Shown here: in pieces, positions 1 through 64,000 of the stretch | Position numbering within the stretch: the stretch's first letter is position 1 | Layout of the letters: the number at the start of each line of letters is the position of its first letter | NCBI GenBank assembly: GCA_964618145.1 | Contig: CAZTZR010000007.1 | Span: 2,010-66,009, forward strand | Length of the DNA: 64,000 bases | DNA from: an uncultured Kofleriaceae bacterium | GTDB taxonomy: Bacteria > Myxococcota_A > Polyangia > HGW-17 | Direction: 5' to 3' | Position numbers and translations under genes: made by a program | The notes under the pieces: model-generated | What the model was told of the DNA's origin: nothing | Seen by the model: only the letters and a program-made list of their open reading frames with translations | Databases searched by the model: none

Positions 1-374
1 ATGTGTGTCCATGTGGCCGGATTGTAGTTCAGGTGCCTTCCAAGAATGCGCCAGGCGCCAGGGGCGGTCCAGGTGTAGGCACGGCTCTTGATTTTCAAAT
101 CCACAATGCCCCCGGTTGCGGCAGGAGTCCGCACCGTAAGCCGGCTGTCTGAGGAAGAAAGGATTTCCCCCCGGTGACTGCCGAACCAGACCTCCGAGAT
201 GGTATCCAGCCGATCTCCGTCAATGGTCACGGTCTGTCCGCCGTCAATGGTGGACCAGTTGGGGAACCAGCCGGTTACCTCGAAGGCGGGGCCGCCCTTG
301 TCCGAAGAGCAGGAACCCAGAAAGACGATCAGGAACAACAGATGAAGGTTCTTGAAATGGATGTGGTGCGTCAT
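1..374 (-). CDS. Partial lipoprotein with an IPT/TIG-like beta-sandwich domain. The N-terminus is in the window and the C-terminus runs off the 5' edge.
   Basis: I translated the minus strand by hand from ATG at 374..372: MTHHIHFKNLHLLFLIVFLGSCSS... This is a signal peptide plus lipobox (LGSCSS). It is followed by a GGQTVTIDGDRL...VWFG motif typical of IPT/TIG domains. No stop occurs before position 1. This ORF is not in the supplied track because it is open-ended. Confidence 0.5.
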   Translation of the reverse strand, partial: MTHHIHFKNLHLLFLIVFLGSCSSDKGGPAFEVTGWFPNWSTIDGGQTVTIDGDRLDTISEVWFGSHRGEILSSSDSRLTVRTPAATGGIVDLKIKSRAYTWTAPGAWRILGRHLNYNPATWTH

Positions 375-635
375 GGTCCAGTATTATAGCCCAGGGTCAA
401 GCAAAATCCATCCGTCAATTGACCCATTCTCCAGGCAGGGCAATCGCATGATGAGTTTGTATTGATAATGATGGCCCGTCACCGGCACCGGAAACCGGAA
501 GGACACCGCAGAAGCAACGGGATCAGACTTTTGGGCCCTTGTCCCGGATAACAGAACAGATCACCGCTGCCAGATTATAATAGACCTTGTACCGGAAACC
601 GTTGCGGGGTATAGTTCATCGGATTTTATCGGGAT

Positions 636-1514
636 ATGTGGTTTTTCATTTTCCTCAGTACACTTTTTTCGCAGGTATCCATCGATTCGGTGGAACCGTC
701 TGACCAACTGGAACTGGCTGCCCAGGAAAGCCTGCAGGGTAATCACCAGCGGGTCATCGATATCCTGTCGCCCCTTATGTATCCCAACAGTCAGTTCGCC
801 ACGGAGGAGGAGGAAATCAAGGCGCTTCGCATGCTCGGCCTTTCCTACTGGTTCGTGGAGGACTACACCGAGGCCACCAAGGCGTTCACCATGCTCCTGA
901 ACCGTCGCCCGGATTTCAAACTGGATCCCGTTGTCGTGCCTGCCGGAGCCATCCTTTTTTTCAACCAGGTGAAATCCCGATTAAGGGAGAAACTGCAGGA
1001 AATCGTCCGTCTCCAGAAGGAAGAAGCAGAGCGCAAAAAACGTGAGAAGGAAGAGGCTGAACGCAAGCGGCAGGAAGCGTTGCGCAGGAACGCTCCCATC
1101 CTGCAGGAAACCACAGTCATCCACCGCAATTACATGCTGTTCAATTTCTTTCCCCTGGGAGTCGGCCAGTTCCAGAACGGGCATGACGCCAAGGGCTGGT
1201 TGCTGGTGGGTCTCCAGACGCTGGCGGCCACCGTCAGCGTCAGTTCCTATGCCTATTTGAACTACAAATATCCTCGGGGTCTTGTTCCCAAGTCAGAGGT
1301 GGTATCCGCCCGGCAGATCCAGTATCTGCAGGTGGGTACGGGTGCCGCTTTCTTCGGCCTCTGGATGGTGGGTGTGGTGGATGCACTTGTATTCCATAAG
1401 CCCACCCGTACCACCGTGGAACGCCGTTTCGTGCCCCGCAGGCAGGGGTTGGAAATCTACGGTGCGCCTCTGGAATCCGGGGGCTTTTTCATCGGCTTGC
1501 AGGGAGAATATTGA
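636..1514 (+). CDS. Membrane protein with a TPR-like/coiled-coil region (KEEAERKKREKEEAERKRQEA) and C-terminal TM helices. Function unknown.
   Basis: 292-aa ORF with a hydrophobic N-terminus, a charged coiled-coil and C-terminal hydrophobic segments. Its stop overlaps the start of the downstream sigma-54 activator (ATGA at 1511-1514), suggesting co-transcription. Confidence 0.5.
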   Translation: MWFFIFLSTLFSQVSIDSVEPSDQLELAAQESLQGNHQRVIDILSPLMYPNSQFATEEEEIKALRMLGLSYWFVEDYTEATKAFTMLLNRRPDFKLDPVVVPAGAILFFNQVKSRLREKLQEIVRLQKEEAERKKREKEEAERKRQEALRRNAPILQETTVIHRNYMLFNFFPLGVGQFQNGHDAKGWLLVGLQTLAATVSVSSYAYLNYKYPRGLVPKSEVVSARQIQYLQVGTGAAFFGLWMVGVVDALVFHKPTRTTVERRFVPRRQGLEIYGAPLESGGFFIGLQGEY

Positions 1515-3304
1515 TGCCCAATCTGCGTGTGAAGGTTCAGGGAAACGTCAAGATTTTTACGCTCTTCAAAAAACTTACCACCATTGGCCGGGACGAGGCC
1601 AATGACGTCGTGGTCCGGGACCCATTGGTGGATGCCGTGCACGCACACATCCTGCATGACGGCAAGAACCACCAGATCCTGGCTACCGAAGGACGCAATA
1701 CTTTTTTCGTAAACGGCCGACGCCGGAGCAAGCACAAACTGTCCGACGGGGATTTGCTGCGTTTCGGAGACGCCGAGATCCAGTTCCTCGAAAAGGAACC
1801 GGCGGCCGAAAACATCTCGACCCGTCATTCCCAGGGCGCGGGGGACTACCAGAAACTTTTCGAGGTGGCCCGCCGCATCCTCAATGAAACCGATCTGGCG
1901 GTGGTTCTGGAAAACCTCATGGACGTGGTGGTGGAAATCACCGGTGCCGACAAGGGCTTCCTGATTCTTGCCCAAAACGGGAAACTGGACATCAAGGTGG
2001 CCCGAAACGTGAACCGCGAGAACATCGCCCAGGCAGTGGATCAGGTTTCCGACAGCATCATCAGCCGGGTCGTGCGCAGCAAGAAGCCCCTGATTGTTTC
2101 GGATGCCCTGAACCACGAAGAGTTCTCCACCGCCCGGTCCGTGATGGATCTCAACCTGAACTCGGTGATGTGTGTCCCCCTTCTGGACCGGGGCAACCTT
2201 ATTGGACTGATTTACGTGGGAAACTCCAACATACGGGGATTGTTTGTACAGCAGACACTTGAAATCCTCACCGTTTTCTCCTCCCTGGCAAGCCTGGTGG
2301 TGCGCAACGCACTGATTCTCAATGAACTGGCCATGGACAACCGGCAGTTGCATGAAAGACTCGAAAGGGCGCACTTCGGTGAAATTGTCGGTTCCTGTTC
2401 TTCGATGCAGGAAGTCTACCGTACCATCGCCAAGATCGCCCCCACGGATGTCTCTGTTCTGATCACCGGCGAAACCGGCACCGGCAAGGAGTTGATCGCC
2501 CGGGAACTTCACCGGCGTTCCGCCCGGGCCAACGGTCCCTTTGTGGCCATCAACATGGGAGCCATCCCCGAAAGTCTGCTTGAAAGCGAACTGTTCGGTC
2601 ATGTCAAGGGTGCCTTTACGGGGGCCGTGGCAAGCCGGGAGGGCCGTTTTCAGGCTGCCGACGGAGGCACCCTGTTTCTTGACGAAATCGGGGATCTTCC
2701 CCTGACGCTGCAGGTGAAACTGCTGCGGGCCATCCAGGAGCGGACGGTCACCCGGGTGGGGGACTCGAAGCAGGAAAAGGTGGACATCCGCATTCTCGCT
2801 GCCACCCACAGCGACCTGACAAAGGATGTGGCCGAGGGCCGTTTCCGGGAGGATTTGTACTACCGCATCAACGTGGTGAACCTGCATCTTCCCCCGTTGC
2901 GCAAGCGCGGTGACGACATTCTGGTGATTGCAAAATACCTGTTGCAGAAGTTCCGTCAGGAATTCCAGTCCTCCGTGATTGATTTTGCACCGGATGCCGT
3001 GGAGGTGCTGCGCAAGTACCCGTGGCCCGGAAATGTCCGGGAAATGGAAAACCGGATCAAACGTGCCATAGTCCTGGCAGATCGTACGATGCTGTCGGCT
3101 GCGGATCTGGGTGTGGACGCGGGATCCTGGGTACCCATCCTGCCCCTGGCCCAGGCCCGGGAGGATTTCACCCGGCAGTACATCTTTCAGGTGCTTGAAA
3201 AGAACAACGGGAACCGGACTCAGGCAGCGCGGGATCTGGGAGTGGATCCCCGAACCATCTTCCGGTATCTGGAAAAAGATTCCGATGATGAAATTCCCTC
3301 CTGA
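1511..3304 (+). CDS. Sigma-54-dependent transcriptional activator with domain order FHA - GAF - AAA+ sigma-54 interaction domain - Fis-type HTH.
   Basis: The N-terminal FHA signature is TIGRDEANDVVVRD...HAHI...NGTFVNG-like. Walker A is GETGTGKELIARELH. The GAFTGA motif is HVKGAFTGA, with ESELFGH. The C-terminal HTH is RTQAARDLGVDPRTIFRYL. Confidence 0.9.
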   Translation: MMPNLRVKVQGNVKIFTLFKKLTTIGRDEANDVVVRDPLVDAVHAHILHDGKNHQILATEGRNTFFVNGRRRSKHKLSDGDLLRFGDAEIQFLEKEPAAENISTRHSQGAGDYQKLFEVARRILNETDLAVVLENLMDVVVEITGADKGFLILAQNGKLDIKVARNVNRENIAQAVDQVSDSIISRVVRSKKPLIVSDALNHEEFSTARSVMDLNLNSVMCVPLLDRGNLIGLIYVGNSNIRGLFVQQTLEILTVFSSLASLVVRNALILNELAMDNRQLHERLERAHFGEIVGSCSSMQEVYRTIAKIAPTDVSVLITGETGTGKELIARELHRRSARANGPFVAINMGAIPESLLESELFGHVKGAFTGAVASREGRFQAADGGTLFLDEIGDLPLTLQVKLLRAIQERTVTRVGDSKQEKVDIRILAATHSDLTKDVAEGRFREDLYYRINVVNLHLPPLRKRGDDILVIAKYLLQKFRQEFQSSVIDFAPDAVEVLRKYPWPGNVREMENRIKRAIVLADRTMLSAADLGVDAGSWVPILPLAQAREDFTRQYIFQVLEKNNGNRTQAARDLGVDPRTIFRYLEKDSDDEIPS

Positions 3305-3470
3305 ACCAGGCAGTTATCCACTGGACAGGTTTTCCGGTTCACCGGGACTGACGAAATTGTCGCGTTCGGGTGTCCGGTCAGGGCAGATTTTCCGGCCGGC
3401 GCCCGAAAATGGCGATGGCGGCTCCCTTGGTGTGGTTCTTGCATCCACCAGGCCCCGGAGGTTCTGGAGC

Positions 3471-4022
3471 ATGAGTTCCCTCTGGTTGACACTGACACTT
3501 CTTCTGGCCACATCCTGCGTGGTTCCGTTTCCGCTGGAAGAAGAGCCTACCCCCTCCAAAACCCCGCCCCGATTCCTGCGGGAGTACCTTTCCCCCCAGT
3601 TCAAGGTGAATGTGGAAATTGACAGCCTCTCGGATCTGGTGCTTCATTTCGTGGTGGAGGATCCGGATGTGTATGACGAAATCCGTTTCCGTGTATTTCG
3701 GGATTACGCCCTGGCACCGGATTCCCAGAAACTCAACACCATTGTGGCGTTCGGGGGCATTCCGGGGGCGGATCCCGGGGTGGAGCTCCAATTGGCGCCC
3801 AGGGTGCGCGAATATGATTTTCCCATTCAGAAAAAATTGTTCTGTTCCACCGAGCGGGGGGATGTTTCGGGTTCCCAGCATTATGTGGAAGTCGTGATTG
3901 CCGACGCGTTCAACGCCAGTTCCGAAGTACATCCGCAATGGCGTGCCACCCTTTCCCCTGCAGATGTTTGGGGATTTGTTGTTGTGTGTATCCAAGCGCA
4001 AAAAACGGCAGGTGAGCCATGA
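3471..4022 (+). CDS. Small lipoprotein, function unknown.
   Basis: The internal start MSSLWLTLTLLLATSCVV gives a signal peptide plus lipobox (LLATSC). The longer 3111 start would overlap the upstream regulator. The stop overlaps the next gene's start (4019-4022). Confidence 0.45.
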   Translation: MSSLWLTLTLLLATSCVVPFPLEEEPTPSKTPPRFLREYLSPQFKVNVEIDSLSDLVLHFVVEDPDVYDEIRFRVFRDYALAPDSQKLNTIVAFGGIPGADPGVELQLAPRVREYDFPIQKKLFCSTERGDVSGSQHYVEVVIADAFNASSEVHPQWRATLSPADVWGFVVVCIQAQKTAGEP

Positions 4023-5722
4023 AACCCCTTCGATTTCTTTTGATTTTTGTTTGTTTTGCGTCTTTTCTGGTTTCCTGTGCAGCCGATATGTATTCCAAAA
4101 CCGGACCGTACGGATGTCATGCCGACCATGATTGTGATCCAGGGCAGGCATGCGGGCCCCAGGGCATTTGCATGCTGGTGCGGGACCCCGTGGAACTTCC
4201 CCTGGGAATAGAAATATATGACCAGCGCACATCAAGCCCCCTGCAGGGACAACTGGTCATGGATCTGGGGCCGACCGAACTGGTTCCTGACGCCGAGGGC
4301 ATTGTCCGGATCACCGTGCCCGACCCCTTTACCATTGAGGGAAGAGTCCGTACCCAGAACAACGACTCCAATGCCCAGGCCCTGTTTCTGACCTACCGGT
4401 TGTCCCATATCCCCGGTCGCGGAGTAACCAGCAGTTCCCAGACACTCGGTGCGGTGCACGCCGGCGGAGTACCCTACAGCATGCGTCTGGTCCAGCCGGA
4501 CTTCTACGTCCTGCAGGTCATACCACAACCGGCCACCCAACTGGCGCCCCTTGTTTCCTTTGCCTACTTCAGCGGAAACACCCAGGTGGATTTTACCCTT
4601 GGCGTGGAGAACTTCGAAGTCATCGGCCGGCTGGTGGATGCCCAGGGGAATCCTGTGACCCATGCCACGGTATGGATTTTCGATTTTGAAACCGGTGCAT
4701 CCTCCACGGTTGCCCAAAGTTCGTCCGAGCCAGGCCATGAAGGGGAATTCCGGGTGTATTTCACCAATGAACCTTTGAGCCTGAGCATCTTCACCGGGCC
4801 CGGAAACACCGGAATTGTAATGCCCTCTGTGCTTTTTGAAGTCAGCACTTCGCAAGTCGAGGAATGGAAACAGGTGCATGGCCACGGTTCCTATCATACC
4901 GGGGATCTGGAGTTTCCGGCATTGGCTCCTCCCATCACCTTCGGGACCAACGTGTTCGGATTCTCCGGTTCCGGCAGTCGGGAAGTGGTTTCCGGCGCAC
5001 GGGTGACCTTCCAGTCCGTGGTGGGGGGAGGCACCCGGAACAACGGCGTGATCATCGCCGAGGGCACCACCAACGAGGAAGGCAACGTGACGGTTTCCCT
5101 GGTTCCAGGCGAGTTCGAAACCGGCCGGCTGTATGAGGTCACCATCACCACACCACTGGATTCACCGTTCGCAAGCACCAAGAAAACCCTGGAAGTGGGA
5201 CCCGTCAGCGGATATGGCGAGAGTGTCGAACTGGAACGGCGCATCACGGCCATTGGTCAGGTGCTGGCGCCGGAAACGGGAGCCCCGCTGTCCCAGGTCA
5301 TGATCAAGGCATCCCCCTCCACCAACAGCACGGGTCTTCCCATTGCGGAAATGATCGATGCGGCCTACCAGCCTTCCACCCAGACGGACTCCTCGGGTTG
5401 GTTCTCCATGCTCCTTGACCCCGGGTATTACGATTTTTCCCTGATTTTTCCGGATCGGCTCAAATATCCCAACACCACCATCCATGACCAGATTGTGGCC
5501 CAGTTGCAGGACACGGTGCCGTTCCTCTTCAAACCTCCCACGCCCTCCCTGGTGAAATTCGTTCTTCAGGATGGCAACGGAGTTCCGCTGCAAAATCTGG
5601 AAGTGCGTGCTTTTCTGGTGGCTCCGGAATGTCCCCTGGCGGGAGAATGCACCATTCCCGCGCAGCACCTGTATTCCTCCCGGACCGACACGGAGGGAAA
5701 AGCCTCCATCATTGTTCCGTAG
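4019..5722 (+). CDS. Exported lipoprotein (567 aa), Gly/Thr/Val-rich with beta-sandwich-like repeats. Function unknown.
   Basis: The N-terminus MKPLRFLLIFVCFASFLVSCAAD is a lipoprotein signal. It is followed by a Cys-rich segment (CHADHDCDPGQACGPQGIC) and then repetitive beta-rich sequence. Confidence 0.6.
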   Translation: MKPLRFLLIFVCFASFLVSCAADMYSKTGPYGCHADHDCDPGQACGPQGICMLVRDPVELPLGIEIYDQRTSSPLQGQLVMDLGPTELVPDAEGIVRITVPDPFTIEGRVRTQNNDSNAQALFLTYRLSHIPGRGVTSSSQTLGAVHAGGVPYSMRLVQPDFYVLQVIPQPATQLAPLVSFAYFSGNTQVDFTLGVENFEVIGRLVDAQGNPVTHATVWIFDFETGASSTVAQSSSEPGHEGEFRVYFTNEPLSLSIFTGPGNTGIVMPSVLFEVSTSQVEEWKQVHGHGSYHTGDLEFPALAPPITFGTNVFGFSGSGSREVVSGARVTFQSVVGGGTRNNGVIIAEGTTNEEGNVTVSLVPGEFETGRLYEVTITTPLDSPFASTKKTLEVGPVSGYGESVELERRITAIGQVLAPETGAPLSQVMIKASPSTNSTGLPIAEMIDAAYQPSTQTDSSGWFSMLLDPGYYDFSLIFPDRLKYPNTTIHDQIVAQLQDTVPFLFKPPTPSLVKFVLQDGNGVPLQNLEVRAFLVAPECPLAGECTIPAQHLYSSRTDTEGKASIIVP

Positions 5723-5879
5723 TCAGCGGATTCCGTTGGATAAATGATTCCATTGGATAAATAAAGATTCATAAATTGATGAAATAAATCCGGAAGGGAC
5801 TTGCCTTTGTCACCCCCCATGGTTAGGATGCAAAACCGGTATTGTTGTTCCCGTTTCCAATTCTGGAACGGTTCGCCTT
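5723..5879. promoter_or_regulatory. AT-rich intergenic island with a tandem direct repeat and a TTCAT-N6-ATGAA palindrome, upstream of the OMP gene.
   Basis: GATTCCGTTGGATAAAT (5729-5745) is followed immediately by GATTCCATTGGATAAAT (5746-5762). TTCATAAATTGATGAA lies at 5768-5783. This is strongly AT-rich in an otherwise ~60% GC context. Confidence 0.35.
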
Positions 5880-6422
5880 GTGATGAAAAGGAGTATCATC
5901 ATGCGCATCAAGACTTTTCTTCCTGTTCTGGCAGTATTCACCCTGACGTTCGGGTTGTTTTCCATGGCCTGGACGCAAAAGGCCGAAGCCCAGGTGGGGC
6001 AGGGCAACAATTTCGGACTGGGCATCGCCCTGGGATCTCCGAGTGGATTGACCGGGAAATATTACCTCAATGACAAGAATGCCATCCAGGGAACCGTCGG
6101 ACTGGGTTTTGTGGATGGTAACCATTTCAATGTCACGGTGGACTACCTGTACCATTTCAACCTGATGGGGCAATCGGCGTTCAAACTGGACGCTTATGCC
6201 GGTTTTGGCGCCTACCTCTGGAAGTGGTTTGACAATGACAACTCAAATGATAACGCCGACAAGAAAATGATTGGTATTGGCGCCCGGATTCCCCTGGGGC
6301 TGGCATTTGTGTTTGCCAAACTACCCATTGACATCTATCTTGAGGTCGCCCCCAGCCTGACCGTGGTGGGTCGCACCGGTTTTGGCGTCAGTGGCGCGCT
6401 GGGCTTCCGTTATTACTTCTGA
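5880..6422 (+). CDS. Small outer-membrane beta-barrel protein (OmpA/OmpW-like porin family).
   Basis: Signal peptide (KTFLPVLAVFTLTFGLFSMAWTQKAEA). Alternating hydrophobic beta-strand pattern with Gly/aromatic-rich segments. C-terminal ...GFRYYF ending in Phe, typical of OMPs. Confidence 0.65.
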   Translation: MMKRSIIMRIKTFLPVLAVFTLTFGLFSMAWTQKAEAQVGQGNNFGLGIALGSPSGLTGKYYLNDKNAIQGTVGLGFVDGNHFNVTVDYLYHFNLMGQSAFKLDAYAGFGAYLWKWFDNDNSNDNADKKMIGIGARIPLGLAFVFAKLPIDIYLEVAPSLTVVGRTGFGVSGALGFRYYF

Positions 6423-6441
6423 TTTTTTGATTTTTCCAATC

Positions 6442-7116
6442 CTACCGGGGCATGTGGAAGGGGACCGGATTCTGGCGGATCCGGGAGACGGCACCGAGTC
6501 CCTGTCCGACAAGTTCCATGTCAAACCGGCCGTCCTGCATTTTCACCAGTGACCACATGAGAGCCTGACGGTGGTGCCAGAAATTGATGATGTCTCCGTC
6601 GGCGTTGATTCCCCGCACATGCAGGGTTCCGGGGAACTGCCCCGCAGGGGTGCGCATGTCCACGTTGCCGACAGTACGGGGAGTCATCATGGGCTTCTGG
6701 TGCAACACGGGAAGGAGTTCATCGGATTTTGTCAAGGGCATTTCCATGGGCTGCATGTTGCCGATCTGCATGATCATGCGGCGGATTTCCCCGGGATTTC
6801 CGGGAGTGCCTTCCAGATACAACTTCAGGATCATGGCCCTTCCAAGCCCGGCCAGACTGATTTCCATCCAACTGAACCGCCCGCCGCCTTCACGCCCCAC
6901 AAAGGCGATTTTCATTCGGTAGCTCTTTTTTTCCTGCCGGTCGGTCACGGCATATTCCACCCAGGTTCCCAACTGGACGTCCTTGTCGGGAGTGGTTTTC
7001 ATGAAATCCATTTGTACGGACGATGGACTGTGGGAGGGCAGTGGACCCCGGGAAAAGGACGCCGCCGGGAAGCAAATCATGATGAAAATTGTCAGGCATG
7101 AAAGAACCAACCGCAT
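6442..7116 (-). CDS. Secreted hypothetical protein (225 aa).
   Basis: Internal start MRLVLSCLTIFIMICFPAASFS (ATG at 7116..7114) gives a clean signal peptide. The longer ORF to 7401 has a W/P-rich non-protein-like N-terminus. It lies directly downstream of the 788-aa lipoprotein on the same strand. Confidence 0.45.
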   Translation of the reverse strand: MRLVLSCLTIFIMICFPAASFSRGPLPSHSPSSVQMDFMKTTPDKDVQLGTWVEYAVTDRQEKKSYRMKIAFVGREGGGRFSWMEISLAGLGRAMILKLYLEGTPGNPGEIRRMIMQIGNMQPMEMPLTKSDELLPVLHQKPMMTPRTVGNVDMRTPAGQFPGTLHVRGINADGDIINFWHHRQALMWSLVKMQDGRFDMELVGQGLGAVSRIRQNPVPFHMPR

Positions 7117-7177
7117 GGTCCGGCATCCTAGCATAGTTCGGCTCCCTGGCAAATCCTGTTGAATGGTTTTTGGCGGT

Positions 7178-9543
7178 TCACGGTGCTGCCAGTGCAGCCA
7201 CGAGGAATTCCCAGTGGGAGTGCATCCGGGCGTGGGCCATGGCGGCCTGCAGGGCCAGCCGGTCCATGGGCAGGTTCTTTCGTGCCGGGGGAGGATGCAG
7301 TTCATCCAGGAGATCCAGAAGAAGTTCCAGCCGGATGCCCTCATGGGTCGAAAAGCCCAAAACCACGGCGTCCAGGCAGTCCTGTTCCCGTTGTCCCGCA
7401 ATACACCCGAACCAGGGAATTTCCGGAGCGGTGGGAAGTGCCATGCGCAATTGACTCACCAGGTGTCCGGGGTGATCGGCGGGAAGGCGGTTCCGTACTG
7501 CATGGGCCAGGAGGAACAAGGGATTTTGGGTGGTTTCCACGAGTTGTCCGAAGGGAACCAACTGCGGGCGGAAAGCAGCCACCCGGGCAAGAATGCGACC
7601 GGCCCGCAGGGGATCCCCCTTGCGGGCCCCGTCCAGCATCCGGGTCAGTTGCCCACGGGACAACTCCACGAATCCCGCACGGAAAAAGAAGTCCGCCAGT
7701 ACCGCATGCAGGGTGAACCTGAGATCCGGTCGACCTGCTTCTTTAGGGTGGGCAAAGGCCTGGTGCCATGCAGCAAAACTGCGCATGGCCCGGGCGGCGT
7801 CATGCCGGTATCCGGCTTGCAGGAACACTTCGGCTACCCGGGCATGCCACGCGCCGGGCTCGGATGCCGACCGGGAGCCGTCCTCCACCATGGCCCAGGC
7901 CCTGTCTGGCTGGTTTTTCCGCAAAAAGAGCCGGGCGGCAGCCAGATGGTGTTCGGGGGAGTCCGGATGCAGGAAGGGAACCAGTTCGGCTGCGGTTTCC
8001 ACATGGGAATGATCCACATGCCGGTCGAAAATGGCATTCCACACCAGGGCGGATGCCGGTTCCCGGAGAAGACGGGCCAGATCCGAGAAAAAGTCCGTCA
8101 GTTCCAAAGGCGTGACGGAAGGTGTTTCTTTGGTTGGTCCCGCAGTTTTGGGGCGGGTGCAGGAAACCGTGTCCAGCCCGTCCCAGATCCGGGCCATTTC
8201 CTGACGCCCGATCAATCGTTCCCATGCGTGTACCAGAGGACCACCCTCCGGATGGCAGGCGCGATAATTCTGCAGGGCAAAGGTGGCCCTGTCCTGCAAG
8301 GAGGATTTTTTGCCGGAATCCAAAAGAAGGATGGCTGGCCAGTGTCCGCGCCACCACAGTTCCTGTTCCACGGTACCGGGATCGGTTCTGGCCTGTTCCA
8401 GAATCAGGTGCCATTCATTTTCCACCTGGAAGCGTTGCATCATCCGTAACCGGAACAGAGCCTGTGACCGTTCATCAGGGGTCCGGGCAAATCCCAGTGC
8501 CCACTGGAAATGGCGCAAAGCCGCATCCGGATCTCCCAGGGAGAGTGCCAGTGTGCCGGCCTCCATGCGTTCTGAAAACGACATGTCCGGCAGTTTTTCC
8601 TGCAAAAAGGCTGAGACATCCGGTGTTTTTCCCGTCAGGTGCAATCGCCAGGCTTCCGTCAGGGTTTGAGGGAAGGGCTTTTCCAGAAATGTTCCATCGC
8701 TGCAGAGCACTCCGAGGGCCAGATGGGAACCGGCGGGACCGGGAAGCGATTCAGTCAACTCCCGCAGGCGGGCGGCGGAAAAACGGGCTCCTGTTCGGGT
8801 GCACAGACTGATCAGATCAGAATGGTCTGCCGTATCGGCCACCAGACGCAGCACCTCGGGAAAGTGGGGTCCCAGGGAGGCGGCCGCCTGCAGCAGTTGC
8901 TTCCGGTCGCAGGTTTTCTGGACGGCCGGCCAAAGTTTTTCCACGGCCAACTCGGAGTGGGTTGCCACGGCCACGGGCAAAACGTCCAGCCATGCGGCGC
9001 AATCCAGGGTTTCAGGTTGTTTGCCGGAAGCCAGATGGAAGGCCAGGCGGGAGCGGAACCCGGAAATGTCTCCTTGTAGTGTGCGGATCCATTCGGCGGC
9101 CTTTCCGGGAGGGAGTTTTTGCAGGACGGATCCGGCAACAGGAAACTTGGTGATTTCCCCCCATTGACGGCGCCTGAGTTTTTCCCTTTCGGAACAAGGT
9201 TTGATGCGGGGGGGATTTCGAACGGCGCTGGCGGCGAAAACGAGTCCCATTGTATCGAGACGCCTTGCCAGGCGACGGGAACGAACCGGATCCGATGGCA
9301 GCCTTGGATGTGCTGTCAGGGTGAAAAGGGCACCTTCCATGGCCTGTCGCATTTCCATGGGCAGGAGGGCGTTCCCGGAGGCTTCCCCGGGGTTGACGTT
9401 ATCCGGCAAAGAGGCGAATATGCGCATGCCCGCCTGCCAGCGGGCGCGGGCTCCCGTGGGTACGGTGTTGTCCGCCGGGCGGTGGGGGGAACATCCTGTC
9501 ACCGTCAGACAGAGGGTTATCAGGAAGTAAAGAATATGTCGCA
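7178..9543 (-). CDS. Large alpha-helical lipoprotein (788 aa). Function unknown.
   Basis: Start chosen at MRHILYFLITLCLTVTGCSP (ATG 9543..9541; lipobox LTVTGC). The 1059-aa track ORF extends over the convergent NUDIX gene, so that extension was rejected. The body is Ala/Leu/Arg-rich helical repeats. Confidence 0.55.
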
Positions 9544-9607
9544 TGTGCACGTCCGGTGAAACTGGAAAACGACCGTCCAAGACGGAATACCATATTTCGG
9601 GAAGGAA

Positions 9608-10168
9608 ATGAAGATGACACCCTGCCGCCCCTGGATTGACACCGATGAGGAAACCGTTCTCTCCAATCCGTTTGTCCGCATCACCCGCACCCACAGCCTG
9701 CGACCGGAGGATGGCAGGCAGGCCCGGTTCTATCGGCTGCACTTTCCCGACTGGGCCAACGTGTTTGCCATCACGCCCGAAAACGAAGTGGTTTTCGTGC
9801 GCCAGTTTCGACAGGGGATTTCCGGTTTCACACTGGAGCTGCCCGGGGGCGTGATGGACCCCGGGGAAGACCCGCTGGAAGGGGCCCGCCGTGAATTGCG
9901 TGAGGAAACCGGCTTTACCTCCGATGAGTGGATCCAACTGGAACCCATACACCCCAACCCCGCCATCCAGGACAACCGCTGTTACACCTTTATCGCGAAA
10001 AACGCCCGTCGTACCCAACCCACTGAATTCGACACCGACGAAGAACTGGAGGTGGTGCCCATTCCCCTGCACGAAATCCGTGAACGGACCCTGCGGGGAC
10101 AGGTGACCAATGCCATCATCGTCGCGGCCATCGCCCGGGTTCTGTTCCTGCTCGAACCGGCCGGTTGA
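9608..10168 (+). CDS. NUDIX hydrolase.
   Basis: NUDIX box GGVMDPGEDPLEGARRELREETG (GX5EX7REUXEEXGU). Confidence 0.85.
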   Translation: MKMTPCRPWIDTDEETVLSNPFVRITRTHSLRPEDGRQARFYRLHFPDWANVFAITPENEVVFVRQFRQGISGFTLELPGGVMDPGEDPLEGARRELREETGFTSDEWIQLEPIHPNPAIQDNRCYTFIAKNARRTQPTEFDTDEELEVVPIPLHEIRERTLRGQVTNAIIVAAIARVLFLLEPAG

Positions 10169-10343
10169 GCCGGAGAGTGTCACCGGTTTTTTGTTCATCC
10201 CGCCTGATTCGGGCTCTGTCGAATATCCCAAATGCCAGCTTGTATCAGACAGGGGACTTGTATATATACGGGGCCCGGGCACCCGGAAAATCCCCCCACC
10301 TACCCCTGACCCCTGGCGCTGATGGCGCCGGAAAGGATGAAAC

Positions 10344-19794: not shown

Positions 19795-20298
19795 TTATTT
19801 TGTGGGATTGGAAAAATACTCGAATGCCTTGATCAGATCCGGAGAGGGGTCCACCAGATAGACCAACTGGGGGAAGGGTTCCCGGAAGTTGCGGATTTCA
19901 TCCACCAGGGCCCGGGCCAGTTCCCTGGGGTGGATGTGGGTGGCGCAGGGGCCGGGGCCCGGAATGGAGATGCTTTCGAACTCCCTCCGGGCTGCCGCGA
20001 TCAGTGCGGCCCGGACGGATTGGCGCACATGCTCGATGCGCGCAGGATCCGAATCCTCCCGGCGGTTGGGAACATGAATGACCCATGAGGCGATGTCACA
20101 GGTTCCGGCAGGGGTGATGCTGGCCGCGCCGATGGCAAATGGAGCCACTTTCAGGATTTCCTGTTCAACGGATTCGCCACAGGCCTCCCGTATGGCCAGC
20201 CCGGGTCCCTGGGACATCAGTCCGCGGGTGGAAGTGGGGGCAACGAGAGCCGTCACGGAAAAAGACAATACGGTGGCATTCTTGACAATCAGTTCCAT
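19795..20298 (-). CDS. Small protein with a possible macro-domain-like (ADP-ribose binding) fold. It is the last gene of the Tad-like/FHA operon.
   Basis: The motif ALVAPTSTRGLMSQGPGLAIREACGE loosely resembles the macro-domain core A-N-x-x-L-x-GGGV-x-GAI-x-x-AAG. This is weak, and otherwise the ORF has no other support. It lies 16 nt downstream of the 851-aa FHA gene. Confidence 0.35.
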   Translation of the reverse strand: MELIVKNATVLSFSVTALVAPTSTRGLMSQGPGLAIREACGESVEQEILKVAPFAIGAASITPAGTCDIASWVIHVPNRREDSDPARIEHVRQSVRAALIAAARREFESISIPGPGPCATHIHPRELARALVDEIRNFREPFPQLVYLVDPSPDLIKAFEYFSNPTK

Positions 20299-20314
20299 GG
20301 CTTCTCCTGCAGGA

Positions 20315-22870
20315 CTAGTCGTCGTCGTCGTCGTCGATGATGACCCGGCGCATGCCTGGTTTCATGACGGGAGGCGGATCCATGGGTGCCGGCATGGGGG
20401 CAACCATCTGAACCGGCATGGGTGCCGGCATGGGCGGATCCATGGGTGCCGGCATGGGTGTGGGTGCCGGCATGGGTGTGGGGGCCGGCATGGGTGTGGA
20501 CATGATGACGATTTCCGTATCCATGACAGGCATCGGACCGCCGGTGATACGGGCCTGGGCCTTCTTGTAGACTTCGGAACTTTCCGGCACGATGCGCAGG
20601 ACCTGGCGGTATTTGTCCCGGGCACCCGGGGCATCTCCCATGTTGTAGGCTTCCTCGTAAATCGCCTGGGCCCGGGTTTCCAGTTGCCTCAGGACGTTGG
20701 AAACATCCTCTCCCATGGCCACAGCCCGGGTATAGGCCTGATAGGCTCCTTCCAGGTTGCCCTGGGCCAGGCGGGCGGCCGCAAGAAGCCTGGCGTTCTT
20801 GCCCAGCCCCGGTCGGCACTCGCCGAGATAGGAACCGCCGAGGGATGCATCACTGGCGACACAGCGGTCATAAGCGGAAAACTGGGACTCGAAATTGGTC
20901 GAGGAGGGATCGATGGTCAGAAATGCGGCGGCCATGGCTTCCAGTGCCGTGGCCTGTGCATTGAGCCGATCCGCGCGTGCTCCGGATTCCTGTTTGGCCA
21001 GATTGCGGGCTTCCTGAGCGGCACCCACAAAATCCTTGGCGTCATATTTGGCCTTGACGGCGGCCGGAAGTCCGGAACCCGAACCGGAACTGCCGGGCCC
21101 GGTGGGAGTCGGGGTCGAGGGCAGGACCACACCAGCGGCCGCCACGAGAAGACCCGGTTCGGCCTTTTCATCGAATGTTGCCTTGTCTGCCACAATGTCG
21201 GCATCAGTGCGGCAGGAATCAATCAGACTGGGTGTGCCTTCAAACTCCTTCAAATGCCTGCGCAGGGCTGCTCCGGAATAGGTTTCCTGGACGATGGTAT
21301 TGCGCAGATCCAGCACTTTTTTGCAGCCAGGATACTCGGTCAGTATTTCATCCAACTTGGCAATGGCTCCCTGTCTTCCCCGGGCGGTCTGCTCACTGGC
21401 CAGACTGGTGGCTTCCGTGATTTTTGTCTGGATGGCAATGTTGTCCGCATTGCGTTTCTGGATGATGCCCTGGGCAACTTTCAGTTGACCGTCATAATAG
21501 GATTTTGCCTTTTCTGCAATCAGATCGGCGATTTCGGACAGATGGCCGGGTGCCTGATTGAGTTTTTCCTCACTTTCGGAAGTGGGGAATCCCGCCCGGT
21601 TCAGTCGCAATTGAACAAAATGGATGGCTTCATCCAGATTTTTTCCGGCGTCCACTTTTTTCCTGGCATTGGCGATGAGTTCACTTTCGGGAGCCAGTTC
21701 CGCGGCTTCCCTGATTTTTTCCAGGGCGGCTTCCCAGTTTACCCGACCGGTGGGAGAGAGTTTGTCTTCACTGATGTAATAGGCGCCTGCTTCCTGCAGG
21801 AGGGCTTCTATCTTCTGTTCCCTTTCCCTGCGGGCAACCACTTCCGGGTCTTCTTTGGGTGCCTCTTTTTTGTCGCCACTGAGTTTGAGTGCGAAAAGCA
21901 TTGCGAAGAGCACAAGGATGACCACCGAAACCACAGCGATCATTTTTTTGCCCCGGGTGTTGAGCAACCTTCCGAGCGCCGAACCGGTCTGCTGGTTCTG
22001 CATCTGGATGGCGGCCTGGGATGGATCGTACGGAAGCACGTTCACGTTGGCGGTGCGGTCATCGGGCATCCCGGGAAATCTTCCCGGCGGTCCCATGGGG
22101 GGCCTTGCGCCGGGTTGCATTCCAGGCGGCATTCCGGGTTGCATTCCGGGCGGCATTCCGGGTTGCATTCCGGGTTGCATTCCAGGCGGCATTCCGGGTT
22201 GCATTCCGGGTTGCATTCCAGGCGGCATTCCAGGCGGCATTCCAGGCGGCATACTCGGCATTCTTCCCGGCGGTCCCATGGGGGGCCTTGCGCCGGGTTG
22301 CATTCCAGGCGGCATTCCGGGTTGCATTCCGGGCGGCATTCCGGGTTGCATTCCGGGTTGCATTCCAGGCGGCATTCCGGGTTGCATTCCGGGTTGCATT
22401 CCGGGCGGCATTCCGGGCGGCATCCCCTGTCCTGGATGACCCCCGGGTCCTCCGGGGGGGCCGCCCGCTCCCCATGCCTGATACATGGTGGGCTTTCTCT
22501 GGGGGGCCGGCTTGGCACCCGACTGTACCGGGACGGATCCGGATACTCCCGCCTGCATCCGGGGATCCATGTATTTCATGCGTGTCTTTCCGGATACAAT
22601 TACATCGCCGTTGGTCAGAACGTGTTCCTTGACCTTGGTGCCGTTGACCTTGGTGCCATTTCCGGAGCCCAGGTCCCTGAGCATGTATCCATCCTTGGAT
22701 GGAATGATGTCGAAATGTTTTCTCGAAACGGAAAGGTCTGCCAGAATGAAAGTGCATTGGGCTCCGCGTCCCACCACCACCGGATTGGCACCTAGCGGAT
22801 ATTTCTTGCCCGTGTCATTTCCTTCGACAATTTCCAGATAAGGTCCGCTAGCAACAGCATTGGGGTCCAT
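20315..22870 (-). CDS. FHA-domain protein (851 aa). It has an N-terminal FHA domain, then a long Pro-Gly-Met low-complexity repeat. This is followed by a TM helix, a periplasmic alpha-helical/TPR-like domain, a PMPAPT repeat and a poly-Asp tail.
   Basis: FHA domain: [25 protein letters not shown]...[26 protein letters not shown] repeats span ~150 aa. TM helix: [22 protein letters not shown]-terminus: [17 protein letters not shown]...[11 protein letters not shown]. Confidence 0.8.
22083..22446. repeat. In-frame tandem duplication (2 x ~183 bp) inside the 851-aa FHA gene, itself built from CATTCC(R)GG(Y)(K)G short repeats.
   Basis: The block cccggcggtcccatggggggccttgcgccgggttgcattccaggcggcattccgggttgcattcc... 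starts at 22083 and again at 22266. It encodes the duplicated [11 protein letters not shown] stretches. Confidence 0.8.
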
Positions 22871-22883
22871 GGCTACCTCACAA

Positions 22884-24296
22884 CTATTCGGAAAGATCCC
22901 GAATGATGACTTCCAGTTTCTGCCTTCTCGGATCCTCTGGCGGGAAGTTTTCCAACTTCTCCTGCAGATCGAGTTGCGTTTTCTTCATCTCCCGGGTGTC
23001 CACCGTGCGCAGGATTTCCTGTGCCTTGCCCAGACTGATGTCAAATATGTGATCCAGTTCCCGGTTGAGAATGGCGATGGTGCGGACAGAGTCCTTGTAC
23101 ATCGCATTGAACTGGGCCATGTCCGGGGTCTCCAGATTCGCGAGTTCCAGCAGGTCGATGACCCTGTAGAATTTGATCAGGCTTTCCCGGTAATTGCTGG
23201 GGTGCTGCTCCCGACGATCAAACTGTTCCTTGGCAAGGGTATAGTCCTCGGACGCCCTTTCCAGATTCGGTTTGGGCAACTGGGTGGTTTTGATGCGCAC
23301 ATAAAAGACGACCCACTGTTCGTTGCCGGAACCCTGTATGGTTTCGGGGTGGTTGTACAGATTCCGGAATTCGAGGATGTTTTCCCCCACATGGAGTTTG
23401 ATTTCGGGGTTTTGTTTGGAGGCCCGATACAAATCCACATAATAGTTGTACTTTGGCTGGTTCGGGGGAGCCCATTCGGCATAGCGCACGCGTTGTCCGT
23501 TCAACAGGATTTCAACTTCCCTGTCTTTTTCGATCATCCCCGCTGCGTATGTCAGCACGACCCGGGTCTCGGGAGCCGCCACCTGGAAGGAGAGTTTGAG
23601 GCTGTGTTTGTGGGGGATGCAGCCATAACATTCCCCGAAATAATTTTCCAGGAAACTGGTCCAGGCATTTTCCCGGTACTCCACCACCACCTCACTTTGA
23701 TCAGGAATCTGCTGGACAACCTTTTCCTTGGGCTGAACCGCCATCAGGATCAGTTTCCCCAGTACCAGGGCCAGCATGACCGCAGTCAGGGTGATTCCCA
23801 GTCGGCCGGTGGGTTTGCTCCAGAGTTGATTGAACTTTTCGCCCATGGAAAGGCTGACCACTTCATGATCCAGTTTTTCCTTCTGTTTGTCGTTCAACTG
23901 GATGACAACCGTGGGTTCTCCTGCGGCTTCGGTGTCAATGTTGGTGAACATGATGTTCACGGTGCCCGCAGTGATGTAGTCACCGTCCTTGAGCACTTCG
24001 GGCTGAACCAGGATTTTTCCGTTGAGCCGGGTACCATTGGAGGAACCTGCATCCTCCACCATGAAAACACCGCGTTTTCCCCATACATGGGCATGGTTGC
24101 GGCTGATGCTGTCATCAATGAGTACAATGGTGTTTTCCTCGGTCCGCCCGATGGTGGCGTCACTTTCGAAATAGTATTCTTCCCCCCGTTGGCGCCCGTC
24201 CTGGATGGTCAGCATGAAACCGGTGGGGGACTCCTTGCGTCCCTTTCCACCGGCGGCTCCGCCGCGTCGATTGTGGTGTCGTCTCTGCTGGGCCAA
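22884..24296 (-). CDS. FHA-domain protein (470 aa) with one TM helix and a periplasmic domain.
   Basis: FHA domain: ATIGRTEENTIVLIDDSISRNHAHV...VEDAGSSNGTRLNG. TM helix: LGITLTAVMLALVLGKLILMAV. Its start abuts the tadC stop (24296/24297). Confidence 0.8.
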   Translation of the reverse strand: MAQQRRHHNRRGGAAGGKGRKESPTGFMLTIQDGRQRGEEYYFESDATIGRTEENTIVLIDDSISRNHAHVWGKRGVFMVEDAGSSNGTRLNGKILVQPEVLKDGDYITAGTVNIMFTNIDTEAAGEPTVVIQLNDKQKEKLDHEVVSLSMGEKFNQLWSKPTGRLGITLTAVMLALVLGKLILMAVQPKEKVVQQIPDQSEVVVEYRENAWTSFLENYFGECYGCIPHKHSLKLSFQVAAPETRVVLTYAAGMIEKDREVEILLNGQRVRYAEWAPPNQPKYNYYVDLYRASKQNPEIKLHVGENILEFRNLYNHPETIQGSGNEQWVVFYVRIKTTQLPKPNLERASEDYTLAKEQFDRREQHPSNYRESLIKFYRVIDLLELANLETPDMAQFNAMYKDSVRTIAILNRELDHIFDISLGKAQEILRTVDTREMKKTQLDLQEKLENFPPEDPRRQKLEVIIRDLSE

Positions 24297-25172
24297 CTAG
24301 ATTCCTCCTGCGCCACTCATGAACGCGTAGACGATGGGTGCGAACAGAACCAGAAAAACCGTGGGGAAGATGCAAATGACCAGGGGAAAAAGCATCTTGA
24401 CCGGGGCTTCATTGGCTTTCTTTTCAGCCAGTTGTGTGCGGTCAATCCGCATCTGGGTGGACTGGATGCGCAGGATTTTTCCGAGGCTTGTTCCCATGCG
24501 ATCCGCCTGGATGAGATTCGTTACGAAAGAGGAAATGGCCATGACCTGGATCCTCTTGGCCATGTTGCGCAGGGATTCTTCGCGGGTGCGACCCATGCGG
24601 ATTTCGGAGAGCATCAGGGAGAACTCGTCGGACAGGGGGCCTGCCTTGGCCTTTTCCACCACCGTTTGGATGGCGGCCTGGAAATCCAGTCCGGCCTCGA
24701 CTGACAGGGTGAGAAGATCCAGCGCATAGGGGAGTGCCCTTACAATCTTTTTCTGCCGGCGCTTGATCTGTTCCCTGAGCCACATGTATGGATACAAAAA
24801 GCCGAAAATGCCTCCGAAAGCCGCCCAGTACAGGGGTTTGTTCAGGGCATTGAGCAAGACCACCATGAACAGGGAGAAAAAGACGGTTCCGAGTTCCTGG
24901 TAAACGAGAAACTCCTCGGCGGTCAGTTCCGGCCTGCCCATGGCGATGAACTTCCATTTCATCTTTTCCCGGTAGGCATCGGAAATGAATTTTGACTGGG
25001 CACGGCCCATCTTGCGGAACAAAAGGGACCTGGCGGTCCTGGCTACGTTGCGCCCGCCACTTTCCTCGGCGGCTTCCGCCAGCAGTTGTGTCGGATACAA
25101 CCCCCAGAAAAGCAGAAAAACGGCCAGTCCCGTCAATCCGATTGCTACCATAAGCATCATGTTGCTATCCAT
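24297..25172 (-). CDS. tadC: TadC-like inner-membrane platform protein (T2SS-F/GspF domain).
   Basis: ~290 aa, polytopic. T2SSF-type helical cytoplasmic domain (LPYALDLLTLSVEAGLDFQAAIQ). Paired with an upstream TadB paralog. Confidence 0.75.
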   Translation of the reverse strand: MDSNMMLMVAIGLTGLAVFLLFWGLYPTQLLAEAAEESGGRNVARTARSLLFRKMGRAQSKFISDAYREKMKWKFIAMGRPELTAEEFLVYQELGTVFFSLFMVVLLNALNKPLYWAAFGGIFGFLYPYMWLREQIKRRQKKIVRALPYALDLLTLSVEAGLDFQAAIQTVVEKAKAGPLSDEFSLMLSEIRMGRTREESLRNMAKRIQVMAISSFVTNLIQADRMGTSLGKILRIQSTQMRIDRTQLAEKKANEAPVKMLFPLVICIFPTVFLVLFAPIVYAFMSGAGGI

Positions 25173-25174
25173 GG

Positions 25175-26017
25175 CTACACATCAATATCCACGATTTTGT
25201 AAATCATCCAGATCCCTGCGGCAATCATCACGATAATGACGGCAATGACCACCTTTCCAAAGGTTGATGCAAGAAAAGGCCCCATCAGGTCGGGCCTCAT
25301 GGCATTCATCACGATGCCCAGGAATATAGGCATGCAGCCGACCACCCACGCCTGCATCTTGCCCTGGGAGGTCAATGCCTTGATTTTGCCCTCCAGGCGG
25401 AAACGCTCCCGGATGGTGGCGGCGATGATTTCGTACATTTCTGCCATGTTGCCGCCGAGTTTGCGCGACACGTTGGTGGCGGTGACCACCAAATCCAGAT
25501 CTTCGGAGCCCACGCGCTTGTTCAGGTTTTCCAGGGCTTCTTCGGTGGGAAGTCCCAGTTTGAGTTCCTTGATGGTCAGGCTGAATTCCTGTCCCAGGGG
25601 CGCCGGGACTTCCCGGGAGATGCTTTCCATGGCCTGTTGCAGGGTGAGACCGGCCTTGAATGCCGCAGACATCTGGGAAAGGGCATCCACCAGTTGGACA
25701 TTGAACCGGGCGATCCGGCGCTTGCGGATCATCCGGATGCCCCACAAGGGCAGAATGAACCCGATGCCGAACAGGATGATGGCACCGAACCAGCCAAAGA
25801 TGACAAACCCGAGAAGGCTCATGATGAACGCGATGATGAGGGTGATGGTCATCAACTGGGCGGGAGAAATGAACATGAACATGTCCCCGAGGGTGGCAGT
25901 GCCCCGGGTGGCATATTTTTCCTCGTACAGTTCGAGGGCTTTCGTGACAATGCTGAATACGTACAGCGAAAGCACGAACGTTGAGACGAAGAAGAAAAGT
26001 ACCGCAAGACCGAGCAT
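25175..26017 (-). CDS. tadB: TadB-like inner-membrane platform protein (T2SS-F/GspF domain).
   Basis: ~280 aa, polytopic. T2SSF domain (QLVDALSQMSAAFKAGLTLQQAM). Only 2 nt gap to tadC. Confidence 0.75.
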   Translation of the reverse strand: MLGLAVLFFFVSTFVLSLYVFSIVTKALELYEEKYATRGTATLGDMFMFISPAQLMTITLIIAFIMSLLGFVIFGWFGAIILFGIGFILPLWGIRMIRKRRIARFNVQLVDALSQMSAAFKAGLTLQQAMESISREVPAPLGQEFSLTIKELKLGLPTEEALENLNKRVGSEDLDLVVTATNVSRKLGGNMAEMYEIIAATIRERFRLEGKIKALTSQGKMQAWVVGCMPIFLGIVMNAMRPDLMGPFLASTFGKVVIAVIIVMIAAGIWMIYKIVDIDV

Positions 26018-26034
26018 GGTATTTTGACTCCGGC

Positions 26035-26853
26035 TTATTGCGGGGGAACGGGGATGTCCTTGCCGATGCCACGGAGAATGCGGATGGTGTCGAGCGTCTG
26101 GATGCGCTGCATCCGGAGTTTCTTCGCCCGCTCGCGGGTCAGCAGGGTCTTGAGTGTGGTCCAGGCCCGTTCCTGCATGAGTCCGCGGTCATCGGGATTA
26201 CGCAGGGTCAGGGCGAGATCACCCACCTTCTGGGCAAGAACCAGCATTTCCGCCTCCTCGGGAAGCACGAGCAAGGTCACAGTGGCGAACGTGGCATCCA
26301 CGCTTTCGGGATTGTTCACGCCCTGGCCGCGTTCGCCCGTTTTCAGGACAACGATGTTTTCCAGGAGAGTGATAGCCACCATTTCGGATTGATCCCCGGC
26401 GGCGTTCTGGAAGGTGCCGAGGACATCGACATGATCGTTGGCCTGCAACCAGAAACCTACGGCAGAAGTGTTGTTCACCGAAATGGTAATGGCCCGGCCC
26501 CCCGGTCTCAGGCGCTGGCCGAGACTCTTGTCGGTTTCCTGTCCTTCCAGATTGTGGAAGTAGATGGGTTGCCCTTTTTCAATGCGATGGATCAGCAGTC
26601 GTCTTCGGTTGAGTTCCAGATCACCAGGCGTGAGCATGGAATCCGTATAAAACTGCTCGGGAATCTCCCCTTCTTCCACGATGTCCACGGTCAGGGGGGT
26701 TCGGGGTTTGATGGGACTGGCTGCCACAAGGATTTTCACCGTGCGCCAACGGGAGCGGATTTTGGTCTGCTCCCGCTTAATCATCGTCTGGACGATGAGG
26801 GCTGCCACGATTGCCAGGGCGATAGCTATGATAATTGGCGCTTTGCCTTTCAT
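26035..26853 (-). CDS. cpaB: CpaB/RcpC-like Flp-pilus assembly protein (SAF domain).
   Basis: N-terminal TM anchor (APIIIAIALAIVAALIV). SAF-like beta domain followed by the RcpC-type C-terminal domain. Typical length. Confidence 0.75.
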   Translation of the reverse strand: MKGKAPIIIAIALAIVAALIVQTMIKREQTKIRSRWRTVKILVAASPIKPRTPLTVDIVEEGEIPEQFYTDSMLTPGDLELNRRRLLIHRIEKGQPIYFHNLEGQETDKSLGQRLRPGGRAITISVNNTSAVGFWLQANDHVDVLGTFQNAAGDQSEMVAITLLENIVVLKTGERGQGVNNPESVDATFATVTLLVLPEEAEMLVLAQKVGDLALTLRNPDDRGLMQERAWTTLKTLLTRERAKKLRMQRIQTLDTIRILRGIGKDIPVPPQ

Positions 26854-26981
26854 CGGGCGTCAACTCCTTTGTGCGTCGAGTGCAAAAAGACCGATATTCG
26901 ATCGAACACACCAGATCCGCGTTATCATATAGATTGGAACGTCTGGCGTCAAGGGATACTGACAGGAACAACGGTCCTTCG

Positions 26982-28835
26982 TTACGGATTCTCGGGGGTG
27001 ATCAGCGGATTCATGTCCACCCGGACAAGCCTGCCCGCCAGAAGCGAGATCGTCTTTTCCCGGTGTGGGATTCCCTTTCCGGCCGATTCGACACGGGCCT
27101 TGATGCTGGAACTGTCCCAGATATCCGGGAAGGGGATTTCCAGCATGGTTCCGGGCAGGCCCGGAAGGGTACGCATTTCCCCTTCGAGAATATGCACTGC
27201 GATGGCACTGCCGGAGGGGGCGTTGACAATCAGGCGGGCAGGCCTCCAGTTGAGCCGGACGTGGATGCGGTTGGACTGCATGGAGGCGGGGATGGTGATG
27301 GAACGGGAATAACAGAGCGGATGGGTGAAGGTCAGGGTATGGGTGCCCGGGCCGACACGGATGCGGGATATGGCGGGAGGCTGTGGTCCCCATTGGCCCA
27401 GTTCCCGCTCGTTGAGGAACACTTTCACGTTTCCCTGGGGGAAGGGAATCAAATCGAATGTGCGCAATGCATCCATGGAGGTTTCCACAGGCATCGGCAA
27501 CACGGGAAGGATAGGCCGCAGGTTCTTCACGGTCGGAATGCCCATGGTCAGGGGGGGGGGCATGACAGGTTGCTCCACCATGGGAACCGGCACATCCAGG
27601 GTGATCGGGTCTTCGGTAGTGGGATACTCCGGATCCGCGGGTGTCATGGCGGTGATGGTTTCAGGCGTGAGGGAAACACCGGAGAACGGAAGGTATTCGA
27701 GGGATGGGCCCAGTTTGTGCCAGGCCAGAATGGAAAGAACCAGAAGTGTGAGCAACACCGCCAGGGATGGAAGGATCCATTTCCGGAAATTCTTTCCGGT
27801 CCGGTGCAACTCCAGCCAGATGGACTGGACCCGGTTATCGGCGGGGGCCAGATGCAGCAGGCGTGCAATGATCTGGTGCGCTAAGGGCTTTCCCGGATTC
27901 ATCTGGACGCCATCGAGGAGACTTTCGATGATTGCCGGTGTGCGGTTCTCCTCGAAGGATTCCGGATCCATGAGCAGGTTTTTGCATTCCCCGGGAATGT
28001 TGGCAGCCTGAATTCCGGACAAACCGAGAATCTCTTCGGTCATTTCAAGAAGTTCTTCCGTGGATTCCGGCCGGTCTTCCGGGAATTTTTCCAGGCAGCG
28101 GCGAATGATGCGTGCCACGGGGGTGCCAATGTCCGGCTTTCGCACCTCCGGATCCGGGTAGTCGGTTTCGGCAATCCTGACCAGGACTGCATGGGGGTTG
28201 TTGCCCGAGAAGGGCAACTCACCCACCGTGAGTTGGTACAACAGGATCCCCAGGGCGAAGATGTCGGCGGGTTTTCCGGCTTCTTCTCCCCGCACGATCT
28301 CCGGAGCCATGAAGGCCGGGGAGCCGAGGATCTGGCCGGTGGAGGTCATCTTCGGATTTTCCACGATCCGGGCAATCCCGAAATCCATCAACTTCAGTTC
28401 CCCGCCCGGAGTGATCATGATGTTTTCGGGTTTCAGATCCCGGTGGATGATGCCGGCGGAGTGGGCGTGCCCCAGTGCAACCAGAAGACGGTGGAAAACC
28501 AGCAGGCCCGATTCACTGAGTGTGAAGGTGTGTTCCCGGCAGAAACGTGCCAGGGTGACCCCGGGAATGAACTCCGTAACAATGTAGGTGTGCTCCGAGT
28601 CCGGTCCGGAATAGTCATAGACTTCCGGAATCAACGGGTGTTGGAGCCGGGCCACTGCCCGGGCCTCCGCAGCGATGCGTTCTTTTGCCTGCAATTCCTC
28701 GGAGAGATGCGGGTGAAGCAGTTTGAGGGCCACTGTCCTCCCGAGCATCGTATCGTGGGCCTTGAACACAACGGCCATGCCGCCGCGTCCGACCTCTTCG
28801 ATGATCCGGTATTTGCCGATCTGAGTCAGTGCCAT
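26982..28835 (-). CDS. Eukaryotic-like Ser/Thr protein kinase with a TM helix and a C-terminal periplasmic domain.
   Basis: VAVKLL (VALKLL here), HRDLKPENI, DFG and APE motifs. TM helix: WILPSLAVLLTLLVLSILAW. Start taken at MALTQIGKYRI (28835). An alternative start at 28886 would overlap obg. Confidence 0.85.
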   Translation of the reverse strand: MALTQIGKYRIIEEVGRGGMAVVFKAHDTMLGRTVALKLLHPHLSEELQAKERIAAEARAVARLQHPLIPEVYDYSGPDSEHTYIVTEFIPGVTLARFCREHTFTLSESGLLVFHRLLVALGHAHSAGIIHRDLKPENIMITPGGELKLMDFGIARIVENPKMTSTGQILGSPAFMAPEIVRGEEAGKPADIFALGILLYQLTVGELPFSGNNPHAVLVRIAETDYPDPEVRKPDIGTPVARIIRRCLEKFPEDRPESTEELLEMTEEILGLSGIQAANIPGECKNLLMDPESFEENRTPAIIESLLDGVQMNPGKPLAHQIIARLLHLAPADNRVQSIWLELHRTGKNFRKWILPSLAVLLTLLVLSILAWHKLGPSLEYLPFSGVSLTPETITAMTPADPEYPTTEDPITLDVPVPMVEQPVMPPPLTMGIPTVKNLRPILPVLPMPVETSMDALRTFDLIPFPQGNVKVFLNERELGQWGPQPPAISRIRVGPGTHTLTFTHPLCYSRSITIPASMQSNRIHVRLNWRPARLIVNAPSGSAIAVHILEGEMRTLPGLPGTMLEIPFPDIWDSSSIKARVESAGKGIPHREKTISLLAGRLVRVDMNPLITPENP

Positions 28836-28876
28836 GAACCTGCCTGCAACTCCCGCATCGGGAGACCAGACCTGTT

Positions 28877-29884
28877 TTACTTGCACTCGAAGGTTTGGTC
28901 AACCAGGACCCGCCAGGTGGCTTCAAGAAGGGAACGCACCCCATCTTTGGTAACGGCGGAAATCACGTATACCGGACAAGGGGAAAACTCGGTGCGCAGG
29001 GATTCAATGATTTCCGGTTTTTCCAGCAGATCCGATTTGGATACCACCAGTAGTCTCGGCAGTGCGGCGAGTCGCTCGTCAAAGCGGGCCAGTTCCTTTT
29101 CCAGCATTTTCACGTCCGCAACGGGATCGGTGTCCCCGGACGGAACCTCCACCAGGTGCAAAAGCAGCCTGCAGCGTTCGAGGTGCTTGAGAAACTGGTG
29201 CCCAAGACCACGTCCTTCATGGGCACCTTCCACCAGACCGGGGATGTCGGCCATGACAAAGGTCCTGTCCGGATCCAGCGAAACCACTCCAAGATTGGGA
29301 ATGAGGGTGGTGAAGGGATAATCCGCAATGCGTGGTCTGGCAGAGGAAACCACGGAAAGAAGGGTGGATTTGCCTGCGTTGGGGAGCCCCAGAAGACCCA
29401 CATCTGCCAGAAGCCGCAGGGAGAGGCGGATGATGCGCTCCTGACCCGGGGATCCGGGTTCACATTCCTGGGGGGCCTGATTGGTGGGCGAGGCGAAGTG
29501 GATGTTTCCGAATCCACCCCGACCGCCCCGGGCCACCAGACAACGCTGGCCGTCTTCGGTGAGATCTCCCAGCAGTTCCCCCGTTTGTGCATCCGTGATG
29601 GTGGTACCTATGGGTACATGCAGGATCAGATCTTCGCCGCCTTTTCCATATTTGTCCCGTCCCTGCCCGTGTTCTCCCCGCTGGGCCTGGTACCTGCGCT
29701 TGTACCTGAAATCCATGAGCGTGTGTGCACGACTGGTTGCTTCCAGAAAAACCGAACCGCCGTTGCCGCCGTCTCCTCCCGAAGGCCCTCCCCGGGGAAC
29801 GAATTTTTCCCGGCGGAATGCACGGCATCCATCGCCACCGTTTCCGGCGCTGACTTCAATCACGGCTTCGTCAATGAATTTCAT
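28877..29884 (-). CDS. obg: GTPase Obg/CgtA.
   Basis: Obg-fold N-terminus MKFIDEAVIEVSAGNGGDGCRAFRREKFVPRGGPSGGDGGNGG. G-domain motifs GLPNAGKST and DIPG. Confidence 0.95.
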   Translation of the reverse strand: MKFIDEAVIEVSAGNGGDGCRAFRREKFVPRGGPSGGDGGNGGSVFLEATSRAHTLMDFRYKRRYQAQRGEHGQGRDKYGKGGEDLILHVPIGTTITDAQTGELLGDLTEDGQRCLVARGGRGGFGNIHFASPTNQAPQECEPGSPGQERIIRLSLRLLADVGLLGLPNAGKSTLLSVVSSARPRIADYPFTTLIPNLGVVSLDPDRTFVMADIPGLVEGAHEGRGLGHQFLKHLERCRLLLHLVEVPSGDTDPVADVKMLEKELARFDERLAALPRLLVVSKSDLLEKPEIIESLRTEFSPCPVYVISAVTKDGVRSLLEATWRVLVDQTFECK

Positions 29885-29975
29885 GCTGGACGTCCTCCAC
29901 GTTCCCGGAGGGGAAATTCACGCATGGTGGATCCGGATGGATGGTGAAAGGGGGAAACTGCGGAATCGGCAGGTG

Positions 29976-30236
29976 CTACTCGGCAACGGGAAGAACGGCG
30001 ACGCGCTTCTTGTCATGACCGAATTCCTGGAAGGTCACAATGCCGTCCGACAGGGCGAAAAGTGTATAATCCTTGCCCATGCCAACGTTTTCACCGGGAT
30101 GAATCCGGGTGCCGAGTTGCCGCACGATGATGTTTCCGGCCCGGGCGAATTGTCCACCGAACAGTTTCACGCCACGGCGTTGTCCGTTGCTATCACGTCC
30201 GTTGCGACTGGATCCTTGTCCTTTTTTATGAGCCAT
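29976..30236 (-). CDS. rpmA: 50S ribosomal protein L27.
   Basis: [24 protein letters not shown]... canonical L27. Confidence 0.95.
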
Positions 30237-30246
30237 GACGTTCCTC

Positions 30247-30561
30247 CTACAGTCCCTGAATGCTGTTGATGATCACATCGGTGTAAGGCTGCCGGTGTCC
30301 CATTTTCCGGGAGGTATTCTTCCGGCGCTTGTACTTGAACACGATGATCTTCTTTCCTTTGCCGTGGGAAGAAACCGTACCGGTTACCATCGCGCCCGGA
30401 ACCGTGGGCTGGCCCACCTTGACGGATTCATCCCGGGCGAGCAGCAGGACACCGGGAAATTCCACGGTGCCACCGATTTCGGTGTCCATGAGATCCATGC
30501 GCACGCGGTCGCCTTCACTGACCTTGTACTGCCTTCCACAAGCTTCAATAATCGCAAACAT
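30247..30561 (-). CDS. rplU: 50S ribosomal protein L21.
   Basis: [18 protein letters not shown]... canonical L21. It sits in the conserved rplU-rpmA-obg order. Confidence 0.95.
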
Positions 30562-30666
30562 GACAATCCTTTCAGTCTGACCTGAGCCATTGCGGTCTTG
30601 CCGGGCTTCATGCCCCCAGGTCCGGGACAGGAGAGGGAGAATAGTGGATTTTCCTGTCTTGTCAAG

Positions 30667-33600
30667 CTATCTGCGGGGAGGGGGCGGAATTTTTCGTTCG
30701 GTAAATCGCGGTTCCGGGATATCCCCTTTTCCGGGCACATGGATGTACTGGTAAAAACCGGGACGGTTGGTGATCTCCATGGTATGGATGGTCATGGTTT
30801 CCTTCCAGAGATCCCGGACAATGATCAACTGATACCGGGCCGGAGGTAAAAACCGGGTGCCGCCGGAGGGACTCTGGAAAAAGCGCAGGAGTTGATCCCG
30901 GCCTTCCGGGTGGTGCGCCAGGGTGATGCCCAGAACCCGGTTGAAGGTGCCGACCGCTCCATAGTCCTCTTCGTCCTTGTCCGGATTTTGCGGGAAACCG
31001 CCTTCCCGTCCCAGAAGCTGGGCCTGCCCTTCGAGATTCCGCACGAACACCAGCATGGAACCCGTGTCGTCCAGAAGTCCGTTCCGCCGTACGCGGGTTC
31101 GCCAGCCATCTGCAGGGATTTCCGGATGACCGGCGAGTTGTGCCAGCCGGATGGCGAACAGATGGCGCGTCGGTGCGAAGGAATGCCGGTGGAGAAGGTG
31201 TTCATAGCCCTGCAGTCCCAGTTCCCAGTTGCCCCGTGCCAGAAGGGTTTCGGCGATCAGGACACGGGGTTCCGGTGCCTGGGGCAGAAGCCAGGAAAGG
31301 AATTCGTATTCGGCCAGGGCATCGGTCAGAAGGCCATGGCGCCGGTAGAAGTCGCCAAGACGTTTGCGGGTCCATGGATCGTGGGGAGCCAGTTCCACGG
31401 AGGTGGAGATCGCCAACTGCGCCAGTATGGGGTTTTCCAGTTTCATGTAGAGTTCAGCCAGTTCTTCCCGCTGTCCCGCAGTGAGATCGTTCCGGTGCAG
31501 CAACTCTTGCCCGCGGACCAGCGCCACATCGGTCTGTTTGACCGGGATTGCGGATCGCATGACAAACAAAGAAAGCGCTGCGTTCTCCGGATCGAGTTTC
31601 TGCCACTTCCGGGCAAATTCATAGATGGCCCTTTCTTGCGCTTCCTGAGTCAGTTTTTTGCCATCCTTTTCATGCCAGCGATCCAGTTCGGCCAGGAATG
31701 ATCCGTAAAGGTTTCCGCCGTGCAGGGACAGTGTCTGGACCACCCAGCGTGCTTCTTCGGTAGTTTTCACGGTCCGCAGGATCTGTTCGCGCAAAAAGCC
31801 GGATACAGCGGAACCTTCGGGGGAAAGGAGCGGTACCAGTGCAAGTTTCTGGCGGATGTCCTGCATGCGCTGGAGTATCACTTCCAGGATGGCCCGCCGG
31901 TCAATCCAGGATTCCAGTTCGCAGGCGGACTGGGCTGCACGGTATAATTGTTCGGCTTGCCAGGCGTTTCCGTTGTAAGGCATTTTCTGACGCCAGGCCC
32001 GTCGCCTTTCCTCCACGGTGGCCCGGGAGAGCCGGGAGCACTCCTGCGGCAGCACCTGGCCGGTGGAGACGAAGGAATAGGTATGTCCGATGGTAACCGG
32101 CTGTCCCGAGGGGGGGGGCGGCAAAGGTGGGGACAGGTTCAGGGCACGGATGATGCACGGCGGAATCGTTGCATCCGTAAGGGTGCTGTTTTTCAGTTCG
32201 ATTTTCTGGAAACGGCCATCGTTTCCAACCACCAGTTCCAGCAACACGGTGCCGCCGGTCATGGGGGCGAATACCGCCTTGCGCTGATAGCACTGGTTTA
32301 CTGCCTCCATGCGATCCCGGCTGTTCAGCAATGACCGGTAATACATTTCCAGCGAGAAACCATGCACCGGAGGTTCCAGGTCCGGCAGGGACAGGCCCGA
32401 GATGGATGACGGCGGCATGTTGCGCAATCCCACGTGCTGGTATTCGGGAAGACGGGGCAGTTCCTGGAAGATGTTTTCCGGGATCTGGCAAAACTCCGGG
32501 GAACTGCCGGAAAAGAAGAAGGAATATCCGGTGTAGGGGGTCACCATCCGGTACTCGGTGGCCAACTGGGCGATGGCCTCGAATCCGGCACCCCGGGCGA
32601 TGAGGTCCTCCAGTCGGGAGGCGGCCCACAATTTGCGCAGAACCTCCGTGTCCGTGGTCACCACGGGGGAAAGGGGCAGGACCACGGAGAAGGATCGGGA
32701 GCCAAAAAATCCTGAGACAATTGCCTTTTCGGGAAGTTTTTCGGCAAATCCCTTGATGAAAAGCGTCGAATTGATCTCGGCGGAGGGGGTGTGAACCGGT
32801 GTGGTGCGACTGACCGAAGGACCCAGGTCTACCCGGATGTCCTTGAATGCCGCAGCTTCCAGTTCCTGCAGGAGTAGTCCCGCCCGGGCGCTGAGATCCC
32901 CCACCTCTTCCACATGAAATGTGCGCCCCAGGGAGGACAGGATGTTGGTTCCGTCCGGTTTTCCCAGGAGGATGCTGGCAAACAGGGGGCTTGGGGAACT
33001 CATGGAAAGCCGGGATGCCAGACGGGATGCAATCATGGGACCCCGGGTGGGTTTTCCGTCACCGACATAAACAATGAGACCCTCTCCGTTGGGAATCAGG
33101 ACGGTGGCCCGTTCGATGGCCAGTCCGAGATCCGTGGCTCCGGCAGGATTCAGCCGGGAGATCTGTTCCAGGAACCGTTCCCGGCGTGCAGAGTTCAGGG
33201 GGGCGAGTCCCTGGTCATCCAGTGCGGTCACGTCTCCCCGCAGGACGAACACGGCCACCCGGGTTTTCTCGTTCATTTTCTCGAAAAGGGATGCAAAGGC
33301 CGTTTTCAGGACCTGGATGCGGGAGGAATCCATGGATGCGGACATGTCCAGCAGGAACACCACTGCCGGTTCCGGAATCCGGGTAGTTGAAGGAAGCATT
33401 TTCGAGATTTTTTCCAGGGGAATGGACAAAAGGAAGGATGCACGTTCACCGGGATCCTTCTCCACCTCGAACAGGGGTTCGTTGGCGGACCGGGGGAACA
33501 CCTCGGCCACAAAGTCCGAAAGCGGCAAAAAGTCGCTGCGCCGAACCATGAACTGCTGGTTTTCCCAGGCGCCTTCCCACCCTGAACGAAGACGGGCGTC

Positions 33601-34686
33601 GGATTCCAGAACGCGAAGGCCGAGTTCAAACTCGGCTGCCCTGGCACCACCGCTCATGGGGTACCGGTACAGGCGACGTCCTCCCACGTCCGAGAGGGTC
33701 TGGACATAGGTCAGCCGGATGCCCACCTCCTCGGCGGGAGGGAGATCCGTCATCAAGGCGCCGAACTCGGCTTCTCCGGTTTGAAAGAAAATGCCGTCAG
33801 TGGATACTTCGGAAAACGCGCCCACAGGAAGGGTGGAGGGGGAGATCCAGACCCCGGACTTCCGGGAGATCGATGCGTCCATGATGACGGAACCCGCAGG
33901 TATGCGCACGCGGTAGTCGGCATCCCTGGATACACTCGATGGATTGAAGAAAACCTGCTCGACTTCCGTAATGGCGGTTCTGCGGCGGATGCGCACGTTT
34001 ACCTTCTGCCGGCGCAGGATCAGTGGTGTTCCCCCCTGTCCCAGTCCTTCCGGACCCCGGGGACGTCCTGTAAGCACTCCATAACCGCTGTCCGACCTTC
34101 CGGCGCGGAACAGGCCACCGGTCCAGTCGGTCCACAACTCGGTGGGCCGGGCCCGGGGGCCTTCGGCACCCAGAAGGAAGGTGCCCCCCCGGAGCCGTTC
34201 CGGTTTCGGGCCGTAATGGACATTCAGTTCCCCCTCCAGATGATGCAGGAGCACACCATCAGGGGATATCGTGATGTTGAATGCAGCCTCGCGACAGGAC
34301 AGCCTGCCCCCGGGAAGGGTCAGATCCCAGTCCTTTTCAGTACGTGCCCGGACCCAGGCCCGGCCGGACAGCAGTTCGGTGCGGGTTGCCGTCACCAGCA
34401 TTTCGGTGCCGGTATCCAGAAGCAGGCTCACCCCGTTGTCCAGGTGAACCGCGGCATGCTGCACGGTCCGGATTTTCCTTCCCGGCAGGAGCCGGAACGG
34501 GGAGGTGCCATTGGAACCTTCCGCGGTGACAGGATGACCCATGGGGTCAACGGTGGCTACGGTTTCCTCGAAACGGACCGAAGGGGCACCATCGGTTTCC
34601 GTGGCGGGAGCGGTTTCCGCGGGAGGTTTGCTGCAATGCAATGCGGGGAGCAGCAACCATACAAGAAGAATGGAGATGTTTCTCAT
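30667..34686 (-). CDS. Giant exported lipoprotein (~1340 aa) built from a FecR-like domain, a VIT domain, a VWA domain and a C-terminal TPR/alpha-helical region.
   Basis: Start MRNISILLVWLLLPALHCS (lipobox). VIT-like: RLYRYPMSGGARAAEFELGLRV. VWA MIDAS-type: VVFLLDMSASMDSSR...GATDLGLAIERA. C-terminal ~450 aa of TPR-like helices. It is a paralog of the upstream gene. Confidence 0.75.
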   Translation of the reverse strand: MRNISILLVWLLLPALHCSKPPAETAPATETDGAPSVRFEETVATVDPMGHPVTAEGSNGTSPFRLLPGRKIRTVQHAAVHLDNGVSLLLDTGTEMLVTATRTELLSGRAWVRARTEKDWDLTLPGGRLSCREAAFNITISPDGVLLHHLEGELNVHYGPKPERLRGGTFLLGAEGPRARPTELWTDWTGGLFRAGRSDSGYGVLTGRPRGPEGLGQGGTPLILRRQKVNVRIRRRTAITEVEQVFFNPSSVSRDADYRVRIPAGSVIMDASISRKSGVWISPSTLPVGAFSEVSTDGIFFQTGEAEFGALMTDLPPAEEVGIRLTYVQTLSDVGGRRLYRYPMSGGARAAEFELGLRVLESDARLRSGWEGAWENQQFMVRRSDFLPLSDFVAEVFPRSANEPLFEVEKDPGERASFLLSIPLEKISKMLPSTTRIPEPAVVFLLDMSASMDSSRIQVLKTAFASLFEKMNEKTRVAVFVLRGDVTALDDQGLAPLNSARRERFLEQISRLNPAGATDLGLAIERATVLIPNGEGLIVYVGDGKPTRGPMIASRLASRLSMSSPSPLFASILLGKPDGTNILSSLGRTFHVEEVGDLSARAGLLLQELEAAAFKDIRVDLGPSVSRTTPVHTPSAEINSTLFIKGFAEKLPEKAIVSGFFGSRSFSVVLPLSPVVTTDTEVLRKLWAASRLEDLIARGAGFEAIAQLATEYRMVTPYTGYSFFFSGSSPEFCQIPENIFQELPRLPEYQHVGLRNMPPSSISGLSLPDLEPPVHGFSLEMYYRSLLNSRDRMEAVNQCYQRKAVFAPMTGGTVLLELVVGNDGRFQKIELKNSTLTDATIPPCIIRALNLSPPLPPPPSGQPVTIGHTYSFVSTGQVLPQECSRLSRATVEERRRAWRQKMPYNGNAWQAEQLYRAAQSACELESWIDRRAILEVILQRMQDIRQKLALVPLLSPEGSAVSGFLREQILRTVKTTEEARWVVQTLSLHGGNLYGSFLAELDRWHEKDGKKLTQEAQERAIYEFARKWQKLDPENAALSLFVMRSAIPVKQTDVALVRGQELLHRNDLTAGQREELAELYMKLENPILAQLAISTSVELAPHDPWTRKRLGDFYRRHGLLTDALAEYEFLSWLLPQAPEPRVLIAETLLARGNWELGLQGYEHLLHRHSFAPTRHLFAIRLAQLAGHPEIPADGWRTRVRRNGLLDDTGSMLVFVRNLEGQAQLLGREGGFPQNPDKDEEDYGAVGTFNRVLGITLAHHPEGRDQLLRFFQSPSGGTRFLPPARYQLIIVRDLWKETMTIHTMEITNRPGFYQYIHVPGKGDIPEPRFTERKIPPPPRR

Positions 34687-34696
34687 GGTGTTACCT

Positions 34697-37600
34697 CTAT
34701 TTCTCCGAAACCACGGTGATCTGGTTTCCCGCAATCTGCAGGGTGATCTGTTTTTTGCCCTTTTCAAATGTCACGGCCTTTTTGAACAGGGTTTCCCCAT
34801 CGGTGCCTTCCTGCAGGATGATCAGGATCTCGGCTTCCAGGGGACGCAAACTGTCGGCATCGGCCCTTTCGACCCTGAGAAACACGGAAGAGGGAAGTTT
34901 GGCCATGACCGCCGCCTGCAGGCCGAAAGCGGGCCTGACAAAGGGAACCCGGCCAAGGTCTTCCAGAGAAGGTCCCCAAAGGAACTCCAGATCGGCCTTG
35001 GGATGTTTGTGGGTGAGCAGGATCTTCACCGCCTCGTCATCCCGGAACAGGGCCATCATGCGGCCGCGGTTCAGGATGGTCTGGCGGATGGCGGTGGCGG
35101 CATCCATCCGCATGCGTGCCAGGAACAGGCAGCCGAAAAACCGGGCCAGTTTCACCGGGTCGCTTCCCGGATCTCCGGATGTCAGGATTTCCTCCACCAG
35201 ACCGAGGGACTTTTCGAACTCCCCGGTATCCTCATAGGCATCGGCCAGGTACAACCGGGCTTCGATACTGTTCTGCACCAGCGCGGAGTAGGAAAGGAAC
35301 TCCCGCACGGCAAGTTCCTTCCAGCCGAAGGCACGGTACAACTGTCCCAGCATGCGACGTCGTCCCGGGTTGCTGGGGGCGAATTCGACGATTTCCGACA
35401 GAAGGCGCCTGGCCCGTACGTTGTCATCACGGCGCAGGGCATATTCCACGGCTTCCAGTCGCAATTCGTCGTCCAGAAGCGGGTTTCCGAACAACCTCTG
35501 CACCAGTTCGTCCGCACGGGTGAACATGGATTCGGTTTCGAAAATCCGCAGCAATCGCATGGTGAGCCACGGGTCTTCGGGACTCGCCAGCCGCAGTTTC
35601 TGCAGGATGGCCATGCGCTCGGATGCATTGGTCGCCTTTTCCAGCATTTCCTCGATCTTGACGCGTTCCAGCGTGGTTCCCAGTCCCAGGTGGCGACGCA
35701 CATACAGGATGTCCTCCACCTTGGTGATCCGGGCCAGTATGGCGGTGCGCAGCAGGTCGGAAAAACCGTGCTCCGGCACAAAGAGTTTGTAGAATTCCAC
35801 CATCACCTGGATGGTGGGCATGACGGAAACCGCACTTCGCAGGAACAGCATCCGGGCATGGGCGGTGGGTGCCTCGCATTGCCGGATGGCATCCTGGAAC
35901 AATTCCATGACCCGCCAGGGATTGGCGCCGGCCAGGCGTTCACGCCAGCCACCCACACGCTGCCACAGGGGCAGTTTCGAGAGGGCCGAACAGGGGCTGG
36001 GCTGCCGGGAGATGGAACAGTCATGGCAGATGATGAGGGTATTTTCCGCCAGTTTTGTCAACTCGGAGGCATTGGACTGGAACAACGACAGTCCACTGAT
36101 GTCGGAATCCGGGGCAGAGCGATAACCATCCAGACCCCTTTGGGCCGGGGTTTGCCGGCCCCCTTCCTTTTCACGGGCCCCACGGGGGTCTTCCCTCCGC
36201 TGGCGGCCAGACGTCCGGTCACTGCCCTCGATGCCTGTTCCACCGGCGAACGGCCGGGCTTCACCAGTGACAACCGGTTGGTCCCGGGATTTTTCCGGGG
36301 TTATGGCCCTTGGACGTCCGGGTCTGGCAGGTCGTGGAGGGGGAACTGGAGCAGGGGCGGAACCGGGGGCCTGGGGCACACTGGTGGTTGGCATGGGTTC
36401 CGGGGCCGGGGCACTGAAGGAAGGTGCGGAATCCGCGGATAACTGCATTGCCCCGAATGTTTTCAGGGTTCTGGTGTCACGGGGTCCCCTTTCTGCTGGT
36501 GCTTCGGCGACTTCCTCCCTTTTCAGCCTGTCACCCTTTGCCTCTTCCATCTCCGCGGCGTCTTCCTGATCCTGCAGTTTCTCGTCATCCAGGGCGGCTT
36601 CGGCAGCGGTGGGAACATACAGCGAGGTGAACGGTGTCACCAGTTCATACCGGAGCCCCAGATCCAGCAGTTCCTCGGGGGATGCGTTGTCCTGGATATA
36701 CTGGAGAAGCCGGTGATAGGCCCAGCGGCGTGGCAGTTCCTTTCCCTGGGTGAAGCGACCCCAACTCACGGGAAAGGAGCGTTCCCAGGGCTGTCCGTCC
36801 AGTTGGCCCCGCAATACGATCCTGGAGGGAAGTTGCGTGGTGGAGGCGTGGCCGACCACCACGAGGTCCTCCCCGGGTTGTACGGTAAACCGTCCGCGGG
36901 GGTATGGTTGCAACAAGGCTGCCCGGTCGAAGTCAACCTCGGCATTCCGCAGTTGCGGTCGTCTCAACTGGTTCATCCAGGGGGAAAGCAGCCGCAGGTC
37001 TCCGGGTTCGGTGACCTTCAGGGGGGGGACGTCCCCGGCCAGACGGGTCAGGATGTCCAGTCCCGGACCATCGGCAATGGCCACGGCGCGAAAGGCCACA
37101 AATACGGGAAGTTCCGCCCAGGTGCGGGCGATGAGATCCGCATCCAGTATCCCGACGGTGGGCACTCCATTGCCAACATACAAGAGCACCGGCGAGGTTC
37201 CCGGAATGAATTCGGAGAAGACGCCCGCGGCTTCCTCCAGCAGACCGGAGAGATCGGTGGCGCCTCCTTTCTTCTGGCTGGACAGGTGTTCCAGAAGGGG
37301 GACGGGGTCCTCCTGTCCGATGGTGACAAAGGCATTGGCCTTGCGCAGGGAGGTGTCCCCTGAAACAATGGTCACCTTGTCCCCCGGTTGCAGGGAGGCC
37401 ATGAGATTTTCCACCAGGGATCTGGACATCTGGAACTGGGCAGGCGTGGTGTCGGCGCTGACATCCACCAGGATGGCCAGATGCAGTTTCCTGGACAGTT
37501 CCTCCGCGGTTGTGAAGGGACGCAGACGGATCATGGCGTGATCTCCCCGCTGGACAGAGGGCCTGTCACGGCCGGCCGGCCGGTCGTACCAGCCCAGGGC

Positions 37601-38899
37601 CTGTTGCGGATTCAATCCGTCATCCAGGAGTTCCACATGCAGATCCGAAGTGGTCTGGAAATCCGAGGCGCTCTTGCGAAGACGTTCGCCTTCCACGAAA
37701 AGGCCGAGGTTGGCCCTGAAAGTTCTGGCGCCTGCATCCTTGAGTTGCACGGTTAGCGAAAATTCACCGATTTCGGGGGACAGCCCATCGGCTCCCAGCA
37801 TGGGAAGCGAATACATGCGGCGGTCGCGGCCTTCCCCCATGCGGGACAGCCATGTGGTGTAGCGGATGAAGACCTTGCGCCGGGAACCTCCGGGGATCGG
37901 GTAGATCGAAGCGCGGTAGCGGCCTTCCTCCTCCCATTCCAGAAGCGCGGGGTCTTCACGGGATCCTGCATAGACATGGCTTTCGTACTGGGTTCTGGCC
38001 ATTTCCTTGCCCTTGATCTTGCCGAAAACCATGCGTCCGTCCCGGTCCACAGCGAAGCCGGTGACCAGGGCGTGTTCCGGGGCGCCGAAGCGGTAGATGC
38101 CTTCCAGGGTGTTGCGGGTGGGGTTCAGGAACTCCTGGGTCACCTCCGTGACGGCGAGATCCCCCAGAATGCGTACATTCACATCCATTGAAGTGATGAC
38201 AAGCGGGATGTGAGCCTTGCCCAGATCGCCGGGGTTGCGGGCTCCCAGAACCCCTTGTCCGGGGACCAGATCCATGCCGGGTTCGGGTTTGAATTCCAGT
38301 CCGCCGGCAGTGCTCTGCCACCAGCGCAAAGGCTGGATGCGCTGAACCGCATCCTGTCCGGTTGCCTGGGCGTCATTGCCAGAATGGCCGTGACCCAGCC
38401 GCAACAGGTGACCGGCCTTGACGAGATGGCGGCTGCCGTCCAGGACGGCCAGGATTTCGCCGGAGATCACCCGGAGAACGGGTTCCTGATCATCGGCGAT
38501 TTCCACAATGGCATCCTGCCCGCGGATACTCCATTCCTTCCAGGAGAAATCTGCCGCGATTCCTGCGGGAAATTCCACCCATACGCTTCCGTCGGATACC
38601 GCCGGATGGCGTTCCTGCACGAGGCTGGCGTTGGGCAGAAGGTGAATGCGGACTCCATTTTCGTGGGTGACCAGGGCGAATCCCTCTCCGGTGGAAAGTT
38701 TGTCACCGGGGGAGAGCAATGTCCTTCCGGAAAGGGGTCTGGAGTTCGTCAGGCACTGGCCACGAATGCACTCAGCATGGGCCACGGAGGGGACGTAATC
38801 CTCCGTCCGATCCTTTTCGGGAGGACTTTTATCACAATGTATCAACAGAAAAATGCCGGTAAACAGAAGGACAAAATGGAATGGCCGGAATGGATGCAT
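34697..38899 (-). CDS. Giant exported lipoprotein (~1400 aa). It has the FecR-like, VIT and VWA domains, then a Pro-rich linker and a C-terminal TPR region. It is a paralog of 30667..34686.
   Basis: Start MHPFRPFHFVLLFTGIFLLIHCD (lipobox). VIT-like: FGKIKGKEMARTQYES. VWA: LAILVDVSADTTPAQF...GGATDLSGLLEEAA. Pro-rich linker: PAPEPMPTTSVPQAPGSAPAPVPPPRPARPGRP. 10-nt gap to the downstream paralog. Confidence 0.75.
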   Translation of the reverse strand: MHPFRPFHFVLLFTGIFLLIHCDKSPPEKDRTEDYVPSVAHAECIRGQCLTNSRPLSGRTLLSPGDKLSTGEGFALVTHENGVRIHLLPNASLVQERHPAVSDGSVWVEFPAGIAADFSWKEWSIRGQDAIVEIADDQEPVLRVISGEILAVLDGSRHLVKAGHLLRLGHGHSGNDAQATGQDAVQRIQPLRWWQSTAGGLEFKPEPGMDLVPGQGVLGARNPGDLGKAHIPLVITSMDVNVRILGDLAVTEVTQEFLNPTRNTLEGIYRFGAPEHALVTGFAVDRDGRMVFGKIKGKEMARTQYESHVYAGSREDPALLEWEEEGRYRASIYPIPGGSRRKVFIRYTTWLSRMGEGRDRRMYSLPMLGADGLSPEIGEFSLTVQLKDAGARTFRANLGLFVEGERLRKSASDFQTTSDLHVELLDDGLNPQQALGWYDRPAGRDRPSVQRGDHAMIRLRPFTTAEELSRKLHLAILVDVSADTTPAQFQMSRSLVENLMASLQPGDKVTIVSGDTSLRKANAFVTIGQEDPVPLLEHLSSQKKGGATDLSGLLEEAAGVFSEFIPGTSPVLLYVGNGVPTVGILDADLIARTWAELPVFVAFRAVAIADGPGLDILTRLAGDVPPLKVTEPGDLRLLSPWMNQLRRPQLRNAEVDFDRAALLQPYPRGRFTVQPGEDLVVVGHASTTQLPSRIVLRGQLDGQPWERSFPVSWGRFTQGKELPRRWAYHRLLQYIQDNASPEELLDLGLRYELVTPFTSLYVPTAAEAALDDEKLQDQEDAAEMEEAKGDRLKREEVAEAPAERGPRDTRTLKTFGAMQLSADSAPSFSAPAPEPMPTTSVPQAPGSAPAPVPPPRPARPGRPRAITPEKSRDQPVVTGEARPFAGGTGIEGSDRTSGRQRREDPRGAREKEGGRQTPAQRGLDGYRSAPDSDISGLSLFQSNASELTKLAENTLIICHDCSISRQPSPCSALSKLPLWQRVGGWRERLAGANPWRVMELFQDAIRQCEAPTAHARMLFLRSAVSVMPTIQVMVEFYKLFVPEHGFSDLLRTAILARITKVEDILYVRRHLGLGTTLERVKIEEMLEKATNASERMAILQKLRLASPEDPWLTMRLLRIFETESMFTRADELVQRLFGNPLLDDELRLEAVEYALRRDDNVRARRLLSEIVEFAPSNPGRRRMLGQLYRAFGWKELAVREFLSYSALVQNSIEARLYLADAYEDTGEFEKSLGLVEEILTSGDPGSDPVKLARFFGCLFLARMRMDAATAIRQTILNRGRMMALFRDDEAVKILLTHKHPKADLEFLWGPSLEDLGRVPFVRPAFGLQAAVMAKLPSSVFLRVERADADSLRPLEAEILIILQEGTDGETLFKKAVTFEKGKKQITLQIAGNQITVVSEK

Positions 38900-39040
38900 G
38901 ACAGGACCTCCGTCGATTTCAAATAAAGACAGAAAATTGTATGCCCAAAAAAGGAAGTTGTACAGCTAAACCCGTCATCCGGGGTTCGGGGGCAAACAGT
39001 CAACAAGATACTGATGAAGGGGGTGGATCTCACTCCACAT

Positions 39041-39841
39041 TCAATTGCAAATGGCTTCACACAATTGTACGAAGACTTCGGGAAGGGCAATTCCGGGGGT
39101 GGAAAAATCCGGGTCGGAGAACCTGACAATCCGGGGGCGGCGCCGGAACGGGACGCGGTTCCAGGCATTGTCTGTCGTGTCCGTTGTCAAGTCGATGATG
39201 ACGTCCGGCTGCAGGTGGACAAGGGTTTCCAGACTCAATGCAGGGTATGCAGCCGGACCTTCGGGGAGAGTCCGGGCGGCACCACACAGGTGGACGAGTT
39301 CATCCATATAGGTGCCTGGACCTGCTGCCACCAGATGGGCCAGGGAACCGGAATCCCTGCCGAGGGTGACCAGAACCCGGGGAACGGAGGGACAGGTGCG
39401 GGGCTGCAGACGTCTGCTGATTTCGTCCACGAGCCGTGCCGCCTCCTGGCCAGTGCCCGTGGCTGCCCCCAGTTTCAGGATGGACTCCCGCACTTCCCCG
39501 ATGGAACGGGTTGGCAGGGAAAGGACGGGAATGCCGATGGAACGCAGTTTCTGGCGGGCGTCATGATGAAGTTCCGAAACAAGCACCAGATCGGGTTTCA
39601 GGCGGGCAACGGTTTCAATGTCCACATCCAGGAATCCCCCCACCCGGGGCAAAAATTTCACTTCACCTGGCTTGGTGTCGTACCGGGTGACTCCCACAAT
39701 CCGGGGACCGAGTCCCAGGGCGAATGCCATCTGGGTCAGGGAGGGGGAACAAGAAACAATCCGTCTTGCACCGGAACCGGATGGGGTGTTCCGGCAACCG
39801 GAATGCAGAAGCAGAAGGCAGGTGAAAAATGCTCTTGTCAT
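39041..39841 (-). CDS. Periplasmic substrate-binding protein of an ABC transporter (BtuF/FecB-like class III; cobalamin or iron-siderophore type).
   Basis: Lipoprotein signal (LLLLHSGC). The RIVSCSPSLTQMAFALG...RIVGVT and PDLVLV motifs are typical of BtuF-family binding proteins. Confidence 0.7.
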   Translation of the reverse strand: MTRAFFTCLLLLHSGCRNTPSGSGARRIVSCSPSLTQMAFALGLGPRIVGVTRYDTKPGEVKFLPRVGGFLDVDIETVARLKPDLVLVSELHHDARQKLRSIGIPVLSLPTRSIGEVRESILKLGAATGTGQEAARLVDEISRRLQPRTCPSVPRVLVTLGRDSGSLAHLVAAGPGTYMDELVHLCGAARTLPEGPAAYPALSLETLVHLQPDVIIDLTTDTTDNAWNRVPFRRRPRIVRFSDPDFSTPGIALPEVFVQLCEAICN

Positions 39842-39875
39842 TTTTCCGGAAAACCGCTAAACATGGCGTCGGCGC

Positions 39876-39951
39876 GCGGGATTAACTCAGTTGGCAGAGT
39901 GTCAGCTTCCCAAGCTGAATGTCGCGGGTTCGAATCCCGTATCCCGCTCCA
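39876..39951 (+). tRNA. tRNA-Gly (anticodon CCC).
   Basis: Manual fold. The acceptor GCGGGAT pairs with ATCCCGC. The D-arm is CTCA/AGAG with loop GTTGGC. The anticodon stem TCAGC/GCTGA encloses loop TTCCCAA (anticodon CCC). The T-arm GCGGG-TTCGAAT-CCCGT is followed by discriminator T and an encoded CCA. Confidence 0.9.
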
Positions 39952-39995
39952 CCTAGAAAAGGAAAAAAGTATCATCCTTGCAGGCATGGCGAATC

Positions 39996-41183
39996 TCAGG
40001 GGGATTCACTTCGGGAGGCGGCCAGCCTTTCCTCCATGAATTCCTTGAGTTTCCTGGCACGTTCTTCCCATGTGTATTTCCTGGAATCCTCCCTGGCCCG
40101 GTCGGCCAGGTTTCCCGCGAACAGGGGATCGTCCGCGAGGCGGTGCAAGGCGTCGGCTGCGGCCCGGGGGTCATCGGGGGTCACCCGCAGGGCATTTACA
40201 CCATGGTGGAGCAGTTCCGCCGTGTCGGGGAGATCCGGCGCCAGTATGGGACGTCCGGCAGCCAGGTAATTGAATACCTTGATGGGCAGCACCGTGCGGT
40301 GATGTTCACGCAGGGGCCTGCTGGTGGGCGGGATGATGACCACATCGGCCGCATACAGGTAGGGAGGCACCTTGTTGGGGGTCACCCAGCCCATGACATG
40401 CACGTTCTTGACGCCTTTTTCCGCGGCATACCCGAGAATGCGGTTCACATCCGTTTCGGTGGGGCCGCCAACAAGCACGAAGGAGAGGTCCGGCGCCAGT
40501 TCGGCGATGTCCACCAGGATTTCCACTCCCTTGATGGCCGTCATGTGACCGGTGTAGACCACCGTGAAATCGTTTTGCGGAAGTCCCAGCATCCGCCGGG
40601 CTTCGTCCCGGGTCAGTTCGGGCCGGAATTCCTCCGGATCATATCCGTTGTGGAGTGCCGTGACCTTTTCTTCGGGAACGCCGGCATCCACGAAGGCCTG
40701 GCGGGACATTTCACTGTGGGTGGTGATTCCCAGGAAGCGGGGATGGGTCGCGATTTTTTTGAACAGAGGTGCAGAAACGGGGTATTCCTTCGGAAGAAGC
40801 CTGTAGGTTTCGAACAGGGCCCGCCCACCCCGTGCGATGGTGAGCAGCACGGGCAGTATGTTGCGGCTGTACACCAGATCGTAGTCGTCGAAACTCGCCA
40901 GAAGGGGGGCTGTGACGCCATGGGTGAGTTTTTCCACCCGAAACCGGTTTGTCGGCCAGAAAGTAAAGACATCCCGCAGGTGAAAAGACGGCTCCACCCC
41001 GTAGAAATCGCAGATCCTGCGCAGTTTCTTTTCGCTTTTGAGAAGCAGGTGTTCGGCAAGGGTGGGGATCATGAAATCCACCTGCACCCCGAGACGTCCC
41101 AGATGGGACGCCGTGGTGACCACCTGGTTGGTGGAGGTCCAGTAGGATGGGAAATGGTCGTCACAAATGGTACATACGCGCAT
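39996..41183 (-). CDS. Glycosyltransferase family 4 (GT-B, GT1-like).
   Basis: The C-terminal GT1/GT4 EX7E-type region with PTSRPLREHHRTVLPIKVFNYLAAGRPILAPD is recognisable. Start taken at MRVCTICDDHF (41183). Confidence 0.8.
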   Translation of the reverse strand: MRVCTICDDHFPSYWTSTNQVVTTASHLGRLGVQVDFMIPTLAEHLLLKSEKKLRRICDFYGVEPSFHLRDVFTFWPTNRFRVEKLTHGVTAPLLASFDDYDLVYSRNILPVLLTIARGGRALFETYRLLPKEYPVSAPLFKKIATHPRFLGITTHSEMSRQAFVDAGVPEEKVTALHNGYDPEEFRPELTRDEARRMLGLPQNDFTVVYTGHMTAIKGVEILVDIAELAPDLSFVLVGGPTETDVNRILGYAAEKGVKNVHVMGWVTPNKVPPYLYAADVVIIPPTSRPLREHHRTVLPIKVFNYLAAGRPILAPDLPDTAELLHHGVNALRVTPDDPRAAADALHRLADDPLFAGNLADRAREDSRKYTWEERARKLKEFMEERLAASRSESP

Positions 41184-41395
41184 GGATGAATCCTTAATGG
41201 GGGCGATCCGGGGATCCCGACCGTACCCGGGGAGGCATCTTAAGTCAACCATCCGGTCAGGTCAATGTTTCGCTGGACACAAGGGTCCAGATGGACCCGC
41301 ACCGTGTGTCCGGCAACCAGAATTCATTTGACAAAAACAGCAGGGTCGTTTCAGATGGCCGCAACTGAGGTTCGCCACTCCACTGGATTTTCACA

Positions 41396-42994
41396 ATGAG
41401 CCGGACTCCCAAATCCAATCTCCTAGGTCAGGTCATCGGTGGCCGGTTTCGTGTGGAACGCCTTCTGGGGGAGGGAGGCATGGGGGAGGTGTATCTGGGG
41501 CGGCATGACCTGTTGGGAAACGTGGTGGCCATCAAGTTGCTCAAGACGCAACATGCCACGGATAACCGCATGGCTGCCCGCTTCCGCAGGGAGGCCCGGG
41601 CCACCAGCCGGGTCCAGCACCCGAACGTCGTCGGAATCTTTGATACGGGTCTCACCGAGGATGGGCGCCTGTTTCTCATCATGGAGTACATCCAGGGGGA
41701 CAACCTCTACGAAATCAGCAGCGAAGCCGACACCTTGCCCGTGGAACAGGCCCTTCCGGTTTTCATCCAGGTGGCCGACGGTCTGGGTGCCGCCCACGGG
41801 ATGGGAATCATTCACCGGGATCTGAAACCGGACAACATAGTGCTTACCCGGACGGAAAAAGGCGACGTGGTCAAATTGCTGGATTTCGGCCTGGCCAAGA
41901 TGGTTGGTGCGGAGGATGACCGAATCACCCTTCCCGGAGAGGTTTTTGGTACCCCGCAATACATGGCGCCCGAACAGTGCATGGGGGAAACATTGTACTG
42001 TGCCACCGATGTCTATTCCTTCGGTGCCGTGGCCTACGAAGTGCTCACCGGGGAGCCTCCGTACATGGCCACATCCCTGGTCGATTATGTAATGATGCAG
42101 AAAAACCGCATGCCTGACCCCCCTTCCCTGAAGGCTCCCCGGCAGGATGTCCCGCCGGAACTGGATGAAGTGATCCTCAAATGCCTTTCTAGGGAGGTGG
42201 CCAACCGGTATCCGGACGGTGCGGCACTGGCTGCTGCGCTCAGACAGGTGCAGCAGGTGACGACCCAGCGGAAACTGGGAGCGCCCGTCGATCTTTCCGT
42301 GCAGTTTTCCCAGATCCATATTCCTGGCCTGGATTCTTCCTCGGAAGTGGAACCGGAGGAACTTCGCAGCATGGTCCAGGGCTGGCTGTGGGATCGCCTC
42401 GGTCATTTCGTCGGGAACCTTCGTTCCATGAACTGTTTTCCTGTGGAACTGGAATCGAAGATGGCATCGGCCAACCGGATTGCGGAGCAAATTGCCCGGG
42501 TCAACACCGAAGAACAAAAATTTTCCGGGGAACATGCCCAAAAGGTTTCGTCCCTGCGTTCCCGGTCAGGACAACTGCGTCAGGCGGTGCAGGATTTGTC
42601 CTTTGAGCGTGAAAACCTGTCCGCATTTTTGCGGTCGAATCCATGCTGTCGTCTGGACGAACTGATCCGGGCCTTTCCCGGAATGCCCATTCCGGAAGAT
42701 TGCCGCTCGGTAATGGGACTTCTGGATGAATTGACCTACCAGATCACGGAACTGGAAAAAGGATTTTCCGATCTGCAGCGCGCAATGGACGAAACCTGGG
42801 AAACCTGGAATGTGCGCCGCCAGGAGTTGACGGGCACACGCTGGCTTCTGGAAGGACAAAAGGCCGGTTTGACTGTGGAAATCATAGAGTTTCTCATCGG
42901 CCCCGGTGGACGGGCGCTCCGAAACCGGCCCGGGGTGTCCCGGGAGTTGGAAGAACTGTCCCTTTCGTATCAGGAAATATCGCGGCTGATCTGA
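41396..42994 (+). CDS. Eukaryotic-like Ser/Thr protein kinase with a C-terminal coiled-coil domain.
   Basis: GRFRVERLLGEGGMGEVY (Gly loop), VAIKLL, HRDLKPDNIV, DFGLAK, APE. C-terminal ~230 aa helical. Confidence 0.85.
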   Translation: MSRTPKSNLLGQVIGGRFRVERLLGEGGMGEVYLGRHDLLGNVVAIKLLKTQHATDNRMAARFRREARATSRVQHPNVVGIFDTGLTEDGRLFLIMEYIQGDNLYEISSEADTLPVEQALPVFIQVADGLGAAHGMGIIHRDLKPDNIVLTRTEKGDVVKLLDFGLAKMVGAEDDRITLPGEVFGTPQYMAPEQCMGETLYCATDVYSFGAVAYEVLTGEPPYMATSLVDYVMMQKNRMPDPPSLKAPRQDVPPELDEVILKCLSREVANRYPDGAALAAALRQVQQVTTQRKLGAPVDLSVQFSQIHIPGLDSSSEVEPEELRSMVQGWLWDRLGHFVGNLRSMNCFPVELESKMASANRIAEQIARVNTEEQKFSGEHAQKVSSLRSRSGQLRQAVQDLSFERENLSAFLRSNPCCRLDELIRAFPGMPIPEDCRSVMGLLDELTYQITELEKGFSDLQRAMDETWETWNVRRQELTGTRWLLEGQKAGLTVEIIEFLIGPGGRALRNRPGVSRELEELSLSYQEISRLI

Positions 42995-43001
42995 TGATTG
43001 G

Positions 43002-43979
43002 TCAGAAATCCCACCCGAACTGGATGGACCAGGTCTGCTGAAGGACACTTTTGTCCTTGATGGCTTGTTTGCGTCCGGAAATGGGTTCAAAGACGGAGTC
43101 GCTGGAACCGCCGGCCAGGGTGAAGACGCCTTCCAGTGTGATCACCATCTTGTAGTAAATGAAGCGGGCGCCCAGGAAAATGCGGTGTCTTGCAATGACG
43201 TCCTGGTCATCGAACACGATGTTGTTGTCGCAGTCCGGATGGATACAGGTGAGGCCGGGCCCGAACACCGTACTGCCGTCGGGGTTGAGGGAATCCACTC
43301 CCGGTGTCACGTCGACCACCTTGCTGTCACTGAAAATCATCAGGTAATTGTATCCAAGGTAGGGTGTGACATTGAGTGTGCCGGCAACCCCGAAGCTTTT
43401 TGACAGGCTCAAATCCACGCTGGCGATGGTGAGATCCACCTGATCCGAACCCATGACCCGGGCCCCGAATCCGCGCACGGCAATGGCGGGGATGGGGAAG
43501 TCGAAATACCCCTCGTTGATGGAGAACTTTCCGGACACGTGCGGTGCGAACAGGTGACTTTCCGTCAGGTATTTCACCCCACCGCTGATTTCAAAGCCGG
43601 GCAGGGGAAACCACATGCCCTTGCGGACTTCCATGCCGATGGTCTGGACAAAACCGGCGGGTGTGCCATGAACCCCGTTTTTCCAGTAGTCCGCAGAGCC
43701 GTTGATGGTGGTGATCCCGTAATGGGCGCCGATGGCCATGCCCATGTACCCGACGGTCTCTGCCGGGGCCAGAAAGGATGGCCCGAAGGCTACTCCCATT
43801 TCGGAAACCAGGTTGCGATAGGCACTGGTGCGGTCGGTGAGGGCCTGGAAAGGATCCGGATTGTTGTAGGAATTGTGGAGTCTGGCCAGGTCAATGTCGT
43901 ATCGGTAATCCCTGGCGGAAACAGGATGATTCACAAGGAAAGCAAAAAGCATGAAGGTAAACAGGCAGGTGGTTTTCAT
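43002..43979 (-). CDS. Outer-membrane beta-barrel protein.
   Basis: Signal peptide MKTTCLFTFMLFAFLVNHPVSA. Amphipathic beta-strand pattern. C-terminal ...QFGWDF ending in Phe. Confidence 0.55.
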   Translation of the reverse strand: MKTTCLFTFMLFAFLVNHPVSARDYRYDIDLARLHNSYNNPDPFQALTDRTSAYRNLVSEMGVAFGPSFLAPAETVGYMGMAIGAHYGITTINGSADYWKNGVHGTPAGFVQTIGMEVRKGMWFPLPGFEISGGVKYLTESHLFAPHVSGKFSINEGYFDFPIPAIAVRGFGARVMGSDQVDLTIASVDLSLSKSFGVAGTLNVTPYLGYNYLMIFSDSKVVDVTPGVDSLNPDGSTVFGPGLTCIHPDCDNNIVFDDQDVIARHRIFLGARFIYYKMVITLEGVFTLAGGSSDSVFEPISGRKQAIKDKSVLQQTWSIQFGWDF

Positions 43980-44041
43980 GGAAATCCTCAGGAATGCCAC
44001 AACTTCCGGAAGGCTAGCAGGAACTGGCCTGTGAATCAAGG

Positions 44042-44557
44042 TTATAGTTTTGGCCAGAGAAGCAGGAAAATCCCCAGGGCGCTTTCGGCCAGTCCCACGA
44101 GGAAGGCGGGGCCTGCAGTCAGGTTCCTGAAATAGTATGGCAGGAACCGGAACATCAGGCCCAGAAAACCATGGAGGGCAAAAATCAGCCCGAAGAAGAC
44201 GGAGATCCAGGATACGAAACCCTTGTCCGAGAAACCGGGGATGGTAAAGGCCATGACCACGAACACCAGGGCCAGGATTCCATAAGCCATGATGACGGAA
44301 CTCCGGATGGGTTTCTTGACGCGGATGGTTCCGGTTTCATGGATCGGCGTTTGGCAGTTCTGGCAGCGGATGGTGAAGGTGTGAACGTCCTGCCCGCATT
44401 TCGGGCAGTTCTTGTATTGCGTCCCCATGGGACCGTTGGGGCTTTCGGCAAAATAGCACTTCTCACACCAGGGATTGCCGGAAAAGGAAAACACTTCCCC
44501 TTCGGAAAGGGATATCTGGCATTTGAAACAGTTCAGGCTTTCGGGCGAATCGGCCAT
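44042..44557 (-). CDS. Membrane protein with N-terminal double zinc-ribbon (2 x CxxC...CxxC) and four C-terminal TM helices. Function unknown.
   Basis: CFKCQ...CEKC and CPKCGQ...CQNCQ precede a hydrophobic C-terminal half. Confidence 0.55.
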   Translation of the reverse strand: MADSPESLNCFKCQISLSEGEVFSFSGNPWCEKCYFAESPNGPMGTQYKNCPKCGQDVHTFTIRCQNCQTPIHETGTIRVKKPIRSSVIMAYGILALVFVVMAFTIPGFSDKGFVSWISVFFGLIFALHGFLGLMFRFLPYYFRNLTAGPAFLVGLAESALGIFLLLWPKL

Positions 44558-44617
44558 GGAGTCCTCCTCAAACGCGATAACCTGCCACCACCTCAGCGTT
44601 TGTTCAAGGAAAAACTT

Positions 44618-45094
44618 TCATGGCTGCGGAGTGGAATCTTCCCGGTGCCCTCCCGGGCCGGATTCCGCATGGACGTGAACGAGTTCGATTCCCAGCCGTG
44701 GAGCCCAGTGCAGGATTTTCTCGTCCCGGTAGAACTCTCCGTAACAGATTCTCGTGACTCCGGAGTTCACCAGCATCTTGAAACAGTTCCAGCAGGGAGA
44801 TGCCGTGACATAGATGGTTGCACCGTCCATGGGGATGCCGTGCCTGGCCGCATGGATGATGGCATTGGCTTCCGCATGGATCGTGGCCACACAATGATCG
44901 TTTTCCATCATGCATCCCACATCGGTACAGTGGGGGGCCCCGGCCATGCTTCCGTTGTATCCCGTGCTGAGGATGGCATGGTTGCGGACGATTACGGCCC
45001 CCACGGACTTGCGGGGACAGGTGCTTCGGGTGGCCACCATGAACGCGATGTTCATGAAATATGTGTCCCAGGATACACGGTCTGCTTTTTTCAT
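44618..45094 (-). CDS. dCMP deaminase (ComEB/CDA-fold zinc deaminase).
   Basis: HAEANAI (HxE) and PCWNCFKML (PCxxC) zinc-binding motifs. ~158 aa. Confidence 0.85.
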   Translation of the reverse strand: MKKADRVSWDTYFMNIAFMVATRSTCPRKSVGAVIVRNHAILSTGYNGSMAGAPHCTDVGCMMENDHCVATIHAEANAIIHAARHGIPMDGATIYVTASPCWNCFKMLVNSGVTRICYGEFYRDEKILHWAPRLGIELVHVHAESGPGGHREDSTPQP

Positions 45095-45258
45095 TCATTT
45101 TCTCCTAACGCTTGGTCGGAACTTCTGATATACATAGCGTTGACGGGGTTGGCCCAATACAAACAACTCGTCCCCCTTTCAGGGAAAACAACCTGAAATT
45201 ACTTGATTTTTTTTATTCTAGGAAGAATTTTTTTCGTTTGTTTTGGTTGGTGAACGGA

Positions 45259-45834
45259 ATGAGTGAGGATCTCGGCATGGACAGGAAAAAGAAGTTGATC
45301 GTGTTTTTGTGTATCGCCGGAATCGGATTCATTCTGGACATGGGATCCAAACTGTGGGCCCAGAATGCGTTGACCCAGGATTACCTGGATCCTTCGAAGG
45401 TCAGTCCCTTCACCTTCCGGTTGACTCTGGCTTTCAACCACGGAGCCGCTTTCGGTTTTTTGTCCGATGTGGCCAGCGGCCGGTGGATACTCATTATTGT
45501 GGGTACACTGGCGATGTATTTCATTTACTACCTTTATAAAAGACCCGAGTCGAACCACAGGCTGTATCTGGTTGGTCTGGCCCTGGTGGCGGGCGGAGCC
45601 ATGGGCAACCTGGTGGATCGCATCATTTTCGGCCGGGTCACGGATTTTGTGCAGATGTGGCTTTTTCCCTCCATCCGGATCACGTGGCCCTGGCCGACCT
45701 ACAATGTGGCGGATGTCCTGCTTCTGGGGGGCGTCGGTTGCCTGTTGATCTTTTCGTTTCTCCCTGAAGGACGGAACATGGCGGGCAAGGGGGACTCCCC
45801 GACTCCGAAAAAATCCGGGGCTCCACGGAAATAG
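45259..45834 (+). CDS. lspA: Lipoprotein signal peptidase II.
   Basis: LspA motifs FNHGAAFGF, NLVDRIIFGRVTDFV and NVADVLL are present across 4 TM helices. Start at MSEDLGMDRKKK (45259). Confidence 0.85.
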   Translation: MSEDLGMDRKKKLIVFLCIAGIGFILDMGSKLWAQNALTQDYLDPSKVSPFTFRLTLAFNHGAAFGFLSDVASGRWILIIVGTLAMYFIYYLYKRPESNHRLYLVGLALVAGGAMGNLVDRIIFGRVTDFVQMWLFPSIRITWPWPTYNVADVLLLGGVGCLLIFSFLPEGRNMAGKGDSPTPKKSGAPRK

Positions 45835-45837
45835 TTC

Positions 45838-47046
45838 ATGTACATATCCGCCTTTACCCATCGGGAGCAACTGTTCGACATCGCCAAGCGCTGGCTTGAA
45901 GACAAACTGGAGCCTGACGATGCCTGGTTGATGACGGAAATCTTCACTTACGAAGGGTTTGTCAGCACTCCCATGGTGAAGCAGTTTCTCATGGGGTTCC
46001 TGCGGGATCTGCACGGGAGGGAAATCACTTCACGGGGCGTGACGATGAAGCATCAGGTCAAGGAAGCCGTGACACGCAACCTTCCCTTCATTGATGACCG
46101 CATCGAGTTTCTAGTGCGCATGTACCATTCCCGTCCCGAAGAGTATTTCCCCCGGGCTCCCATCAACGGACTTTTGTTTTTCGCCGGAGAAACGAATCCG
46201 CATCTGGTGTCCATGCTGCGGATCAAGCGTGCCCGCCGGGTGGCGGAAAAGGTCAGCCGGCGCATGGCGGATATGATCCTGACCCACATCCGTCGCAAGG
46301 CGGACATTCTGGCAAGGGAACGTGCCGAACGCCTGGGGGTTCCCCTGGAAATGCTGCTGACCCCCCCCGAACAGATGGTCACCGAGTTCGAGGCAGCCGA
46401 GCGGCAACTGGCCGAGCAGGTCATGAGCGGGAAAATTCCTTTCAACAAGGACGACCTGGCGGTGCCGGACATCATCGGTGTCAAAATCATCGGAAACGAG
46501 GAAACGCTGGCCCGGGCGGAAAAACTGCTGGCCGAACACCCGGACGTGACGTTGGTGGAGCGGGAAACCCACCAGGGTGATTACAATGCGGTCAACCTCC
46601 AGTTTGATCTCCATCTCCCGGAACCGGGAGTGATCATCGACAGCGTGTCCTCAAGCATCGTGACCCCGTTCCCTGCAACCCGGGGCATATCCCCCGAGGA
46701 ATTGCAGGAAGGATTTGCCGCATACGTCGAATCCGGCGAACGCACCGTGCGGGTCGAACTGATTCTCACCAATTATCAGGAACTCGTGGAATCGGAGATC
46801 GGACGATCCATTCACGAGATGCGGACACTCAAGCAGCGATCCCAGCGGGAATATACGGGGCGTATAGCCAAAAATGCAGAATTCATCGTGGAATACATGC
46901 TTTCCGTGGCCTTTTCCCCGCAGATCGAGATCCATTTCATCCCCATCAAGCTCAACGGTCATTACCTTCCTGAAACGGTTTCCTACGCAATACGCCGGTT
47001 ATTCGGAATTGAGGAAAGCGCAATTTTCACGAATTTATCCTTGTAA
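45838..47046 (+). CDS. Hypothetical cytoplasmic protein (402 aa) with a possible RelA/SpoT-like (alarmone-synthetase-type) nucleotidyltransferase core.
   Basis: DIIGVKIIGNEE resembles the D-x-x-G-x-R-hhh motif, and HQGDYNAVNLQFDL resembles the G-Y-x-S-x-H motif. They are preceded by an R/K-rich helix (ILTHIRRKADILARERA). This is a weak, motif-level resemblance only. Confidence 0.45.
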   Translation: MYISAFTHREQLFDIAKRWLEDKLEPDDAWLMTEIFTYEGFVSTPMVKQFLMGFLRDLHGREITSRGVTMKHQVKEAVTRNLPFIDDRIEFLVRMYHSRPEEYFPRAPINGLLFFAGETNPHLVSMLRIKRARRVAEKVSRRMADMILTHIRRKADILARERAERLGVPLEMLLTPPEQMVTEFEAAERQLAEQVMSGKIPFNKDDLAVPDIIGVKIIGNEETLARAEKLLAEHPDVTLVERETHQGDYNAVNLQFDLHLPEPGVIIDSVSSSIVTPFPATRGISPEELQEGFAAYVESGERTVRVELILTNYQELVESEIGRSIHEMRTLKQRSQREYTGRIAKNAEFIVEYMLSVAFSPQIEIHFIPIKLNGHYLPETVSYAIRRLFGIEESAIFTNLSL

Positions 47047-47180
47047 AACAAGTGTTTTTCATTCAAACGCACACAGGGTGAAACTTTTTGCTTGCGGGCA
47101 AAAGGCCTCTGTATATATATTCCCCATGTCTATGGTATGGGCATCTGTTGCCGTTTGCGCCGTTGGCAAGGAGAAACACG

Positions 47181-48968
47181 ATGGTGAAATTCCGTTGGAA
47201 ATCGTTGATGTTCATTGCGTCCATTCTGACCGTGACCGTGGCTTTGCCCGCTTTTGCCCAGCGCAAAAAGGCAAAGACAGCGGAACCGGAAGAAGAGGAA
47301 ATGATCTTCGAAGCCGAAGATGTATCCAAAACCCTTGTTTCCAAGAAAATGGTGCGGGGTGAGGACTTCCTCAAAAAGGCTGAACGCGGAATGGCCCAGA
47401 GCGCTCCCCAGGAGCAGATTCTGGTTTATCTCCAGAGTTCCACCATCTACCTGAAGCAGGTTCTGGAAAAGGACAACCGCGAGGACTCCTTCGATACCAA
47501 GCAGAAGGCGCAGTACCTCATGGGAAAATGCCTGTATTATCTCGGGTATTACTCTGCCTCCAAAAACTACTTTGAACGCATTGTGGATCAGGGGGATGCC
47601 CACCCCTACTACAAGATGACCCTGAAATACCTGGTATCCTTGCAGCAGAAAATGCCCGAATCCGCAGGCATTCTGCCCCAGATCGGCAAATACAGCGAGG
47701 AGTATCTGGAAGACAAGGAACTGGCCAATTTCCGTTCCCAGTTGCTGTACTACCTTGGCCGCTACCATTACGTGGACGGGCGCCTGGAGAAGGCCGCCGA
47801 GATGTTCGCGAAGGTGGCGCCGAGCACCCGGACCGCAGAGGGCGGGTACTACCTGAAGAGCAAGGTGTTCGAAGGCATTACCATGGTGCGCCTCGGCAAG
47901 CCGGTGGACGCCATCAAACGCTTCAACTCCATCATCATTTTTGCCCAGAAGAATCCTACGTTCCCGGAAATCGGGGACTATCTGGAACTGGCCAACCTTT
48001 CGCTGGCCCGTGTGTACTACCAGGCCGGCCGTGTTGCCATCGGCGCCTTCGCGCAGACCCGCAAGGGCAATTTCGCGAAACTCGCGGAAAAATACCTGAC
48101 ACTTTCCATTGCCTTTTTCGAAAAGGTTCCCCAGAACAGCCACAACTGGCTGCAGAGCCTGTTTGAACAGTCCTGGGCCTACTTCATCCTGGATGCCATG
48201 CTCCGCCCGCACTTCAAGAAAGACTACGGCGGCTTCCAGAAGGCACTCGGAAACATCCACACACTCAATGCTCCCTTCTTCGAGAACTTTTTCTTCCCGG
48301 AATCACTGATCCTCCGGGCAGTCATCTATTTCCAGAACTGCCGCATCAACGAGGCGAACGAAGCCCTCGCCGAATTCGGTCGCGTATATCCCAAAATGCA
48401 ACTGGAGGTTCGCGAGGTTTCCGACAAGCACAAGATGGATGACGACGATGATGATCAGGCGTATTTCAAGTATGTCCAGAACATCCTTGCCGACAAGGCC
48501 GGTCTGAATCCCCGCCTGTCCCGCCTGGTGAAGAGTGCCCTTCGGGACCGCACCTTCGAGCGCCGCATCGAGTTCATTGACGAACTGAACCGGGAAATCA
48601 AACAGGTCAACGCCTCGGACCGCAGTTGGGCCAGTTCCGACATCGCCCGCGAAATCCGCGAGGATCTGGAGTTCCAGAAAATCAACGCCGAAACCGAAGC
48701 TGGAAAACTGGCCCGTGACCGCATCCGCCGTCTGGATGATGAACTCACCCGCCTGGTTCTCCAGTATGGTGACGTGAAGATCGAACTGAACAACCTGCGT
48801 CTGCGTCGTGTGACCGCCCGGGCCAAGGCATCCCAGACCACCAAGGTGGATGTCATGAACGTGGTTGTCGATGACGAACATGTGATCTGGCCGTTCACCG
48901 GCGAATACTGGCAGGACGAACTGGGATACTACCGTTTCATCGTTCGTTCCACCTGTGGCAGCAACTGA
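47181..48968 (+). CDS. Exported TPR-repeat protein (595 aa) with an internal poly-Asp run.
   Basis: Signal peptide MVKFRWKSLMFIASILTVTVALPAFAQ. Multiple TPR-like helical hairpins (YYLGYYSASKNYFERIV..., LARVYYQAGR...). HKMDDDDDDQAYF. C-terminal coiled-coil. Confidence 0.7.
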   Translation: MVKFRWKSLMFIASILTVTVALPAFAQRKKAKTAEPEEEEMIFEAEDVSKTLVSKKMVRGEDFLKKAERGMAQSAPQEQILVYLQSSTIYLKQVLEKDNREDSFDTKQKAQYLMGKCLYYLGYYSASKNYFERIVDQGDAHPYYKMTLKYLVSLQQKMPESAGILPQIGKYSEEYLEDKELANFRSQLLYYLGRYHYVDGRLEKAAEMFAKVAPSTRTAEGGYYLKSKVFEGITMVRLGKPVDAIKRFNSIIIFAQKNPTFPEIGDYLELANLSLARVYYQAGRVAIGAFAQTRKGNFAKLAEKYLTLSIAFFEKVPQNSHNWLQSLFEQSWAYFILDAMLRPHFKKDYGGFQKALGNIHTLNAPFFENFFFPESLILRAVIYFQNCRINEANEALAEFGRVYPKMQLEVREVSDKHKMDDDDDDQAYFKYVQNILADKAGLNPRLSRLVKSALRDRTFERRIEFIDELNREIKQVNASDRSWASSDIAREIREDLEFQKINAETEAGKLARDRIRRLDDELTRLVLQYGDVKIELNNLRLRRVTARAKASQTTKVDVMNVVVDDEHVIWPFTGEYWQDELGYYRFIVRSTCGSN

Positions 48969-49033
48969 ACCGTGTCAATGTATTGTACCCATCCGGGTTT
49001 TTATTCCTTCCACCAATTTGATCGAGGAACGCC

Positions 49034-52000
49034 ATGAGGAAATTCTGTCTTTGGATCGTACCCGTGATGTTGATTGGTCTTCCGGCGGTGGTTTTCGCAC
49101 AGAAAACCGATGCCAAGCGGGACATCAAGCATCGTGAGGACAAATCACTTGAAGTCTCCAAGGATGAACTGATTGCCAAGGCAAAAAAAGAGCAGGAGGC
49201 TGGTCAGGCCAGCATCAAGTATGAAGATTTCGTCGGGAACGTGAAACGATCCCAGAATCTGAAACTGCCCATCCTGCAACAGCAGGAACAGCAATTGAAG
49301 CGGCAGTTGCAGATCATGCGCAAGGATGACCGGCGCCGTGTGGAATACCTGTTCCGGCTGGCCGACATCTACGTGCAGTACGAGCAGATCTACAAGTTCC
49401 GTTTTGGTGAGAGTGTCGAAGCCCTGGGAAACGCCAAGACCGCCGCTGACAAGAAGCGACTGGAAAAGGCCCGCAACGACAACGCCCGGCTCCAGAAAAA
49501 ATATCTGGAACTCGCGCTCAAGGAACTCAACGACATTACGGTCACCAAGGCGTTTGCGGACTGGGGCCGCATGGACGAGGTCCTGTTCAAACTCGGGGAC
49601 ATCGCCCGTGAACTGGGTTACCAGGACATCATGCAGGAAAAGTTCCGCAAACTGTTGCGTGAACATCCGCAGTCCAATTTCATCCCCAACGTGCATCTGG
49701 CCTTCGCGGAATTCTACTTCCGCCAGGGGAGAGCCGGCTTGAAACTGGCCACGGAATACTATTCCAAGGTTGTTCATAACCCCAAGTCCAAGGGGACCAA
49801 TATTTATTTTTACGCCCGTCGCATGCTCGGCTGGTGCTTCTTCAACCTACAGGATTTCGTGCGTGCCCAGAGCGAGTTCCTTTTCGTGGCGCAAAATGCC
49901 AAGCAGGAAACCCTCAAGCGGCAGACCCGCCGGGAAGTCGTCATGGCCTATTCCATGCGCGGCAACAAGGAACAGGCGTTCAACTTCTTCCAGCACCAAC
50001 TGGGTGCGGAACATGTACGTGACCTGTATCTCATGCTGGCCCGGGAATACTTCACCCAGGGCAACATGCCCAACATGATCTGGATTTATGACGACCTTCT
50101 CAAGCGGTTTCCCCAGGATGTCCAGCGTTGCGAATGGCTCCGGGAAATCTATCTGGGTTACCGCCTGGAACAGAATACGGACCGGATCGCCGATACCCTG
50201 GAAAGGATCGTCCTGAGCATGGGGGAACTGCAGAAGCAGCATGGCGAAAAGAAAATGGAAGTCATGGTCTGTACGGACTTCACAAAACGGGCCCTGTATG
50301 ACCAGGCCAAGCGCTGGTACATCCAGTACGACCGTGCCAAGAACCGCGCAGCCGAGAACGTGGAGCAACTGCTCAATGCGGCGGCCCGCATGTATCGGCG
50401 GTTTCTGGAATTCTTCCCCAACGACGACGATGCCTACGACATGCGGTACGACTATGCCCAGTTGCTAGGCGACATGGCAGAGAACCTGGAGCGTGTCAGC
50501 CGTGGCAAAAACGAACAGGCGGTGCGCGAAGCCCATCGTACGGCGGCCCGGGAATACACCCAACTTCTCCGCTGGGACCGGTTGCCCCCCAATCTGACCC
50601 AGCAGCAGTTCGAGAAAAACCGCGAGGACATCGGTCTGGCCACGGTATCCCATTACCTTCGGGTGCTCAATGTCGACTTCGAGCGGGAAAACAAGGTTCG
50701 CCAGAAGCGGGCCGACGATTACCTGCGTCGCCGTAACTGCCTGGCTGCCAAGCAGAAGACCGAGGCCGCCGGCAAGAAGTTCACCCGGAAGTGCCCGGAA
50801 TTTGAAAAGAACCTGCCCATTCCGCCCGAGTTGAAGGAAGTCATCGACGTATTCAATCTTTATGTCGAGTACGTCAAGACAGGCAAGATTCTCGCCACCA
50901 TCAAATACAACCGTGCGATGATCTTTTACATGTACCGCAACTTCAACGAGGCCATTCCCCTGTTCCAGGACACCATCCGGACCGTCCATGCTGACGACCC
51001 CGAGACAGCCCTGCAGGCGGCCTTGTACCTCATGATTGCCTACGACGCCGAAGACCGGTTCGAAGACATGGTGGACATGATCACCGAACTTCTGAAGCCG
51101 GAATTCAACAAAATGTTCAATTTCAATGCCGAATCCAAGAAGTTCCGCGCCACCCTGGAAGCCAGGAAGCTGGAGAACATGGAAAACGAAGTGGCCAAGC
51201 GCGGCGAGGAAGGCCGTTACCGCGAAGCCGGCGAGATGCTTCTGGGAATGGCCCGGGAGTTCACCTCCGATACCAAGAAAGTCATCCAGTACTACACTTC
51301 GGCTTCCGTGGCCTTCGAGAAGGCGGGCATGGTGGGACAAGCCATCACCGCGCTCAATGAACTGCGCAACAAATTCGGAGATGGAGCCACCCGCAATGAT
51401 CCGCAGGTGATCAATTCCTACATCCGTTCGGGACAATTGTTCGAGCAGATCGCCATTTTCGAGGCGGCCGCCGCCCGGTATGACGAGTTTTTCAATCGCT
51501 ATCCCCGGGATCCCGATGCCGTACGCGCCGCCCGTCGTGCGGTACAGCTGACCTGGTGGTCCGGCGACCTCAAGGCTGCCGAGAAAAAAGCCCAGGAATA
51601 CATTGAGCGGTTATACAAGATGGGCGCCCAGCAATTCCGCGGTGACGTGTCCTACCTGTACTTCATGCTGCACCAGTTCCACGAGGATCGTCGGGATCGC
51701 AGTGGACGTGCCACCGGTACAAACATGGTCATGCACTACCTGAACCGGTACATTGACACCATGGGCCGCAACCAGGTGGATGACCTCATGATCCGTGTTC
51801 TGGCCAAGCAGGGCAAGATCAACTGGGATCAGTCCTGTCCGGTTCCCACGCGTTACGGTATCTGCATGAGCATTTATTATGTGGAGAGGCGTTCCGCCAC
51901 CGACAAGTGGAAAGTCGCCCAGGTGCGGTTTGAACGTCGGGATCGCTCCAAGGTCCGTGCGGCAGTCCAGAAGTTCGAGGACGCCATCAAGGTATACAAC

Positions 52001-52651
52001 CGTTGGAGCAAGACACAGACCATCCATGGGGCACTGGATGGTGCGGACCGGGTGGCCCGTATCAACGAAGCCCTTGACGCCGTGGCACTGGCCAAGTTCC
52101 ATCTGGCTGAGGCTTCCTATGAAGAAGTCATCTCCATGGATCTGCCCGAGTTGACCATGCGGTCCAAGAAGGATCAGGAACAGTCCATGAAGGCCATCCT
52201 GAAGTGGATTGAAACCCAGACCCGATTGATTGAACGCAACAAGAAACTGTACGAAGAGGCTGCTTCCCTGATGCTGGGTCGCCGTCACAACAGTTGGTAC
52301 ATTCCGGCCGCCGGCCGGTTTGGCGCCATCTACAAGAACTTCGTGACACGGATGAAGGGCATGCGCTTTGGCGATGAAATCGAAAAGAACATCGAACTGA
52401 AACTGGAAATCCAGGACATGTTCGCCCGTTCCTACGAAAAGATGGAGGATATCGCCAAGCAGGGCTTTGAAGCATGCGTCAAAAGCGCCCAGCGTGCTGG
52501 CCGATATGACGAATGGTTCGAATTCTGTGAAAACGAATTGGCCGAAATGAGGCGTTCCGTTTCTCCGGTGTCTGACGAAGTCTGGGGAGAAGCGGAATTC
52601 AAGGATTTGAAACCATCCACTTCCACCGTGGTTCCGCTTCCGGTCCGCTAG
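49034..52651 (+). CDS. Giant exported TPR/coiled-coil protein (1205 aa).
   Basis: Signal peptide MRKFCLWIVPVMLIGLPAVVFAQ. TPR-like units run throughout (YLFRLADIYVQYEQ, FAEFYFRQGRAGLKLATEYYSKV, and others). Confidence 0.75.
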   Translation: MRKFCLWIVPVMLIGLPAVVFAQKTDAKRDIKHREDKSLEVSKDELIAKAKKEQEAGQASIKYEDFVGNVKRSQNLKLPILQQQEQQLKRQLQIMRKDDRRRVEYLFRLADIYVQYEQIYKFRFGESVEALGNAKTAADKKRLEKARNDNARLQKKYLELALKELNDITVTKAFADWGRMDEVLFKLGDIARELGYQDIMQEKFRKLLREHPQSNFIPNVHLAFAEFYFRQGRAGLKLATEYYSKVVHNPKSKGTNIYFYARRMLGWCFFNLQDFVRAQSEFLFVAQNAKQETLKRQTRREVVMAYSMRGNKEQAFNFFQHQLGAEHVRDLYLMLAREYFTQGNMPNMIWIYDDLLKRFPQDVQRCEWLREIYLGYRLEQNTDRIADTLERIVLSMGELQKQHGEKKMEVMVCTDFTKRALYDQAKRWYIQYDRAKNRAAENVEQLLNAAARMYRRFLEFFPNDDDAYDMRYDYAQLLGDMAENLERVSRGKNEQAVREAHRTAAREYTQLLRWDRLPPNLTQQQFEKNREDIGLATVSHYLRVLNVDFERENKVRQKRADDYLRRRNCLAAKQKTEAAGKKFTRKCPEFEKNLPIPPELKEVIDVFNLYVEYVKTGKILATIKYNRAMIFYMYRNFNEAIPLFQDTIRTVHADDPETALQAALYLMIAYDAEDRFEDMVDMITELLKPEFNKMFNFNAESKKFRATLEARKLENMENEVAKRGEEGRYREAGEMLLGMAREFTSDTKKVIQYYTSASVAFEKAGMVGQAITALNELRNKFGDGATRNDPQVINSYIRSGQLFEQIAIFEAAAARYDEFFNRYPRDPDAVRAARRAVQLTWWSGDLKAAEKKAQEYIERLYKMGAQQFRGDVSYLYFMLHQFHEDRRDRSGRATGTNMVMHYLNRYIDTMGRNQVDDLMIRVLAKQGKINWDQSCPVPTRYGICMSIYYVERRSATDKWKVAQVRFERRDRSKVRAAVQKFEDAIKVYNRWSKTQTIHGALDGADRVARINEALDAVALAKFHLAEASYEEVISMDLPELTMRSKKDQEQSMKAILKWIETQTRLIERNKKLYEEAASLMLGRRHNSWYIPAAGRFGAIYKNFVTRMKGMRFGDEIEKNIELKLEIQDMFARSYEKMEDIAKQGFEACVKSAQRAGRYDEWFEFCENELAEMRRSVSPVSDEVWGEAEFKDLKPSTSTVVPLPVR

Positions 52652-52671
52652 GGTAAGGTGAGGAGAAGACC

Positions 52672-54471
52672 ATGAAAACACGCAATATCATCCTGATTGT
52701 TCTTGTCACGTGGATTTTTGGCGCCTGCACCGGTGGAAAGAAGGACGAAACCACGACACCGGTGGCAGATGGGCCCGGACCCCGCACGGGGCCGCCGCCC
52801 GGATCCATTGATCCCAAGACCGGTGAAGTGGTCCCGGCTGGCGGTCCTGCCGCCGGTCCCGTGACCACTGAAGACCGGACGTTGTCCCGCAACCTGGCCA
52901 CCCGCTTCCAGGAAGTGCTCAAGAGTTTCTTTGAAGCGTCCGACAAGGGCTGGCCGAAAGCCGAATGTGAAAAGGTTGGCAAGGCCTTTTTGGCCCTCAA
53001 CAAGGAAGCCGGCGGCGAACGGATTGCCTCTTTTGCCTACAATGCAGGGGTGGCCTACAGCCGTTGCAACATGACCAAGCAGGCGAGGGAAGCCTATCAA
53101 CTGGCCTTGTCGATTGATCCGCATTTTCCTTCCGCAAAATCGGGACTTCTTTTGCTGGATCTCAAAAACCCGGAAGATTACCTGAAACATGAAGCCGATC
53201 TGATGCGGGATTCCTATGCGATGCAGGATCCGGACATCCAGTACAATCTGGCCCTTGCCTACTTCATTCAGTATTCCAGGGCCGGAAATGCCAAGGTACG
53301 TGCCCAGTTGCTCGATGCCCTGCGCAAGGCACTGGCCTCTTCGGGCAGGATTCCCAATGAAACACTTGAGGGAACCCGGATTCGTCTCAAGATTTACGGC
53401 CTCGCCATCCTGTTTTACCTGGAGGCTGATCGGCGCAAGGATGCCAATGCGAACCTGGCCCGTATTTTCATCGGCCAGGCCCGCGATTATTTCAAACCGT
53501 GCACGGGCGAGCAGGGGGTCAAGGACGTGTATGCCCGCGAAGCGCTTGCCATGTATTACAACGCGTATGGATTGTATGTCCTTAGCCAGGGAACTCTGGG
53601 TCCGGCCTTCGACGAGTTCAAGAAGGCACAGGAATGCGAACCCGAGAATCTTGCGGCGAACCTGAACATCGGTATGTTGGGGGTCAGCGTCCGCGAGCCC
53701 GAGATGGCCATCAAGGCGTTGGAACTGGTGACCACCCGCTATCCGAAAATCCCCGAAATCCGCGAGGCCGAACTGGCCCTGGCCGTGTCTTACAAGGTGT
53801 TTGCCATGACCCTGCAGGACATGTCCGAAAACCAGTTCGCCAACAAGGAACGTATCCAGATGGAAATCGATCGTTTCCGGGAAGCCATCAAACTGGGTGA
53901 AGCCCAATTGCAGGTCTACGAACAAATCATCAAGGGGGACAACGTCCGCGCCCTGATTCCGAAACTGGCCGAAATCACTGGTGGTGACGCCCGCGCCATG
54001 CAGGCCCAGTTGGACAAGGGGGATGTGACCGTCAAGATGATTCAGGATGACGTGGCCCGTGTCCAGCCGCGTATTGCCACCGCAGTACGCGATGTGCTTC
54101 CCGCGAGAATCAAGGAAAAAGAAGAGGAACTGGCCCGTCTTGAAGACGCCAACAAACTGCGTGCCGAGGCGCGTGGATTTTTTGAAAAGTCCCGTACCCA
54201 GTACGAGAAAACCCTGGCAGCCATTCCGAACGATTACCGGGTGGCGTTCAATCTTGCCATGTTGTACTACAAGGCCGGAGATCTGCTTGGGGATCTGACG
54301 GGCAATTACAAAAAGGCGCAGGATCTGTTTGACCGCGTATTCAAAAACAAACAAACACCGAAGCAGTACAAGGACTTTGCTGAAAAGCACAGTTCTGACA
54401 TTCGGTCCGCGCTGGTTCGTCTGAAGGAAATCGAAGACGAAAAGAAAAAAGCCCCTGAAGCCCCCAAATAA
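52672..54471 (+). CDS. TPR-repeat lipoprotein (599 aa).
   Basis: Lipobox LVTWIFGACTGG. Pro/Gly linker, then TPR units (YNAGVAYSRCNMTKQAREAYQLALSIDP, YNLALAYFIQY, FNLAMLYYKAGD). Confidence 0.75.
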   Translation: MKTRNIILIVLVTWIFGACTGGKKDETTTPVADGPGPRTGPPPGSIDPKTGEVVPAGGPAAGPVTTEDRTLSRNLATRFQEVLKSFFEASDKGWPKAECEKVGKAFLALNKEAGGERIASFAYNAGVAYSRCNMTKQAREAYQLALSIDPHFPSAKSGLLLLDLKNPEDYLKHEADLMRDSYAMQDPDIQYNLALAYFIQYSRAGNAKVRAQLLDALRKALASSGRIPNETLEGTRIRLKIYGLAILFYLEADRRKDANANLARIFIGQARDYFKPCTGEQGVKDVYAREALAMYYNAYGLYVLSQGTLGPAFDEFKKAQECEPENLAANLNIGMLGVSVREPEMAIKALELVTTRYPKIPEIREAELALAVSYKVFAMTLQDMSENQFANKERIQMEIDRFREAIKLGEAQLQVYEQIIKGDNVRALIPKLAEITGGDARAMQAQLDKGDVTVKMIQDDVARVQPRIATAVRDVLPARIKEKEEELARLEDANKLRAEARGFFEKSRTQYEKTLAAIPNDYRVAFNLAMLYYKAGDLLGDLTGNYKKAQDLFDRVFKNKQTPKQYKDFAEKHSSDIRSALVRLKEIEDEKKKAPEAPK

Positions 54472-54549
54472 ATCGGGTTTCATCCCCAAAACACTTTCAT
54501 GGAAAAGTCTGTTTGCGTATACTCCCACTCCGAAAGGGAGAGTTGCCGG

Positions 54550-55086
54550 ATGAGTCTTGAGTCTGCTTCCCTGTTGAGAAACATGTTTTTGTCCCGGAAA
54601 ATCAGAAGATGGCGCTATGCCACGGTGGGGTGGCTGGTCGGGGTTGTTCTGGTCGGCACATGGATGCCGACCCCCGCCGGGGCGACCGATGATGACGGTA
54701 GAAAAGCCATGGAAGAAATTCTGGATATTTCCAGAAACTGGACCGTCGAGGAAACCCGGGGAACCATTCAGTACAAATTGAATCTGACACTGAATGGAAA
54801 TACGGAAGGAATTCTGGGAGAACTTGCCGGTGAGGGCACCGTGCAGGTCAAGGACAAGCAGGTTCGAATCACCATGACCGCCCAGTTGACACAGGGGCGG
54901 TATACGTATGTCACGCGCTATCCTGCCTTGATTTTTACGTTCACCGGAAGAATCCGGTCTTCAGATCCCTCCGTTTTTCCAGTCAAGGAAACCATTTCCC
55001 AGCAGGAAACCCTTCTGCTGAAGGACGGCAGGCTTTGTCCGCTGTCCGTGCGGCAGAATCCCACCTGCATGCAACCCGTGAAATGA
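54550..55086 (+). CDS. Small secreted protein. Function unknown.
   Basis: N-terminal hydrophobic segment ATVGWLVGVVLVGTWMPTPAGA. The start is uncertain (54550 or 54583). Confidence 0.4.
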   Translation: MSLESASLLRNMFLSRKIRRWRYATVGWLVGVVLVGTWMPTPAGATDDDGRKAMEEILDISRNWTVEETRGTIQYKLNLTLNGNTEGILGELAGEGTVQVKDKQVRITMTAQLTQGRYTYVTRYPALIFTFTGRIRSSDPSVFPVKETISQQETLLLKDGRLCPLSVRQNPTCMQPVK

Positions 55087-55106
55087 ACTGAAGATCTGGA
55101 GGAATC

Positions 55107-55862
55107 ATGTCTGGACACAATAAATGGTCAACCATCAAGCATAAAAAAGGCGCTGCCGATGCCAAGCGCAGCAAGGTTTTCACCAAAATCCTGAAGGAAA
55201 TCACCGTGGCCGCCCGCCTGGGTGGAGGGGATCCGTCCGGCAATCCGCGTTTGCGTGCCGCCATGGACAAGGCCCGAATCGCAAACATGCCCAAAGACAA
55301 CATGGAACGCGCCATCAAGAAGGGTACCGGGGAACTCGAAGGCGTATCCTACGAGGAAATCGTATACGAAGTTTACGGCCCGGGTGGCGCGGCACTCATC
55401 GTGGAAGTCATGACCGACAATGTCAACCGCACGGTTGCTGAAATCCGCAGCATTCTGAACAAGCACAACGGAAATCTTGGCAAGAGCGGGGCAGTGGCAT
55501 GGAAGTTCGACCGTCGCGGGATCGTCGAAGTTTCCCGGGAAGGCACGGATGAGGATTCGCTGATGGAAGCCGCCCTGGAACTGGGCGCAGAAGACATCAA
55601 GACCGACAATGAAGAGGTGTTCACCGTTCACACCGCGGTGGCGGATCTGACCACCATTTCCGAAGCCCTTTCGGAAAAGGGCTTTTCCATTCAGACCTCC
55701 GAGATACAGATGCTCCCTCAGACCACGGTTCAATTGACAGGACGGGATGCTGAAGTGGCCTGGAAACTTTTCAACCTGCTGGACGATCACGATGATGTCC
55801 AGAATGTGTGGCACGATTTTGACATCGATGATGCGGAACTCGAAGCCATCGCCGGAAAATGA
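55107..55862 (+). CDS. yebC: YebC/PmpR-family transcriptional regulator.
   Basis: [50 protein letters not shown]... canonical. Conserved position ahead of ruvC. Confidence 0.9.
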
Positions 55863-55881
55863 TCTGGTTCTTGGCCCCGGA

Positions 55882-56373
55882 ATGCGGTGGATCGGACTGG
55901 ATCCCGGTTCCAGGAAAACCGGATATGCCGTCCTGGAAATGGGTTCGGACAGGTGCGTTCGGTATCTGGAATGTGGCCTGATCACGGCGGATTCGAAGGA
56001 ACTGGCCCATCGGCTTCTGGAAATCGGGCAGGGTCTTCATGAAATCATTCAGGAATTTTCGCCATCCCATGCAGCGGTTGAGGATGTGTTTACCGCTCAG
56101 AACTCCCGTGCGGCCCTGATTCTGGGACAAGCCCGGGGGGTGGTGTTGTATGTTCTCGCTTCCTGCGGGATACCTCTTGTTTCTTATATGCCCAATCATG
56201 TGAAAAAGGCTGTCACAGGACAGGGTAGGGCATCAAAAAACCAGGTTCGCCGCAACATGATGGCACTATTGAAACTGGTGCACGAACCGGCGGAGGATGC
56301 CTCCGATGCACTGGCCCTGGCTTATTGTCATGCACTGCATGCCAACCGCCACATCCCCGGGAGGACGAGATGA
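55882..56373 (+). CDS. ruvC: Holliday junction resolvase RuvC.
   Basis: MRWIGLDPGSRKTGYAVLE... Catalytic D/E residues are in the expected context. Start at 55882. The 55747 extension was rejected. Confidence 0.9.
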   Translation: MRWIGLDPGSRKTGYAVLEMGSDRCVRYLECGLITADSKELAHRLLEIGQGLHEIIQEFSPSHAAVEDVFTAQNSRAALILGQARGVVLYVLASCGIPLVSYMPNHVKKAVTGQGRASKNQVRRNMMALLKLVHEPAEDASDALALAYCHALHANRHIPGRTR

Positions 56374-56993
56374 TCGCCTGGCTCAAGGGGCGCATTCTGG
56401 AAATGGACGAGGACCGTGTCATTCTGGTCACGCAGGACATCGGGTACGAGATCCTGTGCACCCGGACAGTTTGTATCGGCCGGAAAGCCGGTGATGAACT
56501 GGAAATCCACATCCATTCCCATTCCACCGAGCATTCCACCGAATGGTTCGGTTTCGCCACTTCCCAGGAAAAGGCGGTTTTCCGGAAACTGATTTCGGTG
56601 CAGGGAGTCGGTCCCAAGGTGGCCCTGGGAATGCTCGGGCATTTCGGCATGCGGGAGACGGTTCGACTGCTCACCAGTGGACAGGACCGGATTCTGGTGC
56701 AGGCTCCGGGTGTGGGGAAAAAACTGGCTGCCCGCATGGTGATGGAACTCAAGGAAGCGCTTTTCGTGTTTCTGGAGCGGACACCATCCATGGAAATTGC
56801 GGTTGGTTCCCCGGGCCGGGTCATGCCGGGACAACAAATGGAAAAAGCGCTCATCGCACTCAAAGGGCTGGGGTATCGCCCCCAGGAACTGTCCTCCATT
56901 ACGGAATCCCTTCTGGAGCGGGCACAAAATGGAGCTCCGGTGGATGAAATGATCCGGGAGGGACTTGCCCTGTTGCGCAAGGAGAAACCGTGA
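56370..56993 (+). CDS. ruvA: Holliday junction branch-migration protein RuvA.
   Basis: MIAWLKGRILEMDEDRVILVTQDIGYEI... The HhH region is LISVQGVGPKVAL. ATGA overlap with the ruvC stop. Confidence 0.9.
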   Translation: MIAWLKGRILEMDEDRVILVTQDIGYEILCTRTVCIGRKAGDELEIHIHSHSTEHSTEWFGFATSQEKAVFRKLISVQGVGPKVALGMLGHFGMRETVRLLTSGQDRILVQAPGVGKKLAARMVMELKEALFVFLERTPSMEIAVGSPGRVMPGQQMEKALIALKGLGYRPQELSSITESLLERAQNGAPVDEMIREGLALLRKEKP

Positions 56994-58051
56994 TGGGACG
57001 AAAACCGCACCGGGATCCGCAGGATCCCCTCAACGTCGAGGAACTTGCCGGGGAAACACAGGAGATCCGGATCCGTCCCCAGCGGTTCAGCGAGTTCGTG
57101 GGGCAGCAACAGCACATCGAAAACCTGCGGGTGTATGTCCAGGCGGCCCGCACCCGGAAATCCGCAGTGGACCACATCCTTTTTTCGGGTCCTCCCGGAT
57201 TGGGCAAGACCACCCTTTCCCAGATCATCGCAGCGGAAATGGGAACAGCCATTCACCGGACTTCCGGTCCCGCTGTGGAGCACAAGGGGGTTCTGGCCGG
57301 ACTTCTGACCAATCTCCAGAAGGGGGATGTGCTCTTTATTGACGAACTGCACCGGTTGCCCAAGGTGGTGCAGGAATCCCTGTACTCTGCCATGGAAGAT
57401 TTCGAACTTGAGGTGCTCATTGGCGAAGGGGCTCACGCAGAGGCCATCACCATCCAGATCCAGCCTTTCACGCTGGTGGGAGCCACAACCCGCTCCGGAC
57501 TCCTTACAGCACCCTTGCGTACCCGCTTCGGCATTCCCATCCGCCTGGATTTCTACAGCCCGGAGGATCTTGCGGAGATCGTCATTCGCTCTGCAGCCAG
57601 GCAGGCGATCCCCATTTTGCCGGAAGGTGCGGGGGAAATCGGCAGGCGATCCCGTGGAACTCCGCGAATTGCAAACCGTCTGCTGGCACGGGTGCGTGAT
57701 TTTGCGTTGGTTTCCGGTGTGGAGGTCATTGACCGGTCCATGGCGTCCGGCGCCCTGTCCAGGCTGGAAGTGGACGAGGCAGGGCTGGATCCGACGGACC
57801 GCACCTATCTTCAGCTGATTATCGAACGGTTCGACGGTGGCCCGGTGGGAATCGAAGCCCTGGCAGCTGCCATGGGGGAGGAGCGGGATACCCTGGAGGA
57901 AGTCTGTGAACCATACCTGCTACAACAGGGGTACATCCAGCGTACGCCCAAGGGCCGGGTGGCTTCCAGGCTGGCGTTTTCCCACCTGGGTTTTGCCTTG
58001 CCCACCCAGGTTTCCACCCCCTCCCTTTTTCCTGACTTTGAAGAAACCTGA
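56990..58051 (+). CDS. ruvB: Holliday junction ATP-dependent helicase RuvB.
   Basis: Walker A: LFSGPPGLGKTTL. Walker B: VLFIDELHRL. Sensor motifs and winged-helix C-terminus. Confidence 0.95.
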   Translation: MMGRKPHRDPQDPLNVEELAGETQEIRIRPQRFSEFVGQQQHIENLRVYVQAARTRKSAVDHILFSGPPGLGKTTLSQIIAAEMGTAIHRTSGPAVEHKGVLAGLLTNLQKGDVLFIDELHRLPKVVQESLYSAMEDFELEVLIGEGAHAEAITIQIQPFTLVGATTRSGLLTAPLRTRFGIPIRLDFYSPEDLAEIVIRSAARQAIPILPEGAGEIGRRSRGTPRIANRLLARVRDFALVSGVEVIDRSMASGALSRLEVDEAGLDPTDRTYLQLIIERFDGGPVGIEALAAAMGEERDTLEEVCEPYLLQQGYIQRTPKGRVASRLAFSHLGFALPTQVSTPSLFPDFEET

Positions 58052-58177
58052 ATTGGCTCGGGCGTAGTGTAAATTTTGATGATGGTGGACTTGCCAAGGG
58101 GAAGCCGGTATGATACACCACTTCGTGCTCCGGGGCACCGGTAACGGGGCTTCGTGCCTGAAGGATAAGGTTCTTTC

Positions 58178-59218
58178 ATGTTCAATTGGCTCTATAGCCT
58201 TTTTTCAAATGATCTCGCCATTGATTTGGGAACGGCCACGACCCTGACCTTTGTCAAGGGAAAGGGGATTGTCAGTCACGAGCCTTCCGTGGTGGCCGTG
58301 CAAAGGCTTCCCCACGGAGGCAAGCGCATTCTCGCGGTGGGCAAGGCTGCCAAGGAGATGCTGGGGCGGACCCCCGGAAACATCCAGGCCGTGCGACCGC
58401 TGAAGGATGGCGTCATTGCCGATTTTGACGTGACGGAGGCCATGCTCCGGTATTTCATCGGACAGGCCCACCAGCACCGTACCCTTGTGAAACCGCGCAT
58501 CATCATCTGTGTTCCCGTGAGTATTACCGATGTGGAAAAACGTGCCGTGCAGGACAGCGCCATGGCTGCAGGAGCCCGGGAAGTCTACTTGATCGAAGAA
58601 CCCATGGCCGCCGCCATCGGTGCGGGATTGCCCATCATGGAACCCTCCGGGAACATGATCGTGGATATCGGGGGCGGCACCACCGAGGTGGCGGTCATCT
58701 CCCTGTCGGGCATTGTACTGGCCAAAAGCCTGCGTGTGGGCGGAAACCGCCTGGATGAAGCCATCATCACCTACATGAAGCGGGAACACAACCTGCTTAT
58801 CGGGGAACAAACCGCAGAACAGATCAAGGTCCAGATCGGATGTGCCCATCCATTGGAAAAGGAACTGACCATGGAGGTGAGGGGGAGGGATCTGGTCGGG
58901 GGTATTCCCCGCTCCATGACAATCACCTCCGAGGAGATCCGCGCGGCGTTGTCCGAACCCCTGTCCGACATCATCGAAGCAGTCCGGGAAGTGCTGGAAC
59001 AGACGCCGCCGGAGTTGTCTTCCGACATCATCGCCCATGGCGTCGTCCTGACGGGCGGTGGGGCCCTCCTGCGGAATCTGGACAAACTGTTGCGGGCGGA
59101 GACAGGATTACCGGTTTCCGTGTCCGACAATCCGGAATATGCAGTGGTCCTGGGAACAGGCCGCGCACTTGAGGAGTTGCGGCTTCTCAAGGAAGTCACC
59201 CTTACCCGGGGTGGATAA
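58178..59218 (+). CDS. mreB: Rod-shape determining actin homolog MreB.
   Basis: [20 protein letters not shown]..., [16 protein letters not shown], canonical. Confidence 0.95.
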
Positions 59219-59233
59219 GGTTCACGGGTTCTC

Positions 59234-60148
59234 ATGCTGCTGTCCCGCCGTGCCAAGGAAATCATCTTCAGTGTGTTGCTTCTGGCCATTCCGGTGGTTT
59301 TCCTGTTTGCCAACATCAAGGAGCCGGAACGGCTCAACGGGTTTGACCGTTTCATCCTGCGGCTTTCCTCCCCCATTCACCAGGCGAGCATGTTTGTGTA
59401 TCGTTGGGTGGACGGCATCTGGATGAACTATATTTACCTGGTGAACCTCAAGTCGGAAAACGACAGGCTCCGGGCGGAAAATGGCGTGCTCAAAGCCAAC
59501 AACAGCATTCTGGAAGTGTGGGCACAGCGGGGCAAGGAAGTGGAAAAACTGCTGGGGTTCAAGGAAGCCAGTTCGGCGGAAATGGTGGCGGCCCGGGTCA
59601 TCAGCAAGAGTTTTTCTCCCTATTACCGCGTCATGCGCCTGCGCATTGACCGGGGACTCAACGAAATCAAGCCGGATGATCCGGTGATCATCCCGGAAGG
59701 GGTGGTGGGAAAGGTGCACAAGGTGTACGGGGATTTCGCGGACATCCAGTTGGCCATCGACCCCCGGGTGAAAATTCCGGTGGTGGTCAAGCGGACGGGA
59801 ACAGAAGCACTGCTGGTGGGTACCGGCGATGAAAAGAAGTATACGGCACGGTTGACCTACCTGCGTCGGGAGGAGGAGATCCAGGAAGGGGACCTGGTGG
59901 TGACTTCGGGCATGGGAGGAGCCTCCGGGGTGCGGTATCCGGCGGATTTGCCAGTGGGAAGGATTGTCTCCATCCAGAAAAAGGACTTCGGAAAATTCCA
60001 GGATGCCATCGTGGAAGCCACGGTGGATTTCTCCCGCCTCGACAAGGTGCTGGTTGTTGTGACCCCGCCTCCGGCGACCGACCCGCAGACGACCCAGGAT
60101 CCGGAGTTGCTCAGGCAGCAGCCCCGGGTGGGCTTGCGGCCCTTCTAG
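59234..60148 (+). CDS. mreC: Rod-shape determining protein MreC.
   Basis: N-terminal TM helix, then the coiled-coil LKSENDRLRAENGVLKAN, then beta domains. Position after mreB. Confidence 0.85.
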   Translation: MLLSRRAKEIIFSVLLLAIPVVFLFANIKEPERLNGFDRFILRLSSPIHQASMFVYRWVDGIWMNYIYLVNLKSENDRLRAENGVLKANNSILEVWAQRGKEVEKLLGFKEASSAEMVAARVISKSFSPYYRVMRLRIDRGLNEIKPDDPVIIPEGVVGKVHKVYGDFADIQLAIDPRVKIPVVVKRTGTEALLVGTGDEKKYTARLTYLRREEEIQEGDLVVTSGMGGASGVRYPADLPVGRIVSIQKKDFGKFQDAIVEATVDFSRLDKVLVVVTPPPATDPQTTQDPELLRQQPRVGLRPF

Positions 60149-60155
60149 GAATCCC

Positions 60156-60677
60156 ATGAACCGTGTGACAGTGCTTTTCTGGTTCACCTTTGCGACCCTG
60201 CTGATTCAGCCTGTCCTGCTGTTCGCCGTTCCCTTCTTCTCCTTTACCATTCCGGAACTCGGACTCATTGCAGTGGTCTACTGCTCCCACGGTATTCGGG
60301 GAAACCTGTCCCGGGGTGCGGCAGCCTGCCTGGGAATCGGCTACCTGACAGACCTGTTTTCCGGAGCCCCCGTGGGCATGCATGCGCTTGTCTACGTGAT
60401 TGTGTATTTTCTGGTCCGGACTTTATCCGGGCGGATTTACGGGCGGGCCATCTGGGCACAGATGCTCCTCGGGGCCCTGGCTTCCGGGTTTTGCGGCCTG
60501 GTAATCATCGCGCTGGAACAATGGCTCAATCCCGTGGAACACAGTTGGGTCCTCTTGAACCGGGTTCCCAGGCAGATGCTGGTGACCGGACTTTTTGCGC
60601 CGGCATATTTCTATCTGTTGTGGCGCATGGACAGACTGGCCAGCTATGAGGTTTCGACCGAAGGGATCTTCCGATGA
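60156..60677 (+). CDS. mreD: Rod-shape determining protein MreD.
   Basis: 173-aa polytopic membrane protein. Position between mreC and PBP2. Confidence 0.8.
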   Translation: MNRVTVLFWFTFATLLIQPVLLFAVPFFSFTIPELGLIAVVYCSHGIRGNLSRGAAACLGIGYLTDLFSGAPVGMHALVYVIVYFLVRTLSGRIYGRAIWAQMLLGALASGFCGLVIIALEQWLNPVEHSWVLLNRVPRQMLVTGLFAPAYFYLLWRMDRLASYEVSTEGIFR

Positions 60678-62545
60678 GAAGGTTTGTCCTTTCCGATGAC
60701 AGTGAATTCGGTCGGAAATACCGCATTGCCTTTCTTTTTGTCGTGACGGTGTTCCTGATCCTCGTTTTCCGTCTGGTGCAACTCCAGATAGTGTACGGGA
60801 ACGAATACCGTGAACTAAGTCGCAGCAATTTCCTTCAGCGGGTTTTCCTGGAGGCTCCCCGGGGTCTGGTGATGGACAGGCACGGCACTGTTCTCGTGCA
60901 GAACCGGGTGTCTTTCAACGTCTTCATCACGCCCCGTTTTTTTTCGAAAAAGGCGTTTGCCACCTTGCAGTCACTCATCCAGATTCCCCAGCCGGACCTG
61001 GACTTCATCCAGTCCCGCATCATGCTGGCGGAGGGGAGACGACGGGAATTTTCCCTGCTTGCAATGAGGGACATCCCCAAGGAATGGGTGCTGATTCTGG
61101 AATCCAACCGGGATCAGTTGCCCGGTCTGGACATTTCCACCCAGGAAAAGCGCCTGTACCCGAATGGTCCCCTGGCCGCCCATGTGCTCGGTTTCGTTGG
61201 AGAAGTCAGTGCCGAGGACATTGCACGGGCACCCCTCATGGGGTATCGGGAACGGGACTGGATCGGGAAATCAGGCATCGAAAAGAAAATGGAAACCAGC
61301 CTGAGGGGGAAACGGGGCATGATTTGGCGGGTTCGCGATGCCCGGGGCAGGATCAAGACCGGAGAGGATGCACTGCGCTGGCTTCCCAGACCATTTCATA
61401 CGCCTCCTGAACCCGGTTACAATATCGTGACCACACTGGACGCGGATGTCCAGCGGGCCACTGAACAGGTCATGGCCCCCATCGAGGCGGGATCCGCAGT
61501 GCTCATGGAAGTCCATACCGGAAAAATCCTGTCGTATGTATCCAAGCCCGCATACGATCCGAATGAACTTTCCGGACGTCTGACTTCCGCAAGGGCTTCG
61601 GAGTTGTACAACCATCCCCTGCATCCCATGCTGGACAAGGTTGTGCAGGGAACCTACTTTCCGGGGTCCACATACAAGGTGGTTTCCGTGGTGGCCGCCC
61701 TTGAGGAAAACCTCGTGGAAACAGAGGAATACCACCTGTGCAAGGGCTGGTACGAATACGGACGGTCCAGCACCTTCCGCTGCACCCATTCCCATGGGCT
61801 CATGAACCTGGAAAGTTCCATCGTGTCCTCCTGCAACGTGTTTTTCTACATGCTTTCCGAGCGGGTCGGCATGGATCGCATGGCCAGATATGCCAGGCTG
61901 CTTGGATTCGGAACCATGCCCGGACTGGGAATCAATTATGAAAAGGCGGGCTTCATTCCCACCAAGCAATGGTATGCCCAGAAGTTCCAGGAGGGTTTCC
62001 GCATTGGCCACACCCTGAACTCCGGCATCGGTCAGGGAGACGTCAAGTCCAGCATCCTGCAGGTGGCCCAGGCCTATGCCGCCATCGCCAACCGGGGTTC
62101 CGTCATGGAACCCCAACTGGTGGATCGAATCACGGATTACCGGGGGGTGCTGGTTCGGGAAATGGCTCCCGTAGTAAAACGGAAACTGGATTTCAAGCCA
62201 CGGACATGGGATCTGCTGATCCGTGCCCTGGACGGAGTGGTGAACCATCCGGACGGAACGGCCTATCGCGCCCGCAATCCCCGCCTGCGCGTGGCGGGCA
62301 AGACGGGAACCGCCCAGGTACGGGCCATGCGGCGGGAACCCGGACAGGATCCCGAACAGAGTCGCTGGCGGAATCAGGACCATGCATGGTTCGTCGGATT
62401 CTCGCCGGTGGAGGACCCCGAAGTGGTGGTGGTGGTGCTGGTGGAACACGGCGGATTCGCCTCCCGGGTGTCCGTTGCACCTGCCATGGCGATCCTGGAT
62501 GATTATTTCAAGATTCAGGGAGCCCGGGCGGTCATGGCCCAGTGA
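60674..62545 (+). CDS. mrdA: Penicillin-binding protein 2 (elongasome transpeptidase).
   Basis: SXXK (GSTYKVV), SXN (SCN) and KTG (KTGTAQ) motifs. N-terminal TM helix. Dimerisation domain. Confidence 0.9.
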   Translation: MRRFVLSDDSEFGRKYRIAFLFVVTVFLILVFRLVQLQIVYGNEYRELSRSNFLQRVFLEAPRGLVMDRHGTVLVQNRVSFNVFITPRFFSKKAFATLQSLIQIPQPDLDFIQSRIMLAEGRRREFSLLAMRDIPKEWVLILESNRDQLPGLDISTQEKRLYPNGPLAAHVLGFVGEVSAEDIARAPLMGYRERDWIGKSGIEKKMETSLRGKRGMIWRVRDARGRIKTGEDALRWLPRPFHTPPEPGYNIVTTLDADVQRATEQVMAPIEAGSAVLMEVHTGKILSYVSKPAYDPNELSGRLTSARASELYNHPLHPMLDKVVQGTYFPGSTYKVVSVVAALEENLVETEEYHLCKGWYEYGRSSTFRCTHSHGLMNLESSIVSSCNVFFYMLSERVGMDRMARYARLLGFGTMPGLGINYEKAGFIPTKQWYAQKFQEGFRIGHTLNSGIGQGDVKSSILQVAQAYAAIANRGSVMEPQLVDRITDYRGVLVREMAPVVKRKLDFKPRTWDLLIRALDGVVNHPDGTAYRARNPRLRVAGKTGTAQVRAMRREPGQDPEQSRWRNQDHAWFVGFSPVEDPEVVVVVLVEHGGFASRVSVAPAMAILDDYFKIQGARAVMAQ

Positions 62546-62556
62546 TTGGTTGAACG

Positions 62557-63660
62557 ATGTTTGAACCCGAAGGCCGTTTTTATCTTCGAATCGACTGGAC
62601 GCTGCTTTTGCTCATCATGAGCATCACGGGCCTGGGACTTTTGAACCTGTACAGCACTTCCGCCACTTTCTCGGCACCGCTTTTCACCCAACAGATCTAC
62701 TGGATTTTTCTGGGTTTCAGTGCGTTCTTCATCACCGCCACCATTGATTACAGGGTCTATGACAAGGCGGCTACCTTCCTGTACATCCTCGGTATCGTGA
62801 GTCTGGTGCTGGTGCTGGTGCTGGGCCGGATCTTTTCGGGATCCCGCCGTTGGCTGAACATTGGCCCGCTGGTGATCCAGCCCTCGGAATTGATGAAAAT
62901 CATCATCATCCTGGTCATGGCCCATTATGTCAACTCCAGTCCTCCCAAGTCCGAGGAGGGCCGCACACTCCAGGATCTGTTTGTGCCTGCCGTGCTCGTG
63001 GGAATTCCGGGAATCCTCATTCTCATCCAGCCGGATCTGGGGACCATGCTGATCATCCTGCTGGTCTTCTTCTCCATCATGTTCCTGCTGAAACTGCGGC
63101 TCCGTTCCCTGCTCACACTGGCGGCATCCGCCATCATCCTTTTGCCGCTGACCTGGTCTTTCGTGCTGCAGGACTATCAGAAAAGCCGCATCCTGGTGTT
63201 TCTGGATCCGGCCAGCGATCCCACCGGAGAGGGATGGCACATTCGCCAGAGCATGTTTGCCATCGGGTCCGGGAAGGTAGTGGGCAAGGGATTCATGTCC
63301 GGCACCCAGAGCCAGTTCCAGTTCCTGCCGGCACAATGGAGTGATTTTCCCTTTGCGGTATGGGCAGAGGAATGGGGTTTTCTGGGCTCGGTTCTTCTGT
63401 GCTCCCTGTATTTCATCCTGATTGCCTGGGCCCTGCGGATGGCCGTCGTCACCCGGGACAGGTTCGCTTCCGTCATCTGCCTGGGGGTGGGTGCGTTGTT
63501 CTTCTGGCACACGATCATCAACATCGGCATGGTCATGGGGCTTTTGCCCATCGTGGGGGTCACCCTGCCATTGTTTTCCCACGGGGGTTCTTCCATGCTG
63601 ACCTTCATGATCGGCGCGGGGCTTCTCATGAGCGTCAGTTCAAGGCGGCACACCCTGTAA
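62557..63660 (+). CDS. rodA: Peptidoglycan glycosyltransferase RodA (SEDS family).
   Basis: FtsW/RodA/SpoVE polytopic topology with a conserved C-terminal region. Position after mrdA. Confidence 0.9.
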   Translation: MFEPEGRFYLRIDWTLLLLIMSITGLGLLNLYSTSATFSAPLFTQQIYWIFLGFSAFFITATIDYRVYDKAATFLYILGIVSLVLVLVLGRIFSGSRRWLNIGPLVIQPSELMKIIIILVMAHYVNSSPPKSEEGRTLQDLFVPAVLVGIPGILILIQPDLGTMLIILLVFFSIMFLLKLRLRSLLTLAASAIILLPLTWSFVLQDYQKSRILVFLDPASDPTGEGWHIRQSMFAIGSGKVVGKGFMSGTQSQFQFLPAQWSDFPFAVWAEEWGFLGSVLLCSLYFILIAWALRMAVVTRDRFASVICLGVGALFFWHTIINIGMVMGLLPIVGVTLPLFSHGGSSMLTFMIGAGLLMSVSSRRHTL

Positions 63661-63687
63661 TTCCGTCCGTAACTGCAGAGATCATGT

Positions 63688-63755
63688 TCGATGGGTCCGT
63701 CCTATGGTCAGGTGAATTTTTCCGGCCACGTTGTGGCCTCCATCGGTGAGCCCGC
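63688..63755. repeat. ~70-nt intergenic repeat (copy 2) containing the hairpin GGCCAC-GTT-GTGGCC.
   Basis: GGTCAGGTGAATTTTTCCGGCCACGTTGTGGCCTCCATCGGTGAGCCCGC at 63706-63755. Located just after the rodA stop. Confidence 0.7.
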
Positions 63756-63760
63756 AAGAG

Positions 63761-64000
63761 TGTCAGTGCGGTACAAAACGCAAGGTGGCCTTGTTGTCCT
63801 TGACCACCACCTGGATTTCCACGTCATCACAACCGTGGGCCTTTTTGACCCTGGGCAGTTGGGAAGCCACCGTGGCGATGAACCGCTCCGGCGTGATTCC
63901 CTCCAGGCTTTCCCCGGTGGAAAGCCTGGCCCGGACGAAACTTTCATAGGCTTTTTGCAGCGCGGGGTCGCTGGCACCGGAGGGTTTGGGCGTTTCCCTG
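63761..64000 (-). CDS. Partial CDS (C-terminal end only) of an unidentified protein running off the 3' edge.
   Basis: I translated the minus strand by hand. The open frame ...RETPKPSGASDPALQKAYESFVRARLSTGESLEGITPERFIATVASQLPRVKKAHGCDDVEIQVVVKDNKATLRFVPH ends at stop TGA (63763..63761). It is protein-like and not in the ORF track because it is open-ended. Confidence 0.4.

Follow-up and report, generated by a model that had tools for sequence, protein, structure and literature searches.

An uncultured Polyangia lineage with a platform locus orthologous to the Kil cluster 2 core of Myxococcus xanthus

The core of Kil cluster 2 from Myxococcus xanthus comprises the consecutive genes MXAN_4652 (KilB), MXAN_4651 (KilG), MXAN_4650 (KilH), MXAN_4649 (an FHA protein) and MXAN_4648 (an FHA and TPR protein) (Seef et al. 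2021, PMC8460266), and deletion of kilB, kilG or kilH in this bacterium abolishes contact-dependent prey lysis (PMC8460266). The other M. xanthus pilin clusters and kilP are also unlinked (PMC12075869). In turn, canonical Tad/Flp loci, such as those for Caulobacter Cpa and Aggregatibacter Tad, contain contiguous flp, cpaA/tadV, cpaC/rcpA, cpaE/tadZ and cpaF/tadA genes, and no FHA/TM proteins. Predation-related, Kil-like loci containing homologous CpaB, KilG and KilH families occur in Bradymonas sediminis and Bdellovibrio bacteriovorus (PMC8460266, Fig. 7, Supplementary file 2); for instance, the consecutive genes DN745_00680-00700 of Bradymonas join CpaB, secretin, ATPase, KilG and KilH (PMC8460266).

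We analysed a 64-kb stretch of DNA (the window) from an uncultured Polyangia/Haliangium-like lineage, a host distinct from that of cluster 2. An initial annotation had described seven minus-strand ORFs, all of which were present, and its Ser/Thr kinase, CpaB, TadB/TadC, FHA and macro calls were upheld by Pfam and NCBIfam HMMs. Pfam calls likewise located rplU-rpmA-obg directly upstream of the kinase, as it had proposed. The features are as follows:

19795-20298, minus strand: macro-domain (ADP-ribose-binding type) gene, 16 nt downstream of the module (Pfam Macro, E 1e-11)
20315-22870, minus strand: MXAN_4648 orthologue, 851 aa, with FHA, Pro-Gly-Met repeat linker, single TM and TPR-like region (Pfam FHA, E 1.5e-16)
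22884-24296, minus strand: MXAN_4649 orthologue, 470 aa, with FHA, single TM and periplasmic domain (Pfam FHA, E 2.7e-15)
24297-25172, minus strand: kilH orthologue, T2SSF/TadC-type platform protein, 291 aa (Pfam T2SSF, E 6.8e-18)
25175-26017, minus strand: kilG orthologue, T2SSF/TadB-type polytopic inner-membrane platform protein, 280 aa (Pfam T2SSF, E 4.1e-20)
26035-26853, minus strand: kilB orthologue, CpaB/RcpC family with an N-terminal TM anchor (Pfam RcpC, E 1.7e-24)
26924-26952, minus strand: promoter-like element TTGACG-17-TATGAT, ahead of kilB within the gap of 128 nt (consensus scan)
26982-28835, minus strand: membrane Ser/Thr kinase (STK) with a C-terminal extracytoplasmic domain (Pfam Pkinase, E 3e-50)

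As deduced from the coordinates, obg and the STK gene are separated by 41 nt, STK and kilB by 128 nt, and the junctions from kilB onward measure 17, 2, 0, 13 and 16 nt. The tight packing of 0-16 nt initially annotated for the whole set was thus accurate from kilB onward, with the kilB-kilG junction one base off, and wrong for the gap between STK and kilB. Every gene is under purifying selection (dN/dS 0.05-0.21 in comparison with the related locus L012); together with the intact ORFs and the wide conservation of the module, this led us to reject a degenerate remnant. An Rfam scan of the window retrieved only a tRNA-Gly.

We used locus L055 (strain AM003) as the M. xanthus reference. For KilH and KilG, it matches the rows of the published supermatrix letter for letter, and it is flanked by genes for TadE/TadG-like minor pilins and by xseA, as expected for MXAN_4648-4661 (PMC8460266 Supplementary file 1). 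In Blastp comparisons, the window CpaB protein, with a TM segment at residues 7-25 and an NCBIfam TIGR03177 score of 153.6 bits (cut-off 71), showed 35% identity over its full length with the 271-aa protein preceding KilG in L055, i.e. KilB. Likewise, the 280-aa T2SSF protein showed 51% identity with M. xanthus KilG (residues 3-280) and the 291-aa T2SSF protein 52% identity with KilH, again over the full length. KilB, KilG and KilH are therefore represented by adjacent orthologues in the order MXAN_4652-4650. Searches with the window KilG found 3721 homologues, the best 120 of which are mostly of exactly 280 aa; it had no significant match among PDB sequences.

The two genes immediately downstream of kilH encode FHA membrane proteins orthologous to MXAN_4649 and MXAN_4648. 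Profile-profile comparisons with hhalign matched the 470-aa family with the Myxococcaceae family at the MXAN_4649 position over the full length (probability 100%, E 1.1e-70), and the 851-aa family, also over the full length, with that at the MXAN_4648 position (523 columns, probability 100%, E 1.4e-67). The matches were position-specific, as cross-comparisons aligned only the FHA domain. The 470-aa protein has one TM at 168-186, an intact canonical GR...SxxH...NG pThr-binding signature and, in its AF2 model, a beta-sandwich (204-339) followed by a helical bundle (345-469). The 851-aa protein contains an FHA domain at residues 31-92, also with an intact pThr-binding signature, one TM at 310-328 and a below-threshold Pfam match to TPR_2. 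It is longer than MXAN_4648 (582 aa) and carries a linker of PGM tetrapeptide repeats, PGMQ/PGMP, encoded by 25 tandem copies of a 12-nt unit (22117-22423).

Altogether, the five core genes are collinear and position-for-position orthologous with MXAN_4652 to MXAN_4648, sharing gene content, order, orientation and the FHA-TM-periplasmic architecture. Comparison of KilG supports the same grouping: across one 116-residue block of the published supermatrix, which measures identity and is not a full tree, the window protein reaches 65-66% identity with Myxococcales Kil, against a maximum of 47% with any other taxon, placing it with Myxococcales Kil and apart from other Tad-like and Tad systems. 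The initial reading of this locus as the platform half of a Kil system was thus borne out, and it is very likely that the minus-strand genes at 20315-26853, five in all, correspond by orthology to core Kil cluster 2, with the kinase and macro genes as lineage-specific neighbours. The coupling of a Tad-like platform with an STK/FHA signalling module had also been presented as unusual, and perhaps as a new variant; however, FHA enrichment and division over separate loci have both been published as hallmarks of Kil (PMC8460266). The locus is an expected member of the already described Kil system, a Tad-like pilus machine of myxobacteria for killing prey, and is real and well conserved.

This arrangement is widespread. 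The order CpaB-T2SSF-T2SSF was kept in 83 of 84 related loci. Where the sequence reached far enough, an FHA gene came next in all 80 loci, and another FHA gene after it in 49 of 53; chance falls far short of explaining this. MAGs labelled Haliangium, Kofleriaceae or Polyangia are the nearest relatives. The invariant unit in more than 80 Myxococcota loci is KilB-KilG-KilH plus two FHA/TM proteins, and pilin genes beside the module are also missing in the non-Myxococcaceae relatives examined. Because the five-gene unit stays invariant there in spite of the lack of adjacent pilins, we argue that MXAN_4649 and MXAN_4648 are integral to the platform. A literature search, PMC10433427 included, found no functional study for MXAN_4648/4649, and both genes are obvious targets for deletion in M. 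xanthus.

The locus differs from M. xanthus cluster 2 in its surroundings. Upstream, cluster 2 contains minor-pilin genes (Tip4: KilL/M/N, KilK), whereas the window contains the kinase gene and rplU-rpmA-obg; no TadE/TadG/Flp-like ORFs comparable to MXAN_4653-4661 were found anywhere in the window. Downstream, xseA is replaced by the macro gene. Among the large ORFs of the window, Pfam scans did not reveal any CpaF-type ATPase, secretin or prepilin peptidase. None of the components expected from a second Kil locus, namely an FHA-fused CpaF-type ATPase (KilF), a short secretin (KilC), the prepilin peptidase KilA and KilD, was thus seen in these 64 kb. A regex motif scan of ORFs of at least 35 aa for Flp (G-x4-EY plus a hydrophobic stretch) and TadE-type N-termini, which very divergent pilins could escape, detected no Flp/TadE-like small ORF in the window, and tblastn of the window with the M. 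xanthus cluster-2 proteins, including KilM4/N4/L4, found no pilins. In these scans, the initially annotated lack of ATPase, secretin and pilins beside the platform extended to the 64 kb. ATPase, secretin, peptidase and major pilin are also encoded apart from the platform genes in M. xanthus, so that a platform lacking them corresponds to the known Kil layout. The module is even more scattered in Polyangia/Haliangium-like lineages than in Myxococcus and has no pilin genes beside it. Since our view is limited to the 64-kb window, the existence of a complete Kil machine in the source genome is assumed.

These same genes could also belong to an ordinary adhesive Tad/Flp pilus for surface attachment, with its remaining genes elsewhere and no role in prey killing. 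Indeed, CpaB and T2SSF proteins are generic Tad families, and the lineage is uncultured and has no known phenotype. The likeness to canonical Tad/Flp systems extends to the combination of a CpaB/RcpC periplasmic protein with two T2SSF platform proteins, and presumably to the same pilin polymerisation. We nevertheless consider this very unlikely: in the KilG block, identity falls from 65% with Kil to only 26-29% with canonical alpha-proteobacterial Tad; the FHA/TM genes, which are always attached, are absent from reference Tad loci (Caulobacter homologue table, PMC8460266); and no flp, peptidase (cpaA), secretin (cpaC), cpaE/tadZ or cpaF/tadA gene, contiguous or otherwise, was found in the window. 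The Kil-like systems of other predators are also more distant, with KilG block identities of 40-43% for Bradymonadales and 36-45% for Bdellovibrionales. Unlike in the window, MXAN_4648/4649 homologues are not in the PMC8460266 table for either Bradymonas or Bdellovibrio.

For the Kil reading, M. xanthus genetics and knowledge of Tad systems suggest how the products might work. KilG and KilH would form a polytopic inner-membrane platform, through which the FHA-fused CpaF-type ATPase KilF, encoded elsewhere, would drive polymerisation of a Flp-type pilus, whereas KilB would span the periplasm towards the secretin KilC. On the cytoplasmic side, each bitopic FHA protein would expose a canonical pThr-binding FHA domain, with a beta-sandwich/helical or TPR-like domain in the periplasm. 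Most likely, both would be scaffold or regulatory subunits gating platform assembly upon Ser/Thr phosphorylation, e.g. after prey contact. The genes for ATPase, secretin, prepilin peptidase and pilins would be expected at other loci, as in Myxococcus.

The adjacent kinase shows intact VALK, HRDLKPEN, DFG and APE motifs, one TM at 353-371 and a C-terminal region of ca. 245 aa, and its annotated ATG start at 28835 agrees with the N-termini of the homologues in L009 and L012. A word-indexed search with the sensor domain retrieved one fragment only; an exhaustive HMMER search, used instead, found 46 representatives among 1.84 billion proteins. The kinase and the module might thus form a dedicated phospho-relay operon, in which the kinase would sense an envelope or prey signal via its C-terminal domain, its targets would be read by the FHA proteins, and it would be co-transcribed with the platform. 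Several features are consistent with this: the kinase looks active, has a TM and an extracytoplasmic domain, and is encoded directly upstream on the same strand; the pThr-binding residues of the FHA domains are intact; four close relatives retain the adjacency, even where CpaB paralogues have been inserted between kinase and module; and an as yet unidentified phosphorylation cascade has been postulated for M. xanthus Kil (PMC8460266).

However, STK adjoins the module only in L007, L009, L010 and L012, a clade that also keeps rplU-rpmA-obg and a VWA gene, and because of this the adjacency may be mere local synteny. Relatives with 79-83% KilG identity carry priA or other genes upstream of the module, and in assemblies JAHJLU01 and JALWFW01 the closest STK homologues and the Kil modules lie on different contigs, the former among unrelated genes. 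Moreover, the 128-nt gap that parts STK from kilB contains the promoter-like element. Six close relatives share the upstream block CCTTGAC-N17-TATATGmT...GGTGTGT...AAGGAGT-ATG, beyond which the sequence is unalignable and, in two of them, contains different genes. Pfam scans did not detect a PP2C phosphatase in the window. We thus regard the phospho-relay operon as unlikely. These data do not sustain the initial description of one phospho-regulated operon including the kinase: the adjacency is confined to the closest clade, the homologues are unlinked in two sister assemblies and a promoter-like element intervenes. Nor do they support the suggested read-through from rplU-rpmA-obg as something meaningful: STK could be transcribed in this way, but an upstream element of its own precedes the module. 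The kinase is probably an upstream neighbour, outside the module.

The type VI secretion system (T6SS) of Pseudomonas aeruginosa, with the PpkA kinase, Fha1 and the PppA phosphatase, provides a plausible working analogy for contact-triggered assembly. In T6SS threonine-phosphorylation control, as in the window, a membrane Ser/Thr kinase adjoins FHA proteins of an envelope machine. The window nevertheless departs from the PpkA-Fha1-PppA type: kinase and FHA genes are adjacent, but no PP2C gene lies nearby and only the closest clade retains the linkage; furthermore, the machine is a different one and the FHA proteins are bitopic membrane proteins. The kinase could feed the FHA domains, adjacency in one clade being the whole basis for this. 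That a membrane Ser/Thr kinase of a rare type was recruited beside the Kil platform, where it could be the long-sought kinase that writes the pThr marks read by the Kil FHA domains, seems quite improbable; if true, the clade would offer a first genomic entry point to the triggering of Kil assembly by contact with prey.

Downstream of the module, the macro gene matched an NCBIfam ADP-ribose-binding protein family (E 1.5e-24) below the family cut-off. It follows the module only in L007, L011 and L012, whereas M. xanthus has xseA there; we consider it a clade-specific tail gene, whose membership of the module is doubtful. About 1.6 kb past the operon end, after one 449-aa ORF, lie convergent genes for a FliH/SctL-like ORF and a FliI/YscN-family ATPase. 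The 449-aa ORF had no significant match among PDB sequences, and its WWE-like matches (E 0.08-0.19) were rejected as chance. The ATPase was also discarded as the "missing" ATPase of the platform, because it belongs to the F1/FliI family and not to the CpaF/T2SSE family used by Tad platforms, and because it is unlinked to the module in L007 and L012, the contigs reaching far enough downstream.

This pair raises the idea that the FHA/TM proteins are adaptors like SctD (YscD/PrgH), coupling the Tad-like platform to a T3SS ATPase complex that the pair would encode. Like SctD, they have an FHA-fold domain on the cytoplasmic side, joined by a single TM to a periplasmic domain, and both match Pfam Yop-YscD_cpl; a likeness to SctD was also noted for MXAN_4649 from HHpred (PMC8460266, Supplementary file 1). 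Additionally, Kil of M. xanthus recruits a needleless T3SS*, whose SctN colocalises with KilD (PMC12075869). However, the Yop-YscD_cpl match is confined to the FHA fold, models of the periplasmic part show a beta-sandwich and a helical bundle and not ring-building motifs, and the window FHA domains, unlike SctD, keep the pThr-binding residues. A separate SctD belongs to the T3SS* of M. xanthus (PMC10433427), and in L007 and L012, the two close relatives whose contigs run that far past the macro gene, the 4.5 kb following the module contain no such ATPase genes. We therefore judge an adaptor role of this kind extremely unlikely. On present evidence, the proximity of the kinase and of the SctL/SctN-like pair to the Kil module is treated as coincidental; both are cheap candidate leads for Kil signalling and T3SS* coupling, respectively.

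Seven ORFs follow one another closely on the minus strand from 19795 to 28835, and Pfam and NCBIfam upheld the family that the initial annotation had proposed for each:

19795-20298, minus strand: macro-domain protein
20315-22870, minus strand: 851-aa protein, FHA domain N-terminal
22884-24296, minus strand: 470-aa FHA protein
24297-25172, minus strand: T2SSF protein (kilH position)
25175-26017, minus strand: T2SSF protein, 280 aa (kilG position)
26035-26853, minus strand: CpaB/RcpC protein, above the curated TIGR03177 cut-off
26982-28835, minus strand: Hanks-type Ser/Thr kinase

In a simple hydropathy scan, the kinase, CpaB and both FHA proteins each showed a single TM segment, and the T2SSF proteins three strong hydrophobic segments apiece. 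Motif inspection showed that both FHA domains retain the phosphothreonine-binding signature GR...SxxH...NG, and the kinase motifs VALK, HRDLKPEN, DFG and APE are all retained. As measured from ORF coordinates, junctions are of 0-17 nt from CpaB onward, while 128 nt separate the kinase from CpaB and 41 nt separate obg from the kinase; the genes directly upstream of the kinase are obg, rpmA and rplU. Comparison with the relative L012 gave dN/dS values of 0.05-0.21 for all genes, which are rough figures because dS is near saturation.

The same domain order is found in cluster 2 of the Kil apparatus of Myxococcus xanthus, which comprises MXAN_4652 (KilB, SAF/RcpC), MXAN_4651 (KilG, GspF), MXAN_4650 (KilH, GspF), MXAN_4649 (FHA, PrgH-like by HHpred) and MXAN_4648 (FHA plus TPR), with pilin-like genes at MXAN_4655-4660; cluster 1, elsewhere in the genome, encodes the KilA peptidase, the KilC secretin, the FHA-fused ATPase KilF and KilD (Seef et al. 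2021, PMC8460266). A one-genome-per-species scan, with aligned homologues of the 280-aa T2SSF protein as query, retrieved 80 loci. Myxococcota account for nearly all of them (two are labelled otherwise, Comamonas sp. and Pseudomonadota), and one comes from M. xanthus AM003 (L055). The 'Mxanthus' rows for KilH and KilG in the published supermatrix are contained letter-for-letter in the 296-aa and 281-aa T2SSF proteins, respectively, of L055, which is flanked by TadE/TadG-like minor pilins upstream and xseA downstream; L055 is therefore Kil cluster 2. In BlastP comparisons with L055, the window proteins show 35% (KilB, full length), 51% (KilG) and 52% (KilH) identity, and the FHA matches are collinear. 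We also built family profiles for each FHA position, from loci of the Polyangia type and of the Myxococcaceae type, and compared them: full-length alignments were obtained between the 470-aa family and that of MXAN_4649 (probability 100%, E 1e-70), and between the 851-aa family and that of MXAN_4648 (probability 100%, E 1e-67), whereas in crosswise comparisons the FHA domain alone aligns. Within one 116-residue block of the published alignment, a comparison by identity rather than a full phylogeny, although with a large separation, window KilG is 65-66% identical to Kil from Myxococcales, 40-43% to Bradymonadales, 36-45% to Bdellovibrionales and 26-29% to alpha-proteobacterial Tad.

A canonical contiguous Tad locus was considered and rejected. 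Pfam scans identified no CpaF-type ATPase, secretin or prepilin peptidase among the large ORFs of the window, nor were Flp- or TadE-like small ORFs detected in it. The remaining large ORFs match, in Pfam, housekeeping genes (recA, nadA, a pyrB-pyrI fusion, ruvB, ruvC, yebC, lspA, mreBCD, PBP2 and rodA) or typical myxobacterial ones (VIT/VWA giants, TPR proteins, a second kinase and an FHA-GAF sigma-54 activator). The locus shows all testable defining features of a Kil cluster 2 core except attached minor-pilin genes, which are scattered in M. xanthus too and, among the other Polyangia-type loci that were examined, never adjoin the module. The split layout and FHA enrichment that the initial annotation had pointed out are indeed present, but they are neither unusual nor new, since both are published hallmarks of Kil (PMC8460266), which makes this a Kil locus of the already described type. 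Judged by its sequence, it is a further Kil cluster 2 core, from an uncultured Haliangium/Kofleriaceae-like lineage of the same phylum where Kil was defined.

Going by their M. xanthus orthologues, KilG and KilH would form a polytopic inner-membrane platform, and KilB would be the periplasmic CpaB/RcpC partner of the secretin. In M. xanthus, deletion of KilB, KilG or KilH leads to loss of contact-dependent prey lysis (PMC8460266). The Kil pilus is built of KilP, carries interchangeable minor-pilin tips and polymerises at the contact site in a KilF-dependent manner; Kil assembly subsequently recruits the needleless T3SS* (PMC12075869). KilF, KilC, KilA, KilD and pilins are assumed, by analogy with Myxococcus, to be present in this organism.

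Conservation was counted over 86 loci (six metagenomic contexts and 80 genome loci, including some duplicate copies of the same contig). Of 84 loci, 83 share the order CpaB, T2SSF, T2SSF; all 80 with enough sequence continue with an FHA gene, and 49 of 53 have a second one within 7 kb. Across Myxococcota, the invariant module thus consists of KilB-G-H and two FHA/TM proteins, making MXAN_4648 and MXAN_4649 candidate core components. The flanks are confined to the closest clade (L007, L009, L010, L011 and L012; KilG identity at least 87%), which has upstream rplU-rpmA-obg-kinase and the downstream macro gene, and also a VWA gene further upstream. Upstream of the module, relatives at 79-83% KilG identity carry priA or other genes, more distant Polyangia-type loci divergent TIG-domain genes, and Myxococcaceae loci the pilin cluster.

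About 100 nt before the kilB ATG are kept in six close relatives, and the sequence beyond is unalignable. The conserved block contains, in order, CCTTGAC, 17 nt, TATATGmT, GGTGTGT and the ribosome-binding site AAGGAGT, and a consensus scan independently flagged the same element (TTGACG-17-TATGAT, 26952..26924); its weight rests on conservation, because total promoter-like matches in the region are not above chance. Between the kinase and this block, L009 and L012 have one or two additional genes for CpaB-like lipoproteins (L012 7307-8125 and 8025-9011; L009 8160-9005), with lipoprotein-type signal peptides (e.g. LLLAMLAATSLSHC) and tails rich in Pro; no such gene lies between kinase and kilB in the window. 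Given the conserved block, the unalignable sequence beyond it and the clade-limited flanks, the five-gene module is best read as its own transcription unit, of which the macro gene is possibly a clade-specific tail.

For the kinase, co-transcription with obg, or a transcript of its own, is more likely. Its C-terminal region is rare, with 46 cluster representatives among 1.84 billion proteins in an exhaustive HMMER search. The kinase's two best full-length matches are in JAHJLU01 and JALWFW01, assemblies that also hold Kil-module loci (L014 and L018), in each case on a different contig from the kinase homologue; the genes around the homologues are unrelated (recG, a histidine kinase and aconitase; PQQ-repeat, pdxJ and glmM-like genes). 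The locus does not represent a conserved kinase/FHA/phosphatase module, and the kinase and the FHA proteins may be linked in regulation, but only their local adjacency points to this. In a sister genome (L089), a stand-alone 202-aa FHA protein (4947-5555, plus strand) lies two genes upstream of the closest kinase homologue, with recG between.

Between its FHA domain and TM segment, the 851-aa protein has a Pro-Gly-Met stretch of PGMQ/PGMP tetrapeptides, encoded by about 25 tandem copies of a 12-nt unit (22117-22423). Near the C-terminus, 18/36-nt repeats (20381-20499) code PMPAPT, and the terminal residues are DDDDDD; orthologues among relatives range from 555 to about 900 aa.

A plus-strand trio converges on the Kil-like operon: a weak FliH/SctL-like ORF (16203-16922), overlapping the start of a FliI/YscN-family ATPase ORF (16711-18216; 483 bits on TIGR01026, cut-off 380) whose true start is probably near 16920, and a 449-aa ORF without family match (18387-19736) that abuts the macro (ADP-ribose-binding) gene, ending 58 nt from it. 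SctL and SctN of M. xanthus belong to the T3SS* cluster, which Kil recruits; no further T3SS genes were seen in the window, and the SctL/ATPase adjacency to the module is absent from the close relatives L007 and L012. The 449-aa ORF showed very weak, non-significant similarity (E 0.08-0.19), probably due to chance, to the WWE domain of RNF146, which binds iso-ADP-ribose.

Elsewhere in the window, a 504-aa ORF (10344-11858, plus strand) joins aspartate carbamoyltransferase catalytic (OTCace_N, OTCace) and regulatory-chain (PyrI, PyrI_C) domains, an apparent pyrB-pyrI gene fusion. Another FHA-bearing regulator is the FHA-GAF-sigma54 (NtrC-type) enhancer-binding protein at 1511-3304 (plus strand). 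Directly upstream of rplU, two giant ORFs follow each other (1366 and 1400 aa; 30667-38899, minus strand), with VIT and VWA domains and FecR-like and TPR matches; the 1366-aa gene adjoins rplU and has a counterpart at the same position in the close clade. Finally, a 171-aa ORF (44042-44557, minus strand) matches the Pfam LIM zinc finger, which is unusual in bacteria, at 25.7 bits, slightly over the gathering score of 22.9.

Follow-up and report, generated by a model that had tools for sequence, protein, structure and literature searches.

A tandem pair of giant FecR-VIT-VWA-TPR proteins in Polyangia: a possible periplasmic capture-and-docking scaffold with anti-sigma kinship

Introduction

Two very large, adjacent genes in the stretch of 64,000 nucleotides analysed here (the window) raise the question of whether their products, termed A (upstream gene) and B (downstream gene), act jointly in the cell envelope and, if so, in which capacity. 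The proteins combine known binding domains in a new way and are very large, uncharacterised envelope proteins with a putative function only; literature searches on the family returned no paper, no ligand, no outer-membrane partner protein and no phenotype. The reading we prefer, at a probability of roughly 45%, is that the pair evolved from an anti-sigma sensor into a heteromeric scaffold for capture and docking in the periplasm, with B supplying the active binding and docking.

Results and discussion

The gene pair and its products

The open reading frames bear out the coordinates and the spacing that an earlier note on this DNA had given for two adjacent, co-directional genes (Table 1). Both frames are unbroken on the minus strand. 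The ATG of A has a GGAGG 7 nt upstream and the ATG of B, preceded by GAGG, stands 10 nt past the TAG of A. Of the sizes claimed, 1400 residues is right for A, while the 1340 residues of B turned out to be 1340 codons including the stop. The BtuF-like gene and tRNA-Gly named as neighbours are indeed found just beyond. In public assemblies A is identical to P0001 and B to P0121 (100% identity in both cases), and proteins identical to A and B are also encoded on a separately assembled ENA contig. With both frames intact and the same proteins present on an independent contig, a pseudogene is ruled out for either copy. BLASTP aligns A with B at 24% identity over 765 residues (E 5e-26) and 27% over 290 residues (E 2e-17), in agreement with the claim of paralogs built on the same modular plan; by this comparison they are old paralogs whose resemblance lies far above chance.

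Table 1. Positions of the gene pair, its predicted domains and its neighbours within the window
Feature	Position	Strand	Basis
Gene A (upstream paralog)	34697..38899	-	1400 aa; ORF and translation
Gene B (downstream paralog)	30667..34686	-	1339 aa (1340 codons with stop); ORF and translation
A signal peptide, lipobox-like LLIH-C22	38834..38899	-	Cys in register with canonical lipobox Cys of orthologs (FLSC, LAGC, LFAC)
B signal peptide, lipobox-like PALH-C18	34633..34686	-	Cys in register with ortholog lipoboxes (ALSC, LLGC, LTAC)
A FecR-like beta domain (about aa 28-191)	38327..38818	-	aligns with B domain; family profile matches A 37-174
B FecR-like beta domain (aa 37-180)	34147..34578	-	Pfam FecR E 2e-4, 22.2 bits, cutoff 24; all-beta in AlphaFold2 model
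A VIT domain (aa 235-347)	37859..38197	-	Pfam PF08487 E 3e-23, 82.5 bits, above cutoff; ITIH1 6fpy by sequence E 1.5e-4
B VIT and associated beta region (aa 204-423)	33418..34077	-	Pfam VIT 28.6 bits, cutoff 26.5; AlphaFold2 model
A VWA-like domain, degenerate MIDAS (D479, S481, D483, T548, N577)	36965..37534	-	aligns to B VWA
B VWA domain, canonical MIDAS (D447, S449, S451, T518, D543)	32854..33417	-	Pfam VWA_2 E 1.6e-10, 42 bits
B post-VWA beta-sandwich and helices (aa 612-711), completing an ITIH-like core	32554..32853	-	AlphaFold2 secondary structure; ITIH1 match spans 583 columns
A disordered Pro/Ala/Arg/Glu-rich linker (aa 766-940), replacing the TonB-CTD-like domain	36080..36604	-	composition
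B TonB-C-terminal-like domain, AgmX/PglI (GltJ/GltG) type (aa 779-872), two invariant Cys	32071..32352	-	NCBIfam NF033768
A TPR-like alpha-solenoid (aa 972-1281, 19 helices)	35057..35986	-	AlphaFold2 pLDDT 93.4; Foldseek to consensus-TPR superhelices E 3e-6
B TPR-like alpha-solenoid (aa 885-1199)	31090..32034	-	AlphaFold2 model; aligns to A C-terminal region, 27% identity, E 2e-17
A C-terminal nine-strand beta-sandwich (aa 1291-1399), invariant HP motif	34703..35029	-	AlphaFold2 model; alignment
B diverged C-terminal beta domain (aa 1200-1339, outside model)	30670..31089	-	partial alignment keeping HP motif; family profile 1275-1328, E 5e-10
Promoter-like site 5' of A, TGTACA-17-TACAAT	38936..38964	-	consensus scan, 9/12 matches; pattern match only
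BtuF-like Peripla_BP_2 gene, neighbour	39041-39841	-	
tRNA-Gly(CCC), neighbour	39876-39951	+	

The designation of both products as lipoproteins holds in part. Their N-termini are of the lipoprotein type, but an atypical His occupies position -1 in both lipoboxes and lipidation of the pair in the window is therefore uncertain. Signal peptides and lipoboxes are present in the orthologs, and the B-type protein of Chondromyces has a transmembrane anchor at its N-terminus. Neither a cytoplasmic nor a transmembrane segment is evident in the translations of A and B. Both proteins are probably exported, membrane-tethered and periplasm-facing, and an extracytoplasmic site is supported by Cys pairs that are invariant, one in the TPR cap and one in the TonB-like domain.

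The FecR-like domain and its anti-sigma kinship

The FecR-like domain proposed earlier for both proteins is upheld, with B scoring just below the Pfam cutoff. A alone does not match Pfam FecR, and the match of the family profile to A 37-174 is not independent because A is a member of that profile. When run against the PDB, this profile of the N-terminal domain (A included) retrieved as top matches the FecR-type protein PupR (6ovk, E 1.3e-3) and the anti-sigma factor 4m0n (E 5.6e-3). FecR/PupR-type ECF anti-sigma factors, which are cell-surface signalling regulators, have the FecR-like periplasmic beta domain in common with A and B; unlike them, A and B lack a cytoplasmic anti-sigma domain, a transmembrane helix and an adjoining sigma gene, and the lipobox occupies the place of the transmembrane anchor. 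An STN-like subdomain was not detected in A or B. The nearest outgroup proteins start with a zinc-finger anti-sigma-type N-terminus that is followed by the same FecR-VIT-VWA region, and at the sole outgroup locus examined an ECF sigma gene precedes the gene for P0079 by 15 nt. A few relatives (P0089, P0105) carry a fused sigma-70 region 4. This kinship with FecR-type proteins bearing anti-sigma-type N-termini suggests that A and B work in the periplasm and not at the surface.

It is conceivable from these relatives that A and B are envelope sensors that still feed signalling in trans, for instance by acting on a Ser/Thr kinase or on a sigma/anti-sigma pair of the ECF type, with the ligand sensed by the FecR-VIT-VWA head. 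Ser/Thr kinase genes are indeed found close to the pair, both in the window and at 24 of the 84 related loci, but by our own estimate this is about the level to be expected in the kinase-rich Myxococcota. Moreover, the pair has no adjoining sigma or anti-sigma gene, no conserved third gene was found in the flanks of related loci, and both proteins are devoid of the cytoplasmic or transmembrane segment needed to relay a signal. We consider such a sensor unlikely.

The VIT-VWA core

HMM scans recovered the VIT domain in both proteins above the Pfam cutoff and the VWA domain in B, as had been proposed. A itself does not match Pfam VWA, while A-type orthologs do (P0002, 26.9 bits, cutoff 23.8). 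The VWA motifs DVSAD, GATD and VGNG of A are kept in all A-type orthologs aligned, and so are DMSAS, GATD and VGDG in all B-type orthologs aligned. A metal-ion-dependent VWA domain, as postulated for each protein, applies to B with its canonical MIDAS but is doubtful for A, where the site is degenerate (DxSxD, with Asn replacing Asp), so that within the pair only B has a canonical site. The canonical Ser at MIDAS position 5 occurs in 0/52 first genes, 21/52 second genes and all eight outgroup proteins. The canonical MIDAS of B-type proteins is kept in the clade of the window; in Sandaracinaceae-type pairs it is non-canonical in both members, and metal-dependent capture by B is thus not family-wide.

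The Foldseek match of the B model to ITIH1 (PDB 6fpy) extends over 583 columns (E 1e-22, target TM-score 0.60), at an identity of 15% only. ITIH and other VIT-VWA proteins share with A and B a VIT domain, a VWA domain with MIDAS (degenerate in A) and a subsequent beta-sandwich, together forming one integrin-like unit. Unlike ITIH, A and B are bacterial, presumably lipid-anchored and equipped with FecR-like, TonB-CTD-like, TPR and C-terminal beta-sandwich domains. On informal inspection, the C-terminal processing motif of ITIH was not noticed in A or B. The VIT-VWA core is also common to sorting substrates (the marine sortase target TIGR03788, XrtN and PEP-CTERM VIT proteins), with partial HMM matches. 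A sortase target was rejected on scores of 40.7 and 68.8 bits against the TIGR03788 cutoff of 551.65; the C-termini of the pair end in a beta-sandwich instead of an LPXTG or PEP-CTERM signal.

The integrin-like fold, the canonical MIDAS of B and the lipoprotein-type N-termini would also suit surface-exposed outer-membrane adhesins, whose VIT-VWA heads bind matrix, substratum or prey and whose duplication widens the ligand range without any complex being formed. Such a role would parallel eukaryotic ITIH and integrins as well as the VWA lipoprotein CglB, reported to be a surface adhesin of M. xanthus (PMC9946355). A GltC-like gene is situated about 8 kb from the pair in the window; a link to a Glt-like cluster was, however, not seen in the flanks of the other loci. 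Relatives are anchored in the inner membrane, as indicated by the anti-sigma-type N-termini of the outgroup and the transmembrane helix in Chondromyces, so that these same domains face the periplasm there. In all cases characterised to our knowledge, FecR-like and TonB-CTD-like domains serve for docking within the periplasm. As the MIDAS of the first gene is, in addition, never canonical, adhesin function appears doubtful.

The middle region and the C-terminal half

A TonB-CTD-like domain in B had gone unnoticed in the earlier note. NF033768 scores 34.3 bits with the whole protein and 40.0 bits, equal to the cutoff, with the isolated domain; a profile of the domain matches 11 TonB CTD structures in the PDB (E 2.6e-5 to 1e-3), and its topology in the AlphaFold2 model is alpha-alpha-beta-beta-alpha-beta. 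Residues 779-872 bear the two-Cys 'myxo_SS_tail' signature of GltG (PglI) and GltJ (AgmX), and matches of family members to the C-terminus of GltG reach E 2e-36. Structural models of the Myxococcus gliding machinery have the TonB-CTD-like domains of both GltG and GltJ docked on the periplasmic TPR protein GltD (PMC11761067). In contrast to GltG, GltJ and TonB, B has no N-terminal transmembrane helix for coupling to an ExbBD/AglRQS-type motor. It also lacks FHA, zinc-ribbon and GYF cytoplasmic domains, and its TonB-CTD-like domain is internal and fused to its own TPR solenoid rather than C-terminal. The whole protein reaches 13.4 bits with the GltG equivalog model (cutoff 650). In A this region is taken by the Pro-rich linker correctly noted before as an extra of the upstream copy (175 residues; 14% A, 13% P, 11% R, 10% E). 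The modelled part of the linker, residues 940-957, has a pLDDT below 50, and none of 14 A-type orthologs matched the TonB-like profile.

AlphaFold2 models cover residues 19-1200 of B (pLDDT 86.4, pTM 0.81) and 940-1400 of A (pLDDT 93.4). They confirm TPR structure in the C-terminal region, which had been described as helical over some 450 residues; the helical part extends over about 310 residues only, and the next 110 or so make up a beta-sandwich. A conserved Cys pair caps the TPR superhelix of each protein; in A it consists of C970 and C1008, both alignment columns being invariant. The C-terminal beta-sandwich of A has no sequence relative in the PDB and is family-specific.

VWA and TPR domains in envelope-associated proteins are also the vocabulary of BatA-E, and some homologs are automatically annotated as 'Ca-activated chloride channel family' or 'Mg-chelatase subunit ChlD', which could point at a Bat/MoxR-type system for aerotolerance or chaperone-assisted metal insertion. 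BatA/B, however, measure roughly 330 residues, and the Bat system spreads its domains over several short proteins devoid of VIT, FecR and TonB-CTD domains. These domains, the lipobox and a length of 1,340-1,400 residues set A and B apart. Neither a MoxR-type AAA+ gene nor a Bat-like short transmembrane VWA gene is present among the window genes scanned, Bat-specific NCBIfam or Pfam matches amount to zero, and most homologs come as unannotated pairs, not as Bat-type proteins in single copy. Architecture, size, gene context and HMM results all speak against a Bat-like identity, which we regard as very improbable.

Conservation of the pair and possible joint action

Of about 63 informative loci in Polyangia, 51 have two such genes in tandem and co-directional, the other 12 or so being single genes with enough downstream DNA to judge. 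The hosts are polyangial Myxococcota (Polyangiaceae, Sandaracinaceae and Kofleriaceae-like lineages). The order, A-type first and B-type second, is kept over deep divergence with tight spacing or overlap (4 nt in Chondromyces crocatus), and the trees of first and second genes mirror one another. The duplication recognised earlier is thus real in that the genes are tandem paralogs, but the copies are not equivalent; judged from these comparisons, the duplication is no local event but an ancient one, and the two genes of the module have been inherited together throughout Polyangia.

The paralogs have split ancestral features between them. According to domain profiles built from the A/B family itself, the TonB-CTD-like domain is present in 50/50 second genes as opposed to 16/50 first genes, and the C-terminal beta-sandwich in 49/50 first genes as opposed to 32/50 second genes. 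B-type proteins always keep the GltG/GltJ-type domain, while A-type proteins, never with a canonical MIDAS, have often exchanged it for a long disordered linker and nearly always retain a recognisable sandwich.

We infer that A and B may form a cell-envelope complex, as suggested in the earlier note. In the scaffold that we favour, they would act jointly as a heteromer at the periplasm-facing membrane. The metal site of B would capture an acidic residue of a partner protein and its TonB-CTD-like domain might dock by beta-strand augmentation onto an outer-membrane or TPR partner, by analogy with GltG/GltJ on GltD. A would serve as non-catalytic scaffold and spacer. The module as a whole could represent the sensor head of an anti-sigma factor that no longer has a cytoplasmic output and has become a scaffold in the envelope.

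Adjacency and co-divergence would be equally expected for two proteins acting separately in one pathway, and an extra, unpaired copy in Sandaracinaceae, where an A-type gene can stand alone at a locus, also argues against a heteromer. A and B might even be independent, redundant or diverged paralogs whose adjacency is a mere trace of tandem duplication, in keeping with these unpaired copies and with the pTM of B, which suggests a compact unit predicted to fold alone. We hold this to be improbable in view of the conserved adjacency and order and of the complementary losses, comprising MIDAS and TonB-CTD in A-type proteins and divergence of the C-terminal beta-sandwich in B-type proteins, a pattern that fits partners sharing out ancestral roles.

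Gene pair and genomic neighborhood

The ORF call of the window places both genes where the earlier note had put them. Gene A, the upstream paralog, and gene B, the downstream one, encode giant FecR-VIT-VWA-TPR proteins, and their claimed relationship as tandem paralogs is borne out by BLASTP, which aligns 765 aa at 24% identity (E 5e-26) and 290 aa of the C-terminal part at 27% (E 2e-17) and points to genuine but old paralogs. The possibility that one copy is a pseudogene can be dropped. Both ORFs are intact, and 100% identical A and B sequences are present on an ENA contig assembled independently, so that neither a sequencing artefact nor a pseudogene is at hand; orthologs 59-72% identical over their full length likewise speak against a pseudogene or an assembly artefact. 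Upstream of A lie the BtuF-like gene and the tRNA-Gly that had been reported as neighbors, and B is followed by rplU, rpmA, obg, a Ser/Thr kinase gene and an RcpC/CpaB gene. A promoter-like site precedes A, a second one follows B and a pattern scan found no terminator-like site between the two genes, an arrangement that, as far as pattern matches go, would fit an A-B operon. The rplU-rpmA-obg ribosomal operon, though located directly after B, is probably transcribed on its own from the promoter-like site past the stop codon of B.

Features of the gene pair, its surroundings and the modeled domains (nucleotide positions refer to the window, aa positions to the respective protein)
Feature	Position	Strand	Remarks
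Gene A	38899 to 34697	-	1400 aa; ATG start, GGAGG 7 nt upstream
Gene B	34686 to 30667	-	1339 aa; ATG 10 nt past TAG of A, GAGG before ATG
BtuF-like gene (Peripla_BP_2)	39041-39841	-	
tRNA-Gly(CCC)	39876-39951	+	
Promoter-like site TGTACA-17-TACAAT	before A		pattern match only
Promoter-like site TTGACA-16-TATTCT	30638-30665	-	starts 2 nt past stop of B, ahead of rplU-rpmA-obg; strong, 10/12 matches; pattern match only
B, all-beta domain	aa 37-180		AlphaFold2 model
B, VIT and further beta structure	aa 204-423		AlphaFold2 model
B, alpha/beta VWA	aa 424-611		AlphaFold2 model
B, beta-sandwich and two helices	aa 612-711		AlphaFold2 model
B, disordered stretch	aa 746-764		AlphaFold2 model
B, small alpha-alpha-beta-beta-alpha-beta domain	aa 779-872		AlphaFold2 model
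B, alpha-solenoid	aa 885-1199		AlphaFold2 model
A, 19 helices	aa 972-1281		AlphaFold2 model
A, nine-strand beta-sandwich	aa 1291-1399		AlphaFold2 model

Domain architecture

The VIT and VWA domains ascribed to both proteins were recovered in the Pfam scan, the VWA of A by way of alignment and orthologs. VIT (PF08487) scores 82.5 bits in A and 28.6 bits in B, both above the gathering cutoff of 26.5. In B, VWA_2 follows directly (42 bits vs a cutoff of 27), accompanied by FecR just below cutoff and a weak TonB_2 match. Protein A yields a strong VIT and weak TPR matches and has no Pfam VWA match of its own; the region aligns with the VWA of B, and the ortholog P0002 passes PF00092 (26.9 vs 23.8 bits). 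An AlphaFold2 model of B residues 19-1200, based on an alignment of 84 sequences, reached a pLDDT of 86.4 and a pTM of 0.81. Its top PDB match in Foldseek is inter-alpha-inhibitor heavy chain 1 (ITIH1, 6fpy; E 1e-22, target TM-score 0.60, 583 columns), which marks the VIT-VWA-sandwich core as ITIH-like or 'integrin-like'. AlphaFold models of VIT-VWA (ITIH-like) proteins have been reported in a preprint to contain a 6_3 knot (bioRxiv 10.1101/2023.06.16.545156), and the cores in the window (about 32854-34077 in B, about 36965-38197 in A) belong to this protein class. The likeness of the pair to an ITIH/integrin-type capture module, here fused to periplasmic docking domains, brings surface adhesins to mind, a role that we regard as unlikely for A and B.

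The N-terminal FecR-like domain is at the limit of detection by Pfam PF04773, with 22.2 bits for B and 24.1 bits for the B-type protein (ortholog of B) of Chondromyces vs a cutoff of 24, and no match for A. The PDB structures ranked first with an N-terminal family profile that includes A are the FecR-type regulator PupR (6ovk, E 1.3e-3) and, from Bacteroides, the anti-sigma factor 4m0n (E 5.6e-3). The proposal that both proteins are lipoproteins may hold: each has a short signal peptide with a hydrophobic region and a conserved terminal Cys, with a lipobox that deviates from the canonical form ([LVI][ASTVI][GAS]-C) by a His at position -1 (LLIH-C in A, PALH-C in B). In the alignment this Cys coincides with the lipobox Cys of about 20 orthologs that are canonical, with A, S or G at -1, and in the Chondromyces B-type protein an N-terminal transmembrane anchor takes the place of the lipobox. 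The two partners share this atypical change in parallel (His codon 38834-38836, next to Cys22, in A; 34636-34638, next to Cys18, in B); elsewhere in the window, lipoprotein-like N-termini are of the canonical type (FLVSC, LLSC, HSGC).

A model of A residues 940-1400 (pLDDT 93.4) comprises a helical region followed by a beta-sandwich. Foldseek retrieved only generic TPR superhelices from the PDB for this part, and a sequence profile of the sandwich, in which a His-Pro motif is invariant in the alignment, found no PDB relative. An exhaustive HMMER search with the C-terminal module of A gave at least 449 clusters/representatives at 50% identity. Occurrence of the module in other families was discarded, as it invariably formed the C-terminal end of proteins with 1,300-1,600 aa, and the shorter matches examined resemble fragments. 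C970 and C1008 of A, where the TPR region begins, are invariant in 68 sequences. Together with the two invariant Cys of the domain described below, such pairs would be consistent with an oxidizing, extracytoplasmic location.

Division of features between the paralogs

An NCBIfam scan revealed an AgmX/PglI C-terminal domain in B, i.e. a TonB-C-terminal-like domain of the GltG/GltJ type (TonB-CTD-like). Scanned in isolation, B aa 779-872 score 40.0 bits with NF033768, exactly the cutoff. All 16 middle domains of the family examined match this model, 13 also match the GltG C-terminus (down to E 2e-36), and the eleven best PDB matches of the middle-domain profile are without exception TonB C-terminal domains (E 2.6e-5 to 1e-3). 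The domain is absent from A, and none of 14 A-type orthologs (orthologs of A) match the TonB-like profile. Its place is occupied in A by the extra linker already noticed in the upstream copy, which spans aa 766-940 (175 residues), is of low complexity and is rich in Ala, Pro, Arg and Glu. The metal site of the VWA domain (MIDAS) also differs. A metal-ion-dependent VWA had been assumed for both proteins; this appears justified for B with its complete, canonical site (D447-x-S449-x-S451, T518, D543) and is doubtful for A, in which the site is incomplete (D479-x-S481-x-D483, T548, N577, with DxSxD and Asn for Asp). Each pattern is kept in all respective orthologs aligned.

Among first genes (in the position of A) and second genes (in the position of B) of related loci, the canonical Ser at MIDAS position 5 occurs in 0/52 and 21/52, respectively, and in 8/8 proteins of the outgroup, the nearest relatives with a zinc-finger anti-sigma-type N-terminus. 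The TonB-CTD-like domain is found in 16/50 first and 50/50 second genes, and the C-terminal beta-sandwich matches the family profile in 49/50 and 32/50. On the sequences compared, the division of features is general in the family and shows up as complementary retention and loss between the paralogs.

Distribution, pairing and origin

All homologs with a specific organism name stem from Myxococcota, among them Chondromyces crocatus, Plesiocystis pacifica and MAGs of Sandaracinaceae, Polyangiaceae and Kofleriaceae. They bear no labels other than 'hypothetical', 'VIT domain-containing', 'FecR domain-containing', 'TonB family' or 'AgmX/PglI C-terminal domain-containing', and literature searches found no paper on the family. 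A scan with one genome per species yielded at least 460 related loci. The pair is conserved across related genomes: a second co-directional paralog directly follows the first in 51 fetched loci vs about 12 single-gene loci with enough downstream DNA, most of them third copies in pair-bearing Sandaracinaceae genomes. In Chondromyces crocatus the pair (1499 and 1419 aa) overlaps by 4 nt. The Sandaracinaceae loci L002, L022, L025, L027, L033, L053 and L079 carry a third, unpaired A-type copy with the tandem pair elsewhere in the genome; pair and single copy from the same genome are exemplified by L063 with L022, L029 with L033 and L065 with L079.

In a neighbor-joining tree of the VIT-VWA core, first and single genes form one clade and second genes a basal grade; the sub-clades of the first and second genes mirror each other. 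Pairing is ancient and ordered, with one ancient tandem duplication followed by co-divergence as the simplest reading. It is conceivable that A and B are independent paralogs, and single-gene loci do exist. Tight spacing, kept order, mirrored trees and complementary degeneration argue for a heteromer, and independence appears improbable to us.

The flank order glycosyltransferase, BtuF-like gene, A, B, rplU-rpmA-obg, kinase is common to close relatives only. When ORFs up to 6 kb away from the pair were clustered for about 85 loci, conservation was again confined to close relatives, and a conserved third partner was dismissed. The same applies to the OmpA-TSP3 and Plug-domain neighbors of loci L003 and L004, a pattern not general across loci, and to Ser/Thr kinase genes, which occur near the pair in 24/84 loci, judged about background for the kinase-rich Myxococcota.

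In the outgroup, the zinc-finger anti-sigma-type N-terminus precedes the FecR-VIT-VWA region common to the family; some of these proteins contain TPR, none the C-terminal beta-sandwich. An ECF sigma gene ends 15 nt before the gene for the outgroup protein P0079. In this relative (L085, 4366-9194), the anti-sigma-type N-terminus is combined with a FecR-VIT-VWA part that itself measures about 1,000 aa or more, and ECF anti-sigma sensors of this type would form a very large, uncharacterized class. The A/B family is kin to the anti-sigma-type sensor proteins. A and B could, then, be trans-acting sensors. They differ from FecR anti-sigma factors in that they have neither the N-terminal anti-sigma domain nor a transmembrane helix, and the adjacent genes are the BtuF-like gene and rplU-rpmA-obg instead of an ECF sigma gene; we consider such a role rather doubtful.

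Comparison with known systems and possible function

Domain by domain, the pair belongs to the VIT, VWA, FecR-like, TonB-CTD (NF033768) and TPR families. B differs from the TonB/GltG/GltJ family in the absence of an N-terminal transmembrane helix for coupling to an ExbBD/TolQR/AglRQS motor, and scores 13.4 bits vs a cutoff of 650 with the GltG equivalog (NCBIfam). The missing anti-sigma domain, transmembrane helix and adjacent sigma gene exclude A and B from the FecR anti-sigma factors, the missing motor-coupling helix and the low equivalog score from the TonB/GltG/GltJ family. Sortase, PEP-CTERM or XrtN substrates were also rejected, with scores far under the cutoffs and no sorting signal; for the marine sortase target TIGR03788, A and B reach 40.7 and 68.8 bits vs 551.65, and their C-termini are beta-sandwiches. 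A Bat/MoxR-like aerotolerance system, raised in the earlier note as an example of a known function that homologs might carry, is highly improbable: the window genes scanned include no MoxR or BatC-E neighbors and no short transmembrane-anchored VWA proteins, and the architecture differs. A and B are an uncharacterized lineage-specific family assembled from known parts.

The description in the earlier note was largely right and the finding is real. It needs to be extended by the TonB-CTD-like domain, by the asymmetry between A and B and by the pair's deep conservation. Our tentative preference, with a probability of roughly 0.45, is for a heteromeric periplasmic capture-and-docking scaffold. 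A and B would be exported and tethered facing the periplasm, as suggested by signal peptides/lipoboxes, by the paired conserved Cys and by the inner-membrane anchoring of relatives, and would act jointly as a heteromer. B may be the active subunit, with a MIDAS that captures a partner at an acidic side chain; A, its MIDAS silenced and its linker long and flexible, may be a scaffold or spacer. TonB docks on TonB boxes by strand addition, and the TonB-CTD-like domain of B might, by analogy, dock in the same manner. GltG and GltJ have been modeled docking by strand addition on the periplasmic TPR protein GltD (PMC11761067). Should B turn out to dock on an outer-membrane complex that is of Glt/Nfs type or TonB-dependent, envelope-spanning machines would gain a component in the pair.

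A bolder and distinctly speculative idea is a bacterial counterpart of an integrin-style heterodimer in the periplasm, with one metal site active, the other silenced and each subunit membrane-tethered. B would be plugged by its GltG/GltJ-type TonB-CTD into trans-envelope Glt/Nfs-like or TonB-dependent outer-membrane machinery, the 175-residue linker of A would serve as spacer, and the module would sense or transmit mechanical load across peptidoglycan. Were this true, an anti-sigma sensor would have given rise to a class of envelope-spanning mechano-adaptor that has not been described before.

Polyangial myxobacteria have among the most complex envelopes and the largest genomes of bacteria, and to our knowledge a function has been assigned to only a minority of their big envelope proteins. 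Here, a widespread family is defined that almost always occurs as an ordered pair with ancestral features split between paralogs. It joins three well-studied kinds of periplasmic domains, FecR sensor, TonB/GltG docking and integrin-like VWA, in one polypeptide and outlines how lipid-anchored scaffolds may have evolved from sensors of the anti-sigma type. Pairing and feature division are clear-cut and testable and do not contradict current understanding. The MIDAS residues and TonB-CTD-like domain of B and the linker of A can be mutated, and Chondromyces crocatus is culturable.

Other genes in the window

About 8 kb upstream of A, a 626-aa GltC-like TPR protein (47088-48968, +; NCBIfam NF033756, E 1e-72, 246 bits, under the equivalog cutoff of 450) is encoded directly before a 1205-aa TPR protein (49034-52651, +), and the two look as if they belonged to an envelope cluster of the Glt/Nfs type, for gliding or the spore coat. 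A link to the pair was rejected because the flanks of other loci contain no GltC-like match. Further genes encode a type III secretion/FliI-type ATPase (16711-18216, +; ATP-synt_ab and T3SS_ATPase_C), near which several large ORFs have no Pfam match (18387-24704), and a sigma-54 activator whose N-terminal part carries FHA and GAF domains (1511-3304, +). The catalytic (PyrB) and regulatory (PyrI) chains of aspartate carbamoyltransferase are fused in a single ORF (10344-11858, +).

Follow-up and report, generated by a model that had tools for sequence, protein, structure and literature searches.

A deeply diverged gltC-gltD-gltE unit in uncultured Polyangia-type bacteria, probably encoding the periplasmic TPR scaffold of a Tol-like envelope machine

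Judged by sequence comparison, three consecutive genes in the window (the whole 64-kb stretch of DNA analysed here) encode homologues of GltC, GltD and GltE, and their order is that of classical C-D-E-F-G loci. The segment 47181–54471 probably represents a deeply diverged, self-contained gltC-gltD-gltE unit, whose products would form the periplasmic TPR scaffold of a Tol-like, proton-motive-force-driven envelope machine of the Agl-Glt/Nfs class. The trio can be recognised as belonging to the known Glt system, in which it is unusual: a stripped-down three-gene unit from a lineage of uncultured Myxococcota. An earlier note on this DNA had described a Glt/Nfs likeness at the level of architecture; the homology detected with the NCBIfam model NF033756, BLASTP and hhalign is stronger than such a resemblance.

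All open reading frames described in that note were recovered on the + strand, with the lengths, export signals and TPR content it gave (Table 1). The three large proteins sum to 2,399 aa, and each has TPR matches in Pfam (TPR_2, 5e-9; TPR_14, 2e-9; TPR_8, 2e-7). The gltC-like gene starts with an ATG located 7 nt 3′ of a GGAG ribosome-binding site (47170–47173). In the window the trio is flanked by lspA and a gene for a 402-aa protein on one side, and by a gene for a 178-aa protein and yebC on the other. The AT-richness previously attributed to the cluster is right in direction but only slight, with a GC content of 0.536–0.568 across 44–56 kb versus 0.576–0.587 just downstream.

Table 1. Features of the locus, with positions in the window.
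Feature	Position	Strand	Characteristics
lspA (signal peptidase II)	45277..45834	+	Peptidase_A8 E 1.9e-32, TIGR00077 match
402-aa cytoplasmic protein	45838..47046	+	without hydrophobic segment, without signal peptide
Promoter-like block 5′ of gltC-like gene	47085..47145	+	conservation across related loci
gltC-like, 595-aa exported TPR protein	47181..48968	+	signal-peptidase-I type signal ...ALPAFA/QRKK
gltD-like, 1205-aa exported helical/TPR protein	49034..52651	+	signal peptide ...AVVFA/QKTD
gltE-like, 599-aa TPR lipoprotein	52672..54471	+	lipobox IFGA-C
178-aa protein, hydrophobic N-terminus	54550..55086	+	independent gene callers also give 178 aa

The 595-aa protein matches the gliding_GltC model NF033756 over nearly its full length (E 8.5e-73, 246 bits; residues 106–593 against profile positions 151–619 of 622). 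This is less than the equivalog cut-off of the model, 450 bits, the level at which identity of function is assumed. In bona fide Polyangia C-D-E-F-G loci, GltC scores 298–375 bits and is likewise under this cut-off, which is passed only by one Myxococcales-type locus (605 bits); the GltC-like protein stands in the range of these Polyangia proteins. It shares 38% identity (E 5e-116) with the gltC-position protein of a C-D-E-F-G locus, and hhalign aligns the class I (classical) and class II (window-type) GltC profiles with E 2e-110. A gene for an OMP_myx_plus barrel lies 5′ of gltC in three classical loci; no such barrel was found within the window, where the placement of gltC next to gltA/gltB typical of the G2 cluster is not seen.

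No curated model exists for GltD/AgmU, and membership was judged by size, export and collinear homology. By these measures the exported, approximately 1200-aa protein of the window qualifies as a putative GltD/AgmU, its homology being collinear and near full-length. It aligns by BLASTP with GltD of Myxococcus sp. CA040A (P0165; 24.7% over 854 aa, 144 bits), a protein whose identity is backed by neighbours passing the NCBIfam cut-offs for GltE and GltG. The profile-profile comparison with GltD proposed in the earlier note gave E 1.6e-80 over 1003 columns (hhalign, near full-length). All 55 database homologues at E ≤ 1e-3 are long proteins (853–1562 aa, most of them 1100–1300 aa), and for most of the stronger matches the alignment covers over 90% of the query. 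A YbgF-like stretch (TIGR02795) at residues 718–835 is collinear with residues 684–790 of Myxococcus GltD; the latter region, with 108 bits, passes the model cut-off of 90.1 bits, whereas the GltD-like protein falls short of it at 27.6 bits.

The 599-aa protein may be assigned to GltE as a TPR lipoprotein encoded right after gltD and homologous at the profile level. The lipobox cysteine is kept in 23 of 23 proteins at the GltE position (12/12 class II, 11/11 class I). In hhalign, the profiles of the two classes align collinearly from the lipobox onwards (E 4e-25 to 6e-28); in cross-family TPR controls the class II profiles reached scores of no more than 41.5. When 1.84 billion representatives were searched, most of the top-ranking relatives from beyond the clade proved to be proteins of 400–550 aa that match a class I GltE HMM along its entire length, and many of these have a lipobox. 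The window protein is approximately 110–130 aa longer than classical GltE. It had no match at E ≤ 10 to the gliding_GltE model NF033758 of NCBIfam (cut-off 225 bits), which gives 27 bits for one other member of the clade, 91–112 bits for Polyangia class I GltE and 749 bits for Myxococcus GltE. As the GltC score lies under its equivalog cut-off and the GltE model finds no match, a function identical to that of GltC and GltE cannot be assumed.

Could these be generic TPR envelope proteins of the BamD, YbgF/CpoB, LapB, PilW or YfgM-like kind, unrelated to Glt and in coincidental order? The only Pfam matches of the trio are indeed to generic TPR families, and weak NCBIfam matches to YbgF, PilW, LapB, NlpI and Tgl are found. 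These matches, however, lie far under the respective cut-offs (14–37 bits, versus 246 bits for GltC), like-for-like comparisons of class I with class II profiles score 197–823 versus at most 90 in cross-family controls, and the locus is syntenic with classical Glt loci, so that we consider a generic origin barely credible. Membership in the YbgF, LapB, PilW and NlpI families was rejected (13.5–27.6 bits against cut-offs of 90–363), and the BamD model TIGR03302 reported no match among the window proteins.

The C-D-E gene order is the same in nine classical loci examined. After gltE, classical loci carry gltF and gltG, and often gltH and gltI. Another 15 loci, from other assemblies, carry the trio in C-D-E order, and the arrangement is therefore not a matter of chance. 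These class II genes form a separate, deeply diverged clade, whose identity to classical GltD does not exceed 25% and which a neighbour-joining tree shows as a single long branch next to GltD of the Polyangia type. Class II was found only in uncultured Polyangia-type MAGs, all of them from groundwater, mine, saline or spring sources. In each of the 12 related loci whose sequence is readable downstream, gltC-gltD-gltE stand alone, with a conserved promoter-like block in front. The trio is under purifying selection, with dN/dS values of 0.11–0.17 which, at saturated dS, are similar to those of lspA and yebC.

The conserved block upstream of gltC consists of a T-tract, the -35-like CTTGCGG (47092–47097), a spacing of approximately 16 nt, TATATA (47114–47119) and a conserved leader. 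It is almost invariant in 7 related loci despite saturated synonymous sites, and the T-tract/CTTG.../TATAT pattern can be recognised in six distant class II loci. This conservation points to a promoter. A consensus promoter scanner did not report the block, because its -35 element is weak.

The presence of lspA beside the module had been called thematically coherent in the earlier note, but this link is limited to the closest relatives. Adjacency of lspA is confined to the subclade of 72–85% identity (L007, L010, L012, L013, L018, L022); lspA is absent beside the module in L004, L005 and L014, and L008, which has no upstream sequence, stands outside this comparison. In the subclade of 50–55% identity, holB/PSP1 are found upstream of the trio and unrelated genes downstream. 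Since gltC moreover has its own promoter-like block, lspA is a neighbour located outside the conserved module. Likewise, the 178-aa protein had been grouped with the scaffold set, yet only L010, L011, L012 and L018 carry its gene between gltE and yebC (55–59% identity); L007 and the 50–55% subclade lack it. It has no family match. As a candidate GltF it was rejected, showing no BLAST similarity to GltF of three class I loci, and we conclude that it is lineage-specific, not GltF, and outside the module.

The gene for the 402-aa protein begins 3 nt after lspA. Its product belongs to an uncharacterised, widespread family (111 homologues of approximately 400 aa in several phyla) and is a neighbour rather than part of the module. 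The suggestion that it might be a nucleotidyltransferase gained weak backing from the predicted fold, and none from sequence, as no Pfam, NCBIfam or PDB sequence match was found. An AF2 model (pLDDT 89) gave RelP, RelQ and CapRel as top Foldseek hits (probability 0.82–1.0, E 1.8e-4 to 1.6e-2, with TM scores of only 0.17–0.42), which weakly suggests an alarmone-synthetase-like fold. Taken together, lspA, the 402-aa gene, the trio and the 178-aa gene might be thought to form one operon for lipoprotein processing and export: the genes are co-directional and tightly packed, as the short gap after lspA illustrates, no terminator-like site is present on the + strand in any gap between them, and the GltE-like protein is a lipoprotein. 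This is nevertheless highly unlikely given the restriction of the adjacency to closest relatives and the different flanking genes in the 50–55% subclade. Moreover, members of the 402-aa family are present without gltCDE in many phyla, the homologue in MAG JAFGWM01 lies on a different contig from gltCDE, and the 134-nt gap before gltC contains the conserved promoter-like block.

Other components of a Glt machine were not detected near the trio. Neither the aglRQS motor genes nor the GltA/B/H-type outer-membrane beta-barrels which the earlier note had proposed to look for were found in the 64-kb window or the 5 kb downstream of it. The same holds for gltF and gltG, the regions covered being 47 kb upstream and 14 kb downstream of the trio, i.e. 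the rest of the window and 5 kb beyond its end; for aglRQS, the search comprised most window ORFs with coding-like codon usage and the Pfam-annotated genes in the 5 kb beyond. In the 12 related loci, too, none of these genes was found at a distance of up to 10 kb from the module. GltF was defined as an exported protein of approximately 80–150 aa encoded after gltE with a conserved C-terminal S/NLIR[IV]R-E-F region, and this motif does not occur in any frame of the window. GltG, with its FHA domain, transmembrane helix and TonB-C/AgmX-PglI C-terminal domain, was not found in the window; two FHA proteins encoded there were rejected as candidates, since they match in the FHA domain only (36 bits) and do not have the C-terminal domain. 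In the window and in the 12 loci, gltE follows gltD without the gltE-gltF-gltG continuation of the G1 cluster: gltF and gltG directly follow gltE in 13/13 classical loci versus 0/12 class II loci that can be read in this direction. In the model of the M. xanthus machine GltG wraps two-thirds of GltD (PMC11761067), so that a GltD without a GltG-like partner would be unexpected. With no motor, gltG, gltF or barrel gene nearby, a function in motility cannot be claimed. A study of anaerobic, uncultured Polyangia in one habitat of a comparable kind reported most A-motility-specific genes to be missing (bioRxiv 10.1101/2021.07.06.451402), in MAGs that differ from those with the class II module.

The missing genes could also be scattered in the genome, like the G1, G2 and M1 clusters of M. 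xanthus, with the trio then belonging to a complete machine for adventurous gliding or Nfs-like surface transport that includes aglRQS, gltG, gltF, gltA/B/H/K and an adhesin. The Glt genes of Myxococcales and Bdellovibrionales lie dispersed (PMC3169522), aglRQS is not adjacent in the classical loci examined either, and in L008 a TPR giant of 3721 aa, reminiscent of GltI by size, is encoded approximately 9.5 kb from the module. Such a complete machine seems unlikely in view of the contrast between classical and class II loci downstream of gltE, the GltC and GltE scores under the NCBIfam equivalog cut-offs, and a lineage known only as MAGs of groundwater, mine, saline or spring origin. Conversely, the trio could be a reduced Glt core without GltG and GltF, acting independently of a motor or relying on Tol-Pal, e.g. 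with TolA docking at the YbgF/CpoB-like stretch of GltD, in envelope integrity or division. The consistent absence of gltF and gltG from the unit, its own promoter-like block and the retention of the YbgF-like stretch, whose Myxococcus GltD counterpart scores above the YbgF cut-off, are in keeping with this reading; the low YbgF-like score of the window protein itself and the absence of Tol-Pal genes nearby speak against it, and we hold it to be improbable. It is tempting to speculate, with due reserve, that class II gltCDE represents a self-sufficient scaffold without GltF/GltG in non-gliding Polyangia of largely anoxic habitats, either running on the housekeeping Tol-Pal motor via the YbgF-like stretch or motorless.

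Most likely, the trio acts as a scaffold in the periplasm for a Tol-like motor whose genes lie elsewhere, its coupling to a motor being proposed by analogy. If the M. xanthus model (PMC11761067) applies, the GltD-like protein would be an elongated central pillar, the GltE-like lipoprotein would bind the C-terminal part of GltD and tether it to a membrane, and the GltC-like protein would connect the pillar to outer-membrane partners. Force would come from a TolQR/AglRQS-type channel via a TonB-C/TolA-like transducer, for both of which the genes would need to lie elsewhere in the genome, and the output need not be gliding.

Families, sizes and export types of the trio correspond to those of the Agl-Glt system of M. 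xanthus, with GltC (AgnA) an exported TPR protein of approximately 600–670 aa, GltD (AgmU) an exported helical/TPR protein of approximately 1200 aa with a YbgF-like stretch, and GltE (AglT) a TPR lipoprotein encoded right after gltD. The window differs in its low GltD identity (at most 25%), a GltC under the equivalog cut-off and a GltE-like protein that is extended and without a match to its model, in having neither gltF-gltG-gltH-gltI after gltE nor gltK-gltB-gltA before gltC, and in an uncultured host lineage not known to glide. The nearest relatives outside the clade are five class I loci of Polyangia/Kofleriaceae MAGs (GltC 36–38%, GltD approximately 25% identity, same C-D-E order). These continue with a GltF-type protein of 76–93 aa, an FHA/TonB-C GltG and often a GltI-like giant of approximately 3900 aa, whereas the window clade ends at gltE. 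Similarly, in the Nfs spore-coat machinery of M. xanthus, nfsC-nfsD-nfsE are paralogues of gltC-gltD-gltE and contiguous in that order, but form part of one eight-gene cluster, nfsA-H, with the nfsA/B barrels upstream and nfsF-H downstream (PMC3858216), none of which flank the trio. YbgF/CpoB, the Tol-Pal accessory protein, is also a periplasmic TPR protein, binding a TolA-type transducer; the GltD-like protein shares with it a weakly similar stretch far below cut-off, and differs by a tenfold gap in size and by the absence of tol-pal context.

An ancestral core complex of aglR, aglQ, aglS, gltC, gltD, gltE and gltG has been proposed, whose function outside gliding myxobacteria is unknown (Luciano et al. 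2011, PMC3169522). The window unit holds its three TPR components; in Gammaproteobacteria, Fibrobacter and Geobacter the core forms a single cluster including motor and gltG, compared to three of the seven genes together here (PMC3169522). No bacterial focal-adhesion and surface-transport systems other than Agl-Glt and Nfs are well studied. The value of the present unit is comparative rather than surprising, since the families are already known and the missing partners may be encoded elsewhere. Nevertheless, with only three periplasmic TPR proteins kept, under purifying selection and with their own promoter-like block, it may represent a natural minimal version of the scaffold, one that could reveal the autonomous contacts among C-D and D-E, and the role of the scaffold when motility add-ons are missing. 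Should the scaffold indeed be self-sufficient, it would bring to light what the Glt core complex does apart from motility, which has been unknown since 2011.

The three consecutive large proteins encoded downstream of lspA are homologous to GltC, GltD and GltE, in that order. Each carries an export signal and has Pfam TPR matches, and the same ORF lengths were called independently on public contigs that overlap this region, which confirms the cluster of exported TPR proteins after lspA described in the earlier note. The AT-richness also claimed there is true but slight, as GC content is 0.536-0.568 in the cluster region compared to 0.576-0.587 downstream, a real but small dip. Gene order further downstream is yebC, ruvCAB, mreBCD, PBP2 and rodA. 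The tRNA gene listed below is the only RNA gene found in the window with Rfam and ARAGORN.

Location of the glt-like cluster and of other features discussed in the text (window positions)
Feature	Position	Strand	Characteristics
FliH-like and FliI/EscN-type ATPase genes	16203-18216	+	FliH-like (weak PF02108) first, then ATPase (PF00006 plus T3SS_ATPase_C)
851-aa FHA protein	20315-22870	-	transmembrane helix 305-334
FHA proteins considered as GltG	20315-24296	-	
FHA membrane proteins and adjoining Tad-pilus genes	20315-28886	-	two bitopic FHA proteins (851 aa; 470 aa)
Two adjacent giant exported proteins	30667-38899	-	1366 aa (FecR, VIT, vWA); 1400 aa (VIT, C-terminal TPR)
tRNA-Gly(CCC)	39876-39951	+	
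345-aa exported protein	43002-44039	-	C-terminus ...QFGWDF
lspA	45277-45834	+	
402-aa ORF	45838-47046	+	no hydrophobic segment
595-aa ORF, GltC-like	47181-48968	+	GGAG ribosome-binding site; signal peptide ends AFA/Q
1205-aa ORF, GltD-like	49034-52651	+	signal peptide ends VFA/Q
599-aa ORF, GltE-like	52672-54471	+	lipobox IFGA-C
178-aa ORF	54550-55086	+	N-terminus hydrophobic

The 595-aa protein aligns with nearly the full length of the NCBIfam model NF033756 for the adventurous gliding motility protein GltC (E 8.5e-73), its score of 246 bits being lower than the equivalog cut-off of 450 bits. Homologues of the 1205-aa protein are all large (853-1562 aa, mostly 1100-1300 aa), and comprise a close clade of 50-76% identity followed, after a sharp gap, by homologues of 21-29% identity, most of the stronger of which span more than 90% of the query. 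In three loci from other assemblies (L002, L033 and L034), a GltC-like protein and a GltD homologue are followed by proteins of ~450-530 aa (with TPR Pfam matches in L002 and L033), 76-93 aa and 700-750 aa (recorded with an FHA domain in L002 and L034), and in L002 and L033 a TPR giant of ~3900 aa lies within one or two genes of the last. Another locus, L006, features the same run from D to G without gltC. Gene sizes and order in L002, L033 and L034 match those of the M. xanthus G1 cluster, i.e. GltD (1191 aa), GltE (471 aa), GltF (89 aa), GltG (640 aa, FHA plus TonB), GltH (209 aa) and GltI (4132 aa; Table 1 of Luciano et al. 2011, PMC3169522). Giant TPR proteins of roughly GltI's size (3700-3900 aa) lie near two classical loci (class I, defined below), at 19916-23471 (+) in L002 and 18830-23525 (+) in L033, and near one window-type locus (class II), at 15068-15579 (-) in L008; the L008 protein is ~9.5 kb from gltE, has just its C-terminal end within the locus, and recalls GltI in size.

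A search with one distant GltD homologue led to a protein of Myxococcus sp. CA040A, in a locus (L009) with products of 1193, 489, 90, 654, 210, 566 and 4091 aa, in this order. Since the second and fourth pass the NCBIfam cut-offs for GltE (749 bits, cut-off 225) and GltG (1069 bits, cut-off 650), respectively, the 1193-aa protein is GltD. The 1205-aa window protein aligns with it at 24.7% identity over 854 residues (144 bits); the N-termini are visibly collinear (signal peptide, DKSL..., (I/L)(K/Q)Y(E/D)(D/Q)F), and a YbgF-like stretch occupies the same relative position in both.

The 599-aa protein gave no match to the NCBIfam GltE model. It matches the GltE-position protein of L002 (E 6e-17), which in turn matches Myxococcus GltE (E 1e-19). 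A lipobox cysteine is shared by the whole set of 23 GltE-position proteins inspected, drawn from class I (classical loci running on into gltF-gltG) and class II (the diverged clade with the window-type gltC-gltD-gltE arrangement). When 1.84 billion cluster representatives were searched with phmmer in an unbiased way, the best matches outside the protein's own clade were mostly of 400-550 aa. An aggregate NCBIfam scan of the top matches was not discriminating, with generic TPR families as frequent as GltE, and these were therefore scored with a local class I GltE HMM, recording coverage and lipobox: the 400-550-aa relatives fit the model end to end, many with a lipobox. Class II GltE proteins are longer (581-626 aa) than typical class I proteins (434-530 aa). 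The alignments bridged by L002, the lipobox and the phmmer relatives all support homology of the 599-aa protein to GltE.

Similarity of this kind might also arise from TPR repeats in general. Class I and class II alignments were built for the C, D and E positions, and all pairs were compared with hhalign. Scores were high for C against C (E 2e-110, score 823, 499 columns), D against D (E 1.6e-80, score 675, 1003 columns) and E against E (E 4e-25, score 197, 309 columns). Cross-family scores were far lower and did not exceed 90 (41.5 wherever a class II profile was involved). The relationships are thus specific to each family and do not reflect generic TPR likeness. For the three TPR proteins, the resemblance to a Glt scaffold guessed at in the earlier note was substantially right.

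The clade alignment, scanned against 185,579 species, each represented by a single genome, recovered 23 loci, all in Myxococcota metagenome-assembled genomes (MAGs; labels include Deltaproteobacteria HGW-17 and Deltaproteobacteria HGW-22, Haliangium, Kofleriaceae, Polyangia and Polyangiaceae) and none in a cultured strain. MAGs with the module include PHAZ01, DYGK01, JAHITJ01, JAFGWM01 (GCA_016937155.1), JAWLEA01 and JAQICJ01. With reference proteins mapped onto all loci, class II architecture was found in 15 loci besides the window. The unit consists of gltC-gltD-gltE and nothing more in 12/12 class II loci with readable downstream sequence; gltF and gltG continue it in 13/13 classical loci, several of which also encode an OMP_myx_plus barrel resembling GltA close to gltC. 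In a rough NJ tree, class II forms one long branch beside the Polyangia-type GltD radiation and separate from the clade of Myxococcus GltD. Purifying selection acts on the class II genes, with dN/dS of 0.11-0.17, like lspA and yebC (dS being saturated). The 134-nt gap 5' of gltC contains a block nearly invariant in seven loci (T-tract, CTTGCGG, ~16 nt, TATATA and a conserved leader, in this order), the T-tract/CTTG.../TATAT pattern being recognisable in distant class II loci too. A consensus promoter and terminator scan of the cluster yielded nothing above shuffle expectation and did not call this block. Its conservation points to a predicted promoter belonging to gltCDE itself. In three loci of the 50-55% identity subclade (L004, L005 and L008), a conserved protein of 412-418 aa, unrelated to the 402-aa protein of the window, is encoded convergently on the minus strand directly 3' of gltE (15522-16760 in L005, with a weak match to the c-di-GMP-binding MshEN domain).

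What the earlier note had added around the three TPR proteins proved wrong or unsupported. It had called the position right after lspA thematically coherent. The pair of lspA and the 402-aa gene is found before gltC solely in the subclade of 72-85% identity, with holB and PSP1 in its place in the 50-55% subclade. The 178-aa secreted protein, listed there at the end of the run, is confined to the four nearest loci and shows no similarity to GltF. The 402-aa protein has unannotated homologues of ~400 aa, a family that extends over Myxococcota, Krumholzibacteriota, Syntrophobacteraceae, Nitrospiraceae, Desulfotignum and Xanthomonadales, and in MAG JAFGWM01 its homologue and gltCDE are on different contigs. 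Its proposed nucleotidyltransferase nature is a weakly supported lead: the confident AF2 model (pLDDT 89) has RelP, RelQ and CapRel as top PDB matches (probability 0.82-1.0, E 1.8e-4 to 1.6e-2), but with poor TM-scores (0.17-0.42), and no sequence method provided a family link. Small alarmone synthetases and CapRel are the only PDB structures that the model resembles, and this could be a RelA/SpoT-like enzyme family not yet described.

MotA/ExbB, ExbD, TonB-C, GltG, GltF, GltH and OMP_myx_plus were found neither among the scanned window ORFs nor in the 5 kb past the downstream end of the window, and the contig extended downstream of rodA contains nothing related to Glt. Six-frame motif searches, and tblastn with two GltF proteins, turned up no gltF, either in the window or across the class II loci. 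The 851-aa FHA protein has a GltG-like topology (FHA, transmembrane helix, periplasmic helical/TPR region). As GltG candidates, the FHA proteins of the window match in the FHA domain only, and lack TonB-C and the AgmX/PglI tail. The 851-aa protein also carries Pro/Gly/Met-rich repeats, and genes near the two FHA proteins encode TadB/TadC-like (two T2SSF) and CpaB/RcpC proteins and a Ser/Thr kinase. The 345-aa exported protein, considered as a GltA/B/H-type barrel, does not match OMP_myx_plus, GltH or a GltA-like protein; its C-terminus resembles that of outer-membrane beta-barrels, without a family match, and it is kept in the closest relatives (L010, L012 and L018). Elsewhere in the window, the FliH-like and FliI/EscN-type pair, near which no other flagellar or type III secretion genes were seen, may represent what is left of a type III export module, or an incomplete one, and the two giant exported proteins might resemble adhesins or BatA.

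Class II units have consistently lost gltF and gltG. This allows for a form of the scaffold that needs no motor or depends on Tol-Pal, which we regard as rather improbable. The trio itself is probably a scaffold, and would form the periplasmic part of a Tol-like envelope machine, with the components that energise it presumably encoded at other sites in the genome. Homology, export signals, conservation and the three-gene structure are observed, and the mechanism is inferred from an AlphaFold-based model for M. xanthus (PMC11761067). There, GltD stands as the central pillar, GltE contacts its C-terminal part, GltC is the bridge to the outer-membrane complex, and AglRQS force is transmitted by GltG. 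By analogy, the window proteins would act as pillar (GltD), partner of the C-terminal part of GltD (GltE) and bridge (GltC). This does not imply that the host glides. The core complex is not sufficient for motility, and its function outside gliding myxobacteria is unknown (Luciano et al., PMC3169522); as context only, uncultured Polyangia from anoxic habitats, from MAGs different to those carrying the module, were reported to lack most A-motility-specific genes (Zodletone Myxococcota paper, bioRxiv 10.1101/2021.07.06.451402). Compared to the classical Glt system, the class II trio represents a new, reduced variant in an uncultured lineage, of moderate comparative interest.
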